Assembly (NCBI GenBank): GCA_017410245.1
Contig: JAFQRE010000042.1
Location: forward strand, 136,536-200,535
Direction of reading: 5' to 3'
Source of the DNA: Bacteroidaceae bacterium
GTDB lineage: Bacteria > Bacteroidota > Bacteroidia > Bacteroidales > Barnesiellaceae_A
DNA length: 64,000 nt
In this document: piece after piece, positions 1 through 64,000 of the stretch
How positions within the stretch are numbered: the first letter of the stretch is position 1
Layout of the letters: the number at the start of each line of letters is the position of its first letter
Program-made: the position numbers and the translations under genes
The notes under the pieces: model-generated
What the model was told of the DNA's origin: nothing
The model's input: only the letters and a program-made list of their open reading frames with translations
The model's database searches: none

Positions 1-11
1 GTAAGGACTGT

Positions 12-530
12 ATGGGGATTGCTGTCAGTCCAGATAGACCTTATGATTGGATATTAAAACAAGTTCTTGCAAGGCTTTACAAAGCGGGGTTCAATGATTT
101 AAAGATTGATGATATCACAATCTGGACTGCTACTAGTGAAGAGATGGCCATGTATAAGAAAGGTGGTGTTAATGTTTTCAATGAAGGTTTCTGTTCTGTA
201 CGCGAGAATGGGAAAATAAAAATTTATATTCAGTCACATCACACAAAAATACATTTTGCAGGTGTATTGGCACATGAATTACTCCATGCTTGGTGTTTCC
301 AGCACGGATTATTCAATATCCCCTCACCTATTGCTGAAGGCATGTGTAATCTTGCAAGTTACTATGTATACCACTCTATAGACTTCCCGCTAGCAAGAAT
401 ATATGAAAGTATGCTCTTTGCCGATGAAGACCCTGTCTATGGAGATGGATTTAAAGCAATGTACAAATTTTATGAGGAACACGGTTGGGATGGTGTTCGC
501 TCAATCGTAATAAATTCAAATAACGAATAA
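12..530 (+). CDS. DA1-like Zn-metallopeptidase domain protein (N-terminus may lie outside the window)
   Basis: 172-aa ORF. The frame stays open back to base 3, so the true start may be upstream. AGVLAHELLHAWCFQHG...AEGMCNLASYY resembles the DA1-like peptidase signature (HEMMHAW...EG.CQ). The stop at 530 is 1 nt before the next start. Confidence 0.6.
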   Translation: MGIAVSPDRPYDWILKQVLARLYKAGFNDLKIDDITIWTATSEEMAMYKKGGVNVFNEGFCSVRENGKIKIYIQSHHTKIHFAGVLAHELLHAWCFQHGLFNIPSPIAEGMCNLASYYVYHSIDFPLARIYESMLFADEDPVYGDGFKAMYKFYEEHGWDGVRSIVINSNNE

Positions 531-531
531 T

Positions 532-1239
532 ATGGGTGTAGAAAGATTTAGAGGAGAATCCGCTCCTAACGCAGAGATGAAGTGTCTTTGTGTTTTAGTT
601 ATGGATGTATCAGGCTCAATGGAACCTTGCATTGAAGAGTTAAATGATGCACTTAGAAATTTTTTCAAAGACATTGAATATGCAAGAGGCTTGCCCGAAT
701 CAACAAAGGATCAATTAGAAATTTGCATATATGCCTTTGATGAAGAAGTAATGTTGAAGCGAAATCCTTGCTTACTTAAACCAGGTGAAGTTCCAGCTAA
801 ATTAAATCAAAGAGGAAGTACAACTGAATCAGTCGCTGCATTGCGAGCCGCTATTCAAATGGTTGAAGATCGCAAAGAGTTTTACAAAGATACAGGCCAA
901 CCATATTATAGACCGTGGATTGTGTTTATGACAGATGGTGAGCCATACCCATATAGAGAAAATGAGATTGCTGAAATCGAGGAACAGATTAGACTTGATG
1001 AAAAGGCAAAAAAATATCGTATAATGGGATTAGGTGTTGGAGAGAATATCTCAGAGAAAACCTTAAGACGACTTACAAATAATAATGCACGTAAATTAAA
1101 AGGAACTAATTTTGGTGCATTCTTCGATTGGTTAAGTAATAGTATGGGCATTATAGTTTCTTCTAAACCTGGTCAAAAAGTAGATATTTCTGCCGGTAGT
1201 GATGAATGGATGTCTAAATTTGATGATTTTGAAGTATGA
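532..1239 (+). CDS. TerY-type von Willebrand factor A (vWA) protein
   Basis: 235 aa. MIDAS motifs are present: VLVMDVSGSM (DxSxS), RGSTTE (Thr) and FMTDGEP (Asp). Size and layout fit stand-alone TerY-like vWA proteins. Confidence 0.8.
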   Translation: MGVERFRGESAPNAEMKCLCVLVMDVSGSMEPCIEELNDALRNFFKDIEYARGLPESTKDQLEICIYAFDEEVMLKRNPCLLKPGEVPAKLNQRGSTTESVAALRAAIQMVEDRKEFYKDTGQPYYRPWIVFMTDGEPYPYRENEIAEIEEQIRLDEKAKKYRIMGLGVGENISEKTLRRLTNNNARKLKGTNFGAFFDWLSNSMGIIVSSKPGQKVDISAGSDEWMSKFDDFEV

Positions 1240-2390
1240 TAAATTTAATAGAAAAGGTAACCTCCTTTTTTAAAAATCAAGTCTTTCAAAATACTCTTGA
1301 TATGGAAAAAAACAAGAGCATATCCAATGATTTTGACATAAATGGTTCTGATGTAATAGAAGATGATGTGGTGGTAACTTCAGAATCAAATAATGATAAT
1401 CCGTCCAATAATATTTCAGAAGAGGGTACTGTTAGCACCCTCTCTGAAAATGTTAAAATAGAAGAGATTCCAATAATATCGGATTCTGTGTCTAAAAATG
1501 ATATAGATGAAATTAATAAAGTTTATTTAAGTACTTTACAGTCCTGTGACAATGGTTATGTTATAGGTGCATCTATTCGTGGACGTTCGCACGAACTACA
1601 TGATACTCCATGTCAAGATTATCATATATTTGAAAAAGTTATAGACGGATGGTACATCCTAGCTGTTTCTGATGGTGCAGGCTCTGCTAAATATGCAGCT
1701 CGAGGAGCTAAAGCAAATAGTACCTTTTCAGTACGATTGGTAAAACAAATGTTGATGGAAAAACGCTGGATAGAAAACGAATATTTCCCGACAGAATTAG
1801 AATGGTATATTGAAGCTCGTGCAATATTTGAACGAATAAAACTAATTATTAGGACAAAAGTATCTGAATTGGAGGAGGAAAGTGTAGAAGCTGATTTTAA
1901 TGCTACGCTTTTGTTAGCAATAGTAACACCTAAAGGAGTTTTAACGGCTCATATTGGTGATGGCCGTATGGGATATTTGTCAGATGATGATGAATGGAAA
2001 GCGATGATGACTCCACATAAAGGAGATGAAGCCAATCAAACAATTTTTTTACAAAGTGGTTGGACGTCTCCTATGGTTCCAGCGTTTAAACTTGGTGGAA
2101 TATTTGTACCAGAAATAACTATTGTACGCGGTATGCCAAAGGCCATTGTTCTAATGAGTGATGGTTGTGAACGTGCATCATGGGAGTGCTCCATTATGGA
2201 TATTGAGAAGGGTAAGTTTGTTGATAATAATATTCCTTATAAGGGGTTTATGAATCCATTAATAGAGGCTTTAGATAGTTGTTCTCACGAAGATAGAATG
2301 CAACTCTTTGTGGATATATTGAACCATGGGACCACGGCCTGCGAGAGAGAATTAGATGATAAAACAATGTTATTAGCAGTATTCAAATGA
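1236..2390 (+). CDS. PP2C-family protein phosphatase with low-complexity N-terminal region
   Basis: 384 aa. ATGA start/stop overlap with the vWA gene. The first ~110 aa are Asn/Ser/Asp-rich. The rest carries PP2C_2-like motifs: GASIRGRSH, CQDYH, LAVSDGAGSA, HIGDGR, LMSDG. Confidence 0.75.
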   Translation: MINLIEKVTSFFKNQVFQNTLDMEKNKSISNDFDINGSDVIEDDVVVTSESNNDNPSNNISEEGTVSTLSENVKIEEIPIISDSVSKNDIDEINKVYLSTLQSCDNGYVIGASIRGRSHELHDTPCQDYHIFEKVIDGWYILAVSDGAGSAKYAARGAKANSTFSVRLVKQMLMEKRWIENEYFPTELEWYIEARAIFERIKLIIRTKVSELEEESVEADFNATLLLAIVTPKGVLTAHIGDGRMGYLSDDDEWKAMMTPHKGDEANQTIFLQSGWTSPMVPAFKLGGIFVPEITIVRGMPKAIVLMSDGCERASWECSIMDIEKGKFVDNNIPYKGFMNPLIEALDSCSHEDRMQLFVDILNHGTTACERELDDKTMLLAVFK

Positions 2391-4084
2391 TATATTATAT
2401 ACACAGACAGGGAAAAGATGTTGCGATTGAAACTGAAACTAAAGAACTAAGCAGTGGCGGACAAGGAAAAATCTATAAAATAAGTTCTCCGTATGAATTC
2501 AAGGATTATTGTGTTAAAATCTACAAAAATAAGAAGCACATAGATGAAAACAAAAATAAAATTCAATATATGATTCTTAATCAGCCGAAAAATATAGATA
2601 TGCATAATATTCGTATTTGTTGGCCTGAATACTCTCTCTATGATAATAAAGGGCAATTTGTGGGGTTTGTAATGAAGTTGGCACTTGGCTTCCCAAAAAG
2701 TAGGGATTTGAAAATTTTAAGTATCTATAGCTTTGGAAAAACTATCAAAGAAAAATATCCTGAATGTAAAGAATGGCACGATAAATTTGAATTAACCAAG
2801 TCTTCTGGAACATTGAACCGGATGAAAATGTTGCATAATTGGGCTTTAGCTGTTGAGTTAATACATGAAACGAAAAAGTATGTGATTGTAGATGTTAAGC
2901 CTGATAATGTTTTAGCTACGGCAGACGGTCGAATTTCAATTGTTGATGCAGACTCATTTCAGATTAATGATGGGGCGAATGTTTATAGAGGGCCAGTTGC
3001 AACGCCTGAATATTTCCCTAAGTTTGCCAAATATATTGAACGACAAAAACGACTTCAAACCATAGATTGTGATAATTTTGCACTAGCTGTCGCTTTTTAT
3101 AAAATTCTTATAGGAACGCATCCCTTTAGTGGTTTTAAATTAAAGCCCCCCTATAATACCGATGAATATGCAGATATTTCATCACATATTGAGGCTGAAT
3201 TGTTTGCATTTGGTAAAAAAACAGATTATATAGAATATTTATCTATAAATAATATGCATGAGCGATATAAAACTCTACCGCTTATTTTAAGAAGTATGTT
3301 TAAATCTGCATTAACAAATCAAAGTAATTTACCCATGGCTACAGAATGGAAAAATGCATTTAAACAAGTTCTGAACGGTCAAGGTGCATTTAAGCCTCAT
3401 GCAGATGTAAAGTTTAATAGTACCCCGAACTCAGAAATGAAATGTCTTTGCGTTTTAGTGTTGGATGTGTCTGGTTCGATGAAATTATGTATTAATAGTT
3501 TAAATGAAGCCCTCGATAAATTTATTCGGGATATACGTAAAGGTGTCAATGGTTTCAATGAAAGTTCGAAGGAATGTATAGAATTATCTATTATCCAATT
3601 TGATAAAGATGTGAAAGTATTGCATTACCCTTCATTAGTAGAACAAATTACCAATATCCCCATCTTAACTGTTCGTGGATTAACCACGAATACCTTGTGT
3701 GCATTGGATACAGCATTCGACGTAGTGGAAAAGAGAAAAAGAGAATATAAAGATTTAGGTATACCCTACTATAGGCCATGGATAATTTTACTTACTGATG
3801 GTAATCCGAATCCACTTAATCAAAATGAACTGAATAAATATGCTTCTAAAATTTCAAATGACATAGCTGAGTATAAATATATGCTAACGGCTATTGGTAT
3901 TGGTGAAAAGATTGATAAAAATATTTTATCAATGTTGAGTGATGGTAATTATAGTTTTATTAAACAAAATGGTTTCTCAAAATTCTTTCAATATTTAAGT
4001 GCTAGTATTAGTAACCCGGATAAGTGTTGTTCTCATGATGATTTGTTAGGAGAAATAGATGATTCTCTATCTATTATGTTGTAG
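2387..4084 (+). CDS. Hanks-type Ser/Thr protein kinase fused to a C-terminal vWA domain
   Basis: 565 aa. ATGA overlap with the PP2C gene. Kinase motifs: GGQGKIYK (G-loop), CVKIYK (beta3 Lys), VDVKPDNVL (catalytic loop), IVDADSF (DFG-like), ATPEYFP (APE-like). The C-terminal half is a second vWA domain (VLVLDVSGSM, RGLTTN, LLTDGNP), clearly paralogous to ORF 532-1239. Confidence 0.8.
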   Translation: MIYYIHRQGKDVAIETETKELSSGGQGKIYKISSPYEFKDYCVKIYKNKKHIDENKNKIQYMILNQPKNIDMHNIRICWPEYSLYDNKGQFVGFVMKLALGFPKSRDLKILSIYSFGKTIKEKYPECKEWHDKFELTKSSGTLNRMKMLHNWALAVELIHETKKYVIVDVKPDNVLATADGRISIVDADSFQINDGANVYRGPVATPEYFPKFAKYIERQKRLQTIDCDNFALAVAFYKILIGTHPFSGFKLKPPYNTDEYADISSHIEAELFAFGKKTDYIEYLSINNMHERYKTLPLILRSMFKSALTNQSNLPMATEWKNAFKQVLNGQGAFKPHADVKFNSTPNSEMKCLCVLVLDVSGSMKLCINSLNEALDKFIRDIRKGVNGFNESSKECIELSIIQFDKDVKVLHYPSLVEQITNIPILTVRGLTTNTLCALDTAFDVVEKRKREYKDLGIPYYRPWIILLTDGNPNPLNQNELNKYASKISNDIAEYKYMLTAIGIGEKIDKNILSMLSDGNYSFIKQNGFSKFFQYLSASISNPDKCCSHDDLLGEIDDSLSIML

Positions 4085-4094
4085 AATAAGATTT

Positions 4095-4259
4095 ATGAGC
4101 AAACTAAAGATTCCTGGAGTTTCATTTTCGTTGAAGCGTGCATTAGGATTGACAAAACTGAAGCAGAAGATTAGTCGCCAGACTGGAATTCCTATGAGTG
4201 AGAGCGGAATAGAGCGTAAATTAGGTAGATTGTTGTTGGATAAAATCTTTAAGAGATAA
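4095..4259 (+). CDS. small basic hypothetical protein (54 aa)
   Basis: This uses the internal ATG of the 66-aa track ORF. Product is MSKLKIPGVSFSLKRALGLTKLKQKISRQTGIPMSESGIERKLG..., Lys/Arg-rich. No family recognised. Confidence 0.35.
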   Translation: MSKLKIPGVSFSLKRALGLTKLKQKISRQTGIPMSESGIERKLGRLLLDKIFKR

Positions 4260-4268
4260 GTTCTTACT

Positions 4269-5093
4269 ATGGATTCTAAAGTAGCCATTCGAGGATTAGA
4301 TATTTCGACCATACTACATCCTGAAGACAAATCGACGATGGATACCCTGAAAAAGATTCCGGGGTTTAAGACTGTTGTTGATAGGACTGTGGGCAGTGTA
4401 ATGGAAAAATATGCTGCGGTTGAATATTCGGGAGAGGGTATCAATGTATCGGAGCAATGCCTTCCTGCTTTGAATAGTCAGATTAGGGAAGCTTGCAGAA
4501 TACTTGACATGCAGGAGATTCCAAATTGCTCTATAAACTGGTTCTACCATATTGGCTCTTTTTCTGTTGGTGAAAAGAGCAAGCGAATGGTTTTTCCATC
4601 TGGTTCAATAGATTTATTGACAGCGGAGGAACTGAATTTCTTGATAGGTCACGAACTGGGGCACATGAAGTGCGGTCATAAAACGTATCATATGTTGACT
4701 GAGGCTATGTATCGTCCGATGGTAGGCTCGGACATGGAATTTATAATGAGTTTGATTAAGATGCCTCTGCTCAATTGGTATCGAGTGTCGGATTTTACGG
4801 CTGACCGTATGGGACTTTTGTGCTGCCAAGATATTGAGGTGGCCATCAAGACTATGATAAAGATGGCCGGATTGCCCAAGAAATACCATAATCAGATTCA
4901 TATTGAGTCTTTCATTCAGCAAGCAATAGATTTCAACAAGAACCATTCCGGTTTTTTTGATGAGATGGTGAAGTATCTTTCTATTAATGCTGCTTGTATG
5001 CCTTGGTTGGTATTGAGAGCCTCTGAGTTATTGATATGGTATCAGTCGGGGGAGTATGATAGAATTTTGAATAAAAGTAAATCCATCAGATAA
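4269..5093 (+). CDS. M48-family Zn-metallopeptidase (soluble type)
   Basis: 274 aa. FLIGHELGHMKCGH is an HExxH motif in the typical M48 context (NAF-like segment, then EL..hhhHElGH). No obvious transmembrane segments. Confidence 0.7.
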   Translation: MDSKVAIRGLDISTILHPEDKSTMDTLKKIPGFKTVVDRTVGSVMEKYAAVEYSGEGINVSEQCLPALNSQIREACRILDMQEIPNCSINWFYHIGSFSVGEKSKRMVFPSGSIDLLTAEELNFLIGHELGHMKCGHKTYHMLTEAMYRPMVGSDMEFIMSLIKMPLLNWYRVSDFTADRMGLLCCQDIEVAIKTMIKMAGLPKKYHNQIHIESFIQQAIDFNKNHSGFFDEMVKYLSINAACMPWLVLRASELLIWYQSGEYDRILNKSKSIR

Positions 5094-5117
5094 AAGTTAA
5101 ACTTAATATTAGTTGTT

Positions 5118-5324
5118 ATGAATGCAAGTGTAAACAATCGGGTTAATCAGGAAAACATTCTTGCGATATTGAACAACAATGTTATCAAGGAAGAGAGTAG
5201 GAAGGAAGCTATGATAGCTATGGGACTTTCGTCTTGTCAGGTGGCTTGTATGTCATATAAATGCTGCACCGGGCATGGTAGTGGAGGAAAACACTCCCGA
5301 CATTCCTATAAGATTAAGCATTAG
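5118..5324 (+). CDS. putative RiPP precursor peptide (68 aa, Cys-containing core)
   Basis: The stop lies 2 nt before the radical SAM start. The N-terminal ~35 aa look leader-like (NQENILAILNNNVIKEESRKEAM). The C-terminal part, SSCQVACMSYKCCTGHGSGGKHSRHSYKIKH, has 4 Cys and a His/Lys-rich tail. Confidence 0.5.
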   Translation: MNASVNNRVNQENILAILNNNVIKEESRKEAMIAMGLSSCQVACMSYKCCTGHGSGGKHSRHSYKIKH

Positions 5325-5326
5325 CA

Positions 5327-6556
5327 ATGGAGATACGGACACGCTCTGGTAATATATACTCTTACAACAAACATACCGGCGAGATTCTTGGCGGTTCTAT
5401 AAGTGCGCAACTTCCTGTGTGGGATTTTGCGCCTTTTGTCTCTTTTGAGTCAATGCCGCAAGTCGATTCGTTTATCTTGGGGATAACAGAGCAATGTAAT
5501 CTTCGTTGTACTTATTGTTGCTACTCCGGGAGCTATGTTAATAAGCGGGTGCACAATATCACCTCTATGGACTCAAGGGGCATTGATGAAATTCTTGCAT
5601 TTATAGATTCATTTACAGGCAAGAGACCGATTAAATTGTTTATATACGGAGGAGAGCCTTTGCTCAACTACAACTTGGTTAAATATACTATTGAAAAATC
5701 TCGCAAACGATGGAGCAATGATGTGAGTTTTACGATCTCCACAAATGGCACGACCTTGACCAAGGAGCGCATTGATTGGTTGGTGGCTAATAATATTGTA
5801 TTGGCTCTATCTATTGATGGGACAAAACCATTTCACGATAGTTATCGAGTAGACGCACAAGGTAATGGTTCATATACGAGAGTTTATGATGCGTTGAAGT
5901 ACATCAAGACAACTTATCCAGAGTATGCAAAAGAGATGTCGTTGATTATGACCCTCGCATCGTTTGACAAGATCGTAGATATTGCGGAGGCGTGGCATAA
6001 TGATGAGATTTTACACGATATGTCACCCACAATGATGAACTCCTTAGCTCCGAATTTCAGCCAAGGTGTTGATCGGGCAGACTACGAAGAGGTGAAAGAG
6101 TTCTACGATACGTTGCTTGATACTTATGAGAAACATCAAGATTGGGTTGTATTGAGAAAGTTATTAGAGTCTTGTGTTGCATACTGGAAAGAGCGCCCAA
6201 TCTTTGAGCCGTCATCTGCTGTGCCTATGGCCACTTGCCTGCCTAATAACACAAAGTTGTACATCGATTCTAACCTTCAGATAGGTGTATGCGAAAAAAT
6301 GTCTGATAACTACCGCATAGGCAATATCAAGGACGGCATTGATTGGGTTAAGGCTAATTCAGTCGTTCGTGATTACTACAATAAGCGAGTTGAGCGTTGT
6401 AAAGATTGTTCTGCTGTTAGAATGTGCAATATGTGCTTGACAGCGATGGAGTATACAGATGAACAATGGGATATCTTGTGTCACAACGAGCTGGTATATA
6501 CTCGAGTGTTTATGTATCTGTTTTGTGAAATGGCAGAAAGAGGTTTGATAAGATGA
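5327..6556 (+). CDS. radical SAM enzyme with C-terminal SPASM-like Cys cluster (peptide-modifying maturase candidate)
   Basis: 409 aa. C57-x3-C61-x2-C64 (EQCNLRCTYCCYSG), a GGEPLL SAM-binding motif, and C-terminal Cys clusters CLPNN...GVCEKM and CKDCSAVRMCNMC. Confidence 0.85.
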   Translation: MEIRTRSGNIYSYNKHTGEILGGSISAQLPVWDFAPFVSFESMPQVDSFILGITEQCNLRCTYCCYSGSYVNKRVHNITSMDSRGIDEILAFIDSFTGKRPIKLFIYGGEPLLNYNLVKYTIEKSRKRWSNDVSFTISTNGTTLTKERIDWLVANNIVLALSIDGTKPFHDSYRVDAQGNGSYTRVYDALKYIKTTYPEYAKEMSLIMTLASFDKIVDIAEAWHNDEILHDMSPTMMNSLAPNFSQGVDRADYEEVKEFYDTLLDTYEKHQDWVVLRKLLESCVAYWKERPIFEPSSAVPMATCLPNNTKLYIDSNLQIGVCEKMSDNYRIGNIKDGIDWVKANSVVRDYYNKRVERCKDCSAVRMCNMCLTAMEYTDEQWDILCHNELVYTRVFMYLFCEMAERGLIR

Positions 6557-7047
6557 GTGTTATTCCCAATGTAAGTACAAAGCATAGTCTGCTTACTCAT
6601 GTATCAGAAGAAGATATGAGCACACTCCGAGAAATCTTCGAGGATGTCGAGACCAAAAGATTTCTTCCAGAGCTATATGAACTATTAGATGCTCCTGCAG
6701 GCTTACAAAAATTTGTTTCAACCTTTGAACTATATTCGCAGAATGGTGAAGGGTATTTGTGGGGCATTTATTGTGATGATACGTTGCTCGGATTTGTCGC
6801 AGTAATAGATTTGTCATACAATCCTTCTCTTTTTTACGCTACCCACCCGGCATATCGTTGTCATGGATATATGAAAGGTGCTATATCGGCTGTCTTAGAT
6901 TATATTGGAAAGAGAAGTCTGTGTCATAATATATCAACCGATGTGTATAAAGCGAATAGCACCTCTATACATATTCTACAACAATTAGGTTTTAGTGTTT
7001 ACAAAGAGGACTGTGATAAAGTTTATTTGTCAAAGGTACTTGCTTAG
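6553..7047 (+). CDS. GNAT-family N-acetyltransferase (RimJ/RimL-like)
   Basis: 164 aa. ATGA overlap with the radical SAM gene. GNAT-like core: LLGFVAVIDL, YRCHGYMKGAISAVLDYI, NSTSIHILQQLGF. Confidence 0.65.
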   Translation: MSVIPNVSTKHSLLTHVSEEDMSTLREIFEDVETKRFLPELYELLDAPAGLQKFVSTFELYSQNGEGYLWGIYCDDTLLGFVAVIDLSYNPSLFYATHPAYRCHGYMKGAISAVLDYIGKRSLCHNISTDVYKANSTSIHILQQLGFSVYKEDCDKVYLSKVLA

Positions 7048-7179
7048 TTTCGAGTCGTTTATTGATAAAACAATGTAGAATAGGGGTTGCTAAAGTAGTT
7101 TGAATGATAGTTTTTTGGTGAGTGTAACCGTCTATATAAGAAAAACAAAAGAAATTATAACATTATAATAATAGTTCAT

Positions 7180-7626
7180 ATGAGTAAATACAATGATTAT
7201 GGAGAATTTATGGTAGCAGTGCTTAATGAGGCTGATTATAAGTGCCATCTAAACTCTTATGGAAGTTTAGTTAAGTTGTTTGGTTTAAGTGGAACCAATG
7301 AAAAGCTGATATCAATTATAATTACAATTTTTGAGATAGGCTGGCCTGCATTTAAGGCGACTTGTGCCTTATTGATTCTTGGACCTATTGCTTTTGTTGG
7401 TGCACTTACAGCATTTATTGTAGGAGGAGTAGGAGCAATCATTGTGGCTGCTTTGGCTATTTACGGTGGAGTAAAAGCAATTCATCTTCTGTATGCCAAC
7501 AAGACAACTCCACTTAAAATATACGAAGTTGGCAAAAAGTACAAACCTCGTTTTGATGATCATATCAATGAGTACTCGTATATTGACAATCTGATTGACG
7601 AAGCTGCAAATGATTTAATAAACTAA
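7180..7626 (+). CDS. small membrane protein, Gly/Ala-rich transmembrane hairpin
   Basis: 148 aa. The hydrophobic stretch ISIIITIFEIGWPAFKATCALLILGPIAFVGALTAFIVGGVGAIIVAALAIYGG predicts 2-3 TM helices with small-xxx-small packing motifs. Confidence 0.5.
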   Translation: MSKYNDYGEFMVAVLNEADYKCHLNSYGSLVKLFGLSGTNEKLISIIITIFEIGWPAFKATCALLILGPIAFVGALTAFIVGGVGAIIVAALAIYGGVKAIHLLYANKTTPLKIYEVGKKYKPRFDDHINEYSYIDNLIDEAANDLIN

Positions 7627-7636
7627 CTCTATAATT

Positions 7637-7891
7637 ATGGCAAATATTAATTACTACAAATGCTCTCGTTGTGGAGAGATTACACGACAAATTGAAATTA
7701 GTCAGAGAGAATTGACTGCTATTGAAGGCGGTGCATGGTGGGAACAAGCTTTTTCAGCTATAAATGATATAGATGGATTATCTTTTTTATTTAGGGAGGC
7801 AGGAATCCTTCGACCATATAAATGTACTAAATGTGGACGTGTTTCTAATAGGTCATTTGGAGGAGATGACAAAGGATATCTTGCTGGATAA
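7637..7891 (+). CDS. zinc-ribbon protein (CxxC...CxxC)
   Basis: 84 aa. The pairs CSRCGE and CTKCGR lie ~55 aa apart. Confidence 0.5.
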   Translation: MANINYYKCSRCGEITRQIEISQRELTAIEGGAWWEQAFSAINDIDGLSFLFREAGILRPYKCTKCGRVSNRSFGGDDKGYLAG

Positions 7892-7912
7892 TAAAGATTA
7901 ACTAAGAACAGA

Positions 7913-8002
7913 ATGATGACTATAAATCCCCTAGGTTGTATTATTGTTGGAGTAGTTTCGGTTGTAGCGATCTATGAGGATACGAAAAAGAATGAACAAT
8001 AA
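7913..8002 (+). CDS. possible 29-aa hydrophobic micropeptide
   Basis: Hand-translated ORF, below the track cutoff: MMTINPLGCIIVGVVSVVAIYEDTKKNEQ. It has one predicted TM helix and a charged tail. There is no other support. Confidence 0.2.
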   Translation: MMTINPLGCIIVGVVSVVAIYEDTKKNEQ

Positions 8003-8114
8003 ATATTGTAGAAATTATCGATGGTTATCGTCTATTTGATAGACCCAAATGTAACACAAGGTATCTTAATCTATTAGTAATAATAAGACAAATAACTAAT
8101 TAATAATAACGATT

Positions 8115-8300
8115 ATGGGCATTATAGGAGCAATATATCATGGAATTAAAGGTGGCTATAAGCTTTTGGTTGATGATTCAGATGCAGCAAGTGAAGAATT
8201 AGACAAGGCTGTTGATAGTCTTCATAAAACCGTTGTTATCGACCCAATTGGAATTAGTGACATACCAGATATCATTGATGATATATCTGAAGAGTGCTAG
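8115..8300 (+). CDS. small acidic hypothetical protein (61 aa)
   Basis: Track ORF with a Gly-rich N-terminus (MGIIGAIYHGIKGG) and a very acidic C-terminus (DIPDIIDDISEEC). Confidence 0.35.
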   Translation: MGIIGAIYHGIKGGYKLLVDDSDAASEELDKAVDSLHKTVVIDPIGISDIPDIIDDISEEC

Positions 8301-8427
8301 ATGCAATAGTGTATCTATATACTCATCTATGCGATGATTAAAGGTAAAGATTTAATTGAGCAAAAGATCCGGGATTCTAAAAACAAGAAGTGATAGGAAG
8401 TTTTCTAAAACCTTAATATTCAAAATT

Positions 8428-8721
8428 ATGGCTTGGAATAGTTTAACAGATAGACAAAAGTCGTTAGACCGTGCTATTGAGCAGTGTGGTGTCAAGTTGG
8501 ATAATTCAGATGCCTGCCTTCGTAGGGTTATGTCTGCAATTGGTGCATCTGTATCAGAAGCTGCTTTCGTTAAGCAACGCATTGAGTTACGACTAAGAAC
8601 TGCTGCGCTACTTGATAAGACCGATGCATTTATTTCAAATACGGAGCAAATGCTTGACCGATTTGAAAAGGACGATGAAGAGTGGCGCAAACGTGCTAAA
8701 AAGCTAGGTATAAATCTTTAA
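8428..8721 (+). CDS. hypothetical protein (97 aa, helical)
   Basis: The track ORF begins at a TTG (8356). The first ATG, at 8428, gives MAWNSLTDRQKSLDRAIEQ.... No family recognised. Confidence 0.4.
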   Translation: MAWNSLTDRQKSLDRAIEQCGVKLDNSDACLRRVMSAIGASVSEAAFVKQRIELRLRTAALLDKTDAFISNTEQMLDRFEKDDEEWRKRAKKLGINL

Positions 8722-8734
8722 AAACAAAATAATT

Positions 8735-8938
8735 ATGGGTATTTTCGTAAATGACAGAGCTTGGAATCTTAAGCAGGCCAAAGATAGAAAAGAACATGGC
8801 GATTGGCATGTTAGAAAGGCTAATGAAGCGTTGAGAAGAGGTGATACTTCGGCTTATAATGACCATATGTACCGTTCAAAAATTTACTATAATGAAGCTG
8901 ATGCATATATGGCTTCTGCTAGAAAATCTACCAAATAA
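8735..8938 (+). CDS. hypothetical protein (67 aa)
   Basis: Track ORF, charged and helical, co-directional with its neighbours. Confidence 0.4.
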   Translation: MGIFVNDRAWNLKQAKDRKEHGDWHVRKANEALRRGDTSAYNDHMYRSKIYYNEADAYMASARKSTK

Positions 8939-9004
8939 TGAGTTTTATATGGCAGTTTTGAGAGGAGTGTTTAAGTTTTCTCATCTATAAGACTATATGC
9001 TACT

Positions 9005-10063
9005 ATGACTAAAGACGCGATTGATCAAATATTCGACCGAGCCCGCCACGGAGATGTCTTTGCCCAAACACTTATGGGGCAAATACTCTGCGAGGGCAAG
9101 TATGTGCAGCAAGATAGGCAGAACGGCATAGGCTGGCTTAGAGATGCAGCGCAGTGTAATTGCTTATACGCAAAGGAACTCATCAATGAGTATTTGAGTG
9201 GGCAAGTAAATGCACCTCATGGCACAACTCATGAACAAAGACCAAACTCAACTGAGGACAATACTGATGTGGATAATCTTGCAGAACTGAAATCGCTGAT
9301 TGGTCTTGAGCGTGTAAAACAAGATGTCGATTCGTTGCGTAACCTTATCAAGATTCAGGCCATGCGTAAGCAACAAGGCTTGCCCAATACTTCGGTATCG
9401 TACCACTGTGTTTTCTCGGGCAACCCCGGTACGGGTAAGACTACGGTTGCTCGCATCGTAGCCGGTATTTATAAAGAGCTTGGCATCTTGAAGAAGGGGC
9501 ACCTTGTAGAAGTAGATCGTTCGAAACTTGTTGGCGAATATGTAGGTCAAACAGCCCCTAAGACCAATAAGGTGATAGATGAGGCTCTCGATGGCGTGCT
9601 ATTTATCGATGAGGCATACACTCTCGTTGGCGAAGGAAGCGATTATGGTGCTGAGGCTATAGCTACTCTGCTCAAACGTATGGAGGACGATCGTGATCGT
9701 TTGGTTGTCATACTTGCCGGTTATACGAATGAGATAAAGGAGTTTATTGACTCCAATCCCGGGTTGCAATCTCGCTTCAATCGTTACATACAGTTTGATG
9801 ACTATTCGGCCGAGGAATTGACCGAGATTTTCAAACGCAACTTGCGCAAGTCGAGATACAAGATTAAGCGTGATGCCTTCGAGGAGTTGCAAAGTGTCAT
9901 TGAGCGTGCTGTCGCCTCACGCGACAAGAACTTCGGTAATGCACGATATGTACGCAACCTTTTTGAGAAGGTTGTTCAGAATCAGGCAAACCGCTTGGCC
10001 AGAATGGCTAGTATTGATAACGATGAGTTGAGTATAATTACTCGCGAAGATATTAACTTCTAA
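9005..10063 (+). CDS. Sel1-repeat + SpoVK/CbbX/EccA-type AAA+ ATPase
   Basis: 352 aa. The N-terminus is Sel1-like (GDVFAQTLMGQILCEGKYVQQDRQNGIGWLRDAAQ). Walker A is GNPGTGKTTVARI and Walker B is GVLFIDEAY. The segments LVGEYVGQTAPKT and RLVVILAGY are typical of the CbbX/SpoVK clade. Confidence 0.85.
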   Translation: MTKDAIDQIFDRARHGDVFAQTLMGQILCEGKYVQQDRQNGIGWLRDAAQCNCLYAKELINEYLSGQVNAPHGTTHEQRPNSTEDNTDVDNLAELKSLIGLERVKQDVDSLRNLIKIQAMRKQQGLPNTSVSYHCVFSGNPGTGKTTVARIVAGIYKELGILKKGHLVEVDRSKLVGEYVGQTAPKTNKVIDEALDGVLFIDEAYTLVGEGSDYGAEAIATLLKRMEDDRDRLVVILAGYTNEIKEFIDSNPGLQSRFNRYIQFDDYSAEELTEIFKRNLRKSRYKIKRDAFEELQSVIERAVASRDKNFGNARYVRNLFEKVVQNQANRLARMASIDNDELSIITREDINF

Positions 10064-10074
10064 CCCAGACGAAT

Positions 10075-10602
10075 ATGGACGAACTAAACAATCTTTTCGG
10101 CGGAGCCGAGCAGTTGTGGCAATATATCAAGATATATGCTGCCAAAGCCGGTCGTGAGGCTACGCGCGTAGTGTTGGAATTGTACTATGTGGTCAAATCA
10201 CCGCATACACCGGCATTGGATAAGACTCTTATCATCGCTGCGCTCGGATATCAACTTCTTCCTAATGACTTAATGAGTCGAGAAAAATATGGTTGGTTGG
10301 GTATCCTTGATAATGGAGCTGCCTTGGCATTAGCATATAATAGAGTTAAAACCCGTGTTACGCCACAAATTGAGGCGCAAGTAGATGCAATACTTGACCA
10401 GTGGTTTGGCTCGGACATACAACAGACTCAAGCTCCCATAGAGCAACCTCAAATAAATAATGACAGTAATAATGGAGGAAACAACTATTGGGAACCACAG
10501 GCCTCAACATTACCCTCTACACTCGATTCCCCTATTAATTCAAATCGTCCTAATACTCCACTGGGAGGTTATAGTGATGATGAAGATGTTGTGATTGATT
10601 GA
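10075..10602 (+). CDS. DUF1232 (YkvA)-like protein with Gln/Asn/Pro-rich tail
   Basis: 175 aa. IIAALGYQLLPNDLMSREKYGWLGILDNGAALALAY resembles the DUF1232 core (Y..sP.DliPD..p.lG.lDD). The C-terminal 60 aa are low complexity. Confidence 0.5.
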   Translation: MDELNNLFGGAEQLWQYIKIYAAKAGREATRVVLELYYVVKSPHTPALDKTLIIAALGYQLLPNDLMSREKYGWLGILDNGAALALAYNRVKTRVTPQIEAQVDAILDQWFGSDIQQTQAPIEQPQINNDSNNGGNNYWEPQASTLPSTLDSPINSNRPNTPLGGYSDDEDVVID

Positions 10603-10666
10603 TGAAGAGTGCAAGGCTTACTGAAATTCTATAATATATAACTATGGTATATAAATTATAAGTATT

Positions 10667-10828
10667 ATGAATCACTATTGTATTATAATTAAAGAAAAAG
10701 ACAGAGAAAAAGAGTGGGTTTGTCACTTGTTTAGAGAGGAGGAATTATCTGAAGAGGATATAATAAGAATTTATGGACTCAAAGATGGAAGTGTTGAATG
10801 GTATTGTATTAATAAAATGAAGGATTAA
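10667..10828 (+). CDS. possible 53-aa ORF
   Basis: Hand-translated: MNHYCIIIKEKDREKEWVCHLFREEELSEEDIIRIYGLKDGSVEWYCINKMKD. It fills an otherwise empty 300-nt gap. No other support. Confidence 0.2.
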   Translation: MNHYCIIIKEKDREKEWVCHLFREEELSEEDIIRIYGLKDGSVEWYCINKMKD

Positions 10829-10906
10829 TACAATATCCTCCTAATACTAATTGAGTGAAACTTTTAGTTCTATGTATAATAATGATATATTGGCAATTAT
10901 AACAAT

Positions 10907-11563
10907 ATGTTTAACAAATTCAGGTGTTGGTTATTCAATCATACTTCTATGAATGAGTTCCTGAAGATGAGTCAACGCTTCAAGAAGTTTGGCTTGTCGC
11001 CCAATGATGTGGAGGACGCTATTAAATCGGCGTGCGATTTCTTTCATATCCCCATGCCTTGTATGATTCAAGACCTGACCAATGTAAAGAATGGGCAGAC
11101 TATGTTTGTAAACTACAATAGAGGTAGTTATGATGATGATGTGTTGTGCTTCAATATGCAACAATTGGTCGATATGAAGGTTGATAGCAAAGAGGCATTC
11201 AGCCTTGTCATGACTCACGAGTGTGCTCATCGTGTATTGCAAAACACACAGTTCCCGGGAGTGAATAATGGCATATGGGAACATGAACTTGCAGCCGACT
11301 TTTTGATGGGCTGTCGTGCCGGACTATGGAATATGGACGAGTCTAAACTTGCAGTGGGGCTAATCCTAACCAATGGAAGCCCCACACACCCCGAAGGTAC
11401 AATAAGGGCTCTTTTTATTCGTCATGGCAAGTATAAGGCGATAGAAATGCGAAATAAATCCATACCATTGACTATTCCCAATTTGCTTAATGAATTTATG
11501 AAGTACCGACAAGAGAACTTAGAACTTATACATCAGTATCAACGAAAGTTTTATAGATTTTAA
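10907..11563 (+). CDS. putative Zn-metallopeptidase (HExxH)
   Basis: 218 aa. LVMTHECAHRVLQN is followed by EHELAADFLMG. The start codon is uncertain, with alternative Met at residues 15 and 21. Confidence 0.5.
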   Translation: MFNKFRCWLFNHTSMNEFLKMSQRFKKFGLSPNDVEDAIKSACDFFHIPMPCMIQDLTNVKNGQTMFVNYNRGSYDDDVLCFNMQQLVDMKVDSKEAFSLVMTHECAHRVLQNTQFPGVNNGIWEHELAADFLMGCRAGLWNMDESKLAVGLILTNGSPTHPEGTIRALFIRHGKYKAIEMRNKSIPLTIPNLLNEFMKYRQENLELIHQYQRKFYRF

Positions 11564-11722
11564 GAAATGGACAGAATAGACATATAGCCATAGTTTTCTC
11601 CCATTATATTCTCATATAAATAAAAATCGGCTATATTTTTATCTGTAAAAGATATTTTTAGCTCGGGTTACTACTCTATACGATAAAAGAGTTGGTAATC
11701 CGAGCTAAAAGTTTATAAAGAC

Positions 11723-13507
11723 ATGAATGCAACATTGAGCATAGGACAAAAGGTTGGAGATTTCTGCGTTGAGGAGTTTGTCAAGACTTCTTCTGATAAT
11801 CGTGGGGAGAGTTACTTCGTAAGTGACAAAGATGGACGTAAGGCGTTGATGAAGTTGTATGCTGCCGACGCCGAAAGTCACACGCTTGAGTGTGAGGTAA
11901 ATACTGTGTTGTCAATAAACTCTGCATTTGTGCCTATGGTTGCAGTCGGAGATATTGAGCATAATGGTGTTGCTTTTCGCTATATTGTTCGCGAGTATGT
12001 CGAAGGTGAACGCTTGTCGGAGATTGTTAAAGCCGGTCGTCTGTATTCGTGGGAGGAGGCTATGCCTATTATCCTGCAAGTATTGAATGCATTGAAGCAT
12101 CTTCACTCGCTAGATAAGGCGATTATTCACAATGATATTACGGCTCGTAACATTCTTATCAATGAAGAAAGGAAACAAGTCTATATCATCGGTATGGGGC
12201 ATATGTCACATCAATGCAATGGTAGGGCAACTTTTTGTACTAAAGACCTGAACAATTGGTATCGTGCTCCTGAGACCTTCAAAGGTATCTACGGTGTGAA
12301 GTCCGACATCTTCTCTGTTGGAGCTTTGTTGTATACGATGCTTGTAGGCTTCGAGCCATGGGGTGTGATTGCTGATGTATATGGCCCCGATGTGGATAAA
12401 AGTATGTTGAAACGTCTTCGCTCTATTGGTGATGAAATCATAGATGATATTCAAATTACCGATGAGCAGAAAGTGATTTTGGGTAAGATGATTGCTCTTG
12501 ATTACGATAAGCGCTATAGCTGTGTCGATGATGTCGTAAAAGGCATAATACATGGTGTTTCAAAAAAGGATCTTCAAGAGTCACCTTGGTATAGAGTGGT
12601 CAATGAAGAAGCCGATGAGGAGGCCGATGTAGAGCTTGACATAGAAGAAGATGTTGACACAGATGCAACAACAAACGGTGTAAACGGAGGCTTTGCCGAT
12701 GTAGCAGGCATGGCCGATGTGAAAAGTATGCTATATAAAGAAGTGATGTTTGTGATGCAAAATAAAGAGAAGGCCCGTAAATACCGCTTGAAAGCACCCA
12801 ATGGTGTGCTCTTCTATGGCCCTCCGGGGTGTGGTAAGACTTTCATTGCCGAAAAGTTTGCCGAGGAGTCGCATCTTAACTTTATGATGGTTAAGGCTTC
12901 TGATTTGGGTAGTATATATATTCATGGTTCTCAAGGTAAGATTGCAGAACTTTTCGATGAGGCGACTAAGAAAGCTCCAACTGTCATTTGCTTTGACGAA
13001 CTTGATGGAATGGTGCCCGATCGTACATCTATTCAGAACGAAGGTTTATCGGGAGAGGTCAATGAGTTTTTGAGTCAGCTTAATAACTGCTCGGATCGTG
13101 GCATCTTTGTGATAGGTACTTCAAATCGTCCGGAGAAGATAGATCCGGCAATACTCCGTACCGGTCGTATGGATAAGATGGTTTATATCCCTATGCCTGA
13201 TGCTGAGGCCCGCAAAGAACTCTTTAAGATTTACCTTGATGACAGATACTGTGACGAAAGTATCGATCTTGATGAGCTTGCTCAGAAAAGCGAAGGGTAT
13301 GTTGCTAGTGACATAAGTTTTATGGCAAACGAGAGTGCGCTGGAGGCGGCAATGGCTGATGTGCCTATAACTCAAGATTTGGTTCTTGGAGTGATGCGCA
13401 AAGCTCGCCGTTCGGTAACGCAAAATGACGCTGCCGACTATGAACGTATGCGTAAGAAATTTGAGCAGCAAAGCTATAGCCATGAACGCCACAGAATTGG
13501 ATATTAA
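11723..13507 (+). CDS. protein-kinase-like domain fused to classical AAA ATPase (copy 1)
   Basis: 594 aa. N-half is a eukaryotic-like kinase fold: ALMKLY, IIHNDITARNILI, YRAPE, SDIFSVGALLYTML. The DFG position reads IIGMGH. An acidic linker follows (EEADEEADVELDIEEDVDTD). C-half is a classical AAA module: Walker A GPPGCGKT, Walker B VICFDELD, sensor-1 GTSNRP, SRH/Arg finger PAILRTGRMD. Confidence 0.85.
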   Translation: MNATLSIGQKVGDFCVEEFVKTSSDNRGESYFVSDKDGRKALMKLYAADAESHTLECEVNTVLSINSAFVPMVAVGDIEHNGVAFRYIVREYVEGERLSEIVKAGRLYSWEEAMPIILQVLNALKHLHSLDKAIIHNDITARNILINEERKQVYIIGMGHMSHQCNGRATFCTKDLNNWYRAPETFKGIYGVKSDIFSVGALLYTMLVGFEPWGVIADVYGPDVDKSMLKRLRSIGDEIIDDIQITDEQKVILGKMIALDYDKRYSCVDDVVKGIIHGVSKKDLQESPWYRVVNEEADEEADVELDIEEDVDTDATTNGVNGGFADVAGMADVKSMLYKEVMFVMQNKEKARKYRLKAPNGVLFYGPPGCGKTFIAEKFAEESHLNFMMVKASDLGSIYIHGSQGKIAELFDEATKKAPTVICFDELDGMVPDRTSIQNEGLSGEVNEFLSQLNNCSDRGIFVIGTSNRPEKIDPAILRTGRMDKMVYIPMPDAEARKELFKIYLDDRYCDESIDLDELAQKSEGYVASDISFMANESALEAAMADVPITQDLVLGVMRKARRSVTQNDAADYERMRKKFEQQSYSHERHRIGY

Positions 13508-13536
13508 TATATTGTATAACTTAAATACGTGAAGAC

Positions 13537-13917
13537 ATGAAAATGATTGACAAAGTAATGAATGAGTTGCAGAAACAAGGTTTTCTGCCCCAACGTGAAG
13601 ACTTCGGTATTGCTTTCAAGTACCAAATGGCCGGTTACCTCTTTTTGGCCGATAAGACTGACGATGACTACTTCAGTCTTTATATCCCGTACTTCTTTGA
13701 GGTAGATGAGGAGAATAAAGCAGATGTGCTTGAGGCCATGAATGCTATCAATAATGACGTGAAAGTGGTAAAACTTGTGATTAATGATGGTTATGTATGG
13801 GCTTGTTTTGAAGAAAAGTTACCGGAAAATGCCAATATAGAGGACATTTTATTTTATTCTATTGTAACTTTGTACCTTTCTCGTCAGCAATTTTACGAGA
13901 AGTTGAAAGAGGTATAA
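13537..13917 (+). CDS. hypothetical protein (126 aa; faint YbjN/chaperone-like resemblance)
   Basis: Track ORF 30 nt downstream of the kinase-AAA gene. A hairpin plus T-run follows at 13955-13992. The family assignment is not secure. Confidence 0.45.
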   Translation: MKMIDKVMNELQKQGFLPQREDFGIAFKYQMAGYLFLADKTDDDYFSLYIPYFFEVDEENKADVLEAMNAINNDVKVVKLVINDGYVWACFEEKLPENANIEDILFYSIVTLYLSRQQFYEKLKEV

Positions 13918-13954
13918 CAACGATATATGTGTGTGCCTAAGGTCGGATTTCCCG

Positions 13955-13992
13955 GCTCTACCGTGTGGGTATATCTTGCAGTAGAGCTTTTT
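13955..13992 (+). terminator. possible terminator after ORF 13537-13917
   Basis: GCTCTAC (13955-13961) pairs with GTAGAGC (13981-13987), followed by T5. The loop is long (19 nt). Confidence 0.4.
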
Positions 13993-14080
13993 AAGATGAC
14001 GCCGTCTTATTTTATTATATCCCAAGTGGTGCGAGTGCCACTTGGGGGCAACTGAAAAGCAATATTAAAACATTAATAGT

Positions 14081-14482
14081 ATGAATGCAATAATTAGTTA
14101 CCATGAGATTTCGGATTTTGTAGAGAGGGAGTTTAAGGTACGTCCCAATTTTACTACTGTGGATAAAAAGACTATTGAGGTTAGTTACAAACCCAATATG
14201 TTTATGCCGGCTATAGCTGTCAAGTTTCATATTGAGGCGATGCGTCGTGATGTCATCTGTATGACATATGATTGTAGTGCTCCTACCTCTATGATGATTG
14301 CCGGTGTTGTTGCTTTTCTTGAGGAGAAGATTCCGAGTGGTATTGATGTGAACACTACCGACAAGCGTGTCAATATCTATGTGCAACGATTGAATCAATT
14401 GGAGAAGGTGCTTGAGTATGTGACATTGTCTGATATCTCTTTTGAAGACAATTCGGTCAATATTGCTCTTTCAATAGTGTAG
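14081..14482 (+). CDS. hypothetical protein (133 aa)
   Basis: Track ORF; no motif recognised. The overlapping minus-strand ORF 14015-14398 was judged spurious. Confidence 0.45.
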   Translation: MNAIISYHEISDFVEREFKVRPNFTTVDKKTIEVSYKPNMFMPAIAVKFHIEAMRRDVICMTYDCSAPTSMMIAGVVAFLEEKIPSGIDVNTTDKRVNIYVQRLNQLEKVLEYVTLSDISFEDNSVNIALSIV

Positions 14483-14560
14483 TTATCGAACTTTCAAGGC
14501 TCTGTGACTATCCTTGGAGTGTATCGGTAAGTCGTGTGTTTCATTATAAGTTTTAGTTTT

Positions 14561-15106
14561 ATGGGAATTTTAAATAAGTTATGTAAATCAATTAAGAATT
14601 GTGTGATAAGATTATTTGATAGGTCGTCGGTTAGCGAAGTAAACGAGCGAGAAACAAACTCATCAAAGCAAACGACTGAACCTACAGAATTGTCAAATGT
14701 TTTTAATGACACCCAAGACTCCATTGGTTATGTGGATTTAGGACTTCCAAGTGGTACCCTGTGGGCCGATAGTGATGTATTGGAAGAGAATATATCTGAC
14801 GATTGTTCCCTTCCTACCTATGAGCAGGCTACAGAACTGATCGAATACTGCCAATTTGAGATAATAACTATGCCTCAGGAAAACAGGGAAAGTATCAAAT
14901 ACAGTAGGGTAATAGGCCCTAATGGCAAATTCATCAGTTTCCGGTTGAATGAATATGAAGAGTATCCATTTCCTACGGTAGCTCGTTGGTGCAAAGGTGG
15001 ACCAAGACAGGGATTGCAGTATGTTCTTCTGATAAGTGAAGCAACTATTACTATTGGCGTTGCTTCAAACAAAGCTCTTTATCCATCTCGTATGGTAAGA
15101 ATCTGA
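14561..15106 (+). CDS. hypothetical protein (181 aa)
   Basis: The track ORF starts at a GTG (14534); the first ATG is at 14561 (MGILNKLCK...). It contains the VDLGLPSGTLWA segment that recurs in small Bacteroidales proteins. Confidence 0.4.
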   Translation: MGILNKLCKSIKNCVIRLFDRSSVSEVNERETNSSKQTTEPTELSNVFNDTQDSIGYVDLGLPSGTLWADSDVLEENISDDCSLPTYEQATELIEYCQFEIITMPQENRESIKYSRVIGPNGKFISFRLNEYEEYPFPTVARWCKGGPRQGLQYVLLISEATITIGVASNKALYPSRMVRI

Positions 15107-15267
15107 TAAATGCAAGGTATTGTTTATGGGGTGACAATGAATACTATAAATGAACACCTATCGTTGGCAAAGGGCATATAGTATGTCAATGTGGTTTATC
15201 TATAGTTTGATGGATTGTTTCTTTATGGTAATTGTTGTTATGTGTGTTAATGCTGTTTAATTTTCTT

Positions 15268-15294
15268 GGGTGTTATATGGTTGCTATAACACCC
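15268..15294 (-). terminator. hairpin overlapping the lrgB stop codon
   Basis: GGGTGTTATA (15268-15277) pairs with TATAACACCC (15285-15294) around a 7-nt loop. There is no clear U-run on either strand. Confidence 0.3.
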
Positions 15295-15973
15295 AATTGG
15301 TTAGTACCGATAATAGCGAAATGGCTATGCCTGTCAGCCCGATGGCGAGGCCGCTTACTGCTCCTTCAAGGGCACCAAGCTCGATGGCTCGAGAGGTGCC
15401 TATACCATGCGATGCCGACCCCAATGCAAGTCCTCGTGCTATGGGGTTGGTAATACCACATTTGTCGAGTACCCATGGGCCTATGAGGCTTCCGATAATA
15501 CCGGTAAGAAATACTACAATGGCAGTGATGGCAGGTAGTCCGCCCAATTGTTCCGATAGGGGTAGGGCGATGGGCATAGTGGCCGATTTGGGTTGGAGCG
15601 AAGCTATAAGTTTTGCATCGAGGCCAAAGAGGTGCCCCAATAGTATTACACTTGCGATGCCTATAAATGCACCTGTGATGGTGGCAATAAAAATGGTTAT
15701 TTCGCGGCCACGCAAATGTTCTATCTGTTCGTATAACAAGTATCCCAATGCTACAACCGTTGGTCCCAATAGAAAGTCGAGAAAAGCTGTGCCGGCTTGA
15801 AAAGTGGGGTAGTCTATGCCGAGAAGAAGCAAGGCTACCAACGTGAGTAGCATGCCTACAGCAACCGGGTGTAGCCAAGCCGAATGCAATCGACGGTATA
15901 ATAGGGTGCCTATATAGTAACTGCCAATAACAAGCAGTAACATAGCCGGCGTTGATTGTATTATGTTGTTCAT
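15284..15973 (-). CDS. lrgB: LrgB/CidB-family membrane protein
   Basis: 229 aa, polytopic. Its position immediately downstream of an LrgA-like gene (3-nt gap) is typical of the lrgAB arrangement. Confidence 0.8.
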   Translation of the reverse strand: MNNIIQSTPAMLLLVIGSYYIGTLLYRRLHSAWLHPVAVGMLLTLVALLLLGIDYPTFQAGTAFLDFLLGPTVVALGYLLYEQIEHLRGREITIFIATITGAFIGIASVILLGHLFGLDAKLIASLQPKSATMPIALPLSEQLGGLPAITAIVVFLTGIIGSLIGPWVLDKCGITNPIARGLALGSASHGIGTSRAIELGALEGAVSGLAIGLTGIAISLLSVLTNWVL

Positions 15974-15975
15974 TA

Positions 15976-16338
15976 TTAATTATTTGTGTCTTTCTTATTG
16001 AAGTGTTTGTCGAGATATTGTGTAATCCAGCCGGTTGTAATCAACACAAGCAGCGTACATACGATTGTAATGGTCATGATACCTACCCAATTTTGCGCTA
16101 TCAGGTCGTATTGTGCCATGATACCCACACCGGCAGGCACGAAAAGCACAGCCATATTTTGGGTGAGTGCTCGAGCTACACTTCGTACACTCTCTGGCTT
16201 AACAATACGCAAGCACAGGGCAACAAAAAGTAGTATCATACCGCACACGCTACCTGGTATAATGCCTCCAATAAGGTAGCTTATGAGGTTGCCTAACATG
16301 TAGAAGGCTAATATTATAAAAACTCCTTTAAGTATCAT
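15976..16338 (-). CDS. lrgA: CidA/LrgA-family holin-like protein
   Basis: 120 aa with 4 predicted TM helices, paired with lrgB. Confidence 0.8.
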   Translation of the reverse strand: MILKGVFIILAFYMLGNLISYLIGGIIPGSVCGMILLFVALCLRIVKPESVRSVARALTQNMAVLFVPAGVGIMAQYDLIAQNWVGIMTITIVCTLLVLITTGWITQYLDKHFNKKDTNN

Positions 16339-16417
16339 TTCTTAATTATTTGTATATCAGTTTTTAATATATCTTCACTATGTTGTGCGAATGGTTGTTT
16401 ATTGGCGTTGTTTTGCA

Positions 16418-18322
16418 CTATTCGCACTTAGAAACGTTTACTCCATCGCTTGTAACGATGTGTTCGTCGATGAGTGTGCGCAACACCTCTATAATCTCGG
16501 TGCGAGGGTAATGGCAGTGCTCGGTAATGAAGAGTATTGTGGCACTATTTTTCTTGTGAAGCAGCTGCATTATCTCGGTGCGAATGAGCGATGCGCGGTC
16601 ATTGTTGTGAGTATGGCTGCGTCGGGTACGACACACGTCACAAGTGTTACAATCGGTTGTCGGTTCTTCATCGAAATATCGTAGTAACATAGAGGCACGA
16701 CATGATGTAGCTGTGGCGTAACTTATCATATACTCAATGCGTTCTTTCATGCGTTCCTTGCGATCTTCGTATACGCTGTGCGGAATGACGATATATTTGC
16801 CCTCTACACGACGAACGGGTAGGTAGATGAATGGTGTACGCTTACGGGGGATATAATGCAATACATGCAAGCGAGAGAGCTTTAGAAGTGATTCGTAGAT
16901 GCTCTGTGAGTCTAATTCGAGGCGACTCTGCAACAGCTCCTCGTGTATCATTACATAGTCGGCAAAGAGTCCGGTGTATGAACGTAGCAGGCACTGCAAT
17001 ACACGGTCGCTTACGGGGTCGATATCGGGCAGGTCATATAGCTCATCGCGGCGCATCTCCATCATCACCCTCGATAGCGAGTTGGTTTCCTCTATAAACT
17101 CCAGTGCTCCTGCTTGAGTGAGTATTTCCAAAGCATGTAATGTCTTATTTGTTTGAGTTTTAAATGTTTGGCAGAACTTATTTAAACTAAATTCTCGCAT
17201 CTGTTCGGCCCCTTCGCCAATGGCGAAACCCAGGAAGTTGCAAGCGCGTTCGTATGTGGTGCGTATAAAATCTTTGTCGGGAAAGCTCTCGGTGACACGC
17301 TTGCGTAGTGTTGTCTTATCGCTCTTGGCATATAGTAGCACTGCGTATGAGCGTAGCCCGTCACGTCCGGCGCGTCCAGCCTCTTGGTAGTACTCCTCGG
17401 GTGAGTTGGGCATATCTATATGAACAACGAGTCTCACATCGGGTTTGTCAATACCCATGCCGAAGGCATTGGTAGCTACCATTACACGCACTTCGCCTGT
17501 TGTCCAGCGTAGTTGTCGGTCGTTTTTTTCCTCGGGTGAGAGTCCGGCATGATAGAAGGTGGCTGCTATGCCATAGTGATGCAACTCGCCAGCTATCTCG
17601 CCGGTTCGTTTACGACTGCGCACATATACGATAGCACTGCCTGGTACACGTTCCAATATGTGTATAAGTTGTTGCATTTTGTTTTCGCCCTCACGCACTA
17701 CATACGATATGTTGGGGCGAGCAAAGGTGAGGCGCAGGCGATTTGGGTTGCGCATGTGTAGTTTGTTACAGATGTCATCGGCTACATGTCGTGTGGCCGA
17801 AGCTGTGAGAGCCAGGACGGGTACGCCGGGAAGTTGTTCGCGTAAGGTGGCAATGCTCAAGTAGGAGGGACGGAAGTCGTAGCCCCATTGCGATATGCAG
17901 TGAGCCTCATCTACTACCAGTAGCGATACTTTCATCTCTCGCAGTTTGTTTTGAAACATCTCGGTAGAAAGGCGTTCGGGCGATACGTACAGAAACTTAT
18001 ATGCGCCATTGACGCAGTTTTCAAATGCTACATTACGCTCGCGACGAGTCATGCCCGAGGTTATCATAGCAGCTTTGATACCACGGCGACGCAGGTTATC
18101 TACCTGGTCTTTCATCAGCGCAATGAGTGGCGTAATGACAATGCACACGCCGTCGAGGGCCATAGCCGGTATCTGAAAGGTAAGTGATTTACCTCCGCCG
18201 GTGGCCATTAGGCCCAATGTGTCGCGTCCTGCAAGTACCGATTGTATAATCTTCTCTTGCATGGGCCTGAATGAGTCGTAGCCCCAATATTGGTGTAGTA
18301 TGTCGTGTATTTCCTTGTGCAT
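16418..18322 (-). CDS. recQ: ATP-dependent DNA helicase RecQ
   Basis: 634 aa. Contains WGYDSFRPMQ, Walker A ATGGGKS, the DEAH box VVDEAHCISQWGYDFRPSY, and the RecQ C-terminal Zn cluster CRASMLLRYF...CNTCDVC. Confidence 0.95.
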   Translation of the reverse strand: MHKEIHDILHQYWGYDSFRPMQEKIIQSVLAGRDTLGLMATGGGKSLTFQIPAMALDGVCIVITPLIALMKDQVDNLRRRGIKAAMITSGMTRRERNVAFENCVNGAYKFLYVSPERLSTEMFQNKLREMKVSLLVVDEAHCISQWGYDFRPSYLSIATLREQLPGVPVLALTASATRHVADDICNKLHMRNPNRLRLTFARPNISYVVREGENKMQQLIHILERVPGSAIVYVRSRKRTGEIAGELHHYGIAATFYHAGLSPEEKNDRQLRWTTGEVRVMVATNAFGMGIDKPDVRLVVHIDMPNSPEEYYQEAGRAGRDGLRSYAVLLYAKSDKTTLRKRVTESFPDKDFIRTTYERACNFLGFAIGEGAEQMREFSLNKFCQTFKTQTNKTLHALEILTQAGALEFIEETNSLSRVMMEMRRDELYDLPDIDPVSDRVLQCLLRSYTGLFADYVMIHEELLQSRLELDSQSIYESLLKLSRLHVLHYIPRKRTPFIYLPVRRVEGKYIVIPHSVYEDRKERMKERIEYMISYATATSCRASMLLRYFDEEPTTDCNTCDVCRTRRSHTHNNDRASLIRTEIMQLLHKKNSATILFITEHCHYPRTEIIEVLRTLIDEHIVTSDGVNVSKCE

Positions 18323-18404
18323 TTATGCCTGCTCTTAGTAGGCTGTAAAATTACAAAAATATATTATACATCACTACCTTTTGACTATTAATGTGCTGTG
18401 CAGA

Positions 18405-18442
18405 TAAAACACATCGCGCTGTCCCAGTAGGAACAGCGCGAT
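18405..18442 (-). terminator. intrinsic terminator of the rpsF-rpsR-rplI operon
   Basis: ATCGCGCTGT (18413-18422) pairs with ACAGCGCGAT (18433-18442) around a 10-nt loop. On the minus strand it is followed by GTGTTTTAT. Confidence 0.7.
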
Positions 18443-18480
18443 GGTTGTTTTGTGAAAAGTATTATTAAAAATACTGCTTA

Positions 18481-18936
18481 TTATTCGGCAACTTCTTCAG
18501 CTACAACATCAAATGCGAGCTCGACAGTAACTTCGGGGTGCAATTTGATGATAGCATTGTATGTACCAACTTCTTTGATAGTATCTTTAACGATGATTTT
18601 CTTGCGGTCGATTTCTTGACCGAGATCTGCCAAAGCTTCGGCAACCTTAGCGTTGTTAATACCACCATAGATAGTGCCATTCTCGCTTGCCTTGGCTGTG
18701 ATAACAACCTTGAGCTCGGCAACTGCGGCTGCGATAGCCTCAGCATCAGCTTTGATTTTAGCGAGTTTGTGTGCACGTTGCTTCTTGTTCTCAGCCAATA
18801 CTTTCAACGCCGAGGCAGAAGCGATTACTGCCAAACCTTGGGGGATAAGGTAGTTACGACCGTATCCGTCTTTTACAGTTACAACATCATCTTTGTAGCC
18901 GAGGCTTGCGATATCTTCTTTCAATATAACTTGCAT
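18481..18936 (-). CDS. rplI: 50S ribosomal protein L9
   Basis: 151 aa. MQVILKEDIASLGYKDDVVTVKDGYGRNYLIPQGLAV is the canonical L9 N-terminus. Confidence 0.95.
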   Translation of the reverse strand: MQVILKEDIASLGYKDDVVTVKDGYGRNYLIPQGLAVIASASALKVLAENKKQRAHKLAKIKADAEAIAAAVAELKVVITAKASENGTIYGGINNAKVAEALADLGQEIDRKKIIVKDTIKEVGTYNAIIKLHPEVTVELAFDVVAEEVAE

Positions 18937-18960
18937 GTTATTTTCCTCCTTACGTTAAAA

Positions 18961-19230
18961 TTATTTCATCATATCGGTTACATAGGGAAGCAATGCCAAG
19001 TGGCGTGCTCTTTTCACTGCTTGAGCAATGCGGCGTTGGAACTTCAACGAAGTACCGGTGATACGACGGGGAAGGATTTTGCCTTGCTCGTTCAAGAATT
19101 TCTTCAAGAACTCGGGATCTTTGTAGTCGATATACTTAATACCGTTCTTTTTGAAGCGGCAATATTTTTTCTTTTTGATATCTACCGACGCGGGAGTCAA
19201 ATATCTGATTTCCGATTGTGCTTGTGCCAT
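18961..19230 (-). CDS. rpsR: 30S ribosomal protein S18
   Basis: 89 aa, containing [45 protein letters not shown]. Confidence 0.95.
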
Positions 19231-19233
19231 GTC

Positions 19234-19596
19234 TTAGTTCTCCTTTACTTCTTCGTTAGTAGTTGTGTTTGCTTTTACACCTCTTCTCTTGATGGCGTAC
19301 TCGTGAGCAAATTTGTCTTGCTTGAATGTCAAGAAACGAATTACTCGCTCGTCGCGACGGAAGTTGATCTCGAGAGTCTTAATCAATGTGGGCTCTGCAT
19401 CAAACTCGATAAATGTGTAGAATCCGGTAGATTTCTTCTCGATGGGATAAGCCAATTTGCGCAAGCCCCACTCTTCTTTGTTGATGATTGCTGCACCATT
19501 GTCGGTGAGAATCTTCTCAAACTTTTCTACCGCTTCCTTCATCTGCTCTGCAGACAAAACGGGAGTTAAAATGAAAACGGTTTCGTAGTGATTCAT
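19234..19596 (-). CDS. rpsF: 30S ribosomal protein S6
   Basis: 120 aa starting [15 protein letters not shown]. Gene order S6-S18-L9. Confidence 0.95.
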
Positions 19597-19640
19597 ACTG
19601 TTTTTAATTATAAGTTTATTGGTTTTGCAAAATTGCGGTG

Positions 19641-19648
19641 CAAAGATA
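19641..19648 (-). promoter_or_regulatory. Bacteroidetes-type -7 promoter box (TATCTTTG) for the rpsF operon
   Basis: The minus strand reads TATCTTTG, matching TAnnTTTG, about 45 nt upstream of the rpsF ATG. Confidence 0.5.
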
Positions 19649-19856
19649 CTTATTTTTCATATACCGGGCAAATTTTTGAGCTACTATTTTTCTTCGTTGT
19701 TTATTTAATTATTAGAAAAAGAACTCTGTGTTTGTGGCAATTATGAGAAGTTTTGCTAAATTTGCACAATAGAGTTTTTATGTTGTTGTTGCATTGTGCG
19801 CATCGTTATTGCGTTATTGCACTCTTTTCACCGGCTTATTATAGGAGAGCGAAGTT

Positions 19857-20327
19857 ATGAATATACCTGAAAAAAACGAGATTGATCGTGCTTCTTGTGG
19901 AGATGTGAAGAGTAAGCATTCTATAGCACCTTCTGTGCTTGTTATTCACCCTTCGGGACAAGTCGATTTTGTGGAAGCCGATGTGTCGGTTATGTCATCT
20001 CAAGAAATGGCTCGGCTCATCGATACCTTTGGTGTCGATGCTGTACACTATTCAGGCCCGCTTGCCAATGTTACCAAAGCGTGCCAATTGGAACGGCAGG
20101 TTACAATGTATGTCGATAAGTATAGCGCGTTTAAGAGTCTCGATGATAATGCGGTAGCTACCACACTATATGGCCAATCCGATGAGGTGAGAGGTGCTGT
20201 CATTATAGCCCTGGAAGATGACAAGTACGATACCTATTCGTTTGATACCAAGGAGGATATAGAGCGTATTTTTGAGGCTATCAGTAAGATGACCGGAGGC
20301 CTTGCAAGAAGTTCGCATCATGAGTAA
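19857..20327 (+). CDS. hypothetical protein (156 aa)
   Basis: Track ORF. Its end overlaps the next gene by 8 nt. Confidence 0.5.
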   Translation: MNIPEKNEIDRASCGDVKSKHSIAPSVLVIHPSGQVDFVEADVSVMSSQEMARLIDTFGVDAVHYSGPLANVTKACQLERQVTMYVDKYSAFKSLDDNAVATTLYGQSDEVRGAVIIALEDDKYDTYSFDTKEDIERIFEAISKMTGGLARSSHHE

Positions 20328-20874
20328 TATTACAACTCAAATACTCACAGCCACGATAGCTACCCCTGTTTATGTGGACCATTATCGCGATGCCGATCGC
20401 ATAGCTACTCTATGTCGCACCTGTTCTCAGTATGGTCGCAGTTGGGGGTGTCCGCCGTTTGAGTATGATGTGTTAAGTCGGTTGCAAGCCTACAATCAAG
20501 TACTGATTGTTGCCATGAAAGTTACACCCGCGATGTCGGGCCTCACATGGAAAGAGGTGGATACTCTTCTAAGACCTCACCGAAAGGCGTTCGATGCACG
20601 ACTCTTGGTTCTTGAACAACAATATGGAGGGCTTGCCTGTCATGCGGGCAGTTGCATATCTTGTGCCGATGGCGAGTGTGCCCGTCTATGCAACAAGCCA
20701 TGTCGTCACGAGCAACTCATGCGACCCTCGCTCGAAGCCTATGGATTTGATATAGAAAAGACCATGTCGCAAATTTTCAATTTGCCACTGCAATGGCCGG
20801 CTCATAACCAATGTCCCGAATACTTAGTATATGTAGGAGCTCTATTCCACAATGCCCACGATGTTGAGTGGTAG
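20320..20874 (+). CDS. Cys-rich metal-binding protein (DUF2284-like)
   Basis: The first ATG is at 20320 (the track start 20302 is TTG). CRTCSQYGRSWGCPP plus the later CHAGSCISCADGECARLCNKPC cluster match my recollection of DUF2284. Confidence 0.55.
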   Translation: MSNITTQILTATIATPVYVDHYRDADRIATLCRTCSQYGRSWGCPPFEYDVLSRLQAYNQVLIVAMKVTPAMSGLTWKEVDTLLRPHRKAFDARLLVLEQQYGGLACHAGSCISCADGECARLCNKPCRHEQLMRPSLEAYGFDIEKTMSQIFNLPLQWPAHNQCPEYLVYVGALFHNAHDVEW

Positions 20875-20906
20875 GGGTATTGTAGCGATAGTTATATCTT
20901 CTTTCT

Positions 20907-21707
20907 CTATTTGCTCCGTAATTGCCAGAAGGCTACTGCAGCTGCGGCTGCTACGTTGAGCGAATCTACTCCATGCGCCATAGGTATGCGCGCCACATAG
21001 TCGGCATCGGCAATAACTCGGTCGGCAAGTCCATCGCCCTCAGTTCCCATGATGATTGCCAAACGAGGCTCTTTGTTGAGTGCTTCGTCGTCTATCGATA
21101 CCGAGTTGTCGCTGAGTGCCATAGCAACGGTTTTGAAGCCCAATTTGCGTAGCGAACTTATGGGAGTATCTATCCATGTCCAAGGTACCAAGAATACCGA
21201 TCCCATCGACACTCGTACTGCACGACGGTTGAGGGGGTCGCACGATGTAGGGGTGAGTAGTACGGCATCGATACCCAATGCTGCTGCCGAACGAAATATA
21301 GCACCTATGTTGGTGGTATCTACCACGCCATCTACCACTACGATGCGTCTTGCATTGCTACACACATCGGCTACCGATGGAGGATTGGGCCTGCGCATGG
21401 CACACAACACGCCTCGCGTGAGGGTGTATCCTGTGAGCGAAGCCAGCAAGTCACGCTCGCCGGTGTAGACGGGTATGTCACCACAACGAGTCACTATGTC
21501 GGCAGCATCGCCTGTGATATGCTTCTCCTCACACAGCAGTGCCAATGGCTCATATCCTGCAGCGAGTGCCACCCTTATCACTTTGGGACTTTCGGCTATA
21601 AATACACCTCGTTGAGGGTCTAATCGGTTGCGCAATTGTGCCTCGGTAAGGGTTGCAAATACCTCTACTCCGGGTTGTGTCAGTGATGTTATCTCTATAA
21701 TGGGCAT
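20907..21707 (-). CDS. TrmH/SpoU-family RNA 2'-O-methyltransferase
   Basis: 266 aa. SpoU motifs: VVVDGVVDTTNIGAIFRSAAALG, AIIMGTEGDGL, IPMAHGVDSLNVAAAAAV. Confidence 0.85.
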   Translation of the reverse strand: MPIIEITSLTQPGVEVFATLTEAQLRNRLDPQRGVFIAESPKVIRVALAAGYEPLALLCEEKHITGDAADIVTRCGDIPVYTGERDLLASLTGYTLTRGVLCAMRRPNPPSVADVCSNARRIVVVDGVVDTTNIGAIFRSAAALGIDAVLLTPTSCDPLNRRAVRVSMGSVFLVPWTWIDTPISSLRKLGFKTVAMALSDNSVSIDDEALNKEPRLAIIMGTEGDGLADRVIADADYVARIPMAHGVDSLNVAAAAAVAFWQLRSK

Positions 21708-21740
21708 GGATTATATCTATATATGGTAGCGACCATAGTT

Positions 21741-22988
21741 TTACTCAAATTTTATCGACTTGGCCGGTCGTATAAGCGCCACAATATACGAGGGGCCAAG
21801 GAGCATCAACATCGATACAACAAGGCTTGCAATGTTGAGCAAGAGTATATACCATAGATTGAGTTCTATGGGTACATAAGGTATGTAGTAGGCATCGGGG
21901 TTGAGCTTGAGTATGTGGAAGTGCTGTTGTAACAGGCATATAGTTATACCTACTACATTGCCCCATAGCAGACCACGACCTACAAGATATACTGCTACGT
22001 TGAGGAAGGTGCGTCGTATAGAACGGTTGCTTGCGCCCAATGCCTTCAGTGTACCTATCATGGAGGTATTCTCGAGTATGATGATGAGCAGTCCCGATAT
22101 CATGGTAAATCCGGCTACTGCAGCCATGAGTATGAGTATTGTCCATACATTCATGTCAAGCAGACTCAACCAACCGAAAAAGACCGGATTGAGTTGGCGA
22201 ACCGATTGGGTGTAATAGTGTGCTCCATAGAAATCGGGTTTAATCATCAATTGTTGATATAGGGCCGATGTTACCTCGTCGAGTTTGTCAAAGTTGTGTA
22301 GTCGCAACTCTATACCACTATATTGGTCGGGAGCCCAGCGGTTTATTTGTTGTATCTGTTCGGCATCGCCCAATACAAATAGGTTGTCATAGTCGGCCAA
22401 GTCGGTTTTATATATACCCACTACATTCAACTTTCGAGCACGAGCACGTTCGCCATCAACAAAATAGGCCAATACACCATCACCCACCGATAGTTGCAGT
22501 TTCGATGCAATAGGTTGCGACACAAGTATATCGGTCGAAGCGGCTGAGTCGGAGAGGTGCGGTATGACACCCTCAACTAAGTGTTGCTTGTAGAAACTCC
22601 AATCATAGTCGTTCATCACGCCTTTGAATACCACGCCCATATAGTGATTGTCGGTTTTGAATATGCCAGGTTTGGTTGCAAAGGGCTCGATGCGTGCTAC
22701 ATTGGCATTGGCTCTCAGTAGGCTGTCGATATAGGGGGAGTATTGTATGGGAGGCGTTTCGTAAGATGTGTTGCTCGAAAAAGCCGATATGCGCACATGA
22801 GAGCCGAAGCCTACAACCTTGTTGCGTATCTCGTTCTTGAAGCCTATAACAATGGCTACCGACAATATCATAACTGCCAGACCAATAGCCACACCAGCCA
22901 CCGCCAACCGTACAGCCGGTGGCGATACTTCGCGACTCTTATCCTTATCGAAATAGATGCGACGTGCTATGAATGACTCCCAACTCAT
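21741..22988 (-). CDS. ABC transporter permease, FtsX/LolE-like
   Basis: ATG at 22988 (the track start 23000 is TTG). The architecture is an N-terminal TM, a periplasmic domain and a C-terminal FtsX 3-TM bundle. FIARRIYF is a typical LolC/E start. Confidence 0.8.
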   Translation of the reverse strand: MSWESFIARRIYFDKDKSREVSPPAVRLAVAGVAIGLAVMILSVAIVIGFKNEIRNKVVGFGSHVRISAFSSNTSYETPPIQYSPYIDSLLRANANVARIEPFATKPGIFKTDNHYMGVVFKGVMNDYDWSFYKQHLVEGVIPHLSDSAASTDILVSQPIASKLQLSVGDGVLAYFVDGERARARKLNVVGIYKTDLADYDNLFVLGDAEQIQQINRWAPDQYSGIELRLHNFDKLDEVTSALYQQLMIKPDFYGAHYYTQSVRQLNPVFFGWLSLLDMNVWTILILMAAVAGFTMISGLLIIILENTSMIGTLKALGASNRSIRRTFLNVAVYLVGRGLLWGNVVGITICLLQQHFHILKLNPDAYYIPYVPIELNLWYILLLNIASLVVSMLMLLGPSYIVALIRPAKSIKFE

Positions 22989-23144
22989 AATTGCCGACAA
23001 AGTTACAGAAAAGTTTTGGATTGAGATATATTGATGTGCCCCAATGGTTGTTTCCTATGGGACGTGTTGGAGTTAAATAGATAATAAACAAGTCTCTCGC
23101 TGTGAAACTATGAAATAATCTTTGTGTTTTTGTTTTATTATTTA

Positions 23145-23152
23145 TATATTTG
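23145..23152 (+). promoter_or_regulatory. -7 promoter box TATATTTG upstream of the LRR gene
   Basis: Matches TAnnTTTG, 54 nt upstream of the ATG at 23206. Confidence 0.4.
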
Positions 23153-23205
23153 TCATTCGTTTATTTCGATAGTACTCAGATAAATAACTATAATATTCTG
23201 TTATA

Positions 23206-23382
23206 ATGAAAGCAATCTTTAGGCTATTATTCATCATGGCTTTGTCACTGACTTTTTGTTTGGCGGTTTATGCCCATGATTTTGAGGTTGATGGTATTTA
23301 CTATGAAAATACTTCTTACGGCGAAGCCGGCGTAACATATCGAGGCTCGTCAAATGCCGATTATGCAAATGTCATAGCCTGA
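23206..23382 (+). pseudogene. detached 5' fragment of the BspA-like LRR gene (signal peptide + first motif, 58 aa)
   Basis: Hand-translated: MKAIFRLLFIMALSLTFCLAVYAHDFEVDGIYYENTSYGEAGVTYRGSSNADYANVIA. It ends at TGA 23380-23382, which overlaps the ATG of the main ORF in a different frame. Confidence 0.5.
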
Positions 23383-25655
23383 TGACGGTAAACTACAATG
23401 CTGTAGATTGTAGCAAGGAGCTGGGCGATGATATATTTAAGTCATGCGGTAGCTTGACGGAGGTAAATATAGGAGATGAAGTGCTTGTGATACCGCGACG
23501 ATTGTTCTACAACTGTAGTAGTATCAATGACTTATCGATGGGTCGTAGTGTGACTGAAATTCATGATAATGCTTTTTATGGTACTTCTATTGCCAATGTA
23601 ACTCTACCCGAGACACTCATAACGATAGAGAATGGTGCTTTTGCTGCCACCAACCTCACTGAGATTACCATTCCTTGTAATGTTACAACTATAGGTAAGG
23701 CTTTCAGTGCGTGTGATAGACTCTCCACTCTCAATTATAATGCTATACATTGTACCGAGTATGCCATGAACAATACTATAGAGATACTCAATATAGGTGG
23801 TATGGTAAAAGTGTTGCCCGAAAAATTGGTGGCCGACTGTGAGAAACTTCGCAATGTGACAATACCCGAGAGTGTCACCGAAATTTCGTTTAGAGCATTC
23901 AAGGACTGTAAGGGACTTACCGAGTTAGCCATTCCGAGTAGTATTGTCAGTATAGATAGTGAGGCATTTAGAGGTTGCAGTGGATTGGAAAAAATTGTAG
24001 TTGATGAGGCTAATACAATCTATGATTCACGAAACAACTGCAACGCCATCATAGAGACTCAAACCAATAAATTGTTGATAGGTTGTAAAGAAACTATCAT
24101 TCCCGAGGATATAGTGACAATTGGCACCTGTGCCTTTGCCGATTGTACTACACTCACAGCCATAACTGTACCTAATAGCGTCACTCAGATTGATGGAAAC
24201 GCTTTTTCGGGTTGTACCGGTCTTACGGAGTTTACAATTCCTCAGAATATCAAGCAGATAAAGATTAATGCATTTCAGAATTGTTCCAATATGGCTATTC
24301 TCTATTATAATGCAGAGAGTTGCGAGGCTTCAGATGGATTTGAAAATTGTTACTTCATCAAAAAAGCATATATCGGCGACTCGGTGAAAACACTTCCTAA
24401 GTCTCTATTTGAGAAGTGTAGTGGCTTGACCGATGTGATTTTTGGAAAAAATGTTACAGAAATAGGTGCTTCGGTATTTTATCAATGTACGAGCCTAACC
24501 AATGTAGTGTTGCCCGAAGGGTTGAAAGTATTGTCAGAGCAGACATTCTATGGCTGTTCGAGTTTGCCCACAGTCATTTTGCCCGAGGGAATGACCGAAA
24601 TAGGTGTCAATGCATTTTATAAATGTACCAACCTCAAGACTATCTCTTTGCCAAGTACGCTGACCGAGTTGGGCAAAGGTGCATTCTATGAGTGTAAAAA
24701 CTTGAGTTCTATATCTTTGCCCGAAGGTATAACGACCTTGAAGTCTAAAACTTTCTATAATTGTGCAACACTGTCTGCTGTAGTGTTGCCCGGTGGACTC
24801 ACAACGATAGAAGATGCAGTATTTTATAACTCGAAGAATATGGCTGAGATAAAAATATCGGCTGCCATACCTCCTGTTATACAATCCAATACGTTCAGGA
24901 ATGTAGTTAAAACAATACCTCTGTATGTGCCCAAGGGTAGTAAGGAGGCTTACCAATCGGCTCAGTATTGGAGCGAATTTACCAATATTATAGAGATGAA
25001 TATACAGCCTGCATCGTTAATGCTCGATAGTCATGAGTTGAGCATGTATGTAGCACAACAAGCACAACTCACAGCAACAGTATTACCCGAGAGTACTTTG
25101 GTAACACCATTGTTGTGGAGCTCTTCTGATGATGCAATTGCAACGGTTGATGATGCCGGAGTTGTTACGGCTCACAAGGAGGGTAGTGCTGTTATCACTG
25201 TTGCTACTACCGATGGCAGCAATTTGTGTGACTCATGCAGGGTGACGGTCAATCCTAAATTGGTAGAAACAATAGCACTGGATAAAGAAAATGTTGTAGC
25301 TATTGTTGGCGATACAGTGACAATTACGGCAACTATCAATCCGCAAGATGCCACCGACCAAAGGTTGTTGTGGGAGGTCTCAGATGCTACCGTGGTGGAT
25401 ATGGAGATACTCACTGATGTAAGTGTGCAGGTAGTAATACTACGTGAAGGTGTTGCTACTATTACAGCCCGCACTATAGATGGCAGTAACCTCAGTGCCT
25501 GCTGCAATATAAATATATATTCGGGTATAAACAATGCTACAACCGATACACAAGAAGTTGAGTATTACGATTTGAGTGGTCGCCACGTGTTACACCCCGA
25601 GCATGGAGTGTATATAGTCAGGAGTGGCGGTGTGGTGCGCAAGGTAGTGTTGTAG
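23382..25655 (+). CDS. BspA-like leucine-rich-repeat surface protein with Big_2-like domains and T9SS C-terminal sorting domain (lacks its own signal peptide)
   Basis: 757 aa. Many ~23-aa repeats of the form IP.SVt.Ig..AF..C..L. Two Ig-like segments are present (SSSDDAIATVDDAGVVTAHKEGSAVITV; VSDATVVDM...GVATITA). The tail is EYYDLSGRHVLHPEHGVYIVRSGGVVRKVVL. Confidence 0.8.
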   Translation: MTVNYNAVDCSKELGDDIFKSCGSLTEVNIGDEVLVIPRRLFYNCSSINDLSMGRSVTEIHDNAFYGTSIANVTLPETLITIENGAFAATNLTEITIPCNVTTIGKAFSACDRLSTLNYNAIHCTEYAMNNTIEILNIGGMVKVLPEKLVADCEKLRNVTIPESVTEISFRAFKDCKGLTELAIPSSIVSIDSEAFRGCSGLEKIVVDEANTIYDSRNNCNAIIETQTNKLLIGCKETIIPEDIVTIGTCAFADCTTLTAITVPNSVTQIDGNAFSGCTGLTEFTIPQNIKQIKINAFQNCSNMAILYYNAESCEASDGFENCYFIKKAYIGDSVKTLPKSLFEKCSGLTDVIFGKNVTEIGASVFYQCTSLTNVVLPEGLKVLSEQTFYGCSSLPTVILPEGMTEIGVNAFYKCTNLKTISLPSTLTELGKGAFYECKNLSSISLPEGITTLKSKTFYNCATLSAVVLPGGLTTIEDAVFYNSKNMAEIKISAAIPPVIQSNTFRNVVKTIPLYVPKGSKEAYQSAQYWSEFTNIIEMNIQPASLMLDSHELSMYVAQQAQLTATVLPESTLVTPLLWSSSDDAIATVDDAGVVTAHKEGSAVITVATTDGSNLCDSCRVTVNPKLVETIALDKENVVAIVGDTVTITATINPQDATDQRLLWEVSDATVVDMEILTDVSVQVVILREGVATITARTIDGSNLSACCNINIYSGINNATTDTQEVEYYDLSGRHVLHPEHGVYIVRSGGVVRKVVL

Positions 25656-25667
25656 AAATGTATATAG

Positions 25668-25713
25668 AGAAAGCGAGGGTATCAACAATGCATACTTGAT
25701 ACCCTCGCTTTCT
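25668..25713. terminator. bidirectional intrinsic terminator (LRR gene / ABC-F gene)
   Basis: A perfect 18-bp stem, AGAAAGCGAGGGTATCAA / TTGATACCCTCGCTTTCT, with a 10-nt loop, followed by GTTTTATGATTTT. Confidence 0.75.
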
Positions 25714-25737
25714 GTTTTATGATTTTAGTTTGCGTTC

Positions 25738-27624
25738 TTATCCCTCAATCTCGCTCAGTTCGAGCCAACGCATGCCTTTATCATCTATTTCGGCAATGAG
25801 TTCTTCTATACGGCGCGAGTGGGCTATGAGTTGGTCGGTAGTGAGAGTTCCACTACACATCTCCTCTTCGAGGCGTGATTTCTCAGCTTCGAGTTGAGGT
25901 ATCAGAGCATCAAGTTCTTCGAGCTCCTTACGCTCCTTGAATGTGAGTCGCTTGCGCTCCGAGGATTGCTCTCGCTTGGGAGTAGGGGTGGACACAGCTT
26001 GCTTACGTCGCACTTCTTCGGCTTCTTTGCGTTCTTCTTGCAGGCGTGCATCGCGCCATATACGGTAGTCGGTGTAGTTGCCGGGAAAGTCCTTTATGCG
26101 TGCATTGCCTTGAAAAACAAGTAGATGGTCTACAACCTTGTCCATGAAATAACGGTCGTGCGACACGACAATAACACACCCCTTGAAGTTGCGCAGATAC
26201 TCCTCCAATACACTCAGTGTAGTGATGTCGAGATCGTTGGTAGGCTCATCAAGAACCAGAAAGTTTGGGTTTCGCATGAGTACGGTACAGAGATGCAGAC
26301 GGCGTTTCTCACCACCACTCAACTTATATATATAGTTGTGTTGTTTCTCAGGAGTAAACAGGAAGTGTTGTAAAAATTGGCTTGCCGATAGGCGACGTCC
26401 ATCGCCCAGCGAAATCTCCTCAGCAATCTCTCTTACAGCATCAATAACCTTCATGCCTTCCTTAAATTGCAATCCATCTTGGCTGTAGTATCCAAATCGC
26501 ACCGTCTCTCCTATATCGAAGCGTCCGCTATCGGGTGTCACTTCGCCCAAGAGCATCTTCACGAAAGTAGATTTGCCTGTGCCATTTTGTCCTATGATGC
26601 CCATCTTCTCGTATCGGGCAAAGTTGTAGTAGAAGTTGTCGAGTATCTTTATGTCATCAAAAGATTTGCTCACATATTGAGCCTCAAAAATTTTTGAACC
26701 TATATAGGTCGATTTTACATCGAGTTTCACAGGCCCCTCGTCTATGCGACGGCGAGCTTTAGCCTCCAAGTCGTAGAAGGCATCAACACGGGCTTTGGCT
26801 TTTGTGCCCCGAGCTTGGGGTTGGCGGCGCATCCAGTCGAGTTCGGTGCGCAATAGATTGCGTGCGCGTGCTGTCTCGGCATTTTGCACATCGAGTCGCT
26901 CTTGACGCTTCTCCAAGTAGTAGCTGAAATTGCCACTATAGCTATATATCGTTTGGTTGTCAATCTCTACTATCTCGTTGCACACGCGGTCGAGGAAGTA
27001 TCGGTCGTGAGTGACCATAAGCAACGTTCTATTACCTTTGTTCAAGTAGTCCTCAAGCCATTCGGTCATCTCTATGTCAAGGTGGTTGGTAGGCTCGTCG
27101 AGTATAAGTAGGTTGGGCTCGGTAATGAGTACGTTGGCCAGTGCAAGTCGTTTTATTTGACCACCCGATAGCTCGCCCACAGGTTGGTCAAAGCGAGTGA
27201 TATTGAGTTTCGACAAAATCTGTTTGGCACGTTGCTCATAGTCCCAAGCCTTGAGGCGATCCATCTGTTCGAGAGCATTCTCCAAGCGGGCGTTGTCGCC
27301 ACTCATCAAGGCTTGTTCATACTCAGCAATAACTTGCACCGTCTCGTTGGGTGAAAAGAAACAAGCCTGCAGTACAGTGAGCTCGGGAGGGTAGGAAGGA
27401 GCTTGCTCCAAGTAACCCACGCGTATTCCGTTGCGCAGTGTTACCGAGCCGCTATCATAGTCCTCCTTGCCGGCTATAATGTTGAGCAGAGTGGTTTTAC
27501 CGGCACCATTTTGCGCCACAATACCTATGCGGTCGCCCTCTCCAATACCCAGCGAAATATCGCCAAACAACAATCGGTCGCCAAACGATTTGGTCAGTTT
27601 CTCTATCTGAAGGTAGCTTATCAT
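25738..27624 (-). CDS. ABC-F family ATPase (Uup/YbiT-like)
   Basis: Start taken at the ATG at 27624 (MISYLQIEKLTKSFG). Two ABC cassettes: GQNGAGKTT/LSGGQIKR and GQNGTGKST/LSGGEKRR. No TM domain; charged coiled-coil C-terminus. Confidence 0.9.
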   Translation of the reverse strand: MISYLQIEKLTKSFGDRLLFGDISLGIGEGDRIGIVAQNGAGKTTLLNIIAGKEDYDSGSVTLRNGIRVGYLEQAPSYPPELTVLQACFFSPNETVQVIAEYEQALMSGDNARLENALEQMDRLKAWDYEQRAKQILSKLNITRFDQPVGELSGGQIKRLALANVLITEPNLLILDEPTNHLDIEMTEWLEDYLNKGNRTLLMVTHDRYFLDRVCNEIVEIDNQTIYSYSGNFSYYLEKRQERLDVQNAETARARNLLRTELDWMRRQPQARGTKAKARVDAFYDLEAKARRRIDEGPVKLDVKSTYIGSKIFEAQYVSKSFDDIKILDNFYYNFARYEKMGIIGQNGTGKSTFVKMLLGEVTPDSGRFDIGETVRFGYYSQDGLQFKEGMKVIDAVREIAEEISLGDGRRLSASQFLQHFLFTPEKQHNYIYKLSGGEKRRLHLCTVLMRNPNFLVLDEPTNDLDITTLSVLEEYLRNFKGCVIVVSHDRYFMDKVVDHLLVFQGNARIKDFPGNYTDYRIWRDARLQEERKEAEEVRRKQAVSTPTPKREQSSERKRLTFKERKELEELDALIPQLEAEKSRLEEEMCSGTLTTDQLIAHSRRIEELIAEIDDKGMRWLELSEIEG

Positions 27625-27879
27625 TGCTCTATTCTTTAATAGCGCAAATTTACAATACAATACCCACAATGCCAAATATTTTTTATATCCATCTCCTGCT
27701 TCAGGGCTGTTGTAACGTTAATATATAGGACATAGTAACTGACATTTGTGTAGTGTGTGAAGTATTTGCTTATAATTTGAAATCGCGTTGTAAGTGCCTG
27801 TAGCGAGGTTTTGTGAAATAAATGATAATATCACACAAAATAATGTTAAGATTTTGTATGAAGTAAAAATAATTTGTTG

Positions 27880-27887
27880 TACCTTTG
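27880..27887 (+). promoter_or_regulatory. -7 promoter box TACCTTTG with no downstream ORF
   Basis: Exact TAnnTTTG match inside the 615-nt intergenic region. Confidence 0.35.
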
Positions 27888-27892
27888 TACAA

Positions 27893-28091
27893 CTTTAAAA
27901 ACACATAATATTAATAAAACCAATCTAAGTTACCTATAATCTACTATTGAATTACACATTCGCTTGTATTGAATATGTAGTTGTTATAATAGTGATACAA
28001 GCGTAAATAGAAAGTCTTGTGAGAGACAGAGTGTATGTAAATGTGATTGTATATCAGCAGACATGCGTTGAGCATCTCTGCTGTTTTTTTT
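27893..28091 (+). ncRNA. candidate small RNA (~200 nt) between an orphan promoter box and a strong terminator
   Basis: No ORF longer than 3 codons starts at any ATG in this span. There is an internal 9-bp hairpin (CGCTTGTAT 27961-27969 / ATACAAGCG 27995-28003). The span ends at the terminator 28055-28091. The 5' end is a guess. Confidence 0.3.
28055..28091 (+). terminator. strong plus-strand intrinsic terminator without an upstream plus-strand CDS
   Basis: CAGCAGA-C-ATGC / GCAT-C-TCTGCTG forms a 7+4 bp stem with a 5-nt loop, followed by T8 (28084-28091). Confidence 0.7.
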
Positions 28092-28239
28092 GATATATAG
28101 GAGTACCAAAATTATCTATATCGATAGACGATGGTGAGCAAAATATTTGTAATTTTGCTGTTTAATATTTAAGTTGATAACACCTGCACACACATATATA
28201 TTTTTAACTTCTTGTATGGCAGGACGAAAATAGAGAAAG

Positions 28240-29022
28240 ATGGAAAATATAAATCTTAATGGCGCTGAAATAACCTTTGAGCGCGACAAATATATAGAGT
28301 TTGATGAAGCACTGCACCAATACTCTGTTGAGGGGCATGGTGAAATGCGTCCTGTAAGTTCAATCGTTGCTAAGTTTTTCAGAGAATTTGATGCACAATA
28401 TTGGAGCATGCGTAAGTGTAATGGTGATACTGTGGAGGCTGCCAGATTGCGCGAAGAGTGGGACTCTAAAGGTTGTATTGCAAGTCAGGTGGGAACATAT
28501 CTGCACAAGCAGATAGAGGATTTCTTGAATGGTAAACGTGATATTGACACCATGTGCGATGTGTGTTACAATGGTTGCTACAAGCAGGTGTGCACTCAGG
28601 TGGATATTACTCGCGAGTGGACTTTCTTCAAAGCATTTCATAGTGTAGTGGGATATACACCCTTCCGCACCGAGTGGCGTGTGTATGATACCGATGCCCG
28701 TATGGCGGGCACCATAGACCTTGTGTGCGCCTGTAGCGATGGTACCTACGAGATATACGATTGGAAGCGTAGCAACAAAGTCAATCCCGATGAAACTAAT
28801 CGTTGGTCGAGTGGAATAAATGGTCTCGAACACCTTACCGACACCTCATATAGTCACTATTGTTTGCAACAAAACCTATATCGCTATATGCTCGAGCGCA
28901 ACTATGGCATACGCATAAGCCGAATGAACTTGGTAGTTTTGCACCCCGATTATTCTTCTTATCGCATTGTGCCCGTGCCCCGTATGGATAGGGAAGTGGC
29001 CATTATACTATCAAAGATATAA
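28240..29022 (+). CDS. PD-(D/E)xK nuclease, RecB/Cas4-like fold (no Fe-S Cys cluster seen)
   Basis: 260 aa. Contains GTIDLVCA...YEIYDWKRS (D...D/E-x-K) and a downstream YCLQQNLYRYML (QxxxY) motif. Confidence 0.6.
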   Translation: MENINLNGAEITFERDKYIEFDEALHQYSVEGHGEMRPVSSIVAKFFREFDAQYWSMRKCNGDTVEAARLREEWDSKGCIASQVGTYLHKQIEDFLNGKRDIDTMCDVCYNGCYKQVCTQVDITREWTFFKAFHSVVGYTPFRTEWRVYDTDARMAGTIDLVCACSDGTYEIYDWKRSNKVNPDETNRWSSGINGLEHLTDTSYSHYCLQQNLYRYMLERNYGIRISRMNLVVLHPDYSSYRIVPVPRMDREVAIILSKI

Positions 29023-29053
29023 GTAATATTCTTTTCGGTTCTTAGTAATATTG

Positions 29054-29086
29054 GGCAGTAGAGGAGTAGCTCTGCTGTCCTTTTTT
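29054..29086 (+). terminator. probable terminator of the nuclease gene
   Basis: Imperfect stem GGCAGTAGAG / CTCTGCTGTCC followed by T6 (29081-29086). Confidence 0.5.
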
Positions 29087-29269
29087 GTGTCCGGCAATGA
29101 GCCGTTTAAACGTTTTGGTGTAATTGTTGTTGGTATTATATTACATTATAATATTGTATGCTGTTTTTGTTAATTAATCAAAAAAACAAACTTAAAACAT
29201 TGTAGGGTATTAGATGTTTTATATATTTGTAATCATTCTAAAATTATAAAAATAAAAAACATATATATT

Positions 29270-30040
29270 ATGAAAAATTATTTCGATCTTAAAGGACAAG
29301 TAGCTGTCGTAACCGGTGCATCGGCCGGTCTTGGGCTGCAAATGGCAAAGGCTTTTGCCAATCAAGGTGCTAACCTCGTTTTGTTGGCTCGTCGGCAAAA
29401 TCTCTTGGAGGAGAATGCCCGAGCTATCTCGCAAGAGTATGGTGTAGAGGTGTTGCCTATCGTGTGCGACATAACCATAACCGAACAGGTGCAGAATGCT
29501 GTAAAAAAGACAATGGAGCATTTTGGTCGCGTAGATATTCTCTTAAATAATGCCGGTACGGGTGCTGTAGGACCTGCTGAGGAGATTACCGACGAGCAAC
29601 TAAAGCATGAAATAGATATAGACCTTTTCGGAACATACATCTGTGCTCGTGAATTTGGCAAGGAGATGATAAATGCCCAATATGGTCGCATCATCAACAT
29701 AGCCTCTATCTACGGACTTGTAGGCAATATGATAATAGGTAGTGCGCCTTATCATGCAGCCAAAGGTGGTGTTGTCAATCTTACCCGTGCCTTGGCGGCC
29801 GAGTGGGGTAAGTATGGCATTACGGTCAATAGCATTTGCCCGGGATTTTTCTATACCGAACTTACTACCGCTACGCTCGATAGCGACTTCTTCCAAGATG
29901 TAGCTAAGCGAAGTATACCATTGGGTCGCTACGGAAAGTCGGGCGAACTCGACACCTGTGCACTCTTCCTTGCATCGCCCAATAGTACCTATGTAAACGG
30001 ACAGAACATAGCCATCGACGGCGGCTACACAGCTGTGTGA
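29270..30040 (+). CDS. SDR-family oxidoreductase (FabG / gluconate 5-dehydrogenase-like)
   Basis: 256 aa with VTGASAGLG (TGxxxGxG), NNAG and YHAAK (YxxxK). Confidence 0.9.
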   Translation: MKNYFDLKGQVAVVTGASAGLGLQMAKAFANQGANLVLLARRQNLLEENARAISQEYGVEVLPIVCDITITEQVQNAVKKTMEHFGRVDILLNNAGTGAVGPAEEITDEQLKHEIDIDLFGTYICAREFGKEMINAQYGRIINIASIYGLVGNMIIGSAPYHAAKGGVVNLTRALAAEWGKYGITVNSICPGFFYTELTTATLDSDFFQDVAKRSIPLGRYGKSGELDTCALFLASPNSTYVNGQNIAIDGGYTAV

Positions 30041-30172
30041 CAGTATTGAGAAGATAGCCAATGTGCCATATTGACATTATACAGCGTTGTTGTCGATGTT
30101 CAGATACGCTCAATGCTCTTTGCATATCTCTATCTTCTTAAATTTTAGCCATCTATGTGATTTATATCATTA

Positions 30173-30214
30173 CACCCCTAATGAGACTATATAGACATAA
30201 TTTCATTAGGGGTG
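30173..30214. terminator. hairpin between convergent SDR and regulator genes
   Basis: CACCCCTAATGA / TCATTAGGGGTG, a 12-bp stem with an 18-nt loop. Confidence 0.45.
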
Positions 30215-30260
30215 TTCCAAATAACTTTTACCTATAAGTATGTTTCTGAGATTATTATAA

Positions 30261-31796
30261 CTATATACTCAAATATGTTGCTATATCCTCAGCTTCGGGC
30301 ATTTGAAGTGTCTGGCGAATAGTACTCTTGCGCTGATACACAGTGCGAACGGATTGTTGTGTTACAACACTTATCTCTTTAGTGGAGAAGTTCGCCTTAA
30401 GAAGACAACACAACTGAATCTCCTTCTCATTTAGCGTTGTGCCAAATCTCTTAATTAACGAAGTATAGAAACCGTCATAGATATAATCGATGGTCTGATA
30501 GAGGTCGTTCCAGTTCAATAAAGAGTCCACTTCTACCTCTTGGTTAGAAATCTCTCTCATTCGTTTCAGCAATGCCAGATTTGCAGACGTAGGATTAGAG
30601 GTTGCTAATCTTATGACGCCCAACTGTTGTAACAATATCTTCTTGAAAAAACGATCATCTTTGTTATCATCTGCTACATTTGAGGATTCTGATATGAGCT
30701 TGCGAAGCGTATCTATCTCTTCCTCTTTCTCTACAAGTTTACTCTTTCTATTACGCAGATATAACAATAGCCCTATTATAGAGAGGAGCATAACAAATGT
30801 CAACACCAAAAACAGCATCTGCTCCTTCTGTTGTTGTATTGTTATCTGCATGTTCTTCTCTTCAAGCCTCCAGTTGGCCTCGCGTTTGGCGTCGGTAATC
30901 TTCTGGGCAATCATAGCCTTATCGCCAAGACCATTGACAAAAAGCCCCCATTCCTTAACATCTATATCCGAACTCTCGGCATAATCCAATATCATTTTAA
31001 CTATATGCAAATAACCGGCTCTTGACAGGTCATTGTCAAATGTTTCATTCTTGGTTGCCTGTGCTAATTCAATATAGTGGCGAGCTGTCGATAGGTCGTT
31101 GAGTTGCAAGTGATACCACGCCAATGATGCATACGACAATGCCTCCTCTGTCGCATTATTTCCTCTATCGTGTTCAAGAACCCTTTTACGAATCTCTATA
31201 GCTCGTCTTTGATTGCCTGCAGAACTGAGAATGTCGGCATATGCCGGCAGTGCAAGTTTCCACATCAGTGTAGAATCTTCGGCTGTCATGACATGAGAAA
31301 AAGCCTCTTCATAAATAGCTATTGCCCCATCTGTGTCATCATTATAAAATTTTACAACAGCTATTTCGTGTAACTCTTTGAATGATGATGGTGTCGCTTT
31401 TGCTTTTGTTCGTTTTATAAGGTGTTCTTCCATTTTCTTGTAATCGCTATCCAAAACAAGAAAGTTTAGCAATGTATATCGGCACTCATTATCATTGGGA
31501 TACTCTTCAAGATAGCGTTCCAAAATATCGTATGCCTTAGCCTTTTCTCCCGCCCACCAGTAGTGGCTGGCTACAAGTTTTGTTGCCTTCATTATCATAG
31601 TGGTATCGGTAGGCTCTTGTGCTTTATAGAACTCCAATGCCTCCGCAACCCCAACATCTTCACTCAGCGAGGCTCCCTCCATTTCGTGTTGCATTGCCAA
31701 CCTTATACTCTCATCTGCCTTTTGTTTATGGTTGTTATGTGATGAGCAAGAGACTGCCAATGAACATAGACCGAGTATAAAAATTTTTATCATCAT
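30261..31796 (-). CDS. TPR-repeat, single-TM, LuxR/GerE-type HTH transcriptional regulator
   Basis: Start placed at MMIKIFILGLCSLAVSC (lipoprotein-like signal). It has a TPR-like helical ectodomain, a TM segment (MLFLVLTFVMLLSIIGLLLYL) and a C-terminal HTH (EKEIQLCCLLKANFSTKEISVVTQQSVRTVYQRKSTIRQ). Confidence 0.7.
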   Translation of the reverse strand: MMIKIFILGLCSLAVSCSSHNNHKQKADESIRLAMQHEMEGASLSEDVGVAEALEFYKAQEPTDTTMIMKATKLVASHYWWAGEKAKAYDILERYLEEYPNDNECRYTLLNFLVLDSDYKKMEEHLIKRTKAKATPSSFKELHEIAVVKFYNDDTDGAIAIYEEAFSHVMTAEDSTLMWKLALPAYADILSSAGNQRRAIEIRKRVLEHDRGNNATEEALSYASLAWYHLQLNDLSTARHYIELAQATKNETFDNDLSRAGYLHIVKMILDYAESSDIDVKEWGLFVNGLGDKAMIAQKITDAKREANWRLEEKNMQITIQQQKEQMLFLVLTFVMLLSIIGLLLYLRNRKSKLVEKEEEIDTLRKLISESSNVADDNKDDRFFKKILLQQLGVIRLATSNPTSANLALLKRMREISNQEVEVDSLLNWNDLYQTIDYIYDGFYTSLIKRFGTTLNEKEIQLCCLLKANFSTKEISVVTQQSVRTVYQRKSTIRQTLQMPEAEDIATYLSI

Positions 31797-32048
31797 ATCC
31801 ATCTCAATGCAATAGTATGTATTCATATGCAAAATTACACCTTTTTTCGATTTATCCCATTCGATATAATGCAATCTAAAGCGCAGAATACCACAATATA
31901 AACTTTTCTTATTTCGACTGTTTGTAATTTGCAGATATTCAGTCTTTTATAAAATGAGCTGCACTCCATAAAGTCCGCGGTATAAATCAGTGATAAATAC
32001 CTTTTGAGGTACTTTTGCAGTAGAAAATAACATTTAAAAGCAACACTT

Positions 32049-34358
32049 ATGAAAAAGACTTTATTACTTATGGGGCTTGTTTTAGGACAGCTCTCGGCTT
32101 ATGCAGATCTCACAGTTAGAGGGAGAATTGTAGATGATGCAGAAGGAGTGCCACTCATTGGGGCTACTGCTACTATGTATGATGACAAAGACAATATTGT
32201 AACGGGCACAGCAACAGATGTCGAAGGTCGTTTCACTCTCAAAAATGTTAAAAATGAAAGTTGTGTGATGCTGTTTCAGTATCTTGGCTACAATGCCGAG
32301 CGAATAGAGATTACCAATCTTGACAGAGATGTGGATATGGGAGATATAAGACTGACTGTTTCTGCTGTATCATTAGATGAGGTCGTAGTAAGTGGTGATG
32401 CAGTAATTAAAAAGTCGGACAGACAGATGATACTACCCACTCAAGAGCAAAAGCGAGCAGCCACTAATGGCATTAACCTATTGCAGCAAATGCCAATATC
32501 TCGTATCTCAGTAAGTCCAATGGATAAGACTATTAAGACAACACTGGGTGAAGATGTGCAGTTGCGAATAAATGGTGTTGAAGCCACTAAAGAAGAGGTA
32601 AGCGCCATTCGCCCAACAGATGTAATACGAGTGGAATATCATGACAATCCGGGTCTAAGATACGGAGGTGCTGCTGCTGTGCTTGATTATATAGTAAGGA
32701 AGAAAGAAAATGGTGGAAACATTGCAGGAGATTTTACAAATGGAATATCGCATCTTGGGTATGGCGAGTACAATCTTTCTGCAAAGTACAATAGGAAGAA
32801 GTCTGCCATAAGTGCAGTAGCTTCGTGGCAACGACGTGACTTGGAATGGATAAGAGAGAATTATGAGGATTTTGTATATCCCGACTATACAGTTCATAAC
32901 ATAGAACTTGGAGAACCGACAAAGGTAAAGTTTGACTATTTGAACTTCGCCCTCAACTATAATAGAACTGATGAGCGCAGTGTTTTTAATATTGCACTGA
33001 GGAATAGTTATGATGATAAGCCCAATGCTGTAACAGATAGAAATAGCACCCTATATCAAGGAGATAAGATGTATAGTATTTCGGATAAACTACAACAACG
33101 TTCCTATATCCCATCGTTGGACATCTACTATCAGTTGAATTTGAAAAACGAACAACATCTATATTTCGATGTAGTAGGAACATATATCCATAGTAGCAGT
33201 AATAGACAGTATTCAATGATAGAAATCGGTACTGAGGCTAATACACCGGCAATTATCTCACAAACCAAGGGAAATAAGTATTCAATCATCGGTGAAGCTA
33301 TATATGAAAGACCTCTTGGCAAGGGTAAAATGACTGCCGGTATTAAACATACACAGGCTTATATGAATAATCTATATGATGGAAATATTAGCAGTAAAGT
33401 AAGTATGAATATTGCTGAGAGTTATCTCTTTGCAGAATATAATCAGACAATAAACAGATTTACATACACGCTTGGCATAGGAGGTATGAGGACATGGCAT
33501 CAACAGGGAGAACTTTCACAAGAGAAATATATCTTAAGGCCAACTATTACGCTCTCATACAATGCCCCAAAGAATTTCTATTTCAGATACAATGCCTATA
33601 TGTCCGGCTACTCACCATCGCTTTCGGATCTTAGCAATGTTGCTCAAGAGATAGACATCTATCAGATACGCCGGGGTAATCCTTATCTACAGAGTGTTAC
33701 CTTTGTGTCAAATAGCCTTACAGCGAGTTGGAAATGTAAGTTTGTAAGTATTGAGTTGTTCGGGCGATATAGTTATGACCATAAGCCTATTATGGAGGAG
33801 ACTCTATTTGAGGATAATAAATTTGTAAGAACAATGGCTAATCAGAAGGGGTTCCATAGGATTAATATTCAATCGACAATACAGATATATCCTTGGAAAG
33901 AACATATTATGATTAAGTTGAATCCTTATTTCAATAGATATATCAGCCAAGGAAACAATTATACACATACTCACTCTAACTTTGGGTTTAGAGGTAGCAT
34001 TGTCGGAATGTACAAGAACTGGGTTATAATGGCCGAGATGAGCACCAGCCGGCACGATCTTTGGGGTGAGACACTTAGCCGAGGTGAAGCACTGCACTCT
34101 ATTGCAGCCGGTTATAATCACGACAAGTTCAGCATACAAGGTATGATACTGAATCCATTTACAAAGCTATACGAACAAGGTGTGGAAAACCTTTCAGTAC
34201 TGGCGCCAAATAAGCAGTTGGCATATTCTACACAGCTGAGCCGGATAGTAATGCTTAATTTTTCATTTAACCTCGACTTCGGTAAGCAGAACCGTAATGG
34301 TGGAAAGAGGATAAATAATAGCGATAATGATTCAGGTATTCTGTCAGGAACGAAATAA
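32049..34358 (+). CDS. outer-membrane beta-barrel protein with N-terminal CarboxypepD_reg-like domain (TonB-dependent-receptor-like)
   Basis: 769 aa. It has a signal peptide. The segment RGRIVDDAEGVPLIGATATMY...TDVEGRFTL looks like a carboxypeptidase-regulatory-like fold. The rest is a long alternating beta-strand region. Confidence 0.7.
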   Translation: MKKTLLLMGLVLGQLSAYADLTVRGRIVDDAEGVPLIGATATMYDDKDNIVTGTATDVEGRFTLKNVKNESCVMLFQYLGYNAERIEITNLDRDVDMGDIRLTVSAVSLDEVVVSGDAVIKKSDRQMILPTQEQKRAATNGINLLQQMPISRISVSPMDKTIKTTLGEDVQLRINGVEATKEEVSAIRPTDVIRVEYHDNPGLRYGGAAAVLDYIVRKKENGGNIAGDFTNGISHLGYGEYNLSAKYNRKKSAISAVASWQRRDLEWIRENYEDFVYPDYTVHNIELGEPTKVKFDYLNFALNYNRTDERSVFNIALRNSYDDKPNAVTDRNSTLYQGDKMYSISDKLQQRSYIPSLDIYYQLNLKNEQHLYFDVVGTYIHSSSNRQYSMIEIGTEANTPAIISQTKGNKYSIIGEAIYERPLGKGKMTAGIKHTQAYMNNLYDGNISSKVSMNIAESYLFAEYNQTINRFTYTLGIGGMRTWHQQGELSQEKYILRPTITLSYNAPKNFYFRYNAYMSGYSPSLSDLSNVAQEIDIYQIRRGNPYLQSVTFVSNSLTASWKCKFVSIELFGRYSYDHKPIMEETLFEDNKFVRTMANQKGFHRINIQSTIQIYPWKEHIMIKLNPYFNRYISQGNNYTHTHSNFGFRGSIVGMYKNWVIMAEMSTSRHDLWGETLSRGEALHSIAAGYNHDKFSIQGMILNPFTKLYEQGVENLSVLAPNKQLAYSTQLSRIVMLNFSFNLDFGKQNRNGGKRINNSDNDSGILSGTK

Positions 34359-34514
34359 TCTGTTGTATATTTTCCTAAAGATAAGAAGGAAAATCCTTGC
34401 AAGACGAGTGTGATGATTTTAGACAAGGAATTACCCTTAAAGGCTGGTTGCTGTTGAGCGGTGTTGCATAATATTCGTGCTCTTTATATTATTATCAATT
34501 CTTGTAAAGACAAA

Positions 34515-34550
34515 AGAGACTGTACCGAACTATCATGCGGTACAGTCTCT
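34515..34550 (-). terminator. intrinsic terminator downstream of dnaK (shared with the convergent gene)
   Basis: AGAGACTGTACCG / CGGTACAGTCTCT, a 13-bp stem with a 10-nt loop. On the minus strand it is followed by CTTTTGTCTTT. Confidence 0.7.
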
Positions 34551-34572
34551 GTATTATAGTGCAATATGTTTA

Positions 34573-36486
34573 TTACTTCACTTCCTCAAAGTCCACATCG
34601 GTGAAGTCACCAGCACCTTTGTTGTCGTTGCCGTTTTGTGCACCGGCATTCATATCGGGTGCTTGTTGTGCACCTTGTTGTTGAGCTTGTGCGTTGTAGA
34701 GGTCTTGAGCAGCGGCTTGAAGCACGTTGTTCAACTCTTCGGTGGCAGCGTCGATAGCAGCTATATCTTGAGCCTTGTGAGCATCTTTGAGTTTGCCCAA
34801 TGCACTCTCGATGTTGCTACGCTTGTCGGCTGGGAGTTTATCGCCCATCTCTTTGAGTTGCTTCTCGGTTTGGAAAATCATGGCATCGGCATGGTTGAGT
34901 TTCTCGATGCGCTCTTTTTCCTTGGCATCAGCCTCGGCATTAGCGGCAGCCTCTTCTTTCATGCGTTGAATTTCGGCGTCGCTCAAGCCACTTGAAGCCT
35001 CAATGCGGATACTTTGCTCTTTGCCTGTGCCTTTGTCCTTGGCCGATACGTTGAGAATACCGTTGGCGTCGATGTCAAATGTAACTTCGATTTGAGGTAC
35101 GCCACGCATAGCTGCGGGTATGCCATCGAGGTGGAAGCGACCGATAGTCTTGTTGTCCTTAGCCATAGGACGCTCGCCTTGCAATACGTGTATCTCTACC
35201 GAGGGTTGGTTGTCGGCTGCTGTTGAGAAGATTTCGCTCTTGCGGGTAGGAATAGTTGTATTTGCATCGATAAGTTTGGTCATCACGCCACCCAATGTCT
35301 CGATACCGAGCGAGAGGGGAGTAACGTCGAGCAAGAGTACATCTTTTACATCACCGGCAAGTACAGCTCCTTGAATAGCAGCACCGAGGGCTACTACTTC
35401 GTCAGGGTTTACACCCTTCGAGGGAACTTTACCGAAGAATTTCTCTACGATAGCTTGTATTGCGGGGATACGAGTTGAACCACCAACAAGGATAACTTCG
35501 TCGATATCTGATGTTGACAAGCCTGCGTCTGACAAGGCTTTGCGGCAAGGCTCGATTGTGGCTTGTATGAGGCGATCGGCAAGTTGCTCAAACTTGGCAC
35601 GTGTAAGTGTCTTAACCAAGTGTTTGGGCACACCGTTCACAGGCATGATATAGGGGAGGTTTATCTCGGTAGAGGTTGTGCTTGACAACTCTATCTTAGC
35701 CTTCTCGGCAGCCTCTTTGAGACGTTGCAAGGCCATGGGGTCTTGACGGAGATCTACACCCTCTTCGCTCTTGAACTCGTCGGCAAGCCAGTCGATAATA
35801 ACGTGGTCAAAGTCATCACCACCGAGGTGAGTATCACCATTGGTCGATTTTACTTCAAATACGCCATCGCCCAACTCAAGGATAGAGATATCGAATGTAC
35901 CACCACCCAAGTCAAATACAGCAATCTTCATGTCGCGGTCGCTCTTGTCGAGACCATAAGCGAGAGCTGCTGCTGTTGGCTCATTGACAATACGACGTAC
36001 TGTAAGACCTGCAATCTCGCCGGCCTCTTTTGTGGCTTGACGTTGGGCATCGTTGAAGTATGCAGGTACGGTGATAACGGCCTCAGTTACCTCTTGACCA
36101 ATGTAGTCCTCGGCTGTCTTTTTCATCTTTTGGAGTATCATTGCCGATATCTCTTGGGGAGTGTAAAGACGACCATCAACATCTACACGGGGAGTGTTGT
36201 TGTCGCTACGTACTACCTTGTAGGGCATACGAGCTACTTCGTTTGCAACGCGGTCATAGGTTTCGCCCATAAAACGCTTAATCGAGAAGATAGTGCGTGT
36301 GGGGTTGGTGATAGCTTGACGCTTGGCGGGATCGCCCACTTTACGCTCGCCACCATCTACAAATGCTACTACCGAAGGTGTGGTGCGACGACCTTCACTG
36401 TTGGCTATTACTACAGGCTCGGTGCCTTCCATTACTGCTACACACGAGTTGGTTGTACCTAAGTCAATACCAATAATTTTTCCCAT
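34573..36486 (-). CDS. dnaK: molecular chaperone DnaK (Hsp70)
   Basis: 637 aa with [21 protein letters not shown] and the full Hsp70 layout. Confidence 0.98.
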
Positions 36487-36837
36487 AATTCTTATATTTT
36501 TATTTGTTTTTTTATTTTCGTTTTTCGTTTTCGCCCTATATCGTGGGGCTTCGACTATTATATTTCAAATCTTGTGCCAAAATTTCTTGCCATCTAATTG
36601 GTGCATATTGGCAGTTGATTATGGGCGTTGATAGTCAAAATGTGTCAGTTTTTATGCCTATTTGTCACTTTCTTTTGTTGTGCCGGGGCTATGTATGGTG
36701 TGTTGTGGGTATCGTCTCTATATCGATAATGACTATTAAGCGGTGTGAAATTTGTATTAATATTTGCTTTTTATAGGTGATGTATCCTATTTAAGCTGTA
36801 TATTTGCCATAATCTATATTCTAATACACACAAAAAC

Positions 36838-37530
36838 ATGTCGCGTTGGCTATCTATATTATTGTCTATTGTCCTGTATTCTCTATGTGTCGAGGCTCAA
36901 ACCATTACATTGTCCGATACGCTCTTTGCGATGCCCAACAATACTGAAGATATTGTGACGTTACCGACCGAACGCCCTCGCTTTACCATCGATGGAGCGC
37001 TCTTCGAGGTAGCTCCGGCTGTTAAGGTGGAAGACTATCTGACAGCTCCCGACTACTCGCACTCTTTTTTCGACTATTTCCCCGAGTTGCCATCGGAGTT
37101 TTTTCTTCATGTGCTGGTATTGCATCTGTCAAAGGTAAAAATACCCGGATTGGAGGCCGATTTGGCACGTTATAATATAATGTTGGAAAACTTCAATCGC
37201 AATCTATATGAAGGAGGTGGTTACAAAGTACCCTATGTTCCGGCGATTGTGGGCGACACACATAGCTCTACTTTTGTGACAGCCGGTGGTGGAATAGTTG
37301 TGTATTCGGGCTGCCTCGACCCCTTGGAGGCTTATCGACGCTGGGAGCAGGAACGCCGATTGTTGCGTGCTCGTAAAATAATTAATTTTCTTGAAGATGA
37401 CACACCATCGGCTATACAACGCGATGCGGCAGACAATATGCCTATCTCGCCCAATCTATTCAATATGCCCGATGATAATTACGATGTGAAAGTAAAGAAA
37501 GATGGTGATAATCCACCATACAGACCTTGA
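36838..37530 (+). CDS. secreted hypothetical protein
   Basis: 230 aa with signal peptide MSRWLSILLSIVLYSLCVEAQ. No family recognised. Confidence 0.5.
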   Translation: MSRWLSILLSIVLYSLCVEAQTITLSDTLFAMPNNTEDIVTLPTERPRFTIDGALFEVAPAVKVEDYLTAPDYSHSFFDYFPELPSEFFLHVLVLHLSKVKIPGLEADLARYNIMLENFNRNLYEGGGYKVPYVPAIVGDTHSSTFVTAGGGIVVYSGCLDPLEAYRRWEQERRLLRARKIINFLEDDTPSAIQRDAADNMPISPNLFNMPDDNYDVKVKKDGDNPPYRP

Positions 37531-37543
37531 TGATGGGGTGTGG

Positions 37544-37915
37544 CTATTCCGACACCTTTAGTATCGAAAGGGTTGCTATGGGTAGAGTGTTGTCAGATGT
37601 AATTGAATAGATGCTGCAAGCCTCTCCGGTGACAGCATTATGGGACGAAAGTATCTCATTATCTATTATTGCCTTATCTATCGTAAGCAAAGGATTGACG
37701 TTGAGTTGCTGTTGCAGTAGCGACAGGAAGTGTCCTTTGTGTGTGTCAAACTCTTTATTTACAACCAGAAGCATTCCATCGCAAAATATTGTGTTGGCCG
37801 TTTCGTTGCTGAATGGATTGATAGAGAGCAACTTGTTGCGTTGGCAAAAGACAGTGTGCAGATGATATATTGCTCCTGCGCAGTAACATTTATGTGCAAG
37901 ATAACCTTTTTTCAT
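37544..37915 (-). CDS. hypothetical protein (123 aa)
   Basis: Track ORF ending 3 nt downstream of the lipoprotein gene. No motif recognised. Confidence 0.35.
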   Translation of the reverse strand: MKKGYLAHKCYCAGAIYHLHTVFCQRNKLLSINPFSNETANTIFCDGMLLVVNKEFDTHKGHFLSLLQQQLNVNPLLTIDKAIIDNEILSSHNAVTGEACSIYSITSDNTLPIATLSILKVSE

Positions 37916-37917
37916 GC

Positions 37918-38814
37918 TTATGGCTCAGGAACTAAGTGGCGACGCACCAGCTCGCTCTTCGATTTTTTTACACTCTTCTTTTTCTCTTTCTTGGTGTTTT
38001 TGTCTTTGTCTTTGTCGCTGTTTTCGGGCATTGCATTGATGACATAGTACTCCTCCATAGGCATATTTTTCTTGTTATGTATGCGAGTAAGTTCTATGTT
38101 ATCAATGTACATTCTGTGTTTATCGTGCCGAGGTGGCATTACTACATAGCCATATACATCGTTCAAGTTGGCTAAAGAGTCGCTTTGCACTTTCAGGGTG
38201 TTCCAGCCGTTGCGCACCTCACCGTAGTTGTAGTGTATGATATGGTTGTTGTGGCGTACTGCTAAGTAAACCTTTGTATCGCTGTTTTGAGGTACATTTA
38301 TAGCGTGAAATCGCAGAGCGAAATGGTCGCGACGTTCAAAGTTCTCGTCCTTATCTATGTTGAAAGCCAATACGTTTTGACCCTTGTCCGAGTCGAAGAT
38401 ATGCCAATTTTGCTCTTTCCATATATTTACGGTATCGCCGGCATCGGTTAGTGTCTGCACATTTTCTTGAGCAATGAGTTCTTTTATTGCCTCATTTTCT
38501 TTTTTCAGCCGGTCGATAACTTGGTCGTACACGTCCATATACACGTCGAGGTTGTTGCCATACCATATCAACGATGTGTCAAAGTCGGCCTTTGTTGTGT
38601 TGTGGCGCATAAAAACAGCCTCGCGCATGGCTCGCCTTTTCTCATCGGTAGGAAACTTGCTGTGGTTGAGTGTCATTACGGCCTCGGTTTTATGTATATC
38701 TACAAGAAGATCTACCATGCGATCTTCTTCTATGACATAGTCGGGTTGGCCTTTACAGGCCGACAAAATAATTGCAAATAGCAACCCGATGGCTATGAGG
38801 CGTGTAGTTTTCAT
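37918..38814 (-). CDS. lipoprotein (DUF4296-like N-terminal region, Lys-rich tail)
   Basis: 298 aa. Lipobox LLFAIILSAC. The MVDLLVDIHKTEAV segment and its position next to lspA recall the DUF4296 lipoproteins of Bacteroidetes. Confidence 0.55.
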   Translation of the reverse strand: MKTTRLIAIGLLFAIILSACKGQPDYVIEEDRMVDLLVDIHKTEAVMTLNHSKFPTDEKRRAMREAVFMRHNTTKADFDTSLIWYGNNLDVYMDVYDQVIDRLKKENEAIKELIAQENVQTLTDAGDTVNIWKEQNWHIFDSDKGQNVLAFNIDKDENFERRDHFALRFHAINVPQNSDTKVYLAVRHNNHIIHYNYGEVRNGWNTLKVQSDSLANLNDVYGYVVMPPRHDKHRMYIDNIELTRIHNKKNMPMEEYYVINAMPENSDKDKDKNTKKEKKKSVKKSKSELVRRHLVPEP

Positions 38815-38823
38815 TGTAGTAGC

Positions 38824-39462
38824 TTATTTCTTGGTATTCTCTACAGGCTTGTTCTCTTCGCCACCAAGTTGTTTGTAATAGAAAAGCAATATGATGGCTA
38901 CTCCCACACAGATGGCCGAGTCGGCTATGTTGAAGATGGGTTGGAAGAACTCGAAGTACTCACCACCCACAAATGGTACCCAATCGGGCCAGTAGAAAGA
39001 GAATAGTGGGAAGTAGAGCATATCTACAACTCTACCATAAAAGAACGGTGCATAACCGCCACCCTCTGGGAAGATAGTAGCTACAGCAGGAGGCATGGGA
39101 GCATCGAAGATGAGTCCGTAGAACATACAATCTATGATGTTGCCTATGGCACCGGCCTCGATGAGTGCCACGCAGGCAATGAAGCCCATAGTGTATTGTG
39201 GGCGACGACAGATATACCATAATGCGTAGCCCAAAAATCCCGATGCTATGATGCGAAATATGGTAAGGAATAGTTTACTGCCCAATTCCATGCCAAAAGC
39301 TGCACCATTATTCTCGATAAATGCTATCTTAAACCAACTTGTCACATCGATGCTCTCGCCTATATACATATTGGTCTTGACGGCAATCTTTACACATTGG
39401 TCTATGAGTAATATGGCAAAAATGATAATGGTAGCCCAATGCCCGCGCGATAATCTTTTCAT
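38824..39462 (-). CDS. lspA: lipoprotein signal peptidase II
   Basis: 212 aa with FIENNGAAFGM and VVDMLYF...FNIADSAI motifs and 4 TM segments. Confidence 0.9.
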   Translation of the reverse strand: MKRLSRGHWATIIIFAILLIDQCVKIAVKTNMYIGESIDVTSWFKIAFIENNGAAFGMELGSKLFLTIFRIIASGFLGYALWYICRRPQYTMGFIACVALIEAGAIGNIIDCMFYGLIFDAPMPPAVATIFPEGGGYAPFFYGRVVDMLYFPLFSFYWPDWVPFVGGEYFEFFQPIFNIADSAICVGVAIILLFYYKQLGGEENKPVENTKK

Positions 39463-39566
39463 GTAGGTTGTTATGTGTTCGGTTTATTTTTTTCAATAAT
39501 ACTGCAACCACATACTGTCTGCATCGCAGTGATACAGGTAAGTATGTGGTTGTATGGGGTAGTGTG

Positions 39567-39947
39567 TTATTTTACACCTTTGTTCTTGGCCTCAACGCTC
39601 AGTGTAGCGTGGGGTACAGCCATCAAGCGCTCTTTGGGTATCAGCTTGCCGGTTTCGCGGCATATACCATAGGTCTTATTCTCGATGCGAATAAGCGCAG
39701 CTTGCAGGTGTTGTATAAACTTCATTTGGCGCTCTGCAAGTCGGCCGGCCTCTTCTTTCGAGAGTGTATTGGCTCCCTCTTCAAGTACCTTGAATGTAGG
39801 TGATGTATCGGTAACATCGTTGCCATCGTTATTCATGATGGCAGATTTGAGACTTTCATAGTCCTTCAATGCCTTGGCGAGTTTCATATTGATTACCTCG
39901 CGGAACTCTTCCAGTTCGGCATCTGAATAGCGTGTTTTCTCAGCCAT
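39567..39947 (-). CDS. DksA/TraR-family zinc-finger regulator
   Basis: Start at MAEKTRYSDAELEEF (ATG at 39947). It has a coiled-coil region and the C-terminus YGICRETGKLIPKERLMAVPHATLSVEAK. It lies directly downstream of ileS. Confidence 0.75.
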   Translation of the reverse strand: MAEKTRYSDAELEEFREVINMKLAKALKDYESLKSAIMNNDGNDVTDTSPTFKVLEEGANTLSKEEAGRLAERQMKFIQHLQAALIRIENKTYGICRETGKLIPKERLMAVPHATLSVEAKNKGVK

Positions 39948-40023
39948 AGTCGTTTGTTTTATAAGGTTAAATAATTTATGTAACAAATCGCTGATGTAAC
40001 GGTTCGAAAGGGTAAAGACTTTT

Positions 40024-43000
40024 TTAAGCCTTTACCACTTTAACCATCAACTTGAATGTGTCGAAATCGAGTTCGGTAACATTCTCACCGGCTTCTACAG
40101 CATCTACAGTGAAGCTCTCGGCAAGTACTTGATGTGCCATATATTCGCGATACTCGGCAATGGCGGCATCAGTCTCTTCGTTGTGTGCTATTGTTACATG
40201 TATCTTGTCGGTAATTTCAAAACCGCTTGTTTTACGTATGTTTTGTATGCGGTTGATCAACTCGCGAGCATAGCCTTCGCGACGCAACTCATCGGTGATG
40301 GTAACATCGAGGGCTACTGTGAGGCGACCTTCGTTGGCAACGAGCCAGCCGGGAATATCTTCCGACAATATCTCTACATCGGCCAATTCTACCACTGCTG
40401 CATTGCCTTCTATATCGAATGTGAAAGAACCATTCTTCTCAAATGCAAGAATATCTTCTTGACTCATCTCGGTAATGGTTGCGGCAAGTTGTTTCATCAT
40501 CTTGCCATAACGTTGTCCAAGGGCTTTGAAGTTGGGTTTCACACGTTTTACTACTACACCGGCTGCGTTATCGACAAACTTCAACTCTTTGACATTTACC
40601 TCGGCAAGGATAAGCTCTTTCATTGCCTCGATGTGGTTGCGTTGAGTTTCATCTACAACAGGTACCATCAGTGTGCTGAGGGGCTGACGTACTTTGATAT
40701 TGACCTTACGGCGCAAAGCCAATACCATTGATGTGATGTCTTGAGCAATGCGCATGCGCTCCTCCAACTCGTTGTTGGTTTCGTTTGCTGCGGGGAATTG
40801 GCTCAAGTGTACCGATTTATTGTCGCGACCTGTGGCAGTTGTAAGGTCGGTGTACAAGCGGTCGGCATAGAAGGGTGCGATAGGTGCCATGAGGCGTGCA
40901 ATTGTCTCAAGACATGTGTAGAGTGTTTGATAAGCCGAGAGCTTGTCCTCATTCATTTCGCCACCCCAGAAACGCTTGCGGTTGAGGCGAACATACCAGT
41001 TACTCAAGTTGTCGTTTACAAAGTCCGAAATGGCGCGACCGGCACGTGTAGGCTCATAGTTGGCATAGTAGCCATCTACCTCTTCTATCAATGAGTTGAG
41101 CAGTGAGATTATCCAGCGGTCGATCTCGGGACGTTGAGCTACAGGTATGATGGGCTCTGTTCCGGTGAAGCCATCTACATTGGCATAGAGAGCAAAGAAA
41201 GAGTATGTGTTGTAGAGTGTGCCGAAGAATTTACGACGCACCTCTTCTACACCTTCCAGGTCGAACTTGAGGTTGTCCCAAGGCGATGCATTGGTAATCA
41301 TATACCAACGTAGGGGGTCGGAACCATACTTCTCGATGGTCTCAAAGGGATCTACAGCATTGCCAAGACGTTTCGACATCTTGTTGCCGTTTTTATCGAG
41401 TACAAGACCGTTTGAGATAACGGCTTTATATGAGATGTTGTCAAATACCATTGTAGAGATGGCGTGCAAGGTATAGAACCAACCACGAGTTTGGTCCACG
41501 CCCTCGGCAATGAAGTTGCAGGGGAATACATCGCCTCGCTCAAATGCCTCCTTGTTCTCGAAGGGATAGTGTATCTGGGCATAGGGCATAGCACCCGAGT
41601 CGAACCATACGTCGATAAGGTCGCTTTCGCGGCGCATAGGTTTACCACTCTCCGATACGAGCATGATGTCATCGACATAAGGACGGTGCAAGTCTATCTT
41701 CTCATAGTTTTCCTTGGTATATACACCCGGCTCGAAACCACGCTCTTTATAGGGGTTGCTTGCCATCACACCGGCGGCTACAGCTTTCTCTATCTCATTG
41801 TAGAGGTGCTCTACCGACTCGATGCATATCTCTTCATCGCCCTCTTCGGTACGCCAAATGGGAAGCGGAGTACCCCAATAGCGCGAGCGGCTCAAGTTCC
41901 AGTCGTTAAGGTTTTCCAACCACTTGCCAAAGCGACCTGTACCTGTCGATTCGGGTTTCCAATTGATAGTCTTGTTGAGGGCTATCATGCGGTCTTTGGC
42001 AGCAGTAGAACGGATAAACCAGCTATCCAACGGATAGTAGAGTACGGGTTTGTCTGTTCGCCAGCAGTGAGGATAGTTGTGTACGTGTTTCTCCATCTTG
42101 AAGGCCTTTTGCTCGGCTTTCATCTTCATGCAGATATACACATCGAGGCTCTCGGCTGCCGATGCGGCTTGCTCGTCGTACTTGCCATCGATAGTAAATT
42201 GAGGATCGTAGGCATTCTTTACCCAGCGACCTTGATATTCATTATAAAGCTCCTCGTTGATGCAAGCCTTTACAAATTGCTCGTCAAGTTCGTCCATGGT
42301 ATAGAACTTACCTGTCAAATCAACCATAGGACGAGTTTCACCGCGCTTGTTGATCATGAAGAGTGAGGGAATACCCGCAGCACGTGCTACAAAAGCGTCA
42401 TCGGCACCAAAGGTGGGAGCAATGTGTACGATACCGGTACCATCTTCGGTAGTTACATAGTCACCGGCTATCACGCGGAATGCTTTGTCCGATGCCTCTT
42501 CCCAGTTGCCTTCTTCATCTACAGTAACAGGCTTAACCCAAGGCAACAATTGCTCATAGTGCATGCCTACGAGGTCGGTACCTTTGTATTCGCCTACGAC
42601 TTTGAAGGGAATGAGTTTGTCACCGGGCTTGTAGTCTTCGAGAGCCAAGCCTTCTGCTTTCTTGTTGAAGTGGCTGTAGAGTAGGGGTTTAGCCAATACT
42701 ACAGTAATCTTCTCGCCATTGTAGGCGTTGTATGTTTGCACAGCTACATACTCAATCTTGGGGCCAACGCACAATGCTGTGTTTGAGGGAAGTGTCCAAG
42801 GTGTAGTTGTCCATGCTATGAAGTAGGGTGTACCCCATTGAGCCATTTCGGGCTTGGGATCTACCATCTTGAATTGTCCTACTACGGTGAGGTCTTTTAC
42901 ATCGCGGTAGCAACCGGGTTGGTTCAACTCGTGTGAACTGAGGCCTGTACCGGCAGCAGGCGAGTAAGGCTGAATTGTGTAGCCCTTATAAAGCAAGTTC

Positions 43001-43512
43001 TTGTTATAGAGCTGTTTCAAGAGCCACCACAAAGTCTCTATATAACGATTGTCGTAGGTGATGTAGGGATCTTCCATATCAACCCAATAACCCATCTTGT
43101 GGGTAAGGTCTTCCCACTCGTGAGTATATTTCATCACGTCTTTGCGACAAGCTGCATTGTACTCTGCTACACTGATGGTTTTGCCTATATCTTCTTTGGT
43201 AATGCCCATAGCCTTCTCAACACCCAACTCAACGGGTAGTCCGTGTGTATCCCAACCGGCCTTGCGCATTACTTTGTAACCTTTCATTGTCTTGTAACGG
43301 CAGAAAATATCTTTGATAGAACGTGCCATTACGTGGTGAATACCGGGCATACCGTTGGCCGAAGGAGGACCTTCATAGAAAACGAATGAGGGGCAACCTT
43401 CGCGTGTCTCTATACTCTTACGAAAAACATCGTTTTCGTCCCATGTTTTCAATACCTCTTTATTGATGTCCGAGAGGTTAAACTTGGTATATTCGGTAAA
43501 TTTCTTACTCAT
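40024..43512 (-). CDS. ileS: isoleucine--tRNA ligase
   Basis: 1162 aa. Class I motifs PSANGMPGIHH (HIGH-type) and KMSKR, with the long type-2 IleRS architecture. Confidence 0.98.
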   Translation of the reverse strand: MSKKFTEYTKFNLSDINKEVLKTWDENDVFRKSIETREGCPSFVFYEGPPSANGMPGIHHVMARSIKDIFCRYKTMKGYKVMRKAGWDTHGLPVELGVEKAMGITKEDIGKTISVAEYNAACRKDVMKYTHEWEDLTHKMGYWVDMEDPYITYDNRYIETLWWLLKQLYNKNLLYKGYTIQPYSPAAGTGLSSHELNQPGCYRDVKDLTVVGQFKMVDPKPEMAQWGTPYFIAWTTTPWTLPSNTALCVGPKIEYVAVQTYNAYNGEKITVVLAKPLLYSHFNKKAEGLALEDYKPGDKLIPFKVVGEYKGTDLVGMHYEQLLPWVKPVTVDEEGNWEEASDKAFRVIAGDYVTTEDGTGIVHIAPTFGADDAFVARAAGIPSLFMINKRGETRPMVDLTGKFYTMDELDEQFVKACINEELYNEYQGRWVKNAYDPQFTIDGKYDEQAASAAESLDVYICMKMKAEQKAFKMEKHVHNYPHCWRTDKPVLYYPLDSWFIRSTAAKDRMIALNKTINWKPESTGTGRFGKWLENLNDWNLSRSRYWGTPLPIWRTEEGDEEICIESVEHLYNEIEKAVAAGVMASNPYKERGFEPGVYTKENYEKIDLHRPYVDDIMLVSESGKPMRRESDLIDVWFDSGAMPYAQIHYPFENKEAFERGDVFPCNFIAEGVDQTRGWFYTLHAISTMVFDNISYKAVISNGLVLDKNGNKMSKRLGNAVDPFETIEKYGSDPLRWYMITNASPWDNLKFDLEGVEEVRRKFFGTLYNTYSFFALYANVDGFTGTEPIIPVAQRPEIDRWIISLLNSLIEEVDGYYANYEPTRAGRAISDFVNDNLSNWYVRLNRKRFWGGEMNEDKLSAYQTLYTCLETIARLMAPIAPFYADRLYTDLTTATGRDNKSVHLSQFPAANETNNELEERMRIAQDITSMVLALRRKVNIKVRQPLSTLMVPVVDETQRNHIEAMKELILAEVNVKELKFVDNAAGVVVKRVKPNFKALGQRYGKMMKQLAATITEMSQEDILAFEKNGSFTFDIEGNAAVVELADVEILSEDIPGWLVANEGRLTVALDVTITDELRREGYARELINRIQNIRKTSGFEITDKIHVTIAHNEETDAAIAEYREYMAHQVLAESFTVDAVEAGENVTELDFDTFKLMVKVVKA

Positions 43513-43653
43513 ATTAGTCTGTTATTTACTCGTTCGATAAAAATATCTGCGAAGATACAAAAAAATAGTATATCTATCGCAATTGTTTTATAATTATTAC
43601 ATTTATTACTTAATTTGTTCTGTTTAAGTTGTAGCTTACGGAGTTATAGCCTT

Positions 43654-44337
43654 TCAACCTACACCTAAATCGGTGTTTTCTATGAGCACTTCTATGCGTT
43701 CGTCATCGACAAGCATCGGGTATATTTCGTTGCGAAACCACCGGGCCAATTCTACATCTTGCTTGACAGCTGTGCTGTTGTTGTTAAATACATTTACACT
43801 GGTATATTCAAAGTGTCGGCGTGCCGTAGCTATGTCGTTTACTATACGCTGGGTGCTATCACCTATGGTACAGCACAGCAGACACACACCATCGAAGTAC
43901 TTGGCCACATCTTCGGCTGTTACGTCGAGAGGAATGCCTTTGTTCCATTGTTGGCGTAACGCTCCATCGAAGCTCTCTATACCGCATCTAAACTTCACTT
44001 GTGCCGGGGCAAACTGTCGGGCAAACTCCTGCAACTTATGGCGATACATATAGTGCATCTCAAACCATATAGTCTTTATACCTTTCTCTACGACAATCTG
44101 TTGCAACAGCGATATGGTGTCGTGGTCGAGTTCTATACCCGAGCCTGAGTTGATGACATCGAGTACGCCATGCTTGCCACTTACTTGCGATAGTACCTCA
44201 CGATTGATGGTATAGGGTGTTGTACTTGTGTCGGTGTGGTAGTCGCAGAAGGTGCAACGGCCCCAGCGACAACCCGTACCTTGCAAGAGTACAAATTCAC
44301 GTGGGAACTTCTTGTCTATCTGTGCGTAACGTATCAT
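43654..44337 (-). CDS. small radical SAM protein with Cx4Cx2C cluster (Elp3/RaSEA-like subgroup?)
   Basis: 227 aa. GC23RWGRC28TFC31DY departs from the usual Cx3Cx2C spacing. There is a 4-nt overlap with the upstream YhhQ-like gene. Confidence 0.65.
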   Translation of the reverse strand: MIRYAQIDKKFPREFVLLQGTGCRWGRCTFCDYHTDTSTTPYTINREVLSQVSGKHGVLDVINSGSGIELDHDTISLLQQIVVEKGIKTIWFEMHYMYRHKLQEFARQFAPAQVKFRCGIESFDGALRQQWNKGIPLDVTAEDVAKYFDGVCLLCCTIGDSTQRIVNDIATARRHFEYTSVNVFNNNSTAVKQDVELARWFRNEIYPMLVDDERIEVLIENTDLGVG

Positions 44338-45011
44338 GGCTTGGTGGTGTGTAGATGGTTTTTAACCCAGCGTATTACGATATATGCCATAGGTGTACCC
44401 ATCGAAGCCTCTATCATGAGTTTCGATATATATTGAAATACCAGCATATACAGCAGGTCGTGCGTGCTCACAACTCCGGCAAAGGCTATCAGTACAAACG
44501 GAACAGTATCGAACAGGTAGCCTACTGCCGAGCTGCCAATGGTGCGCACCCATAGATGCTTGCCTTGCATGCGTTGTTTGATGTAGTCCATGACCCATGC
44601 ATTCGACAACTCTCCACAGAGGAAGCCTGCCAATGAGCCTAACACAATGCGAGGAACGTAGGTAAACACATTGTTATAGGCCATAGCACTATCGGCTAAG
44701 TAGTGGGGCGAGGGTAGCCACACTCCTACTTGTGTGCATACGACAAGGAGTATATTGCACACCAAGGTGAGGTATATGATGCGCTTGGAAGTGCGAAATC
44801 CCCATATCTCGGTGATTACATCGCCCAGCATATAGGCAAATGGGAAGGTTATTGTGCCGGCATCGAAGTAAAACAGGTCAAAGAGGCCTATTACTTTTAC
44901 AGCCATAATGTTCGATACGAGATACAGTGTTACAAACAACGCTGTGACAATCATCAGTGGCCAGTGATTGACTTCTCGGTTTTTTAAAGGGTTTTCCGAA
45001 ACCTTGTTCAT
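44334..45011 (-). CDS. YhhQ/VUT-family queuosine-precursor transporter
   Basis: 225 aa with 6 predicted TM segments. FPFAYMLGDVITEIWG resembles the conserved YhhQ (DUF165) motif. Confidence 0.7.
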   Translation of the reverse strand: MNKVSENPLKNREVNHWPLMIVTALFVTLYLVSNIMAVKVIGLFDLFYFDAGTITFPFAYMLGDVITEIWGFRTSKRIIYLTLVCNILLVVCTQVGVWLPSPHYLADSAMAYNNVFTYVPRIVLGSLAGFLCGELSNAWVMDYIKQRMQGKHLWVRTIGSSAVGYLFDTVPFVLIAFAGVVSTHDLLYMLVFQYISKLMIEASMGTPMAYIVIRWVKNHLHTTKP

Positions 45012-45164
45012 TGTATATCAGTTGTTTAAATTTTGTTGGCGCGATAGTATCTCCATCGCATCTGCCTTTGGTGTGGCGCAAATTTACTACATTCTTTCTA
45101 CATAGCATTATTTTGTAACCATTTTTTGTAACTTTGCAGTTGTATATACCTATACAGAGATATT

Positions 45165-46409
45165 GTGAAAGTAGTACTCATAAATCGCAGCGATATTACC
45201 GGTGGAGCGGCTGTCTTTACCTACCGGTTGATGCAGGCATTGCGCAATGCAGGTGTCGATGCCACAATGTTGGTGTGCGACAAGAAGTGTAGCGATGCAC
45301 ACGTTGTCGATTATTCACAACCCATGCTCGACCGATTTCACTTCTTGGCCGACCGGTTGCAGATATTCTGTAACAACCGATACTCCCGTAGCAATCTCTT
45401 TAAGGTCGATACTGCTTGTTGGGGGCGTGACATCAGCAATCACCCTTTGGTGCGAGAGGCCGATGTCATCATGCTCAATTGGATAAACCAAGGCGCATTG
45501 TCGTTGCGTAGCATCGAGAAGTTGTGCCTATTGGGCAAGCCTGTGATATGGACTATGCACGATATGTGGAACTGTACAGGTGTGTGCCATCATGCCTATG
45601 ACTGCAGTCGCTACAAGCAATCCTGTGGCTGTTGTCCCTACTTGTCATCATCGTCGATGGGTGACTTGTCGCATACTACATGGTGCAAGAAAAACAACCT
45701 ATACAAATTGCCCAATCTCCACTTTGTATCTGTGAGCAATTGGTTGGCCGAGAAGTGCCATGAGAGTAGTTTGTTGCATGCCAAGCCTATCTATGTTATA
45801 CCCAATACCATGCCGGTAGAGACATTTGGCTATCAGCGTATGCCCAATGCCCATTTTGATATACCCGACAATTGTGCAGTGCTTGCCATGGGTGCAGCGC
45901 GACTCGACGACCCTGTCAAGGGATTTGATATGCTCATTGATGTTACACATTATATAAAAGAGAACCTGCCACATCTTGCCCATCGCCTTCATCTCATTCT
46001 CTTTGGCGATATACGCGATGCCTCGTTGTTACAGCAGATAGCTATCCCTCATACCCATGTGGGTAGGGTAGAGCCCGATGCTGTCAATGGCATCATGCAA
46101 CATGCCGATGTGGTGCTATCTACATCGCTGTACGAGTCGTTTGGAGGTACACTTATCGAGGGTCAGGCATCGGGTTGTTTACCGGTCACCTTTGGCAACG
46201 GTGGTCAAACCGATATCGTAGATCATCGGCGAACAGGATACGTAGCCCAATACCGTTCTATTGAAGATTTTGCTCATGGTATCGAGTGGGCTGTTGATGC
46301 AGGTGTAGGTCGTTTGTTATTGCATAATGAGGTTGTAGCGCGTTTTGCACCTTCGGTTGTGGCCTGGAGGTATATCGACCTATGTAACCATTTTATCGCA
46401 ACTCTTTAA
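45165..46409 (+). CDS. glycosyltransferase, GT4-like (GT-B fold)
   Basis: 414 aa, GTG start. GGAAVF at the N-terminus and the Ex7E-type motif YESFGGTLIEGQASG. Confidence 0.8.
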   Translation: MKVVLINRSDITGGAAVFTYRLMQALRNAGVDATMLVCDKKCSDAHVVDYSQPMLDRFHFLADRLQIFCNNRYSRSNLFKVDTACWGRDISNHPLVREADVIMLNWINQGALSLRSIEKLCLLGKPVIWTMHDMWNCTGVCHHAYDCSRYKQSCGCCPYLSSSSMGDLSHTTWCKKNNLYKLPNLHFVSVSNWLAEKCHESSLLHAKPIYVIPNTMPVETFGYQRMPNAHFDIPDNCAVLAMGAARLDDPVKGFDMLIDVTHYIKENLPHLAHRLHLILFGDIRDASLLQQIAIPHTHVGRVEPDAVNGIMQHADVVLSTSLYESFGGTLIEGQASGCLPVTFGNGGQTDIVDHRRTGYVAQYRSIEDFAHGIEWAVDAGVGRLLLHNEVVARFAPSVVAWRYIDLCNHFIATL

Positions 46410-46516
46410 TTTTTTTCTATTTCTTCTTACCGATGGTGTCTGTCATTGACATCATCTCTCCTTTGGCTGTGGTGCAGTGTTATGCTACTACAATAGCTGT
46501 CAATACTTGTGTGTAT

Positions 46517-46550
46517 AAAAAAAAGCGGTGCGTCCATCGGGACGCACCGC
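46517..46550 (-). terminator. intrinsic terminator of the 2077-aa surface-protein gene
   Basis: GCGGTGCGTCC / GGACGCACCGC, an 11-bp GC-rich stem with a 4-nt loop. On the minus strand it is followed by T8 (plus-strand A8 at 46517-46524). Confidence 0.85.
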
Positions 46551-46574
46551 ACATATAGTCGGTTTTATTCTTTC

Positions 46575-49500
46575 TTATTTGTTAAGAAGAACTTTCACAC
46601 CATTGATGATGTAAATACCGTTGTTGAGACGCTCGAGGTCAGAAGCCTTCTTGGTTTGCATTACGCGATAACCATTGAGGTCGTAAACAACATAACCGTT
46701 TACAGGATCAGCTACGATACCGTTGATGCCGCTACCTGTTACTTCAATCTTGATGCGATACTCTTTTGAGTTGGGTACTGCATAGTTGGGATAGTCATAT
46801 ACGCTACCAGCCTCGATAACGAGATATACAGTGCCTTGGTTTGTAATAGGAGTAGTCAAGATGAAGCGTGCCAAGTTGTCGGGGAGCATATTGTCATCGG
46901 CATCATAGTAGCTCGATGTAGTTGTGCTCAATACCTTGCCCGACTCATCAACTACGTTGGGCATGTACAATACAGCAGCACCTGTGTTGAACTCTACAGT
47001 GATTTCGCTCAATTCTTTTACGATAGAGTTTTCAGCAGGAGTAGAACCAATTACGATGACGTCTTCAACGCTGCTGCCACCAATTGTTAACTCGATGTTG
47101 ATGTCTTTCTCCATCATAGTCTCCCAGTCGTAAGCATCAACGATAGTCTTAGCAGGAACTACGAATATGAATGTGTTAGCCTCAACAACCTTGCTATCCA
47201 AGTTGAATACAATAGTTGTTGCACCATTATCTTCGTCACCATCTTTGAGGTCAGCAGACTTAACGTTAGCAATTACTTTACCACCCTTGTCTTGGAGTGA
47301 AGCTTGCTCAAAGTAGTCGTCATAAACAACGGGTTTGTTGAATACGATAGTGATTGACTCGATAGCATCTACAGTAGCGCCATTAGCGGGATCTGATTCT
47401 ACCATAGCAGGAGCCTCCATAACAGGAGCATCTACTGTGAATGTGAGAGTAGTCTCGGCATTGAAGATAGTCTCAGTATCGAAGTCCATTACGTCACCCT
47501 CGGGGATAACGAGAGTATAGATACCATTCTCAGTTACGGGAGTGTTGAGGACATAGCGGATTTGGTTACCGGCAAGACCGGTGAATACAGCACGCAATGT
47601 ACTTACAACATTACCATGAACGTTTTGGATAGTAGCGTCAAGGTTAGAAGCATCTGCTACGGTGATACCCATGTTCCAATCTACAACGATAGACTCGAGT
47701 TTGTTTACAGTAGCACCATTGGCGGGATCAGAAGCAGTTACTGTCAAGCCTTGCTCAACACCCTCTACAGTGTAGTTCAATGCAAATTCTTTGTTGATGT
47801 TGTTGCCAAACTTAACAACGCCAGCGGGGATTGTTACAGTGTAGGCACCGGCAACAGCGTATGACTCCATACCACCGGTGTACATAGGATCAACATAGAG
47901 AACAAGCTCGTTGGCAGCACTACCGGCGCGGGCCATCATGTAGCCGGCGGGCATTGTCATACCAAAGTCGGGATCGGTCATCGAAACAACAGGAATGTTG
48001 GTTCCCATTGCGAAGTCGGGCTCGCAAACAACGATTTCGTCATACTCAGTGAAGGTAATAACAACCTCTTTGAGTTCTTTGATTGTGCTGTTGTTTTCGG
48101 GGGTAGCAGTGTAGGCTGCATCTACTTCCTCGGGAGCTACATAGTCGTTCTCGATTGTGAAGTTCAATACATACTCCTCGGTGTTGAGGTTGTTGTTGTC
48201 GTTGTTGAACTTGATACCACCGGCGGGGATAACAATGCGATAGTCACCCTTGCGGTTGAAAGGTGATGTAAAGTCTTTGCTATAGCAACCGGGATCTACG
48301 CTGAGTGTTACTGTAGTACCACTTGCAGTGGCGTCCATGTAACCGTTTGTACAATCGTTTGCTACGAGTTCATATTTGCCATTGGCATCTTTCTCATAGA
48401 ACCATATGCAAGCATACGAATTCTTAGCTTTGGCCGATTCTATGCCTTCACCGGCAAATGTTACATCAACGCTCTCGAAGCTCTCAACTACAGCACCTTC
48501 TTGCATGCTCCATGTAGCTGTGATGGCAGGAGCTGATTCACTTACTGTAAAGCTGACAGATGTAGAAGCAAGTGTTTCGCTGCCATCGGTTGTCTTCACA
48601 GTGTTTTCGGGGATAACTATTCTGTAAGATTCGGGAGCAAGTGTTTCGCTGAATTCGGCATAAATTGAAGTCTTATCTTCATTTACTGATACCATGCAAG
48701 CACCATAATTCATGCCCCATTGGTCGTAAACAACAAATTGACCTCCGCCATAAAGACCTGATACAACTTGTACCTCTTTGTTGAATTTGATTGTTATACC
48801 CTTGTCGGTATTTTCCGAGCCAACTACTGCGAGTGCTTCAGCACCTTCAATAGTAACGTTGATGATAGTCTCGGGAAGTGATTGAGAGTCATCATCGGTC
48901 TTGAACGAGTTGGCGGGAATTACAATTTGATAGTTGCCACCGTCTTTGATGGGGCTGCTGAGGAAGAACAAGAGGTTCTTAGAGAGGTAGAATTTACCCA
49001 AAGCACCTTGGTGGAAACCTGTATAGTTGGGATAATCTACACCAAATGTAGCGAGTTTTTCGCCATCACCATTCAACAAGTAGGGTTGAGCACCATTGAA
49101 CGAGTCAAGATATACGGGCTCGCTTACCTCAACTTGTACTTCATAAATATAATCTACTACTTCGCCATCGGCGGGAGTTGTCTTAACAATAGAAAGAGCA
49201 GGAGTATTTTCTTTTATTGTGAAGTTAACAACTGTCTTGGTAGAGTATTCGCTGTTGTCATCGGTAGCAAACATGTCAGCGGGAATGTTTAGATAGTATT
49301 CACCGGCTGTAGTGAATGCTTCAGAAGCGTACAAGCGTACTTTTGTTGCAAGAGGTACTGCTGCACCGAAGATGGGTTTGTGCTCACCAACGGGCTCGAG
49401 CATTTCTGCAGAGAGACTTACAACTGTTTTGTCTTCAGTATTCTTAATAGTAGCAGTCTTGTCAGCTTTCCATACGGGCTTGTTGAACTCAACAATGATT

Positions 49501-52500
49501 TCGCTTAATGACTCCAACTCAGCACCCTCGGCGAGAGTTATGCTCTTGATTTTGAGCTCTTCCTCACCTTCGATAGTCCATGTATAAGTCTTCTCGGCAT
49601 TGAGCTTGGGAGTTTGAGTCTCCATGTCGGTAATATACTCTACAACCTTTCCGGCAGGAATGGTGAGTGTGTAAGTACCGGCAGCTGTTATCTCTTCGCT
49701 GAGAGTAATAATGATTGACTCATAAATACCGTCTTCGCCTACGCGGTCGTTGGTAACAGCATTGAGGCTGTATTCTTTACCATCGGCATCGGTGAGAGTC
49801 AAGTCATTTGCTTCACCCAAGTCGGTATCGGTAATAACTTGTATATTCTTCAACGATGTTACAACACCTTCTTCGGGGTTAACGCTGAGGAACTCGATAG
49901 TAGCGGGAGCATCACCGGCGGGTACGAACTCGATGTAGTAGAAGTTCATAGAACCAACCATTGTGATAGTAGCAAGACCGGCCTCTACTTCTACTTCGTG
50001 TACAGTAAATACACCGTCTACCTTGTCAGTGGCATCGCTTACAATTTTGCCATAAAGTTCTTTGTCGTTTTGTTTAACCGAGAGTGTGCGGTCGGTTGCT
50101 GAGCTGCTGCTCGACAAAACGCCAAATACGAGCTTACCGGCAGCAGGAACGTCAGCTGTCAAGTAGTTCTTGTCGGTTTGGGCTTTGATACGTTTAGTGG
50201 CAACGTGACCGTTCGAGAATTTCTTTTCGTTTGCGTCAAAAATCCAAGGCTTAGTTGATTCTTCACCTTGCAAGAATGTGAAGATACCATCGGTAAGTGT
50301 AGGATACTCTGCACCAGCTTCATAGTCTTCGGCATTGAAGATGTAGTCGGGAGTCTCTACTGTACCACCGATAGTCCAAGTGATAGTTTGCTCCTCGATT
50401 TGCTTGCTACCCAAGTATTCAACTATCGAGCCGGCAGGGATGTTCAAGGTGTAAGTACCTTCGGCAGTGATAGCCTCTTTGAGGTCTATTTGGATTCCCA
50501 TGAAGCCAAGGTTGGCAGGCGATGTGTATTGAGCAGGATATACATTGCCTTTGGCATCGGTGATAGTCCAAGTTGAGGGAGCCATGTCAATCTCAACATC
50601 GCACATAACGATGATTTGTTTCAACTCAGTTACATTACCTTCCTCGGGAGTAACGCTCTTGATGTTGATAGCGTTGGGGTTGGTAGCTGATACGATGTAT
50701 TGATACATGATGGCTTCGTTGGGTTGAGCCTCGGCCAATACGAAATATTCGGCAGGAACAACGAGTGTATAGTAACCCTCAGTGGTTTGAGCAGCTTCGG
50801 TAGAGAGTGTAACCGATGTCTCAGTGCTTACACCGGGAGTCAAAGCGATTTGGCTTGAAGCACCTGTTGTGGGATCGGTGAAGCCCAAGAAAGGAGCTTG
50901 ACCACCGAAGAGACCGTTGATGCTGATGCCTTGCTCGCAAGAGAATGTAAAGTGTTGCAAGCTCTTGTTTACCGATTCGTTGGCAGGAGTTACTACCAAC
51001 TCGATGGGTTCAGCACCACCACCTACGGTGTAGGTGATATATTGGGTAGCTGCAGGATATGCTTGGTTCAAAGAACCGGGGCCGAGTGTTACACAACCTT
51101 TGTAGAATACGAAGTCGTAGTTACCGGCTGCGGTTATAGGTTCAGAGAGTACAAGTTCCAATGTGTTGTCATCAACTTGGTTGGCAGTAACAGTAGCAGT
51201 AACGTCCTTACCTTGTATCGATACATATTTCATGCCCGATCCTGATGCAATACCGTCGCTGCAAGTGAGGACGATTTTGTCCAACGTTTCAACTGTTGCA
51301 TTGGCTGCGGGAGTCATTTCCAATGTAGGAACGTGTTTGGCGGCAAGAGTGGGCATGAAAGTGCCTTGGTCGCCATCGGGCATAGCCCAGTTCTTGTAAT
51401 AATCGTCCCATTGAATCCAACGACCGGTCTCGTTGTTAGAGATCTTGGCTTGGCCATTTGCTTGTATTTCTACGCTCCATACACCACCTGTTGCGGGAAC
51501 TGTAGATGAGAGGTTGAACGATTTGTAAGTACCTTTGGCATAGAGGTATTGACCTTTGCTATCCTTGATGTAGTAACCACCATCGGCAGCTTCGAAAGCG
51601 AACTCGAAGAGACCGAATGCACTTACCAAACCATTGTTAACTGTAGCATCGACAGTGTAACCATAACCGTAGTCTTTGCCTTCACCATCAATGGGAAGCA
51701 TTACTGAGTTTTCACCTACAAGTACATAGTTGCCGGCAGCCACTTCGCTGACAGTTTTGTAAGCGTCCAATGTTTTGGCATACTTGATGTAGTATGTTTT
51801 TTTGAAAGTATCACCATAGATACCATCTTTCTCGGGACGAATGCTTACTACTACCGCAGTGTCCTTCTTCCATGAATACATGGGAATGTTACGGGTTTTG
51901 CCTGTACCGGTGTTAGCTTTGTTGTCGACTGTGGGAACAGTTCCATCGTAAGTTACGAGGTAGTTAACAGTGTTGTTTGCCCAGTCAGCAGTCCACTCGA
52001 TTTTACCTTGCATGTCGCTGGCAAAGATGGGAGCGGTAACAAATGAGAGCGAACCTTCGAGCTTGAAGTCGTAAGTGGCAGTAGCAACGTTACTAGCCTC
52101 TTCGCCTACATAAGCAATAGCCTTAACGGTTGTTTTGCTGTTCAACTCGATAGCGGCTTCGTAAAGAGTAGAAGTGTTGTCGGGTGTGTTACCATCGAGT
52201 GTGTAATAGATAGTAGCACCATCGGTCTCGCACTCAAGTTCTACACTAATCTTCTCACCGTAGGTATCGGGAGCTACAGAGAATGTAGGAGTAGCTACCG
52301 ATGAAGCAGCAAGAGTAGAGTAAGTAACGACAGCAGTTGCATAGCGGTTTTGTGTAGATGCACCTGTGTTATCGGCATTACGACTGGCTGTGAAAACAAC
52401 AGTCTCGGCATTGCCACTCCATGTCGCAGTGTGGTCATCAGCTGTTGATACGTTGCCGTTATCGGCTAAGAGTACACCCCATGTTCCGTTTGAGCCGGGG

Positions 52501-52808
52501 TTAAAGACAACACTTGTAATAACAGAACCGGCAGGTGCTGTTACTGTTACAGTGTTACCATCAAGAACGTCGGCAGATTTACCACCATACAGACGTATTT
52601 CTCCTGATTTGTTATAAGCCGGAGCGGTTTGAGAATTGCCCTTTGCAAATGTCATAGTGACACCATCAACCGTCATTGGGTCTTTGGCATCAATTCCGCT
52701 GATTGTTGTAGCACCATAATGTGCTGCAAAATCAAACGTCGCATCTGCAGCGTAACCGGTCAATGCGACGGCTACGAGGCACAGAATTGATAGTAAGAAT
52801 TTTTTCAT
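46575..52808 (-). CDS. giant cell-surface protein: signal peptide, CHB_HEX_C-like domain, at least 12 tandem Ig-like modules, T9SS C-terminal sorting domain
   Basis: 2077 aa. The signal peptide is MKKFLLSILCLVAVALTGYA. GATIYYTLDGNTPDNTS marks the CHB_HEX_C-like domain. Recurring module openings include TPEEGNVTELKQIIV, NPEEGVVTSLKNIQV, DPANGATVNKLESIVV, DPANGATVDAIESITIVF and TPAENSIVKELSEITVEF. The tail is YVVYDLNGYRV...GIYIINGVKVLLNK. Confidence 0.85.
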   Translation of the reverse strand: MKKFLLSILCLVAVALTGYAADATFDFAAHYGATTISGIDAKDPMTVDGVTMTFAKGNSQTAPAYNKSGEIRLYGGKSADVLDGNTVTVTAPAGSVITSVVFNPGSNGTWGVLLADNGNVSTADDHTATWSGNAETVVFTASRNADNTGASTQNRYATAVVTYSTLAASSVATPTFSVAPDTYGEKISVELECETDGATIYYTLDGNTPDNTSTLYEAAIELNSKTTVKAIAYVGEEASNVATATYDFKLEGSLSFVTAPIFASDMQGKIEWTADWANNTVNYLVTYDGTVPTVDNKANTGTGKTRNIPMYSWKKDTAVVVSIRPEKDGIYGDTFKKTYYIKYAKTLDAYKTVSEVAAGNYVLVGENSVMLPIDGEGKDYGYGYTVDATVNNGLVSAFGLFEFAFEAADGGYYIKDSKGQYLYAKGTYKSFNLSSTVPATGGVWSVEIQANGQAKISNNETGRWIQWDDYYKNWAMPDGDQGTFMPTLAAKHVPTLEMTPAANATVETLDKIVLTCSDGIASGSGMKYVSIQGKDVTATVTANQVDDNTLELVLSEPITAAGNYDFVFYKGCVTLGPGSLNQAYPAATQYITYTVGGGAEPIELVVTPANESVNKSLQHFTFSCEQGISINGLFGGQAPFLGFTDPTTGASSQIALTPGVSTETSVTLSTEAAQTTEGYYTLVVPAEYFVLAEAQPNEAIMYQYIVSATNPNAINIKSVTPEEGNVTELKQIIVMCDVEIDMAPSTWTITDAKGNVYPAQYTSPANLGFMGIQIDLKEAITAEGTYTLNIPAGSIVEYLGSKQIEEQTITWTIGGTVETPDYIFNAEDYEAGAEYPTLTDGIFTFLQGEESTKPWIFDANEKKFSNGHVATKRIKAQTDKNYLTADVPAAGKLVFGVLSSSSSATDRTLSVKQNDKELYGKIVSDATDKVDGVFTVHEVEVEAGLATITMVGSMNFYYIEFVPAGDAPATIEFLSVNPEEGVVTSLKNIQVITDTDLGEANDLTLTDADGKEYSLNAVTNDRVGEDGIYESIIITLSEEITAAGTYTLTIPAGKVVEYITDMETQTPKLNAEKTYTWTIEGEEELKIKSITLAEGAELESLSEIIVEFNKPVWKADKTATIKNTEDKTVVSLSAEMLEPVGEHKPIFGAAVPLATKVRLYASEAFTTAGEYYLNIPADMFATDDNSEYSTKTVVNFTIKENTPALSIVKTTPADGEVVDYIYEVQVEVSEPVYLDSFNGAQPYLLNGDGEKLATFGVDYPNYTGFHQGALGKFYLSKNLLFFLSSPIKDGGNYQIVIPANSFKTDDDSQSLPETIINVTIEGAEALAVVGSENTDKGITIKFNKEVQVVSGLYGGGQFVVYDQWGMNYGACMVSVNEDKTSIYAEFSETLAPESYRIVIPENTVKTTDGSETLASTSVSFTVSESAPAITATWSMQEGAVVESFESVDVTFAGEGIESAKAKNSYACIWFYEKDANGKYELVANDCTNGYMDATASGTTVTLSVDPGCYSKDFTSPFNRKGDYRIVIPAGGIKFNNDNNNLNTEEYVLNFTIENDYVAPEEVDAAYTATPENNSTIKELKEVVITFTEYDEIVVCEPDFAMGTNIPVVSMTDPDFGMTMPAGYMMARAGSAANELVLYVDPMYTGGMESYAVAGAYTVTIPAGVVKFGNNINKEFALNYTVEGVEQGLTVTASDPANGATVNKLESIVVDWNMGITVADASNLDATIQNVHGNVVSTLRAVFTGLAGNQIRYVLNTPVTENGIYTLVIPEGDVMDFDTETIFNAETTLTFTVDAPVMEAPAMVESDPANGATVDAIESITIVFNKPVVYDDYFEQASLQDKGGKVIANVKSADLKDGDEDNGATTIVFNLDSKVVEANTFIFVVPAKTIVDAYDWETMMEKDINIELTIGGSSVEDVIVIGSTPAENSIVKELSEITVEFNTGAAVLYMPNVVDESGKVLSTTTSSYYDADDNMLPDNLARFILTTPITNQGTVYLVIEAGSVYDYPNYAVPNSKEYRIKIEVTGSGINGIVADPVNGYVVYDLNGYRVMQTKKASDLERLNNGIYIINGVKVLLNK

Positions 52809-53083
52809 AAAAATTAATTATTTGGTTAGTAAAAAAAGTATTTACTTATATATGGTAAGTTTTTTCTTTAAGCATGTATTAAACTGTACATCTTGGTACA
52901 ATATTGCACAATATTCATTCGTGCAAATATAACATCTTTTTTATTAACCCTATATATAAAATGTGAAAAAAAATGTATTTGCTGTTTTTAAGCATATTTG
53001 TTGATAGAGAGGATAATTAGAACTAATAACTCAACAAAAATAGATGCAAGTTGTGACGTGTATTGCTATGCTCTTGTGGGCAT

Positions 53084-53114
53084 AAAAAAACCGACTAACC
53101 TCACGGTCGGTCGG
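53084..53114 (-). terminator. intrinsic terminator of the collagen-triplet lipoprotein gene
   Basis: CCGACTAACC / GGTCGGTCGG, a 10-bp stem with one wobble and one mismatch and a 4-nt loop. On the minus strand it is followed by T7. Confidence 0.65.
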
Positions 53115-53201
53115 CTCCTATAAAAAAACTATTCTTCTCCTATTATTATTCATAACCATCAACGGGTGTCGATGGTTCACACACCATAAAATTTTATTTA
53201 T

Positions 53202-53687
53202 TTACCACTTAAAGTTCATTCGGAAAGTACATGTAGCAGGAGGTGTTGCTGTGTAGAAGTCGCTATAGTACACATAGAATGCAATGCTATTGCGTGTGTA
53301 GTCGTACTTATACATTTCGCACCACAGCATCTCGCCATTGCCCTCATCGCTACCATAGTAGTTCTCGTAGGGCAGGGGATAGAATATCTCATCGCCATTG
53401 TTGAGGCGACCTACCAAACAACCCGATACTTCGCCCATATTTTCTACAACATATCTCAACTCCTCGGGTGCGTCATTTCCCTCAAAGAGGTACATGTAGT
53501 ATGAGTTGAGTTGGTCGGCTCCGTTTACAAGTTGCCATTGGTGCGATTGTATGGTGAAGTCGTAAACCTTCCAATTTACACCCTCGCCCGGCTCTCCTTG
53601 AGGGCCTTGTGGACCCATAGGACCCATGGGGCCTATACACGATACCATGAGCAATGCCAGAGCAATAACAGATAATACTTTTTTCAT
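53202..53687 (-). CDS. lipoprotein with a short collagen-like G-X-Y run
   Basis: Start at MKKVLSVIALALLMVSC (lipobox, ATG at 53687). It is immediately followed by GPMGPMGPQGPQGEPGEG, six G-X-Y triplets. Confidence 0.55.
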   Translation of the reverse strand: MKKVLSVIALALLMVSCIGPMGPMGPQGPQGEPGEGVNWKVYDFTIQSHQWQLVNGADQLNSYYMYLFEGNDAPEELRYVVENMGEVSGCLVGRLNNGDEIFYPLPYENYYGSDEGNGEMLWCEMYKYDYTRNSIAFYVYYSDFYTATPPATCTFRMNFKW

Positions 53688-53952
53688 ATACATATTTATA
53701 TTAGTGTTTGTCTTATTTAACAACGTAAAGTTATGAATAATTGTTGAACTATGCAATACTATGGTGCAAATATCTCATCTTATAGGTCGCGACACAGCTT
53801 TTTCTTTTATTTTTTGACGTATCGTTGTGTGGTTGGTTTAATAATGTATATATATTGTAATGTAAAAATATGTTAATCGTGCGTTATTTTGCGCTTATGG
53901 CGTGCTATGCAAACAAAATATTTTGCAAATTTGCAGTCCGAAATCACAACCT

Positions 53953-54023
53953 TGTCCTGTGGTGTAATGGTAGCACTCCAGATTCTGGCTCTGTCAGTGA
54001 GGGTTCGAATCCTTCCAGGACAA
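53953..54023 (+). tRNA. tRNA-Gln (anticodon CUG)
   Basis: Hand-folded, 71 nt. The acceptor stem is TGTCCTG/CAGGACA and the D arm is GTGT-AATGGTA-GCAC. The anticodon arm is CCAGA-TTCTGGC-TCTGT, with a 27:43 C-U mismatch. The T arm is GAGGG-TTCGAAT-CCTTC and the discriminator is A. CCA is not encoded. Confidence 0.85.
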
Positions 54024-54031
54024 CACGAAAT

Positions 54032-54070
54032 AGCCGTAACGCATTGCTTATAAATGTGTTACGGCTTTCT
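54032..54070 (+). terminator. terminator after tRNA-Gln
   Basis: AGCCGTAAC (54032-54040) pairs with GTTACGGCT (54058-54066) and the stem is extendable by 3 bp. It is followed by TTTCTCTTT. Confidence 0.55.
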
Positions 54071-54122
54071 CTTTGTAGCGTATCACACTCCTGCCATAGT
54101 TGTAGTGGTGTTACGTATAGCT

Positions 54123-54162
54123 AACGAGGGTGTGTCAAAATACTTTTTGACACACCCTCGTT
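54123..54162. terminator. 18-bp perfect hairpin downstream of purL
   Basis: AACGAGGGTGTGTCAAAA / TTTTGACACACCCTCGTT with a 4-nt loop. The A/T runs lie inside the stem. Confidence 0.55.
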
Positions 54163-54185
54163 GGGTATGGTTTTATAATGCTTTC

Positions 54186-57100
54186 TTACTTGCGGTTTTC
54201 CTCAACCCAGCGACGTGCATTTACAAATGCCTCAATCCAAGGTGTTACCTCGTCACTGAGACGACGTTCGGCGGGATAGTATGCACATTGCCAGGGGAAG
54301 ATGGCGCGCTCGAGGTGAGGCATCATGGCTAAGTGACGACCATCGGCACTGCAAATACCGGCAATTCCCTCGGGCGATCCGTTGGGGTTGGCGGGATAGG
54401 CATTGTAGTTGTAGCGTGCTATGACATTGTAGCGGTCGGTCGAGTAGGGGAACTCAAATTTGCCTTCACCGTGAGCAATCCATATACCGAGCTTGCTACC
54501 GGCAAGTGAGCGGAACATAACCGAGTTGTTCTCGGGAATAGCCAAGCTGATGAAGTTGCTCTCGAACTTGTGTGACTCGTTGTGACGCATGCGAGGTTTC
54601 TCGGCATGGTCGGGGGTGAGCAATCCGAGTTCTACCATCAATTGGCAGCCGTTGCATATACCCAGTGATAGAGTGTCGGGACGTGCATAGAAGCGCTCCA
54701 GTGTTTCGCGGGCTTGCTTGTTGTACAAGAAACCACCGGCCCAACCTTTGGCCGAGCCAAGTACGTCGCTATTAGAGAATCCACCGCAATATACTATCAT
54801 ATTCACGTCATCGAGTGTCTCACGACCGCTTATGAGGTCGGTCATGTGTACGTCTTTTACATCAAATCCGGCCAAGTATAGCGAATAGGCCATTTCACGG
54901 TCGCCGTTTACACCCTTCTCACGAATGATGGCTGCACGTACACCGGTGCGCTCGCGACGGTCGGCGCTGATACCATATTGCTCCATGCGACCGGTAAAGT
55001 CGGCGGGCAATTGTATCTCGATGGGTTGTTCTTTGTAGTTGTTGAAGCGGTTGCGGGCACACTCGTTGCCACTCTGTTTGCGGTCGAGCAGATATGACGA
55101 GGCATACCATACATCGCGCAAGTGGTCGATGATGAATTGATATTGTGCACCATTCTTTTCTATCATGATGTGGCGCTCTTCGCAAGGTTTACCTATGCGC
55201 AAGAAACCTATGCCGGCTGCTTTGAGTACCTTCTCAAACTCCTCGGGCTGGGCAGTTTGCATAACAACACCGGGATTTTCGGCAAAGAGTATCTTCACAA
55301 GGTCTTTCTCGGGAAGTGCTTCAAAGTCTATCTCCATACCGCCATCGACGTTGGCAAAGCACATTTCGAGTAATGTGGTAATGATACCACCGGCCGATAT
55401 GTCGTGACCTGCCAATACAAGGTCGCGCTTGATGAGTTCTTGCACTGCTCCGAAGGCGTTGGCAAAGTACTCGGTATCTTGTACGGTGGGGCATTCGGCT
55501 CCTACTGTACCCAATGACTGAGCGAAGGCCGAGCCACCAAGTTTGAGGGTGTCGAATGAGAAGTCGATGTAGTAGATGGCGCTGTCGGCAACATTTTGCA
55601 TAACGGGCGATACCACACGACGCACATCGCTTACCTCGGCACCGGCCGAGATGATAACTGTGCCGGGTGAGAACACTTTCTCTTTGCCATACTTTTGGGT
55701 CATAGAGAGTGAGTCCTTGCCGGTGGGTATGTTGATGCCCAATGAGCAGGCAAAGTCGCTACAAGCCTCAACAGCCTTGTACAAGCGAGCGTCTTCGCCT
55801 TCGTTCTTGCAAGGCCACATCCAGTTGGCACTGAGCGAAACGCTGTCGAGACCCTCGGCCAATGGTGCCCAAACAATATTGGTAAGTGCCTCGGCTATGG
55901 CCAGTACCGAACCGGCTGCGGGGTCGATAAGGGCTGCTTGAGGTGCATGACCTATAGATGTGGCTATACCGGCACGACCACGATAGTCGAGTGCTACCAC
56001 GCCACAGTCGCTCAAGGGGAGTTGTATCTCGCCTTGACATTGTTGGCGGGCTATCTTACCTGTTACCGAGCGGTCCACCTTATTGGTGAGCCAGTCTTTA
56101 CAAGCTACGGCTTCGAGTTGCAATACTTGCTCTACATATTCGTCTAAGTTCTTTACATCATAGTTGGCATCGATATAGCTCTCTTCTACGCTATTGTCGC
56201 GCATATATGTGCGGGGAGCTTTGCCAAACATATCTTCCATGTCGAGGTCAATGGGACGCACGCCATCGGCTTGCTCAAAGACGAAGCGGTTGTCATCGGT
56301 AGTTTCACCTACTACATACATGGGAGCACGCTCACGGTCGGCAATGCGACGTACACGCTCTATATCTTTTTGGCCTATAATCATACCCATGCGCTCTTGG
56401 CTTTCGTTACCAACAATCTCTTTGGCCGAGAGTGTGGGGTCGCCAACGGGCAGGGCACTCATATCTATTTTACCTCCGGTAGCCTCAACAAGCTCCGAGA
56501 GTGAGTTGAGGTGACCACCTGCACCATGGTCGTGGATAGAAACGATGGGGTTCTCGTCGCTCTCGGCAAGAGCGCGTATCACGTTAGATACACGTTTTTG
56601 CATCTCGGGGTTGGCACGTTGTACGGCGTTCAACTCAATGGCATTGGCATATTGTCCGGTCTCAACCGACGATACTGCGCCACCACCCATACCTATGCGG
56701 TAGTTGTCGCCACCCATTACTACAACCTTTTCGCCCGGAGTGGGTGTGCCCTTGATAGCATCGCGCATGGTACCGAAACCTACACCACCGGCAAGCATGA
56801 TTACCTTGTCGTAGGCATATTTCTTGTCGTTCTCGGCATGCTCGAATGTGAGCAACGAACCACAAATAAGGGGTTGGCCAAACTTGTTGCCAAAGTCCGA
56901 CGCTCCATTAGAAGCCTTGATAAGGATCTCCTCGGGAGTTTGATATAGCCATTTACGAGCCGCCATGGCACGCTCTTCCCAAGTGCGGCCTGCCTCGGAG
57001 CGAGGATATGATGTCATATATACTGCAGTTCCGGCAATAGGTAGAGAGGCTTTACCTCCGCCCAAGCGGTCGCGTATCTCGCCACCTGTACCTGTTGCTG

Positions 57101-57881
57101 CACCGTTGAAAGGCTCTACCGTAGTGGGGAAGTTGTGAGTCTCGGCCTTGAGCGAAATGACGGTTTTGATATCGCGTACCTCAAAGTAATCGGCTGTCTC
57201 GGGGTTGGCAGGCGCAAATTGCTCTACTACAGGACCCTCAACGAAGGCTACGTTGTCTTTGTAGGCCGAAACAAGTTTATTGGGATTGTATTCCGATGTC
57301 TTTTTGATAAGTTTGAAGAGTGAACTCTCTTTCTCTTCTCCATCTATGATAAACACGCCATTGAAGATTTTGTGGCGGCAGTGCTCCGAGTTTACTTGAG
57401 AGAAACCAAATACCTCACTATCGGTAAGCGGACGCCCCAATCGAGTGCTCAAGTCGCGCAGATAGGTTATCTCGTCGGTACTCAATGCCAAACCTTCGCT
57501 CTCGTTGTATGCCTCGATGTCTTCGATGTGTACTATGGCATCGGGCTCTTTGTTTATCTGGAATATCGTGTCGTCGATACCGTTGTAGAGGCGTTGCAAC
57601 ATCTTGTCGAAAGAGGCATTTTCGCTTGCTACGGGATAAAATTCTTCGATACGACTGATGCCTTCGATACCCATGTTCTGAGTTATCTCTACGGCATTGG
57701 TACTCCACGGAGTTATCATCTCTTTACGCGGGCCTATAAACCAACCTTCGAGGGTGGTAACGGGCAGTTGCGTAGCGTTGTCAAAGAGCCATACCAACTT
57801 GGCGCTTTCATCGGCCGTAAATACATGGTCGCTCTCAACGACTATAACATTCTGCTGGGTAGTTTTGAAAAAAAGAACCAT
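54186..57881 (-). CDS. purL: phosphoribosylformylglycinamidine synthase, single-chain large form
   Basis: 1231 aa. The synthetase body includes HNFPT and GGEIRD. The C-terminal class I amidotransferase domain has GICNGCQ and IAHGEGKF. Confidence 0.97.
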   Translation of the reverse strand: MVLFFKTTQQNVIVVESDHVFTADESAKLVWLFDNATQLPVTTLEGWFIGPRKEMITPWSTNAVEITQNMGIEGISRIEEFYPVASENASFDKMLQRLYNGIDDTIFQINKEPDAIVHIEDIEAYNESEGLALSTDEITYLRDLSTRLGRPLTDSEVFGFSQVNSEHCRHKIFNGVFIIDGEEKESSLFKLIKKTSEYNPNKLVSAYKDNVAFVEGPVVEQFAPANPETADYFEVRDIKTVISLKAETHNFPTTVEPFNGAATGTGGEIRDRLGGGKASLPIAGTAVYMTSYPRSEAGRTWEERAMAARKWLYQTPEEILIKASNGASDFGNKFGQPLICGSLLTFEHAENDKKYAYDKVIMLAGGVGFGTMRDAIKGTPTPGEKVVVMGGDNYRIGMGGGAVSSVETGQYANAIELNAVQRANPEMQKRVSNVIRALAESDENPIVSIHDHGAGGHLNSLSELVEATGGKIDMSALPVGDPTLSAKEIVGNESQERMGMIIGQKDIERVRRIADRERAPMYVVGETTDDNRFVFEQADGVRPIDLDMEDMFGKAPRTYMRDNSVEESYIDANYDVKNLDEYVEQVLQLEAVACKDWLTNKVDRSVTGKIARQQCQGEIQLPLSDCGVVALDYRGRAGIATSIGHAPQAALIDPAAGSVLAIAEALTNIVWAPLAEGLDSVSLSANWMWPCKNEGEDARLYKAVEACSDFACSLGINIPTGKDSLSMTQKYGKEKVFSPGTVIISAGAEVSDVRRVVSPVMQNVADSAIYYIDFSFDTLKLGGSAFAQSLGTVGAECPTVQDTEYFANAFGAVQELIKRDLVLAGHDISAGGIITTLLEMCFANVDGGMEIDFEALPEKDLVKILFAENPGVVMQTAQPEEFEKVLKAAGIGFLRIGKPCEERHIMIEKNGAQYQFIIDHLRDVWYASSYLLDRKQSGNECARNRFNNYKEQPIEIQLPADFTGRMEQYGISADRRERTGVRAAIIREKGVNGDREMAYSLYLAGFDVKDVHMTDLISGRETLDDVNMIVYCGGFSNSDVLGSAKGWAGGFLYNKQARETLERFYARPDTLSLGICNGCQLMVELGLLTPDHAEKPRMRHNESHKFESNFISLAIPENNSVMFRSLAGSKLGIWIAHGEGKFEFPYSTDRYNVIARYNYNAYPANPNGSPEGIAGICSADGRHLAMMPHLERAIFPWQCAYYPAERRLSDEVTPWIEAFVNARRWVEENRK

Positions 57882-58029
57882 TATGTGTTGTGTTTAAGAA
57901 TTGTCAATTTTCACAGGCATTTCTAAATAGCCTGCTTTATCAGTGCAAAAATAATGAAAAATAGCTTTAATACAAACTATTTCGGCTTAACATTTTCGGC
58001 TTTTATGCAAAGATTGTACAATGAGCCGT

Positions 58030-59400
58030 TTATATGGCTTCTCGCGACGATTGTTCCTCTCTTTTGTCTCTTCTCAGGTATATCCACAATGCGGCTATTG
58101 CAACAAAAAATGCTATGGCATCGGACAAGGGTAGGCTGCCCCATACACCGTCTATACCCATGATGCTCGGTAGTATGAGTAGCGAGGGTATGAGGAAGAT
58201 GAGCTGGCGCGAAAGCGATAGGAATATAGATACCTTGGCCTTGCCTATCGACTGGAAGAAGTTGGATATAACTATCTGTGCACCAATGAGACAGAAGGCC
58301 ATGCATGAAATTTTTAGTCCATTGGCCGACATCTCAATAAGGGTATTGTCGGTAGTGAATAGGCGCACAACAGGGTAGGGTATGAGTTGTGCCATGACAA
58401 AGCCCAACGATGTGACGATGGTGCCGGCTACAATGCCATAGATAAGTGTGCGATGCACACGCGCTGTTTGTCGAGCACCGTAGTTATAGCCGATGATGGG
58501 TTGCATACCTTGTGTTATACCCATGGCGGTCATGGCAAATAGCATGAGTATGCGGTTGGTAATACCATATGCACCTACAGCCAGGTCGCCTCCATACTCG
58601 ATAAATGAGCGGTTGATGATGATAACGACCAAGCAACTGCAGGCGTTCATCAAGAACGGCGAAAGTCCTATCGAGAAAATACGTCCTACTATAGAGGCTT
58701 TCAGGCGGTTATATCGTGAGTCGAAGTGAACAAAACTATTCTTGTTGATGAAGTGTATGAGTACCCACACCAAGCCTATCATTTGCGATGCAAGTGTGGC
58801 TAATGCGGCTCCGCGTATGCCCCAATCAAATACAAATATAAATATAGGGGCTATGATGACATTGGCTATCACCGATATGATAGACGAGAACATAGCCTTG
58901 GTAGGATAGCCGGTAGAGCGCATCACATTGTTGAGGCCTATAAACAAGTAGGCTACCGGTGTGCCAATGAGTATCACTTGCATAAACTCGCGGGCGTATG
59001 GCAGTGTGTCGTTGCTTGCACCAAAGAACATGAGAATGGGATCGAGAAATATCAGCGATATACCACCAAAGCATATAGAACTGATGAGGCATAGCCACAC
59101 AACGTTATGCAGTGTTTCGGTGGCTCGTTGTGTGTCGCGTTGGCCCAAAAATATAGAACTGATGGTAGCTCCACCTATACCCACAAGGTTGCAGAATGCG
59201 ATAACAAGATTCATCAACGGAAATGTTACCGCCAAGCCGGCTATAGCCCATGCACCCACACCTTGACCTATAAATATACTGTCGATGATGTGGTATAACG
59301 AACTCACTGTCATTGCTATAATGGCAGGAATGGAGTATTGTATGAGCAACTTGCCTATAGGAGCAGTGCCTAAAATCTGGGGTGATTGTTTATCGGTCAT
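58030..59400 (-). CDS. MATE-family efflux transporter
   Basis: 456 aa with 12 predicted TM helices and a typical MATE N-terminus (PIGKLLIQYSIPAIIAM). Confidence 0.9.
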   Translation of the reverse strand: MTDKQSPQILGTAPIGKLLIQYSIPAIIAMTVSSLYHIIDSIFIGQGVGAWAIAGLAVTFPLMNLVIAFCNLVGIGGATISSIFLGQRDTQRATETLHNVVWLCLISSICFGGISLIFLDPILMFFGASNDTLPYAREFMQVILIGTPVAYLFIGLNNVMRSTGYPTKAMFSSIISVIANVIIAPIFIFVFDWGIRGAALATLASQMIGLVWVLIHFINKNSFVHFDSRYNRLKASIVGRIFSIGLSPFLMNACSCLVVIIINRSFIEYGGDLAVGAYGITNRILMLFAMTAMGITQGMQPIIGYNYGARQTARVHRTLIYGIVAGTIVTSLGFVMAQLIPYPVVRLFTTDNTLIEMSANGLKISCMAFCLIGAQIVISNFFQSIGKAKVSIFLSLSRQLIFLIPSLLILPSIMGIDGVWGSLPLSDAIAFFVAIAALWIYLRRDKREEQSSREAI

Positions 59401-59467
59401 ATTTATCTAACAAATAACAATGCAAAATTAGTTATTCTAACGCAATAACAATGCTATTTGTCAATAA

Positions 59468-60202
59468 TTATTCCATGAGAGGCTCGTTGGGCAGGGCCGA
59501 TGCTATGCTATTATATGACTCCTTCATGAGCGACTCAAGGTTATACTTGCCTTCGGCCGGTGGCATGATAGGCTTGTGAATGGTGAGTGTCACCTTGCCC
59601 GGGTGTACATTGAAGCCACCGCGTGGAAGCAATCGGAACGCCCCGTCGATAGTAAGGGGTACTACCGGTAGCGAAAACTCCTCGGCCAATGTAAACGCTC
59701 CTCGCTTGAATGGGTTCATGTGGCCATCTTTACATCGTGTTCCCTCGGGAAATACCACCAAGGACATACCTCCCTGCAAAGTCTTTTCGGCATGTTGCAT
59801 GGTCTTGCGGATAGATGCCTTAGATGAGCGATCGACCATGATATGGCCTGCATACTCACATGCAGTACCCACAAAAGGTATCTTCTTGAGCGATTTTTTC
59901 ATCATCCACTTGAAGTTGTGTCCTAAATAGCCGTAAATGAGGAAAATATCGAATGCGCCTTGATGATTGGCTACAAAGACATAGGAAGTCTTGGAGTCAA
60001 TATTTTCGTGTCCTCGTATTTCGGTGCGAATAAGCAAGATGGCACAGAAACATCTTGCCCATATCATGGGTGGATAGTATCCCCAAAAGTCACGATTGCC
60101 TATGGCACAACCTATAATCGTAATAAGGGCTATCAAGATAGTGAGTACGATGAGAATGGGCAGCGCTATGAGCCATTGATATAAAATGTATAGAAATCGC
60201 AT
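59468..60202 (-). CDS. plsC: 1-acyl-sn-glycerol-3-phosphate acyltransferase
   Basis: 244 aa with an N-terminal TM segment, NHQGAFD (HX4D) and VFPEGTR motifs. Confidence 0.85.
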   Translation of the reverse strand: MRFLYILYQWLIALPILIVLTILIALITIIGCAIGNRDFWGYYPPMIWARCFCAILLIRTEIRGHENIDSKTSYVFVANHQGAFDIFLIYGYLGHNFKWMMKKSLKKIPFVGTACEYAGHIMVDRSSKASIRKTMQHAEKTLQGGMSLVVFPEGTRCKDGHMNPFKRGAFTLAEEFSLPVVPLTIDGAFRLLPRGGFNVHPGKVTLTIHKPIMPPAEGKYNLESLMKESYNSIASALPNEPLME

Positions 60203-60228
60203 AGTTTTGATAATTGTAATCTAACAAA

Positions 60229-60840
60229 TCAGAAAGTGATACCTATTCGTATCGATACACCATGAATAGCGCACTCGTTATAGTTGGCAAAAGGTACCAC
60301 CTGAGTATAATTATACCCAACGATTGCATGTGTCTTGAGACGACGTGTTTGCCATAGGTTGAAACCAATACCGGCCGAGGCATACCACCCGGTATTGTGA
60401 GTATCGCTGCTCAATTCATTGATAGACATACCCACTTTCAGGTCTCCAAAGCAGAGCGAACGTCCCTCCTTGAAGTTGCAACGGAATAGGGCATAGATAG
60501 GAATAAATGTGCGTCCATGTGCAAAAGAGGGGTGCAAACCTATACCCATACCCAGTACCTGGATAACACCCTTGCGATAGCCGGCATAAATGTCTATATT
60601 GTATTGACTGCTCTCGGTCGAGCTAAAGTCCATCATGGCTCCGGCCTCTACACCAAAAGCAAAGGGCCTTGTAGGGCCTTCAGCAATAGGTTTTACAGCG
60701 CTATTGTCGGTAGCTACATCGGTGCGTGGCAGTCCGCTTGTCTTGTTTTCGCGTAGTTCTATACCTTGTGCCATCGCGGAGACTGCTCCCAGCACATATA
60801 TTGCCAAAACTAAAAGACCGTTTTTTAAAATCCTGTTCAT
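60229..60840 (-). CDS. small outer-membrane beta-barrel protein
   Basis: 203 aa. Signal peptide ...GAVSAMAQ, alternating beta-strand pattern and a C-terminal Phe (IRIGITF). Confidence 0.6.
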   Translation of the reverse strand: MNRILKNGLLVLAIYVLGAVSAMAQGIELRENKTSGLPRTDVATDNSAVKPIAEGPTRPFAFGVEAGAMMDFSSTESSQYNIDIYAGYRKGVIQVLGMGIGLHPSFAHGRTFIPIYALFRCNFKEGRSLCFGDLKVGMSINELSSDTHNTGWYASAGIGFNLWQTRRLKTHAIVGYNYTQVVPFANYNECAIHGVSIRIGITF

Positions 60841-61045
60841 AATGTCTCAATATAATTTAACAGCGAATTTAGTTATTTCTTGCTTATAAACAAAGGTTAT
60901 AAAGGTTAAGAAATTAAAATCGCATAATAAACACCAATAAAAAGATAGAAAAATTTTTTTTGAGCATCTATGTTTTTGCTTAGTACATGCAAGTACTTGT
61001 GCAAAATGGTAAAAAAGATTGTGCAACCCCCAAAAGACGATTGAG

Positions 61046-62827
61046 ATGAAAAAAGAAGCAACACTATCGGTAGGAGCCAAAGTAAATGGTTATAGAGTTA
61101 TTGGTTTTTTGAAGTCCGATGCACATGGCGTAGAAAGCTATCGTGTGAGAGATAAAAATAATAACCGAGCAATTCTGCGTTTGTATGCAGACGATGTGGC
61201 GAGTGTAACACTTGAGTATATTCATCGCGATTTGTTTGCCGATGAGTTGGGCCCCTTTGCGCAAGTATTAGCCTCGGGTGTAAAGACGGTAAATAAGCGT
61301 AAATATCGCTATGTCGTACGTTCGATAGTTCTGGGACGACCTATTGCACGATGTTTGGAAGCAAAAAAGAAGTATAATTGGCTCGAAGTACGCGACATTA
61401 CTTATCGCATACTCATGGCATTGAAATACCTGCATGGGCAGAAACGTTCCATCATTCACAACAACATCAAGAGCAGCAGTGTCTTGATAGAGAGTTACGA
61501 TGATGACTTCAAGTCGGTGTATCTCTTGGGTACATCGCAATTCTCATATAGTGGTACACAAAATGCTTTGTCCGACACTTCTATTAGAAATCTGCTTTGT
61601 CGCGCTCCCGAAGCTTATGACGGTATATGCAACGAGCGTACCGATATTTTTATGGTAGGCTCGTTGATGATAGATATGTTGTTGGGTATGGAGAAACCTT
61701 TACCCGACAATCTTGGTGAAGGCGAAAAGTATAAAAAGTTCTTTGTCAATTACTTCAGAACTCTCTATAACAGCACAATGGTGGCCTTTTTGCCTCTCAC
61801 CGATGCACAGAAGAGTTTTGTGCTGAAGATGGTGGCCTTCAAGCCCGAAGATCGTTTCCAAACGGTTGATGAGGTGTTGGAAAGTTTAATTCAATGCGGA
61901 AATGAAGTCGCTCCCAATGTTATTGAGGAAGACGATATAACATTGCCCGATATTAGCGATGTTACCGACTCAATAGCCTTGCAGTGTAGCCCAAAACGTG
62001 GAGGCTTGAACGATGTGGCCGGTATGGAAGAACTGAAGCAAGTGTTGCAGAACAATGTGCTCTATGTGTTGCAAAACCCCGACATTGCTGATAAATATGG
62101 CCTTACCATTCCCAATGGTATGTTGCTGTATGGGCCTCCCGGGTGTGGAAAAACCTTTATAGCCGAAAAGTTTGCCGAGGAGGCCGACCTTAATTTTGTC
62201 AAGGTGAAGTCGTCCGACATTGGCAGTGCATATCTGCATGAGACGCAACACAAGATAGCCGAACTCTTTGAGGAAGCCGAGGAGAATGCTCCTACAATAC
62301 TTTTCTTCGATGAGTTTGATGGAATAGCTCCCCGCCGTTCGGGGTTGAATTGCGAGCATATTTCGAGCGAGGTCAATGAACTCTTGTGTCAGCTCAACAA
62401 TTGTTCCGATAGAGGAATATTTGTTATAGTTGCAACCAACTATCCCGAGCGTATCGACCCTGCTATATTGCGCACCGGTCGCATTGATAAAATGGTATAT
62501 GTGCCCTTGCCCGATGCCGAGGCTCGTAAGGAAATTTTCCGATTGAGTCTTTATGGTCGCTATTGTGACGATGATATAGACTATGCCCTTCTTGCTGCCA
62601 AAAGTGAGGGATATGTGGCAAGTGACATCAAATATATTGTGACGGAAAGTGCTTTGGACGCTGCTCGATTGGGTGTGCCTATTTCGCAACAACATATACT
62701 GGAAAAGTTGGAAGTAATTTTTCCTTCGGTTTCAAGTGATGTAGTTGAGCAATATGAGCGACTACGTAAGGAGATGCAACCGCAAAGAGCTTGTACAGCT
62801 AAGTCGCATATAGGATATGTGGCTTAG
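61046..62827 (+). CDS. degenerate kinase-like (pseudokinase) domain fused to classical AAA ATPase (copy 2)
   Basis: Start at the ATG at 61046 (MKKEATLSVGAKVNGY); the track start is TTG. It has the same architecture as 11723-13507. The kinase-fold landmarks are degenerate: AILRLY, IIHNNIKSSSVLI, LLGTSQFS, CRAPEAY. The AAA module is intact: GPPGCGKT, ILFFDEFD, ATNYPE, PAILRTGRID. Confidence 0.85.
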   Translation: MKKEATLSVGAKVNGYRVIGFLKSDAHGVESYRVRDKNNNRAILRLYADDVASVTLEYIHRDLFADELGPFAQVLASGVKTVNKRKYRYVVRSIVLGRPIARCLEAKKKYNWLEVRDITYRILMALKYLHGQKRSIIHNNIKSSSVLIESYDDDFKSVYLLGTSQFSYSGTQNALSDTSIRNLLCRAPEAYDGICNERTDIFMVGSLMIDMLLGMEKPLPDNLGEGEKYKKFFVNYFRTLYNSTMVAFLPLTDAQKSFVLKMVAFKPEDRFQTVDEVLESLIQCGNEVAPNVIEEDDITLPDISDVTDSIALQCSPKRGGLNDVAGMEELKQVLQNNVLYVLQNPDIADKYGLTIPNGMLLYGPPGCGKTFIAEKFAEEADLNFVKVKSSDIGSAYLHETQHKIAELFEEAEENAPTILFFDEFDGIAPRRSGLNCEHISSEVNELLCQLNNCSDRGIFVIVATNYPERIDPAILRTGRIDKMVYVPLPDAEARKEIFRLSLYGRYCDDDIDYALLAAKSEGYVASDIKYIVTESALDAARLGVPISQQHILEKLEVIFPSVSSDVVEQYERLRKEMQPQRACTAKSHIGYVA

Positions 62828-62844
62828 TATTTCTATAACTATTA

Positions 62845-63507
62845 ATGAGTTTTGTAATGATATATAACCCTGTTGTGAAGGATTGGGAAAAGCGATTGAA
62901 TGATGCTATTATGAATGTAACATTAAAACATAGAGGCAATAGTAATGAGGAGATGCTATACAAGGCATTACCCTTGCTGATACACGATAAAAAAGTGTAC
63001 CGCGTAAAAGAGTTGGGCGAGAACATCGCTGTAGTACAGCAACTTATATGGGGGTGGTGGAAGCATCGCTATTTGGTAGATAACTATCATTGTCGTGCCT
63101 ATGAGATTATGGACGAGAGCATGGATTTTGTGCACTTTACTCACGATGATATTGATTGGGCAAGTATTGAACAACTGCCCGATTGTGCCAAGTTGCGAGC
63201 GAGGGAGTTGTCGGCTCAATTTCCTACCTTTGTGAGGCCGTTCAAAAATGGAGTGGCAGAAGTTGGGTGGCAACTCAATCCCGATGGCCGTTACTATATG
63301 GACGAAGACAGTTATGGTATGACTTCTGACGTAGAGATTACTGTTTATGGTTTCATAGATGCACGAATGAATGTGTTAGTGAAGTTTCGGTATATTGGCA
63401 AAGACTATGGTCGCTTGCAAGATATGCGACATGAAGCCGAGAGCATATTGAGAAGCAGAACAATCAAATGTTGTGACGAAGGCGGTAAACATGACAAAGA
63501 ATATTAA
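62845..63507 (+). CDS. hypothetical protein (220 aa) downstream of kinase-like-AAA copy 2
   Basis: Track ORF, 17 nt after the preceding stop. Trp-rich (LIWGWWKHRY). No family recognised. Confidence 0.5.
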   Translation: MSFVMIYNPVVKDWEKRLNDAIMNVTLKHRGNSNEEMLYKALPLLIHDKKVYRVKELGENIAVVQQLIWGWWKHRYLVDNYHCRAYEIMDESMDFVHFTHDDIDWASIEQLPDCAKLRARELSAQFPTFVRPFKNGVAEVGWQLNPDGRYYMDEDSYGMTSDVEITVYGFIDARMNVLVKFRYIGKDYGRLQDMRHEAESILRSRTIKCCDEGGKHDKEY

Positions 63508-63586
63508 AATAACCCACCCGGCGAGGTGAATTAAGCATTGAGTTAAAGCCTGTCGAGAGTGGAATGAGAAGAAGTAATACCCATAA

Positions 63587-63654
63587 TGCGTAAAAATAAC
63601 GCAATTTATTTGGTGGTTTAAAAAACTCTATTTATTTTTGCGTAAAAATAACGC
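63587..63654 (+). repeat. exact 16-nt direct repeat TGCGTAAAAATAACGC (x2) upstream of the NUDIX gene
   Basis: Copies lie at 63587-63602 and 63639-63654, starts 52 nt apart. Each copy has inverted ends (GCGT...ACGC). The second copy ends 8 nt before the ATG. Confidence 0.8.
63633..63640 (+). promoter_or_regulatory. -7 promoter box TATTTTTG for the NUDIX gene
   Basis: Matches TAnnTTTG. It abuts and overlaps repeat copy 2 by 2 nt. Confidence 0.4.
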
Positions 63655-63662
63655 GTTAAAGT

Positions 63663-64000
63663 ATGAGCGAGCAGAAATTTTGTTATAAATATCCGCACCC
63701 TTCAGTTACAGCCGATTGTGTGATTTTCGGTTTTGACGGTGTAAGTATTAAGGTATTGTTGATTCAGCGTGGCATTGAGCCATTCAAGGGCAAATGGGCT
63801 TTCCCTGGTGGTTTTATGAAGATTGACGAGACTGCCGAGGCGTGTGCCAAGCGTGAGTTGGAGGAGGAAACAGGGCTTAAAAATGCTTCTGTTGAGCAGT
63901 TCTACACCTTCTCAGATGTAAACCGAGACCCTCGTGAACGAGTAATAACCGTGGCGCACTATGCCTTGGTAAAACTCTCAGAGGTTAAAGGTGGCGATGA
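63663..64000 (+). CDS. NUDIX hydrolase (3' end outside the window; ADP-ribose pyrophosphatase / NrtR-like N-terminal domain)
   Basis: NUDIX box GKWAFPGGFMKIDETAEACAKRELEEETGL (GX5EX7REUXEEXGU). The ORF runs to the window edge. Confidence 0.85.
   Translation, partial: MSEQKFCYKYPHPSVTADCVIFGFDGVSIKVLLIQRGIEPFKGKWAFPGGFMKIDETAEACAKRELEEETGLKNASVEQFYTFSDVNRDPRERVITVAHYALVKLSEVKGGD

Follow-up and report, generated by a model that had tools for sequence, protein, structure and literature searches.

The 5′ end of the window, by which we mean the whole 64-kb stretch of DNA analysed, carries four forward-strand genes encoding a DA1-like peptidase, a vWA protein, a PP2C-type phosphatase and a kinase with an additional, fused vWA domain (Table 1). 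The four co-directional open reading frames were found where a sequence-only reading had placed them, the peptidase frame being called as 12-530. The junctions also agree with that reading: a single base separates the peptidase stop codon (TAA at 528-530) from the ATG at 532, and ATGA overlaps are present at 1236-1239 and 2387-2390. All the motifs it had quoted were recovered (HELLHAW in the peptidase; GGQGKIYK, VKIY, DVKPDN, DADSF and TPEY in the kinase), the complete MIDAS (DVSGSM...TT...TDG) being present in both vWA domains, and Pfam profile search supported each of its four domain assignments. As it had proposed, the first gene is cut by the window edge, with no in-frame stop 5′ of position 12. 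Downstream of the kinase gene, the next gaps measure 10, 9, 24 and 2 nt, and a further ATGA overlap comes after them at 6553-6556; upstream, 5 nt separate the end of the DUF4407 gene described below from the start of the peptidase gene. Because tight spacing continues on both sides, positions 1-4084 represent an incomplete unit.

Table 1 Features of the locus, in window coordinates.
Feature	Position	Strand	Evidence
LIM + DA1-like zincin peptidase, C-terminal 176 codons (catalytic domain)	1..530	+	PF12315
Stand-alone TerY/YegL-type vWA, 235 aa, complete MIDAS (DVSGS...T...D)	532..1239	+	Pfam VWA, VWA_2
PP2C-type Ser/Thr phosphatase, 384 aa	1236..2390	+	PF13672 PP2C_2
Hanks-type Ser/Thr kinase (residues ~1-335) + second vWA (~345-540, intact MIDAS), 565 aa	2387..4084	+	
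Downstream tightly spaced genes, often but not always in the island	4095..7047	+	ORF calls, Pfam
54-aa basic ORF	within 4095..7047	+	
Soluble M48 peptidase	4269-5093	+	Pfam
68-aa Cys-rich peptide	5118-5324	+	
rSAM/SPASM peptide maturase	5327-6556	+	TIGR04068 CcpM-like, E 1.6e-54, below its cut-off
GNAT	6553-7047	+	
Further recurrent accessory genes	9005..13507	+	Pfam
SpoVK-like AAA+	9005-10063	+	Pfam
175-aa DUF1232-like partner (P175) of the AAA+	10075-10602	+	Pfam
218-aa HExxH protein	10907-11563	+	
Pkinase-AAA (CDC48-like) fusion	11723-13507	+	Pfam

The region upstream of the window was obtained from contig L001, which shows 1 mismatch over 11,239 overlapping bases. The full peptidase gene (L001:9295-9999) has its start 175 nt upstream of the window edge and a product of 234 aa, in which the ATG at position 12 corresponds to the internal Met63; the 58 codons that lie outside the window specify an N-terminal LIM-type zinc finger. 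HExxH occupies residues 88-92 of the window ORF and is accompanied by a downstream Glu ligand. The match of ORF 12-530 to a peptidase family held, PF12315 (DA1-like) scoring 36.3 bits, where 25 are required, in an alignment of only 38 residues around HExxH. Relatives of the peptidase reach 38-55 bits on this profile, and the multi-LIM ones match PF00412. C4, C7, H28, C38, C41, C59, C62, H150-E151-x-x-H154, E171 and a YGxG motif are invariant, or nearly so, in the peptidase alignments, and the AF2 model of an 82%-identical homologue has a pLDDT of 96. No Ser or Thr conserved across the whole family was found in the alignment; thus, direct phosphoregulation of the peptidase is not indicated by sequence.

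Directly 5′ of the peptidase, outside the window, contig L001 carries genes for two further proteins, a dynamin-like GTPase of the bacterial type (BDLP) and a membrane protein of the DUF4407 family. Sequence similarity of the BDLP (836 aa) to dynamins is barely detectable (Dynamin_N, E 4e-4). Its structure model (pLDDT 88) matches SynDLP (E 3.8e-10) and Nostoc BDLP (1e-8), as well as the Campylobacter DLP pair, IniA, MxA and LeoA; the P-loop and DTPG are invariant in the BDLP alignment, and NKxD can be read from the sequence. The predicted fold and the GTPase motifs correspond to those of bacterial dynamin-like proteins (Nostoc BDLP, SynDLP, Campylobacter DLP1/2, IniA, LeoA), from which this BDLP differs in lacking a predicted paddle TM segment and in having DUF4407, not another DLP, as its partner. 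DUF4407, a multi-pass protein with a variable N-terminal region, is the only core protein with predicted TM segments; none was predicted on the kinase::vWA protein.

The remaining three genes make up a TerY-P triad (TerY-type vWA, PP2C and Ser/Thr kinase), an arrangement said to go back to Anantharaman, Iyer and Aravind (2012). The affinity to TerY-P, claimed from the sequence, was confirmed. In tblastn, the stand-alone vWA (Pfam VWA, E 4e-7) matched plasmid vWA genes of vWA-PP2C-kinase triads with E values down to 6e-20, its best plasmid matches being triad vWAs such as that of pQBR103 (E 9e-20). IMG names the members of its cluster 'uncharacterized protein YegL', and the operon of one relative (L017) additionally carries Pfam TerY_C and kinase-ZnR. 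E. coli sequences ~33% identical to the window vWA, which we take to be YegL, were also retrieved by tblastn. The vWA MIDAS is kept across lineages, as are, in eight of them, the phosphatase motifs RGxSH, CQD, SDGAGS, GDGR, SDG and DDKT (PP2C_2, E 1.8e-33 over residues 115-356, the N-terminal ~110 aa being of low complexity). Five lineages share, without change, the kinase motifs GGQG, the VAIK-type Lys, D-x-K-P-x-N, VDxDS and ATPEY. The fusion of a vWA to the kinase, proposed as a departure from the triad, is real: Pkinase (residues 144-253) and VWA (356-526) lie on one protein, whose vWA is 41% identical to the stand-alone one (E 3e-53). This fusion is rare: of 1.84 billion clusters at 50% identity, just two others match it end to end. 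Judged by sequence, catalytic and metal-binding residues are intact in every core part.

All six core genes occur together in seven lineages. Five of these (the window lineage/L001, L007, L008, L011 and L014; peptidase identity 48-100%) share the order BDLP, DUF4407, LIM-peptidase, vWA, PP2C, kinase::vWA. In the other two (L045 and L046) the BDLPs reach just 24-29% identity and the order is BDLP, DUF4407, vWA, PP2C, kinase, peptidase, with the peptidase relocated to the 3′ end of the triad. Pfam pre-annotation leaves the peptidase unflagged in some loci, and L045 and L046 looked peptidase-free at first. Three further lineages (L017, L018 and L020) lack BDLP and DUF4407 but still combine a peptidase of 28-37% identity with the vWA/PP2C/kinase triad. 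No triad accompanies twenty more distant LIM-DA1-like genes, most of which are multi-LIM and marine; consequently, only part of the peptidase family shows the association.

The coupled DA1-type peptidase, the second claimed departure from the triad, is therefore real, and a lack of conserved linkage is excluded by ten independent lineages, two of them with altered gene order. The four-part arrangement originally proposed stands in that its genes are linked, but as a unit it is only the 3′ part of the six-gene core. One could argue that this is a plain TerY-P triad, next to which a peptidase, BDLP and DUF4407 from an unrelated operon happen to be tightly spaced. Canonical triads do act alone, as a citing paper reports of Gao 2020, and unflagged peptidases such as those above would fit this idea. 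However, the linkage is kept at identities as low as ~28% (peptidase) and 24% (BDLP), and also where the peptidase has been relocated 3′ of the kinase, and the short gaps between core genes (1-5 nt, or ATGA overlaps) contain no terminator-like site, which makes incidental spacing highly improbable. Seven lineages, in two of which the peptidase is relocated, and three further lineages indicate that the peptidase-triad linkage is functional and not due to chance.

In this uncultured Bacteroidaceae genome the core belongs to a low-GC, same-strand array of ~24 kb, headed by a dedicated NusG-like factor and an ECF-type sigma/anti-sigma pair. GC is 32-37% in the six core genes and 44.5% in the rest of the window, the island lying ~8-10 points under the chromosome. 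The core is rare, Group-1-specific patterns matching 1 of 185,579 GTDB species genomes and the protein clusters numbering only 30-78 among 5.8 billion. Flanking genes and genomic locations vary between lineages, and accessory genes are swapped. The AAA and P175 pair recurs in L008 and L011/L012; in L045 the AAA gene stands at the array end, with a P175-like ORF upstream on the opposite strand. Kinase-AAA orthologues (~40% identical) adjoin LIM-peptidases in L030 and L038, and L014 has a partial one (31% identical). Patchy distribution, low GC, varied locations and swapped accessories are marks of accessory, mobile functions, and the best reading is that the island was horizontally acquired. 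Relatives were absent from IMG/VR, so mobile-element support of the viral-database kind is absent. No classical defence genes were found near the core in the window, the rest of which is housekeeping.

The genes just downstream raise another possible role, in which the core would supply regulation and processing for a gene cluster making a radical-SAM-modified peptide (RiPP). Processing of the 68-aa Cys-rich precursor would fall to the LIM-peptidase and the M48 peptidases, control of production or export to the kinase/PP2C/vWA switch, and secretion or self-protection to BDLP with DUF4407. Precursor-like peptide, CcpM-like maturase, GNAT and M48 genes do share the tightly spaced array, similar modules recur in L007, L008, L045 and L046, and conflict systems coupled to modified-peptide modules are known (Kaur et al. 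2020, PMC7159879). Such modules are, however, absent from L011-L014 and L017-L020: L011-L014 have the six-gene core, and L017, L018 and L020 the peptidase and triad, without rSAM, GNAT or precursor. Since the core is kept without these genes, the RiPP module looks accessory, not central, and we consider this role unlikely.

The kinase belongs to a large family in which a constant ~330-aa kinase module is followed by a variable C-terminal slot, often filled by envelope-binding domains (SH3_3 in 15/66, TonB_C, PASTA, PEGA). With such C-termini, ordinary envelope signalling fits as well as defence: the kinase and phosphatase would regulate membrane repair by the BDLP, and the peptidase would turn over a signalling component. 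BDLP relatives such as IniA function in membrane maintenance, and the BDLP model matches the IniA structure; the NusG-like factor and sigma/anti-sigma pair at the array head also resemble envelope-stress regulons. In contrast, the very patchy distribution, the reduced GC, the varied locations and the swapped accessories speak against membrane homeostasis, which we regard as unlikely.

We favour, with a probability of roughly 55%, a conflict system that is membrane-associated and threshold-gated, probably directed against phage, and whose phospho-switch would control a latent protease. In our model, a reversible threshold switch based on Ser/Thr phosphorylation would be built from the kinase, the PP2C and the two paralogous vWA domains, on the pattern of TerY-P and E. 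coli YegI/PphC/YegL, with the MIDAS sites providing complex cohesion or trigger binding. In E. coli, autophosphorylated YegI is dephosphorylated by PphC (YegK), and the vWA of that locus is the product of yegL (bioRxiv 10.1101/303594). The switch would either hold the LIM-peptidase latent or free it, and the LIM finger may dock it onto its target. The peptidase would then cut a component of the system, with DUF4407 (in its cytoplasmic part), the BDLP and accessory proteins as the likeliest substrates. We hypothesize that cleavage alters membrane behaviour via the BDLP/DUF4407 pair, leading to repair and sealing or to suicidal disruption. The most likely role would be defence against a phage or another envelope-attacking agent.

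TerY-P is reported to protect against phage (Gao 2020, as cited in PMC11090510 and PMC7699616). PADLOC had been expected to recognise TerY-P here; its models matched neither the vWA, PP2C and peptidase nor the BDLP and DUF4407, and a textbook-looking control triad likewise gave no match. All three TerY-P parts are present and adjacent, with catalytic residues that appear intact and a vWA homologous to triad vWAs. The locus differs in that the LIM-DA1 peptidase is an obligate neighbour and in that BDLP and DUF4407 belong to the conserved core of the window lineage. No description of the core arrangement was found in the searchable literature, and this conserved version of the TerY-P module with a DA1-like zinc protease is apparently undescribed.

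Type II/III-A CoCoNuT systems embed TerY-P and have duplicated vWA genes of the TerY-like kind on either side of a SpoVK-type AAA+ (PMC11090510). The island likewise combines, in one array, a TerY-P triad, a pair of TerY-like vWA domains and a SpoVK-like AAA+ accompanied by a small partner, but one vWA is fused to the kinase, and the Pfam-scanned ORFs include no McrBC, CnuH helicase or HEPN nuclease. Where the kinases of CoCoNuT-associated or Gao-type triads end in a zinc ribbon or OB-fold, this one ends in the second vWA paralogue. Kinase, PP2C and vWA also form the third theme of the DO-GTPase/GAP1-N2 systems (Kaur, Burroughs, Iyer and Aravind 2020, PMC7159879), which, like the island, are GTPase-centred, membrane-proximal, multi-gene systems that recruit the triad and carry variable accessories with peptide-modification and peptidase modules. 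Those occur in Actinobacteria and this one in Bacteroidales; its GTPase is dynamin-like without a PF19993-type match, GAP1 is absent, and the LIM-peptidase and DUF4407 fall outside the described system.

Finally, plant DA1/DAR proteins (UIM-LIM-peptidase) likewise place a LIM finger before an HExxH...E zincin with a YGDGF motif, and members pass the PF12315 gathering score. The bacterial peptidase is much shorter, has neither UIMs nor a ubiquitin system, and carries a single LIM-like finger that PF00412 misses in its subfamily. DA1 is a latent peptidase inhibited through phosphorylation by BRI1/BAK1 (bioRxiv 10.1101/2020.05.15.098178), and it also cleaves a receptor kinase (PMC9546594). This latency and receptor-kinase regulation parallel the genomic coupling of the LIM-peptidase to a kinase/phosphatase pair.

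Four co-directional ORFs had been reported at the start of the window in a sequence-only reading, and we recovered all of them, together with the one-base gap at 530/532, the ATGA overlaps at 1236-1239 and 2387-2390, and every quoted motif in the translations. The first ORF had been described as truncated; since no in-frame stop lies ahead of position 12, it is indeed cut by the window edge. By exact protein match, the vWA gene is present on 13 public contigs. L001, a near-identical contig reaching further upstream, shows one mismatch across its 11,239-base overlap with the window, and can therefore act as a proxy for the sequence ahead of it. There, the peptidase gene begins 175 nt ahead of the window and encodes 234 aa. 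The gene for a 700-aa DUF4407 protein (PF14362, E 9e-44) ends 5 bases upstream of that start, and is preceded by the gene for an 836-aa P-loop GTPase and, before it, by two M48 peptidase genes. The first genes of this same-strand array also include one for a lipoprotein with a DnaJ-type zinc finger. At the head of the array, behind a strong terminator, lie genes for a NusG-like (UpxY-like) protein and an ECF-type sigma factor, with a short ORF that, judged by its sequence, looks like an anti-sigma factor. These head genes suggest that the array is under dedicated transcriptional control, involving anti-termination. Promoter and terminator consensus scans returned counts near the shuffled expectation, the promoter scan having used a sigma-70 consensus that is not appropriate for Bacteroidota.

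Coordinates of features in the island and its surroundings; positions are those of the window unless L001 or L046 (a locus of a relative) is named
Feature	Position	Strand	Details
DA1-like peptidase ORF	12-530	+	PF12315
Stand-alone vWA ORF	532-1239	+	235 aa; Pfam VWA, VWA_2
PP2C ORF	1236-2390	+	PF13672 PP2C_2
Kinase::vWA ORF	2387-4084	+	565 aa; Pkinase 144-253, VWA 356-526
RiPP-like module	5118-7047		68-aa Cys-rich peptide (…CQVACMSYKCCTGHGSGG…), 2 nt, then rSAM/SPASM maturase
SpoVK-like AAA+ gene, then gene for DUF1232-like protein	9005-10602		AAA + AAA_lid_6; DUF1232-like protein of 175 aa
ORF with HExxH motif	10907-11563		218 aa; THECAHRV; no Pfam match
Pkinase-AAA fusion	11723-13507		594 aa; CDC48-like, AAA_lid_3
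Pkinase-AAA fusion	61019-62827		602 aa; CDC48-like, AAA_lid_3
Surface-type protein	46575-52808	-	2,077 aa; Fn3_assoc, CHB_HEX_C_1, Big_5, CopC-like domains
tRNA-Gln(CTG)	53953-54024		
Strong terminator	L001:157-186		ahead of the array
NusG-like, ECF-type sigma factor and short ORF	L001:808-2404		head of the array
DO-GTPase2 gene	L046:2357-3406		PF19993; a few genes upstream of the BDLP core

Downstream of kinase::vWA, the array continues with a 54-aa ORF, an M48 peptidase, a 68-aa Cys-rich peptide, an rSAM/SPASM maturase and a GNAT gene, spaced by 10, 9, 24 and 2 nt and then by another ATGA overlap (6553-6556, between the maturase and GNAT genes). Beyond several small ORFs follow the SpoVK-like AAA+ gene with its 175-aa partner, the 218-aa HExxH protein and a kinase-AAA fusion, and the array stops near window position ~15,100 after a total span of ~24 kb. 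As it continues on both sides, window 1-4084 is a slice of a larger unit. Thus, the proposal of a four-gene unit stood with respect to its parts, its affinity to TerY-P and the significance of the peptidase, but not in its extent: the core comprises six genes, with two partners upstream of the window.

The composition of the DNA changes at the end of the array. GC content is 38.1% in the island (window 1-15100) and 34.3% over the four genes; the six core genes range from 32 to 37%, compared with 44.5% for the remainder of the window (15,107-64,000). This low GC content fits horizontal acquisition of the core. The remainder is ordinary chromosome, encoding DnaK, IleRS, PurL, an ABC-F protein, a TonB-dependent receptor, RecQ and tRNA-Gln, and the near-identical neighbours of the window are Bacteroidaceae or Bacteroidales MAGs; exact matches bear NCBI labels of a Bacteroidaceae MAG (locus tag IJE18_08580). 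Scans of IMG/VR with the peptidase and the GTPase found no relatives.

The linkage between peptidase and triad (TerY-type vWA, PP2C and Ser/Thr kinase), which the initial proposal depended on, recurs in other lineages. In Group 1, formed by the window/L001 and the loci L007, L008, L011 and L014, with peptidases at least 48% identical, the order is always BDLP-DUF4407-peptidase-vWA-PP2C-kinase::vWA, where BDLP is the dynamin-like GTPase. Two further loci, L045 (Hadza gut) and L046, carry a BDLP only 24-29% identical, followed by DUF4407, vWA, PP2C and kinase. Precomputed Pfam labels had left both without a peptidase; this was refuted by our family HMM, which places a LIM/DA1-like peptidase ORF missed by the pre-annotation just downstream of the kinase (E 4e-27 and 3e-34). 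The six components are thus kept together despite the peptidase having changed sides and the kinase being unfused. Group 2 (L017, L018/L019 and L020; peptidase 28-37% identical) combines peptidase and triad without BDLP or DUF4407. Within it, the L017 locus adds GrpE/HSP70, a kinase-zinc-ribbon and a gene matching Pfam TerY_C. In L018 there are two vWA genes, along with a kinase-SH3-TonB_C protein, and in L020 the peptidase and the triad are transcribed divergently. At L015, a LIM-less relative adjoins a vWA gene, with a kinase near. No triad was found at L022 or at 19 metagenome loci, the forms there being more distant and most of them longer and multi-LIM; three of these loci have a kinase-AAA fusion nearby and one has DUF4407 adjacent. 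The association of peptidase and triad is real and recurrent, and confined to the branch of ~230-250-aa, single-LIM proteins. We put the probability that the peptidase is functionally linked with the triad at roughly 0.85. Of 185,579 GTDB species genomes, only one carried the Group-1-specific patterns. That match (L007, CAAFXG010000290.1) is labelled 'Lachnospiraceae bacterium' MAG HGM12091, and yet its proteins share ~75% identity with proteins from a Bacteroidaceae MAG; either mis-binning of the contig or recent transfer could account for this.

The product of the first ORF had been likened by motif to the DA1-like family, and PF12315 scored above its gathering cut-off of 25 bits both on the window fragment (36.3 bits, the alignment spanning just 38 residues around HExxH) and on the full-length protein (35.2 bits, over a short stretch). 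Relatives reached 38-55 bits, with coverage up to profile positions 32-125. The catalytic part contains H150-E-x-x-H154, the downstream Glu ligand E171 and a YGDGF motif; across 25 diverse aligned sequences, H150, E151, E171, Y205, G206 and G208 are invariant and H154 nearly so. The N-terminus, outside the window, carries eight conserved Zn ligands (C4, C7, C25, H28, C38, C41, C59, C62) with LIM-like spacing. PF00412 (LIM) scored above cut-off in multi-LIM relatives and gave no match in the single-LIM subfamily of this protein. A profile search retrieved 78 protein clusters, nearly all pre-annotated PF12315 and the more distant ones also PF00412, one of them bearing the NCBI name 'protein DA1 [Prevotella sp.]'. 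An AF2 model of an 82%-identical homologue (pLDDT 96) has short N-terminal β-hairpins and a C-terminal β-sheet with two long helices bearing HExxH and the Glu ligand, and this predicted secondary structure fits a gluzincin core. Searching PDB sequences with the peptidase profile gave nothing significant (best, the EPLIN LIM domain, E 0.58), and Foldseek of the model against the PDB returned no match at E <= 0.001, the best being a weak zincin (E 0.07) and the FHL2 LIM domain (E 1.3). The PDB thus seems to hold no DA1-like structure, and it is from sequence profiles and motifs that the protein is assigned as a putative DA1-like zincin.

The LIM-DA1-like proteins of L022 and L025-L036, from several, mostly marine, metagenomes, are longer (270-440 aa) with extra N-terminal sequence, and LIM repeats number two or three in their closest protein relatives. 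Because these forms lack kinase, PP2C and vWA neighbours, the bacterial DA1-like family comprises at least two contextual classes. Within the island, putative metallopeptidases number five: the LIM-DA1 protein, three M48 peptidases and the 218-aa HExxH protein.

Upstream, Pfam gave only faint Dynamin_N and MMR_HSR1 matches on the 836-aa GTPase. Its AF2 model (pLDDT 87.9) matched SynDLP (E 3.8e-10) and Nostoc BDLP (1e-8) in Foldseek, with further matches to the Campylobacter DLP1/2 pair, IniA, MxA, dynamin, Drp1 and LeoA. The P-loop GxxRxGKS and DTPG motifs are invariant, and NKxD is seen in the sequence. As modelled, the protein is a bacterial dynamin-like protein, with a predicted dynamin-type GTPase domain and helical stalk/bundle. 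Among the core proteins, TM segments are predicted for DUF4407 only. This protein is between 607 and 1,101 aa long, and its N-terminal region differs from lineage to lineage: one has an InlB-B-repeat-like domain there, others have collagen repeats. A BDLP and DUF4407-like pair also occurs at L044 without the triad, with HSP70-like and TIR-Macro proteins nearby.

The assignments as vWA, PP2C and Hanks kinase::vWA were borne out by Pfam profiles; an NCBIfam scan of the four products added nothing specific. For the domain searches we built in-house HMMs per domain, as fusion proteins otherwise mix kinase and vWA signals. The stand-alone vWA has a complete MIDAS site (DxSxS...T...D) conserved among lineages. 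In tblastn against plasmids it matched vWA genes of ~200-220 aa with E down to 6e-20, and the match on pQBR103 belongs to a vWA-PP2C-kinase triad. E. coli matches of ~33% identity fell in stretches without gene-level annotation, and we take them to be, most likely, YegL; IMG names members of the vWA cluster 'uncharacterized protein YegL'. The PP2C (E 1.8e-33), whose gene shares an ATGA overlap with the vWA gene, has conserved catalytic Asp motifs, and in the kinase (PF00069) the G-loop, Lys, DxKPxN, VDxD and TPEY are invariant in five lineages; for both enzymes, the full set of catalytic motifs is kept in each lineage compared. The kinase-fused vWA is 41% identical to the stand-alone vWA (E 3e-53) and is thus its paralogue. 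A search of 1.84 billion 50%-identity representatives gave end-to-end matches to kinase::vWA in only two other clusters, with 65% and 51% identity. Another 437 representatives, from 315 to >1,000 aa long, match just the ~330-aa kinase module (E <= 1e-30). The C-termini seen in 66 of these comprise SH3_3 (15), Sel1 (6), TonB_C (4), WG repeats, FGE-sulfatase, BACON, RDD, TPR, PASTA, PEGA and others, and a vWA domain solely in the two close clusters. Given this diversity, the kinase family has a variable C-terminal slot in which vWA is rare. The envelope-type C-termini of many sister kinases suit ordinary housekeeping envelope signalling just as well as a conflict system.

We consider the identity of the parts all but certain, and a conflict or defence role for them an even bet. 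In the mechanism that we propose, both paralogous vWA domains would act with the kinase and the PP2C as a thresholded phospho-switch that controls the LIM-peptidase, directly or via assembly; the peptidase would cleave a component of the system, and the output would be exerted at the membrane via DUF4407 and the BDLP. Three observations count against this model: no Ser or Thr is conserved throughout the peptidase family, the island has no classical defence genes as neighbours, and the C-termini of many sister kinases suit envelope housekeeping equally well. The step in which the kinase gates the protease is, in our judgement, doubtful.

Around the core, the accessory genes vary, and include M48 peptidases, rSAM-GNAT with a small peptide, AAA+ with its partner, a cation ATPase, CHAT, FGE-sulfatase, HSP70 and TIR-Macro. 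The best NCBIfam match of the rSAM/SPASM maturase is CcpM (TIGR04068, E 1.6e-54, under its cut-off), and rSAM and GNAT are a single fused protein in L007, L008 and L045. The pair of SpoVK-like AAA+ and 175-aa protein also adjoins the core in L008 and L011/L012, and is reminiscent of Type III-A CoCoNuTs, in which a SpoVK-type extension has been described between TerY-like vWA genes. The two Pkinase-AAA paralogues of the window are 44% identical and lie 47 kb apart. In L030 and L038, orthologues of ~40% identity are 2-3 kb away from LIM-DA1-like peptidases, and L014 has a partial orthologue, 31% identical; this suggests a second recurrent association of peptidase and kinase.

To our knowledge, TerY-P is among the least understood of the validated anti-phage modules, in its trigger as well as its output. 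The variant described here is wired to a candidate output enzyme, a putative latent zincin, and to a candidate membrane-remodelling pair, the dynamin-like GTPase and the membrane protein, and so offers testable candidates for the output of the phospho-switch. It also places the DA1 peptidase family in a bacterial setting; functional accounts of this family are known to us only from plants. There, it controls organ size, is itself regulated by receptor kinases, and contributes an integrated decoy to an NLR immune receptor. A bacterial DA1 coupled to a kinase would point to a relationship between protease and kinase that is older than plants. The host clade belongs to the gut or rumen Bacteroidales, for which we know of few experimentally characterised defence systems. 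Our broadest proposal, a speculative one that we think unlikely to hold in full, is that the locus represents an undescribed six-component Bacteroidales defence/abortive-infection family, in which a phospho-switched latent DA1-type protease remodels or ruptures the membrane, as a prokaryotic antecedent of plant DA1-receptor-kinase regulation.

The Aravind-lab papers of 2011 and 2012 are the likeliest to mention bacterial LIM-peptidase or TerY-P neighbourhoods, and Burroughs 2011 reportedly treats prokaryotic LIM domains as partners of peptidases. A full-text literature search, with Anantharaman 2012 and Burroughs 2011 outside its scope, found no description of the core, and nothing relevant on DA1-like with vWA, TerY with metallopeptidase, DUF4407, or dynamin-like with PP2C and von Willebrand. 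Plant DA1 is a latent endopeptidase inhibited by BRI1/BAK1 phosphorylation (bioRxiv 10.1101/2020.05.15.098178), and cleaves a receptor kinase (PMC9546594). Its UIMs and ubiquitylation-linked activation are plant features: no UIM motifs were found in the window peptidase, which begins right at the zinc finger, and no ubiquitin-system genes in the island. PADLOC had been expected to return TerY-P matches and returned none, with no match to the vWA, a weak PDC-M21C match to the PP2C (E 0.014) and generic kinase models for the kinase; as the control triads of pQBR103, L017 and L018 were likewise unrecognised, this negative is uninformative. The locus is not a CoCoNuT (Type IV restriction), since Pfam found no McrB/McrC, CnuH helicase or HEPN nuclease among the scanned island ORFs, nor a DO-GTPase/GAP1 system, since no DO-GTPase model matched in Pfam and no GAP1-like gene was seen. 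In Actinobacteria, GTPase-centred conflict systems recruit the kinase/PP2C/vWA triad (PMC7159879). At the homologous E. coli locus, YegI autophosphorylates, the PP2C PphC/YegK reverses this, and yegL encodes a vWA protein (bioRxiv 10.1101/303594). TerY-P-like modules protected against T7-like phages (Gao 2020, as recounted in PMC11090510 and PMC7699616). All three defining features of the TerY-P triad are present here, namely a TerY/YegL-type vWA, an adjacent PP2C and an adjacent Hanks kinase. However, the kinase ends in a vWA domain, where the CoCoNuT-type has a zinc ribbon and the Gao-type an OB-fold, and the obligate partner genes, the peptidase and, in this lineage, BDLP and DUF4407, set the locus apart.

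Follow-up and report, generated by a model that had tools for sequence, protein, structure and literature searches.

A conserved gene cassette of gut Bacteroidales encoding a candidate Cys-rich precursor peptide, a radical SAM enzyme of putative SPASM type, an M48 peptidase and a GNAT

Introduction

Radical SAM/SPASM peptide maturases are a main source of new peptide chemistry. Bacteroidales dominate the gut, yet their modified peptides are almost unknown. The DNA studied here, a stretch of 64,000 nucleotides (the window), contains four neighbouring genes for an M48 peptidase, a small Cys-containing peptide, a radical SAM enzyme and a GNAT. Do these genes form a unit that makes a modified peptide, and if so, what would the peptide look like and where would it act?

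The cassette is a real, widely conserved and hitherto undescribed four-gene unit of gut Bacteroidales. What it most likely makes is a small, Cys-rich peptide that is cross-linked, trimmed and acetylated. It has no exporter, and it stands in an uncommon genomic context. We assign a probability of about 0.6 to the reading that the cassette is a self-contained, RiPP-like peptide-maturation unit that would provide cross-linking, leader removal and acetylation, with no dedicated export.

Results

An ORF check of the window found the four genes as consecutive ORFs, all at the coordinates given in the original prediction:

4269..5093, + strand: soluble M48-family zinc metallopeptidase, 274 aa (PF01435, HELGH at residue 128)
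5118..5324, + strand: candidate precursor peptide gene, 68 aa, MNASVNNRVNQENILAILNNNVIKEESRKEAMIAMGLSSCQVACMSYKCCTGHGSGGKHSRHSYKIKH (conserved 5' of the radical SAM gene, under purifying selection)
5118..5225, + strand: proposed leader, aa 1-36 (motif ends at invariant Gly36)
5226..5321, + strand: proposed core, aa 37-68 (C40-Q41-x-x-C44, then a variable basic Cys/His-rich tail)
5327..6556, + strand: predicted radical SAM/SPASM-type peptide maturase, 409 aa (PF04055, CxxxCxxC, seven auxiliary Cys, CteB as best fold match)
6553..7047, + strand: GNAT, RimJ/RimL-like Acetyltransf_3, 164 aa (PF13302; ATGA coupling to the radical SAM gene)

The peptide stop codon ends 2 nt 5' of the radical SAM ATG (5327) and the radical SAM stop overlaps the GNAT start via ATGA (6553-6556), both as predicted. 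The spacing between the M48 and peptide genes is 24 nt rather than the 25 nt first reported.

Chance falls far short of explaining the arrangement. About 60 distinct loci show the same gene order, with radical SAM identities as low as 34%. The peptide gene lies immediately 5' of the radical SAM gene in 61 of 63 unique related loci. One of the two exceptions, the window's own array (L095), is a counting artefact, as its 68-aa gene is in fact called. In the other (L081), the peptide is encoded 2 kb upstream of the radical SAM gene, beside M48 genes. An M48 gene is present at most 6 kb upstream of the radical SAM gene in 54 of 57 unique loci (absent there in three), and a GNAT is downstream of, or fused to, the radical SAM gene in all 60 unique loci. 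Whether the small ORF is conserved beside radical SAM homologues had been set beforehand as a test of the prediction; it is conserved beside essentially every one. Precursor-enzyme co-conservation and a conserved leader with a more variable core, both general marks of RiPP cassettes, are found here.

Gut and rumen metagenomes commonly carry the cassette: homologues of the radical SAM enzyme make up 388 protein clusters, and 427 metagenome stretches were confirmed. Its cultivable carriers include Parabacteroides goldsteinii, P. segnis and Bacteroides acidifaciens. Existing annotations of the genes read only 'radical SAM protein', 'M48 family metallopeptidase' or 'hypothetical protein'.

The 68-aa ORF is a genuine gene. 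Its dN/dS of 0.09-0.23 indicates purifying selection. Called homologues fall into 26 clusters, none of them named, and the peptide has no match in Pfam, NCBIfam or PHROGs. The leader carries the motif (I/V)(L/M)x(I/V)LNxN(R/V)Ix(E/D)...(K/R)xA(I/V)xAMG, in which all 54 unique precursors keep L18, N19 and G36, while N21 is kept in 53/54 and M35 in 51/54. The leader ends in A-M-G followed by L, M or I, without Gly-Gly, which agrees with the original observation that a double-glycine leader is lacking. We place the boundary between leader and core tentatively at this position.

Across the proposed boundary runs the invariant motif G36-x-x-x-C40-[Q/N]-x-x-C44, of which C40-Q41-x-x-C44 occupies nt 5235-5249. 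Both cysteines occur in all 54 unique precursors; residue 41 is Gln in 53 and Asn in the remaining one. The tail, with 2-7 Cys, occurs in about six sequence types and keeps a recurrent basic/His C-terminus. Within subfamilies the core has dN of 0.04-0.16 and dS of about 1-2. Where a locus has two different precursors, these have nothing but the leader and the CQxxC motif in common, which points to this motif as the common enzyme target. One locus (L036) has a second, unrelated cassette of M48, Cys-rich peptide and radical SAM genes, in which 'AMG' directly precedes the Cys-rich part. Only two cysteines are invariant in the precursor, and some cores have just those two. Such cores are unusual for Cys-rich ranthipeptides.

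The 409-aa protein belongs to the radical SAM superfamily (PF04055 in Pfam, 64.9 bits vs a cutoff of 29.5, E=1.3e-17). The predicted C57x3C61x2C64 motif and C-terminal auxiliary cysteines are borne out, the latter including C304/C322 and C358xxC361x5C367xxC370: C57NLRC61TYC64 and Cys 304, 322, 358, 361, 367, 370 and 385 are invariant in 29/29 family representatives. Auxiliary cysteines are spaced CX2CX5CX2C; the canonical SPASM spacing is CX2CX5CX3C. The SPASM model TIGR04085 scores 26.1 bits, 0.9 bit under its cutoff of 27, and the Pfam SPASM model PF13186 gives no match even at E<=10. Our tentative SPASM assignment is based on the seven invariant cysteines, on how the enzyme aligns with the SPASM portions of maturase models and on fold matches.

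The best NCBIfam match of the enzyme is CcpM (TIGR04068), with 185.6 bits vs a cutoff of 500. Further scores and cutoffs are 157.1/720 for RumMC (NF035951), 154.6/300 for GG_samocin_CFB (TIGR04148), 141.3/340 for PapB (NF047865) and 91.6/425 for SCIFF ScfB (TIGR03974). The enzyme thus stays below every curated family cutoff. The original prediction had allowed that the enzyme might group with anSME instead. It does not: TIGR03942 scores 94.7 bits (cutoff 349.45) vs 185.6 for CcpM, distant family members give the same ranking with peptide maturases above anSME, and the array contains no sulfatase gene. Among solved proteins, CteB, a maturase of ranthipeptides, is the best relative in sequence as well as in fold. 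The AF2 model (pLDDT 79) has CteB 5wgg as its top Foldseek match (E=1.4e-17), and anSME structures also rank among the fold matches. Together, these comparisons suggest that the enzyme sits among thioether-forming peptide maturases.

The first ~45 residues, where an RRE had been envisaged, contain no winged-helix domain. Residues 1-48 are blank in Pfam at E<=10, and the AF2 model has a 45-aa mini-domain of three short beta-strands without helices. NCBIfam alignments begin at ~82 of the CcpM model, from which it follows that the N-terminal RRE part is missing.

The GNAT matches PF13302 in Pfam (53.6 bits vs a cutoff of 25.4) and reaches no NCBIfam equivalog cutoff. In 14 of 48 loci, radical SAM enzyme and GNAT form one polypeptide by in-frame fusion, and fusions also occur in five 50%-identity clusters (P0148, P0158, P0161, P0163, P0169). 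Given these fusions, the case for the GNAT as a cassette member is stronger than the original prediction could make it. Its presumed role is acetylation of the peptide; the GNAT could act in self-protection rather than peptide tailoring.

The predicted M48 HExxH peptidase upstream of the peptide is supported by PF01435 (43.8 bits vs a cutoff of 20.3), and its HELGH begins at residue 128. Equivalog models for HtpX and LoiP give the protein about 20 bits, short of their cutoffs of 275-365, and no match was found among sequences of solved structures. Fold matches of the AF2 model (pLDDT 86.5) are weak (E>=2.5e-3), and all are M48/M56 peptidases (3c37, BlaR1, BepA, ZMPSTE24). The protein has no transmembrane segment (maximum KD19 hydropathy 1.19). 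M48 genes are often present as 2-3 paralogues per locus, with HExxH kept in all. We propose that M48 serves as a leader or trimming peptidase of the precursor; in the literature searched, M48 enzymes were nowhere described as removing RiPP leaders.

The cassette lies within a roughly 25-kb same-strand gene array led by NusG and a sigma factor. Upstream of it lie:

532-1239: VWA gene of a TerY-P-like module, upstream of the cassette
1236-2390: PP2C gene of the same module, upstream of the cassette
2387-4084: kinase-VWA gene of the same module, upstream of the cassette
4095..4259, + strand: 54-aa basic small ORF, beginning MSKLKIPGVSFSLKRALG (tblastn homologues; called gene in L095/L096)

In many loci the cassette comes directly after NusG, sigma and putative anti-sigma genes that head a long same-strand array, and the window's own array begins likewise with a NusG/sigma head. 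The neighbours in these arrays are drawn from a shuffled pool typical of conflict and stress systems (TerY-P, DUF4407, SIR2, SMODS+S_4TM, kinase-AAA, TY-Chap1, DA1-like). The TerY-P-like module noticed upstream of the cassette is present, but this position, first regarded as unusual, is incidental: flanking genes differ from locus to locus. The 54-aa ORF is a frequent, non-universal companion of the cassette. It has homologues of 59-74% identity in 20 other loci (tblastn), just 5' of the M48 gene or just 3' of the GNAT, and identical copies in L095/L096, which derive from the window's own array. It has no match in Pfam.

The lack of an exporter, first noted at the cassette, extends to the whole array. 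No ABC or other transporter is encoded in the window's array or among the recurrent conserved neighbours, and the combination of a C39-ABC transporter with a GG/GA/GS cleavage motif that marks PCAT-type export is absent from the cassette. This fits a classical bacteriocin poorly. In PADLOC-DB 2.0, the M48 and GNAT proteins have no match, and the radical SAM protein has only a partial, generic pVip match (residues 53-168).

Discussion

The peptide-maturation reading suggests the following pathway. A 68-aa precursor would be made with a leader of ~36 residues and a Cys-rich core. The radical SAM/SPASM enzyme would then bind it without a classical RRE; its conserved 45-aa N-terminal beta-sheet may pair as a strand with the leader segment ILxILNxN. 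The enzyme would cross-link C40-[Q/N]41-x-x-C44 by 5'-deoxyadenosyl radical chemistry, with the help of its auxiliary Fe-S clusters. The most likely cross-link is a thioether of the NxxC/ranthipeptide type that joins the sulfur of Cys44 to a carbon in the side chain of Gln41, and additional Cys-derived links may form in the variable tail. One or more soluble M48 metallopeptidases would next cut off the leader near Gly36, at the 'AMG' junction. The RimL-like GNAT, coupled or fused to the radical SAM enzyme, would acetylate the peptide, with the newly exposed alpha-amine as the likeliest site. Given only cytoplasmic enzymes and the lack of a conserved exporter, the product probably acts within the cell or exits by a non-dedicated route. 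Thioether formation, type of cross-link, acetylation site, order of steps and site of action are what we infer from sequence. Several points speak against this reading: no curated family cutoff is reached, the SPASM signal is weak, an RRE is missing, few precursor cysteines are invariant, M48 would be new in such a role and is lacking within 6 kb upstream in three loci, the GNAT might have a different task, and a classical bacteriocin would be expected to come with an exporter.

A broader and bolder version of this reading, which we regard as possible but doubtful, takes the cassette not as a bacteriocin locus but as the conserved head module of an undescribed kind of Bacteroidales array, ~25 kb in length, that starts with NusG and a sigma factor of the ECF type. 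The module would make an intracellular, N-acetylated, radical SAM-cross-linked Cys/His-rich peptide, with RRE-independent leader recognition and soluble M48 enzymes as a new class of RiPP peptidase. The peptide may serve the array as a signal, as a metal- or redox-active cofactor or as a conditionally released effector.

The product could instead be a small molecule, by a cofactor route like that of mycofactocin or PQQ. After the radical SAM cross-link, cleavage by the M48 paralogues (one to three) on either side of G-x-x-x-C-Q-x-x-C would free a small fragment, and the GNAT would acetylate its released amine, giving an intracellular redox-active or metal-binding molecule. Radical SAM-SPASM pathways with a peptidase and no exporter do exist (MftA-C/E, PqqA/E/F), and the cassette's wholly cytoplasmic, exporter-less enzymology is consistent with one, as are the up to three active M48 paralogues per array. 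The motif is also strictly invariant next to a widely variable tail, and outside the leader it is all that the two precursor types of one locus share. We nevertheless consider this route unlikely. The tail is under strong purifying selection within subfamilies and has a recurrent basic/His C-terminus, which suggests that it belongs to the product. In the peptide-derived cofactors known so far, the core is invariant and no variable follower is attached. No conserved oxidoreductase that could use such a cofactor is encoded nearby.

The same enzymology might also serve another role, with the peptide as an intracellular signal or effector of the NusG/sigma-led array rather than a secreted antimicrobial. 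One possibility is feedback on the sigma/anti-sigma pair; another is a toxin freed in stress or phage attack. The position directly behind NusG, sigma and putative anti-sigma genes in many loci points this way, and so do the conflict- and stress-type neighbours and the missing exporter. We give this role little credence: the link is one of association with arrays that are themselves without known function, transporters encoded elsewhere can serve chromosomal RiPP clusters, and no PADLOC defence model is matched beyond the generic radical SAM match.

The obligatory pairing of radical SAM enzyme and GNAT, with frequent fusions, recalls Elp3, in which fused radical SAM and GNAT domains use acetyl-CoA radically. 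By analogy, GNAT-bound acetyl-CoA could be a radical co-substrate, and the radical SAM enzyme would add an acetyl-derived carbon unit to the peptide. This is highly improbable, as the enzyme is probably a SPASM-type maturase, closest to thioether formers and not Elp3-like, the GNAT belongs with N-acetyltransferases of the RimJ/RimL type, and the two are separate proteins in most loci. That the enzyme matures a protein, as anSME or QhpD do, with the small ORF incidental, already looks very unlikely: anSME and QhpD models are secondary matches and anSME structures are among the fold matches, but the anSME score is half that of CcpM and falls far short of the anSME cutoff of 349, genes for a sulfatase or an amine dehydrogenase are lacking from the array, and the small ORF accompanies the enzyme in essentially all loci and is under purifying selection.

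If the peptide-maturation model is right, the cassette would allow leader recognition without an RRE to be tested directly. It would also be an entry point to the function of the large NusG-led Bacteroidales gene arrays.

Comparison with known systems

CcpM/CteB-type maturases (TIGR04068, TIGR03974; PDB 5WGG) are the best HMM, solved-sequence and fold match of the radical SAM enzyme. Both have CxxxCxxC, a seven-Cys C-terminus, here of putative SPASM type, and a Cys-containing precursor gene directly upstream. Unlike CcpM/CteB, the enzyme here scores 186 bits vs 500 and lacks the N-terminal RRE part, its precursor is outside the curated precursor families, and it has M48 and GNAT partners and no transporter.

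The streptococcal enzyme NxxcB makes a beta-thioether from Cys to the Asn beta-carbon in NxxC and tolerates Gln at the acceptor (PMC9389541). Its NxxcA/NxxcB system resembles the cassette in the invariant [Q/N]-x-x-C of the precursor, a likeness drawn from the motif. Organism, leader and gene context differ, and here an extra invariant Cys directly precedes the Q.

Bacteroidales GG-motif/PCAT radical SAM clusters (TIGR04148), the third-best HMM match, come from the same order and combine a radical SAM/SPASM maturase with a small precursor, as the cassette probably does. The paper on these clusters makes no mention of M48 or acetyltransferase partners (PMC10352776). The cassette differs from them in scoring 155 bits, under the cutoff of 300, and in lacking a Gly-Gly leader, a C39 peptidase-containing ABC transporter, a membrane fusion protein and an outer-membrane protein.

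Mycofactocin and PQQ pathways share an exporter-less, cytoplasmic combination of small precursor, metallopeptidase and radical SAM enzyme, the last of SPASM type in those pathways and probably so here. Unlike them, the cassette has no MftB/PqqD-like RRE protein, its radical SAM enzyme is nearer to thioether formers, its precursor tail is variable and the GNAT is its sole further tailoring enzyme. Ste24/ZMPSTE24 and HtpX have the same HExxH M48 fold, and Ste24 processes the precursor of a small Cys-modified peptide pheromone; the M48 protein here is set apart by being soluble, 274 aa long and free of membrane helices.

Five features distinguish the cassette from systems described so far: its precursors form a new family in which C-[Q/N]-x-x-C is invariant, its radical SAM enzyme has no RRE domain, GNAT coupling or fusion is obligatory, the M48 peptidases are soluble and there is no exporter. 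Judged by these sequence features, it appears to be a new variant among radical SAM RiPP-like systems.

Cassette genes

The best-supported reading of the cassette is a RiPP-like pathway. Its four open reading frames lie at the positions first assigned to them, behind a TerY-P-like trio recognized by Pfam.

Genes of the cassette and its upstream neighbors (window coordinates)
Upstream of the cassette: TerY-P-like trio (VWA, PP2C, kinase-VWA)
4269-5093: M48 peptidase, 274 aa; HELGH at residue 128
5118-5324: peptide, 68 aa; starts 24 nt past the M48 gene and ends 2 nt short of the rSAM ATG
5327-6556: radical SAM (rSAM) enzyme, 409 aa; C57x3C61x2C64, C304...C322 and C358xxC361x5C367xxC370
6553-7047: GNAT, 164 aa; ATG within the ATGA overlap 6553-6556

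Pfam assigns Peptidase_M48 (43.8 bits, cutoff 20.3), Radical_SAM (E=1.3e-17) and Acetyltransf_3 (53.6 bits, cutoff 25.4) to the respective enzymes and has no match for the 68-aa peptide. A very basic 54-aa ORF between the kinase-VWA and M48 genes (window 4095-4259, + strand) is called by gene callers and also lacks a Pfam match. Its homologues in 20 other loci (59–74% identity) are placed immediately 5' of M48 or right behind GNAT, and it is identical in L095 and L096, two loci from the window's own array. The idea that regulatory RNAs or attenuators surround the cassette was rejected: an Rfam search of window 1-16000 gave no match, and promoter-like and terminator-like sites are not commoner than in shuffled sequence.

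Conservation

The rSAM protein has 388 homologous clusters in a large protein database, nearly all of which derive from metagenomic Bacteroidales of gut or rumen and bear just the name ‘radical SAM protein’. Scanning collections of genomes and metagenomes gave 86 loci with a family member; the genome-contig scan, which used a single protein, gave one locus only. According to tblastn tables, the order M48 (1–3 copies), peptide (1–2 copies), rSAM, GNAT is kept down to 34% rSAM identity, and the genes outside these four vary between loci.

Gene order was counted over unique loci having enough flanking sequence. As the original prediction of a precursor implied, the small ORF is kept beside rSAM homologues: it lies immediately 5' of the rSAM gene in 61 of 63 loci, and both exceptions are explained. 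L095 is an artefact: the locus entered the set later than the search file, and a 68-aa gene is called in it. At L081 the peptide sits next to the M48 genes, 2 kb upstream. An M48 gene is found at most 6 kb upstream of the rSAM gene (54/57), and a GNAT is downstream of or fused to the rSAM in all 60 loci counted. The two form a single in-frame polypeptide in 14 of 48 loci and in five independent 50%-identity clusters (P0148, P0158, P0161, P0163 and P0169), which is strong evidence that both enzymes share one pathway.

Cultivable species with a family member are Parabacteroides goldsteinii (WP_046147505.1), P. segnis and Bacteroides acidifaciens; a more distant member occurs in a Puniceicoccales metagenome-assembled genome. 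One cluster representative, P0176 (1151 aa), joins a family-like rSAM domain (residues ~48-412) to ~740 further residues without a Pfam domain.

Putative precursor peptide

Judged by its sequence, the 68-aa ORF is a genuine gene that is built like a precursor. Gene callers report the peptide in 26 clusters, all unnamed. Orthologue pairs differ mostly at synonymous sites (dS 0.6–1.1, dN 0.06–0.17, dN/dS 0.09–0.23). When 54 unique precursors are aligned, no variation is seen at L18, N19, G36, C40 or C44; 53 sequences keep N21, 53 keep Q41 (the lone exception at Q41 is Asn) and 51 keep M35. The putative leader follows the motif ..(I/V)(L/M)x(I/V)LNxN(R/V)Ix(E/D)..(K/R)xA(I/V)xAMG, and the segment after it reads [LMI]-[SA]-[SAI]-C-[Q/N]-x-x-C-[LMI].

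Tails differ sharply between subfamilies and are conserved inside each; examples are CLSCSHCSHHCGK, CMSYKCCTGHGSGGKH.., CIAVTGARHYSAKH and CMGGGQAYRYHRARH. From C40 to the C-terminus there are 2–7 Cys, including the two of the motif, and the C-terminal residue is usually basic or His. Two tandem precursor genes of differing tail type, such as ...CLNCGHCAHHCGK and ...CIAVTGARHYSAKH, stand before a single rSAM gene in six loci (L019, L020, L021, L028, L058 and L067; e.g. L020:3257-3421 and 3434-3601). Apart from the leader and CQxxC, such paired precursors share nothing, which points to CQxxC as the site that the rSAM enzyme most plausibly targets in both.

Enzymes

Only peptide maturases are among the best NCBIfam matches of the rSAM protein (CcpM 185.6 bits, RumMC 157, GG_samocin_CFB 155, PapB 141), and every score lies below the curated cutoff. 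The models rank identically for distant family members, with CcpM at 168–206 bits. An anaerobic sulfatase maturase (anSME), which would have spoken against a peptide-modifying role, is rejected on gene context and model scores, the anSME model reaching only 94.7 bits compared with 185.6 for CcpM. Of 1.84 billion representatives searched exhaustively, ~25–30 clusters align over the full length of ~410 aa. CcpM-like proteins of 460–500 aa come next in relatedness; they carry ~80–100 extra N-terminal residues, which the cassette enzyme lacks. Seven Cys of the C-terminal part are shared by all of 29 family representatives. The SPASM model TIGR04085 falls 0.9 bit under its cutoff, and the Pfam SPASM model has no match.

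The AF2 model of the rSAM protein (pLDDT 79, pTM 0.79) comprises three short N-terminal strands, an rSAM core and, at the C-terminus, an auxiliary domain. Its top fold matches are CteB (E=1.4e-17), anSME, ChlB, TigE and SkfB, and CteB is also the best match among solved sequences. Residues 1–45 are highly conserved. The leader-recognition domain (RRE) considered for this stretch did not hold up, as the AF2 model shows only the three short strands and Pfam finds no RRE. The leader may instead be recognized by beta-strand pairing with this small N-terminal sheet.

The M48 protein has no membrane segment and no relative among solved sequences; its fold matches are weak and are all M48 or M56 peptidases. 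Arrays hold 1–3 M48 paralogues, and the window's own array has two further M48 genes ~10 kb upstream, visible in L095. All paralogues retain HExxH, so we dropped the idea that an inactive one serves as a leader-binding scaffold. A few kb upstream of the main cassette, L036 carries a second, different one (L036:1571-5225) with M48, a 194-aa Cys/His protein, a 56-aa Cys-rich peptide and a 698-aa rSAM; it is also found in L033, L034, L039, L040 and L041. The 56-aa peptide (L036:2944-3114; ‘...DDVAMGCSDGCWDGCIGSC...’) has ‘AMG’ directly ahead of its Cys-rich part, which supports the view that M48 enzymes would cut at the ‘AMG’ junction. The cassette's GNAT falls into the RimJ/RimL-like Acetyltransf_3 group.

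Genomic setting

The cassette lies inside a ~25-kb array of ~30 same-strand genes, of which window 12-15106 is part. The head of the array, outside the window, is seen in L095 (L095:808-20708 is 99.99% identical to window 12-10000 over the shared 10 kb). It consists of a NusG paralogue, a sigma-70 r2 protein and two small proteins (113 and 111 aa), followed by the two additional M48 peptidases, an 836-aa protein and a DUF4407 protein. The array ends at ~15.1 kb, and an LrgB-like gene on the minus strand follows it.

Many Bacteroidales loci contain comparable NusG-led arrays whose contents are shuffled. Their first genes often encode a NusG paralogue, a sigma-70 region-2 protein and a small putative anti-sigma protein, and the window's array has such a start; several loci place the cassette directly behind these genes. 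The shuffled pool includes TerY-P, DUF4407, DUF445, DUF1232, SIR2, SMODS+S_4TM, DA1-like, TY-Chap1, Zn-ribbon/BACON proteins, an 815-aa GTPase-like protein and a kinase-AAA fusion. Because the neighbors come from this pool, the location beside TerY-P, originally regarded as unusual, is incidental; the unusual feature is the array as a whole.

Other genes of the window, as side observations
9005-10063 (+): 352-aa Sel1-like and AAA+ (CbbX/SpoVK-like) protein; weak IetA match
10907-11563 (+): 218-aa protein with an HExxH motif (THECAHRV), no Pfam or PADLOC match; by its motif, may be another metallopeptidase of the array
11723-13507 (+): 594-aa Ser/Thr kinase-AAA+ ATPase fusion, recurrent in several arrays; partial matches to PADLOC mads_6, IetA and PD-T4-6
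23382-25655 (+), outside the array: 757-aa BspA-type LRR/Big_2 surface-type protein
46575-52808 (-), outside the array: 2077-aa surface-type protein with Big_5, Fn3-associated and CHB_HEX_C domains

In L003 (also L004 and L005), past the GNAT and a 130-aa gene, L003:10347-13986 holds a second rSAM (435 aa, 23% identity), a Mur-ligase-like protein (431 aa) and an M42/M20 peptidase, a content that may mark another peptide-modification module.

The absence of an exporter, remarked on originally, extends beyond the window: neither its array nor the recurrent neighbors of the cassette include a transporter. We also rejected a conserved gene for export or immunity behind the GNAT: the gene that comes next varies by locus and does not regularly encode a membrane protein, and the 148-aa membrane protein of the window lacks homologues in the other loci. 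A known defense system was rejected for lack of a specific PADLOC match to the cassette. So was phage or plasmid origin: blastn of window 4000-7200 against a phage collection returned nothing, viral contigs held no cassette and only distant rSAM genes (25–30% identity, partial matches), and the window from 16 kb on is ordinary chromosome with housekeeping genes (RecQ, DnaK, IleRS, PurL). PHROGs matches are generic.

Proposed pathway

Around the observed gene set, conservation, fusions, motifs and family placement, we infer the type of cross-link, the cleavage and acetylation sites and the site of action. The rSAM/SPASM enzyme would cross-link the C-[Q/N]-x-x-C motif, M48 would take off the leader near G36 and the GNAT would acetylate the product, which may be retained in the cell or exit by a non-dedicated route. 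Rival explanations are that a cofactor-like small molecule is excised from the peptide; that the product is an intracellular signal or effector serving the array; that acetyl-CoA is used in an Elp3-like radical reaction; or that the rSAM enzyme matures a protein and not the peptide.

Comparison with known systems

Literature searches for rSAM with DUF4407, M48 with RiPP and M48 with leader peptides found no account of an M48-associated rSAM peptide system, and neither a Bacteroidales RiPP mining paper (PMC10352776) nor the rSAM-RiPP compendium mentions M48 or acetyltransferase partners. The rSAM clusters described from Bacteroidales pair GG-motif precursors with PCAT exporters (PMC10352776), and the cassette differs from these. 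NxxcB joins Cys to the Asn beta-carbon of NxxcA and tolerates Gln (PMC9389541); the [Q/N]-x-x-C motif of the cassette peptide resembles NxxcA, a possible lead. The RiPP-like cassette would operate like a ranthipeptide or NxxC-type rSAM system, and it stands outside all curated families: the equivalog cutoffs are not reached and the RRE is absent.

Follow-up and report, generated by a model that had tools for sequence, protein, structure and literature searches.

The Clp ATPases use a [LIV]-G-[FL] tripeptide for docking to ClpP. To our knowledge, the partners of ClpP all come from a single AAA+ clade and use surface loops for docking, and we know of no AAA protein of the classical clade that acts as a ClpP partner. 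Several classical AAA proteins oligomerise through C-terminal elements. The chaperones of type III secretion hold unfolded segments of their clients and pass them on for stripping and unfolding by an ATPase. Among kinase folds, CASK does not contain the DFG Asp and reportedly performs phosphotransfer without Mg. IetAS is said to be a defence system of Gao et al. 2020 and originally a plasmid toxin-antitoxin pair.

The locus described here is situated in a window of 64 kb, i.e. the whole stretch of DNA that was analysed. It is built around a gene for a protein of 594 amino acids, in which a protein-kinase fold is joined by an acidic, disordered linker to an AAA module of the p97-D2 type, followed by a flexible tail ending in RIGY. 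No description of this kinase-fold and AAA architecture was found in a full-text literature search. As part of a tentative explanation for the locus as a whole, the protein may be an ATPase that represents a hitherto undescribed protein-unfoldase family.

Layout of the fusion gene and its AAA motor

The fusion gene occupies positions 11723-13507 of the plus strand, where an ORF of 594 aa with the Pfam domains Pkinase, AAA and AAA_lid_3 could be assigned. This agrees with the preliminary description of the locus, and all motifs quoted there are present at their places in the translation. Over 116 full-length relatives with identities of 48-73% were found; the residue counts mentioned in this study are based on 116 of them. 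The acidic stretch between the two domains, which had also been recognized before, is located at 12578-12706 on the same strand. It is predicted to be disordered in the AF2 model (pLDDT below 50 over residues 287-328), and the family alignment showed that both its length and its sequence vary among the relatives.

An inverted repeat with 16-nt arms (94% complementary) and a 23-nt spacer is present at 11656-11710, ending 13 bp 5' of the start codon, and could serve as an operator or as a hairpin of the 5' leader. At 14021-14046, a perfect 9-bp hairpin was detected 104 bp 3' of the gene for the 126-aa partner protein discussed below. This hairpin was not called a terminator since it is not followed by a T-run. 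Promoter and terminator scans around the fusion gene gave nothing above shuffled expectation.

The AAA module, including the large subdomain and the lid, is encoded at 12707-13477 (plus strand) and was placed in the classical clade based on its motifs and Pfam domains. AAA (PF00004) was matched at residues 362-490 with an E-value of 7.3e-34, and AAA_lid_3 scored 29 bits against a cut-off of 27.2. These two domains were assigned by Pfam instead of an HCLR-clade module (AAA_2 with a ClpB_D2-small lid). A genuine ClpX, available for comparison with the AAA module, is present in one of the surveyed loci (L016). In the plus-strand translation, Walker A reads GPPGCGKT (12818-12841), the aromatic pore loop SIYIHG (12911-12928) and Walker B VICFDELD (12983-13006). 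The SRH, GTSNRPEKIDPAILRTGRMD (13115-13174, plus strand), carries N468 as the sensor-1 Asn and R479 and R482 as the two Arg fingers. Walker A, Walker B, the pore loop and these three residues are invariant in 116/116 relatives.

The best structural matches of the module were the D2 domains of p97/Cdc48, with an identity of 33-34%. None of the named orthologous groups of NCBIfam was reached, with scores of 177.5 vs 802.65 for CDC48, 154 vs 600 for FtsH and 154 vs 500 for PAN. The 594-aa protein contains no second AAA ring, protease domain or MIT domain. The kinase half thus precedes a fully intact unfoldase module, in the place where classical AAA proteins carry an N-domain for binding of substrates or adaptors, as the earlier idea of a recruitment domain for an unfoldase had supposed.

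Catalytic residues of the kinase-fold half and of the paralog

Based on Pfam, PDB alignments and the AF2 model, the N-terminal domain (residues 1-285, encoded at 11723-12577 on the plus strand) has a protein-kinase fold and is predicted to be a pseudokinase. Pkinase (PF00069) was found at residues 73-267 with an E-value of 7.9e-26 and 91.5 bits against a cut-off of 31.7, and the model showed a confident bilobal domain with pLDDT mostly between 80 and 96. The residues K44, D138, N143, E184, D195 and R264 are retained, while there is no Gly-rich loop, no Lys in the catalytic loop (T140) and no DFG Asp (G157). The turn between beta1 and beta2 is KTSSDNRGESY, and a Gly-rich loop of the GxGxxG type was found in no relative in the family alignments. 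The beta3 Lys K44, located in the context ALMKLY (11843-11860, plus strand), is kept in 114/116 relatives. The equivalent of the catalytic loop, HNDITARN (12128-12151, plus strand), retains H136 in 114/116, N137 in 116/116 and D138 in 107/116 relatives. Position 140 is occupied by Thr or Asn in all 116 and by Lys in none. A YRAPE motif is present at 12260-12274 on the plus strand.

The resemblance of HNDITARN to tyrosine kinases, to which the first reading had pointed, is superficial. The Pkinase score of this domain compares with only 47.3 bits for PK_Tyr_Ser-Thr, and the position of R142 is variable, with His, Gly, Ser, Gln, Asn, Thr or Cys in the relatives and the other clades. The Arg which compensates for Lys in tyrosine kinases is not conserved at R142 among the relatives.

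At the DFG position the protein reads IIGMGH (12185-12202, plus strand), without the Mg-binding Asp. In a phmmer alignment to PknB of S. aureus (4eqm), kifDFGia is paired with yiiGMGhm and HRDIKPQN with HNDITARN. This Asp had been noted as absent by eye, and both the PknB alignment and the family agree: the position holds Gly in 114/116 members of the clade of the window. The motif is not misaligned, since relatives show IIDLGH or LIDFGY in the same column. Because Asp is present there in every other clade of the NJ tree, its loss represents a derived trait of the clade of the window. Judged from these residues, the kinase half in this clade is pseudokinase-like throughout, as had been suggested.

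K44, D138 and N143 remain, so that some phosphotransfer or nucleotide-dependent switching is possible. An atypical active kinase, perhaps Mg-free as CASK, could mark clients or itself and in this way gate the unfoldase, as a fused analogue of the degradation tagging by McsB-ClpC. Conservation of these three residues, together with the scaffold residues APE, D195 and R264, is in favour of such an activity. The DxG Asp retained in other clades points in the same direction, as it indicates that the ancestral domain may have been active. Phosphatases are also found near some of the loci, namely a PP2C or other phosphatase at 1236-2390 of the window and an LMW-PTP and a metallophosphatase flanking the L019 gene. 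However, the whole family lacks both the Gly-rich loop and the Lys of the catalytic loop, and almost the whole clade of the window lacks the DFG Asp; about half of this clade also has Ser in place of the alpha-C Glu.

A further argument against an active kinase comes from a paralogous kinase-like/AAA gene at 61046-62827 on the plus strand (alternative start at 61019), which according to the alignment is more degenerate than the first copy. The two proteins are 44% identical over their full length; their kinase halves share 32% identity and their AAA halves 59%. The paralog carries HNN instead of HND, LGTSQ at the DFG position and Arg instead of the beta3 Lys. In contrast to the first copy, it no longer has the catalytic Asp, the Asn or the beta3 Lys. 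Its AAA motor is nevertheless perfect, with Walker A, Walker B and a HIGYVA tail retained. The loss of these residues next to a perfect motor argues that catalysis is dispensable, and we consider an active kinase to be quite improbable. Across the family, the kinase half diverges approximately twice as fast as the AAA half.

A second copy of the gene had been proposed at 61046-63507. The copy itself could be located at 61019/61046-62827, while 62845-63507 belongs to a separate ORF of 220 aa. This orphan gene (216-220 aa) is situated 3' of the paralog, where no YbjN-like gene is present. It was considered as a diverged YbjN-like gene and rejected, with an hhalign probability of 0.4%.

Partner gene, C-terminal tail and ClpP

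The gene at 13537-13917 (plus strand) starts 29 bp 3' of the fusion gene and encodes a conserved partner of 126 aa, assigned to the fold of YbjN and the type III secretion class I chaperones by means of neighbourhoods, AF2 and Foldseek. It adjoins the kinase-AAA gene in 10/19 surveyed loci, and this adjacency holds down to 27-37% identity of the 126-aa protein. The AF2 model (pLDDT 91) showed an alpha-beta sandwich as in the YbjN/class I chaperone family. Top matches in Foldseek were E. coli YbjN (6vu7), AmyR (5fr7), CesT, SycE, SycT and ExsC, with a probability of 1.0 and TM values of 0.55-0.70; Pfam YbjN (PF10722) remained below its gathering score for this protein (17.3 vs 22 bits, E-value 0.0058). 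The proposal in the preliminary description to express both genes together was apt, because 13537-13917 is the only conserved partner.

The architecture, which at first could not be placed in any system, is that of a family of considerable size, in which three types of operon recur. Kinase-AAA is accompanied by a YbjN-like gene alone in the first type, by YbjN-like and ClpP genes in the second, and by Hsp70-like and TerB-like genes in the third. The top matches of the family fall into approximately 45 clusters at 50% identity. The surveyed loci are mostly from metagenome assemblies. In a sister clade the operon consists of a YbjN-like gene, the kinase-AAA gene and a dedicated ClpP paralog, in this order. 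The latter starts 4-15 bp after the kinase-AAA gene in genomes of Prevotella and Ca. Egerieisoma, where it is not followed by clpX, and it is recognized by PF00574 (E-value 1e-52) and 46% identical to a housekeeping ClpP. When this paralog was used as bait in metagenomes, kinase-AAA was located directly upstream in 32/32 loci with upstream DNA, and one or two YbjN-like genes preceded kinase-AAA in 24/24 ClpP-linked loci with enough upstream DNA. The ClpP of L016 was not taken as evidence, as it is an ordinary tig-clpP-clpX-recQ gene with coincidental proximity. A viral origin was also considered and rejected; IMG/VR contigs with full-length relatives carry the type-B operon, and the phage identity of these contigs is putative.

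The flexible tail of the 594-aa protein (13478-13507, plus strand; pLDDT below 50 for residues 590-594 in the AF2 model) ends in R-I-G-Y and represents a candidate docking motif. IGY forms the last three residues and is thus at the free C-terminus rather than in a loop; a similar MGY is found in the loop of a Bacteroidales-type ClpX. The pattern [IVLM]-G-[FYLW], also written as [RK]-[IV]-G-[FY], occurs within the last 8 residues of 115/116 relatives. An IGF tail as a general feature of AAA proteins was rejected, since only 2/137 other classical AAA relatives carry the motif. In the matches listed, these two bearers (L022, L023) rank just after the full-length loci and count among the nearest of the AAA-only relatives. 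In the ClpP-linked clade, [IV]-V-x-[GS]-[LF] or I-V-x-x-W stands in place of this tail, and this switch to another hydrophobic C-terminus coincides exactly with the clade that gained its own ClpP. As the ClpP-adjacent clade does not have the IGF motif, the link of the tail to ClpP rests on covariation and resemblance. Alternatively, the tail could contribute to the stability of the hexamer or to binding of the partner protein.

Such a role of the tail, in ring assembly or in partner binding, would fit a remodeller or segregase that works independently of a protease, like Cdc48, Vps4, Msp1 and SpoVK. In the clade of the window, its hexamer would extract or disassemble a client complex recognized by the pseudokinase domain and the YbjN-like partner, without ClpP. 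No ClpP gene was found in the 64-kb window, and the surveyed neighbourhoods of the same clade also had none beside the kinase-AAA gene. In the basal clade, the companions of kinase-AAA are a TerB-like protein and an ATPase of the Hsp70-like type; this is a context of remodelling rather than of proteolysis. The closest structural relatives, the p97/Cdc48 D2 domains, and the use of C-terminal elements for oligomerisation in classical AAA proteins can also be brought forward for a remodeller. The strict operon of the sister clade with ClpP argues against it, and so does a tail that resembles the ClpP-docking tripeptide and covaries with the acquisition of ClpP. We regard a remodeller without ClpP as unlikely.

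Our preferred reading is an unfoldase that selects its clients and probably delivers them to ClpP, with its gene in a variable stress or conflict island. In the proposed mechanism, the hexamer would thread client proteins through its pore, and the fast-evolving pseudokinase domain, which may still bind nucleotide, would act as a sensor or recruitment platform. The chaperone-like partner, as a dimer, would hold or present the client, similar to the secretion chaperones that serve the type III secretion ATPase. Docking of the C-terminal IGY tail into the hydrophobic pockets of the ClpP ring of the cell would then lead to degradation of the clients. Within the Bacteroidales genome, the module would be a cassette of this variable island for stress or conflict, and selective proteolysis would most likely be triggered by a signal of stress or invasion. 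Taken as a whole, a pseudokinase-sensing, chaperone-partnered and ClpP-docking unfoldase cassette for selective proteolysis is the best explanation at present, although a tentative one, with slightly less to be said for it than against it.

It is possible, though rather doubtful, that these genes represent a new class of ClpP-activating unfoldases derived from the classical (Cdc48/proteasomal) AAA clade. Such proteins would dock by a free C-terminal [IV]-G-[FY]; a kinase fold, active in some clades and dead here, and a secretion-chaperone-like adaptor would choose the clients, and signal-triggered proteolysis would serve Bacteroidota of the gut and the rumen in phage defence or in the response to stress.

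Island context and comparison with known systems

The G+C content of the island is 0.33-0.42, compared with 0.44-0.52 in the core, and the flanking genes differ among the homologues. The location in an island, as proposed before, is thereby upheld, but the upstream AAA+ gene and the "peptidase" do not qualify as conserved partners. No Pfam, NCBIfam or PADLOC match was obtained for the "peptidase" (10907-11563), which has an HExxH motif and is not conserved beside the homologues. This ORF, a 133-aa ORF and a 190-aa ORF were all rejected as partners because they are not conserved or are common to only one close relative, and the SpoVK-like AAA gene is present in only 3/19 loci. Genes that recur nearby are those for vWA, PP2C, kinase, TerB, M48 and SpoVK-like proteins. 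A TerY-P-like triad of vWA, PP2C and kinase is situated in the same island.

An ordinary housekeeping gene for a chaperone or protease, conserved in the lineage, could account for the identical protein with identical flanks seen in several metagenome assemblies, which probably are from one species. Homologues of 50-73% identity are, however, located in unrelated neighbourhoods. Since the gene contexts differ from genome to genome, these are genes of islands rather than syntenic housekeeping genes. The G+C content below that of the core, the two diverged paralogs in separate islands of one genome and the lack of any matching NCBIfam equivalog also speak against a housekeeping gene. This explanation is already largely refuted, and we give it hardly any chance.

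A defence role is plausible. The earlier inference of a defence system was not borne out by the databases, as no PADLOC or NCBIfam defence model was matched; known defence systems were rejected with only partial domain matches to IetA, PD-T4-6, MAD6 and TRIP13. In PADLOC, no model was matched by the partner proteins, the proteins of the type-B operon or the ClpP paralog. The kinase-based models (PD-T4-6 and MADS MAD6) matched the kinase domain only, MAD6 with 73.8 bits against a cut-off of 460.

The best match of the AAA half in the defence databases was IetA, with E-values of 1.6e-28 for the first gene and 8.5e-35 for the paralog. IetAS is described as consisting of a protease toxin and an ATPase antitoxin (PMC13069673). 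By analogy, the locus could encode a toxin-antitoxin-like or abortive-infection pair, in which the ATPase continuously restrains or turns over a harmful partner (the 126-aa protein or a protease) until the pseudokinase domain senses a trigger from a phage and this partner is set free. The island location, the sporadic distribution and the fast-evolving sensor half are consistent with such a pair, as is the TerY-P-like triad, since vWA/PP2C/kinase modules of this type were reported as defence systems (PMC10542128). On the other hand, the IetA equivalog (NF042959) was matched with only 86.6 bits against a cut-off of 510, no S8 subtilase of the IetS type was found in the neighbourhood and no partner protein matched a PADLOC model. 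We also know of no toxic activity of the YbjN/chaperone fold. A toxin-antitoxin-like pair thus appears to be improbable.

If the ClpP-docking unfoldase cassette is true, a motor of the classical clade that docks on ClpP by its tail would blur the distinction between the Clp and proteasome designs, as proteasomal ATPases dock on the 20S particle, and the search space for regulators of ClpP would be widened. The relatives also form a natural bacterial series from kinase to pseudokinase, in which DxG is kept, the Asp is lost and finally the catalytic Asp, Asn and Lys are lost (paralog). As the motor remains unchanged, this series is useful for asking about the role of bacterial pseudokinase domains. 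The widespread pair of "AAA family ATPase" and "hypothetical protein" in gut and rumen Bacteroidota becomes a testable module of two or three genes.

Compared to ClpXP, ClpAP and ClpCP, the family presents an AAA+ unfoldase, presumably hexameric, that is paired with ClpP in one operon in the sister clade, a tripeptide of hydrophobic residue, Gly and aromatic residue as a candidate for docking and a small accessory protein in the position of an adaptor. The differences are an ATPase of the classical (Cdc48/FtsH/PAN) clade and not of the HCLR clade, a tripeptide at the free C-terminus whereas that of Clp is in a surface loop, an N-domain with a kinase fold, and the absence of an adjacent ClpP in the case of the window gene. 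PAN/Rpt, archaeal Cdc48 and Mpa, with tails of the HbYX type, are the group closest to the AAA module in sequence and structure. They are also classical AAA rings that dock on a self-compartmentalised peptidase by flexible hydrophobic/aromatic C-terminal tails, as would be the case here. In place of the 20S proteasome, the family is linked to ClpP as its peptidase, its tail reads [IV]-G-[FY] where these systems have Hb-Y-X, and there is a single AAA ring with no OB or double-psi-barrel N-domain.

IetAS is likewise a two-gene module around a related AAA ATPase in islands, with a protease as partner; the score far below the equivalog cut-off and the absence of a subtilase partner set the locus apart, and IetA has no kinase domain. 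The type III secretion class I chaperones and YbjN share the fold of the 126-aa partner, with the differences that no secretion apparatus genes are present here, that the ATPase is AAA and not F1-like, and that Pfam YbjN remains below its cut-off. In RNase L, IRE1 and MLKL, a kinase fold whose catalysis is reduced or lost serves a fused output as a ligand- or nucleotide-dependent switch or as an oligomerisation platform, but these examples are from eukaryotes and have an RNase or a membrane-disrupting domain as output instead of an AAA motor. McsB with ClpC-ClpP also couples a kinase-type module to a Clp unfoldase and selects clients for degradation; it is an active kinase, not fused to the unfoldase, and has the fold of the phosphagen kinases, whereas here a Hanks-type fold with key catalytic residues missing is fused to the motor.

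The kinase-AAA protein and its motor

Profile searches and structural modelling of the 594-aa ORF at 11723-13507 (+ strand) established its domain anatomy. A protein-kinase domain could be assigned by Pfam to residues 73-267 (E 7.9e-26) and a classical AAA domain to residues 362-490 (E 7.3e-34), with AAA_lid_3 also present. The AlphaFold2 model, for which 47 relatives were used, has a mean pLDDT of 78 and contains two confident domains separated by a disordered acidic linker (residues 287-328); the final five residues are also disordered. Foldseek showed resemblance of the AAA half to p97/Cdc48 D2 domains (33-34% identity), and the nearest NCBIfam models for this half were CDC48, PAN and FtsH, every score being far under the cut-off. 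The kinase and AAA assignments of the preliminary description hold, and the motifs quoted there were all found at the stated positions in the translation. In the databases these proteins are named only 'AAA family ATPase' or 'hypothetical protein'. Among the matches listed for an N-domain query, dozens of clusters (50% identity) shared this layout, at lengths of about 575-630 aa.

Residue conservation was scored over 116 full-length relatives with 48-73% identity to the protein. Walker A (GPPGCGKT) and Walker B (VICFDELD) are invariant in 116/116, as are the pore-loop aromatic Y399, sensor-1 N468 and the Arg fingers R479 and R482. ATP-driven threading through a hexameric ring is characteristic of the classical AAA clade, and by analogy threading of polypeptides is predicted for this half.

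Kinase half and paralog

In a phmmer alignment with S. aureus PknB, HNDITARN pairs with HRDIKPQN and GMG with DFG. The beta3 Lys is retained in 114 of the 116 relatives, H136 in 114, N137 in all, the catalytic Asp in 107 and N143 in 111, and the APE Glu, D195 and R264 are invariant. Gly occupies the DFG position in 114/116, the catalytic-loop Lys position is always Thr or Asn, and the alpha-C Glu is replaced by Ser in about half; a GxGxxG loop was found in none of the aligned family members. In family alignments the DFG column of remoter relatives reads IID[LM]GH or LIDFGY, so the earlier placement of this position by eye was correct, and a neighbour-joining tree of the AAA half places the loss of the Asp at the base of the window's clade. 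The likeness of HNDITARN to tyrosine kinases turned out to be superficial, since its Arg is unconserved and Pkinase outscores PK_Tyr_Ser-Thr.

A paralog at 61046-62827 (44% identity) has a more degenerate kinase half, with HNN, Ser for the catalytic-loop Asn, LGTSQ at DFG and Arg for the beta3 Lys, and despite these losses its AAA motor is perfect. Between the paralogs identity is 32% in the kinase half and 59% in the AAA half, the former having evolved about twice as fast. Taken together, the residue losses, the further decay beside an intact motor and the faster divergence argue that the fold rather than catalysis is probably under selection in the kinase half of this clade. CASK lacks the DFG Asp, yet is capable of Mg-independent activity, and residual kinase activity may therefore persist here. 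That the protein is an atypical active kinase gating the motor is considered improbable when the retained beta3 Lys and catalytic Asp are weighed with these losses.

The paralog is the first gene of a second island (window 61046-64000, continuing past the window end into adjoining DNA, L131 11812-21782). This island encodes an orphan protein of 216-220 aa, an NrtR-like Nudix regulator, an ADP-ribosylglycohydrolase, a DUF1232-like and a vWA protein, and about eight small proteins of no assigned family. Its content suggests an NAD/ADP-ribose theme.

C-terminal tail and operons of relatives

After a variable stretch, 115/116 relatives carry a basic run followed by [IV]-G-[FY], 0-5 residues from the C-terminus. 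Distant clades end in the same tail, as do two AAA-only relatives (L022 and L023) that are among the closest of the matches listed in the genome scan; it is absent from all others of 137 classical AAA relatives examined. The tail agrees with the [LIV]-G-[FL] tripeptide used by Clp ATPases for docking on ClpP, and one inspected Bacteroidales-type ClpX has MGY at its docking loop. The L022 relative (2499-6873; 424 aa, ending IGFRA), from the acidobacterium Occallatibacter savannae, has a serine resolvase and a T5orf172-domain gene as neighbours, a setting suggestive of mobile DNA.

In Ca. Egerieisoma and one Prevotella genome, the kinase-AAA gene is followed after 4-15 bp by the start of a ClpP gene (PF00574, E 1e-52). 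The two copies of this dedicated ClpP share 83% identity; identity to a housekeeping ClpP is 46%, and no clpX comes after the gene. The dedicated ClpP was used as bait in a metagenome collection, counting loci with a ClpP of at least 73% identity and upstream DNA present (n=32). The kinase-AAA gene, encoding a protein 53-91% identical to that of Egerieisoma, ends 4-93 bp before ClpP in 32/32 loci, and one or two YbjN-like genes precede it in all 24 loci with enough upstream DNA. The operon is found in L093-L124 (rumen and gut metagenomes), L010 and L011; TerB-domain genes and an M48-TerB fusion lie near it in L010. The kinase half of this clade retains HND and IID[LM]GH. Its extreme C-terminus reads [IV]-V-x-[GS]-[LF] or I-V-x-x-W, not IGF, and IGF is kept in the nearest relatives without ClpP (L008, L009); the tail change thus coincides exactly with acquisition of a private ClpP. 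From these sequences we infer that docking motif and receptor ClpP probably covaried. A protease-independent segregase, to be weighed with the D2-like AAA half as well as with this tail and these operons, is an unlikely reading.

In the basal type-B clade (Daejeonella, Muribaculaceae, a contig binned as Flexilinea and another Bacteroidota genome) the kinase-AAA gene, with HNE and DFG, is fourth in a conserved five-gene operon, after genes for a 550-710-aa protein of no assigned family, a coiled-coil or membrane protein of about 305 aa and an Hsp70-like ATPase (about 840 aa), and before one for a TerB-like protein (about 160 aa). The operon occurs in L014 (550-8048), L015, L016, L020 and the IMG/VR contigs L134-L137 and L139; its proteins matched no PADLOC model. 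L141 and L142 encode an AAA protein without the kinase domain. The L016 contig, labelled Flexilinea (Chloroflexota), also carries tig-clpP-clpX-recQ (8683-13758); its type-B operon is closest to Bacteroidota relatives, and the bin assignment may be wrong. At single loci a NACHT protein, a metallophosphatase with LMW-PTP, or a kinase and vWA pair lies beside the kinase-AAA gene.

Island, partner gene and proposed function

The kinase-AAA gene belongs to a co-directional cluster, close to its right end. The cluster has a G+C of 0.33-0.42, versus 0.44-0.52 in the core, which returns at lrgAB, recQ and rpsF-rpsR-rplI. The cluster starts about 9 kb left of the window (adjoining DNA, L214 808-10000) with NusG-like and sigma-70-like (region-2) genes, followed by two M48 peptidases, an 836-aa protein of no assigned family and a DUF4407 protein; no integrase was seen in this extension. 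A dedicated antiterminator or sigma factor may control this cluster of about 24 kb.

Within the window it begins with a DA1-like HExxH peptidase (12-530), a vWA protein (532-1239), a PP2C phosphatase (1236-2390) and a kinase fused to a C-terminal vWA domain (2387-4084), with 4-bp overlaps between genes. This stretch (12-4084) resembles TerY-P modules, reported as defence systems or stress switches (PMC10542128). An M48 peptidase (4269-5093), a CcpM-like radical SAM/SPASM peptide maturase (5327-6556, E 1.6e-54), a GNAT acetyltransferase (6553-7047) and several small ORFs of 61-148 aa follow; 4269-8938 looks like a RiPP-type maturation cassette, and no precursor peptide was identified in it. A SpoVK/EccA/CbbX-type AAA ATPase (TIGR02881, E 7.6e-88, under the cut-off) and an adjoining 175-aa DUF1232-like gene occupy 9005-10602. 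SpoVK-like genes are also found 5' of the kinase-AAA genes of L017 and L019, and further members of the DUF1232-like family are present in L002 and in the paralog's island (L131 17370-17804).

A housekeeping role is very hard to credit, and genes flanking kinase-AAA homologues vary from locus to locus. The exception is the 126-aa partner gene (13537-13917), which starts 29 bp 3' of the kinase-AAA gene. The pair is also kept at the loci of the close relatives P0013, P0052 and P0120 and in genomes of Prevotella, Muribaculaceae and other Bacteroidales, where identity of the partner protein to the window copy falls to 27-37%. E. coli YbjN and AmyR are among the structural matches to the partner's model (pLDDT 91), together with many type III secretion class I chaperones; its score against Pfam YbjN is under threshold. 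A 16-nt inverted repeat (11656-11710, 94% complementary), ending 13 bp 5' of the kinase-AAA start codon, and a perfect 9-bp hairpin (14021-14046), 104 bp 3' of the partner gene, bracket the two-gene cassette.

The variable flanks and low G+C bear out the island placement proposed in the preliminary description. A defence role, also suggested there, is plausible; searches with PADLOC and NCBIfam gave no full match to a defence model. A toxin-antitoxin or abortive-infection pair like IetAS (PMC13069673) would likewise consist of two genes, and is regarded as a poor candidate. With somewhat less than even confidence in the whole, we infer a stress- or invasion-triggered proteolysis cassette: the kinase-AAA protein would act as a hexameric unfoldase, its pseudokinase N-domain would sense a signal or recruit clients, the chaperone-fold partner would present the client, and the IGY tail would dock on the cell's ClpP. 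This model builds on the observed domain anatomy, motif states, conserved gene pair and ClpP and Hsp70-like operons of relatives, to which it adds oligomerisation, threading, an adaptor function, docking of the tail and a trigger as predictions.

Literature searches yielded no account of the kinase-AAA fusion, of its YbjN-like partner or of a classical AAA ATPase in one operon with ClpP. TerB, M48, vWA/kinase and SpoVK-like genes are found again in the vicinity of relatives elsewhere, and the neighbourhood style of the island is like that of Ter-type stress/conflict systems. Set against the known AAA+ unfoldase/protease machines, the N-domain is unusual, and so is the pairing of this AAA clade with this peptidase.
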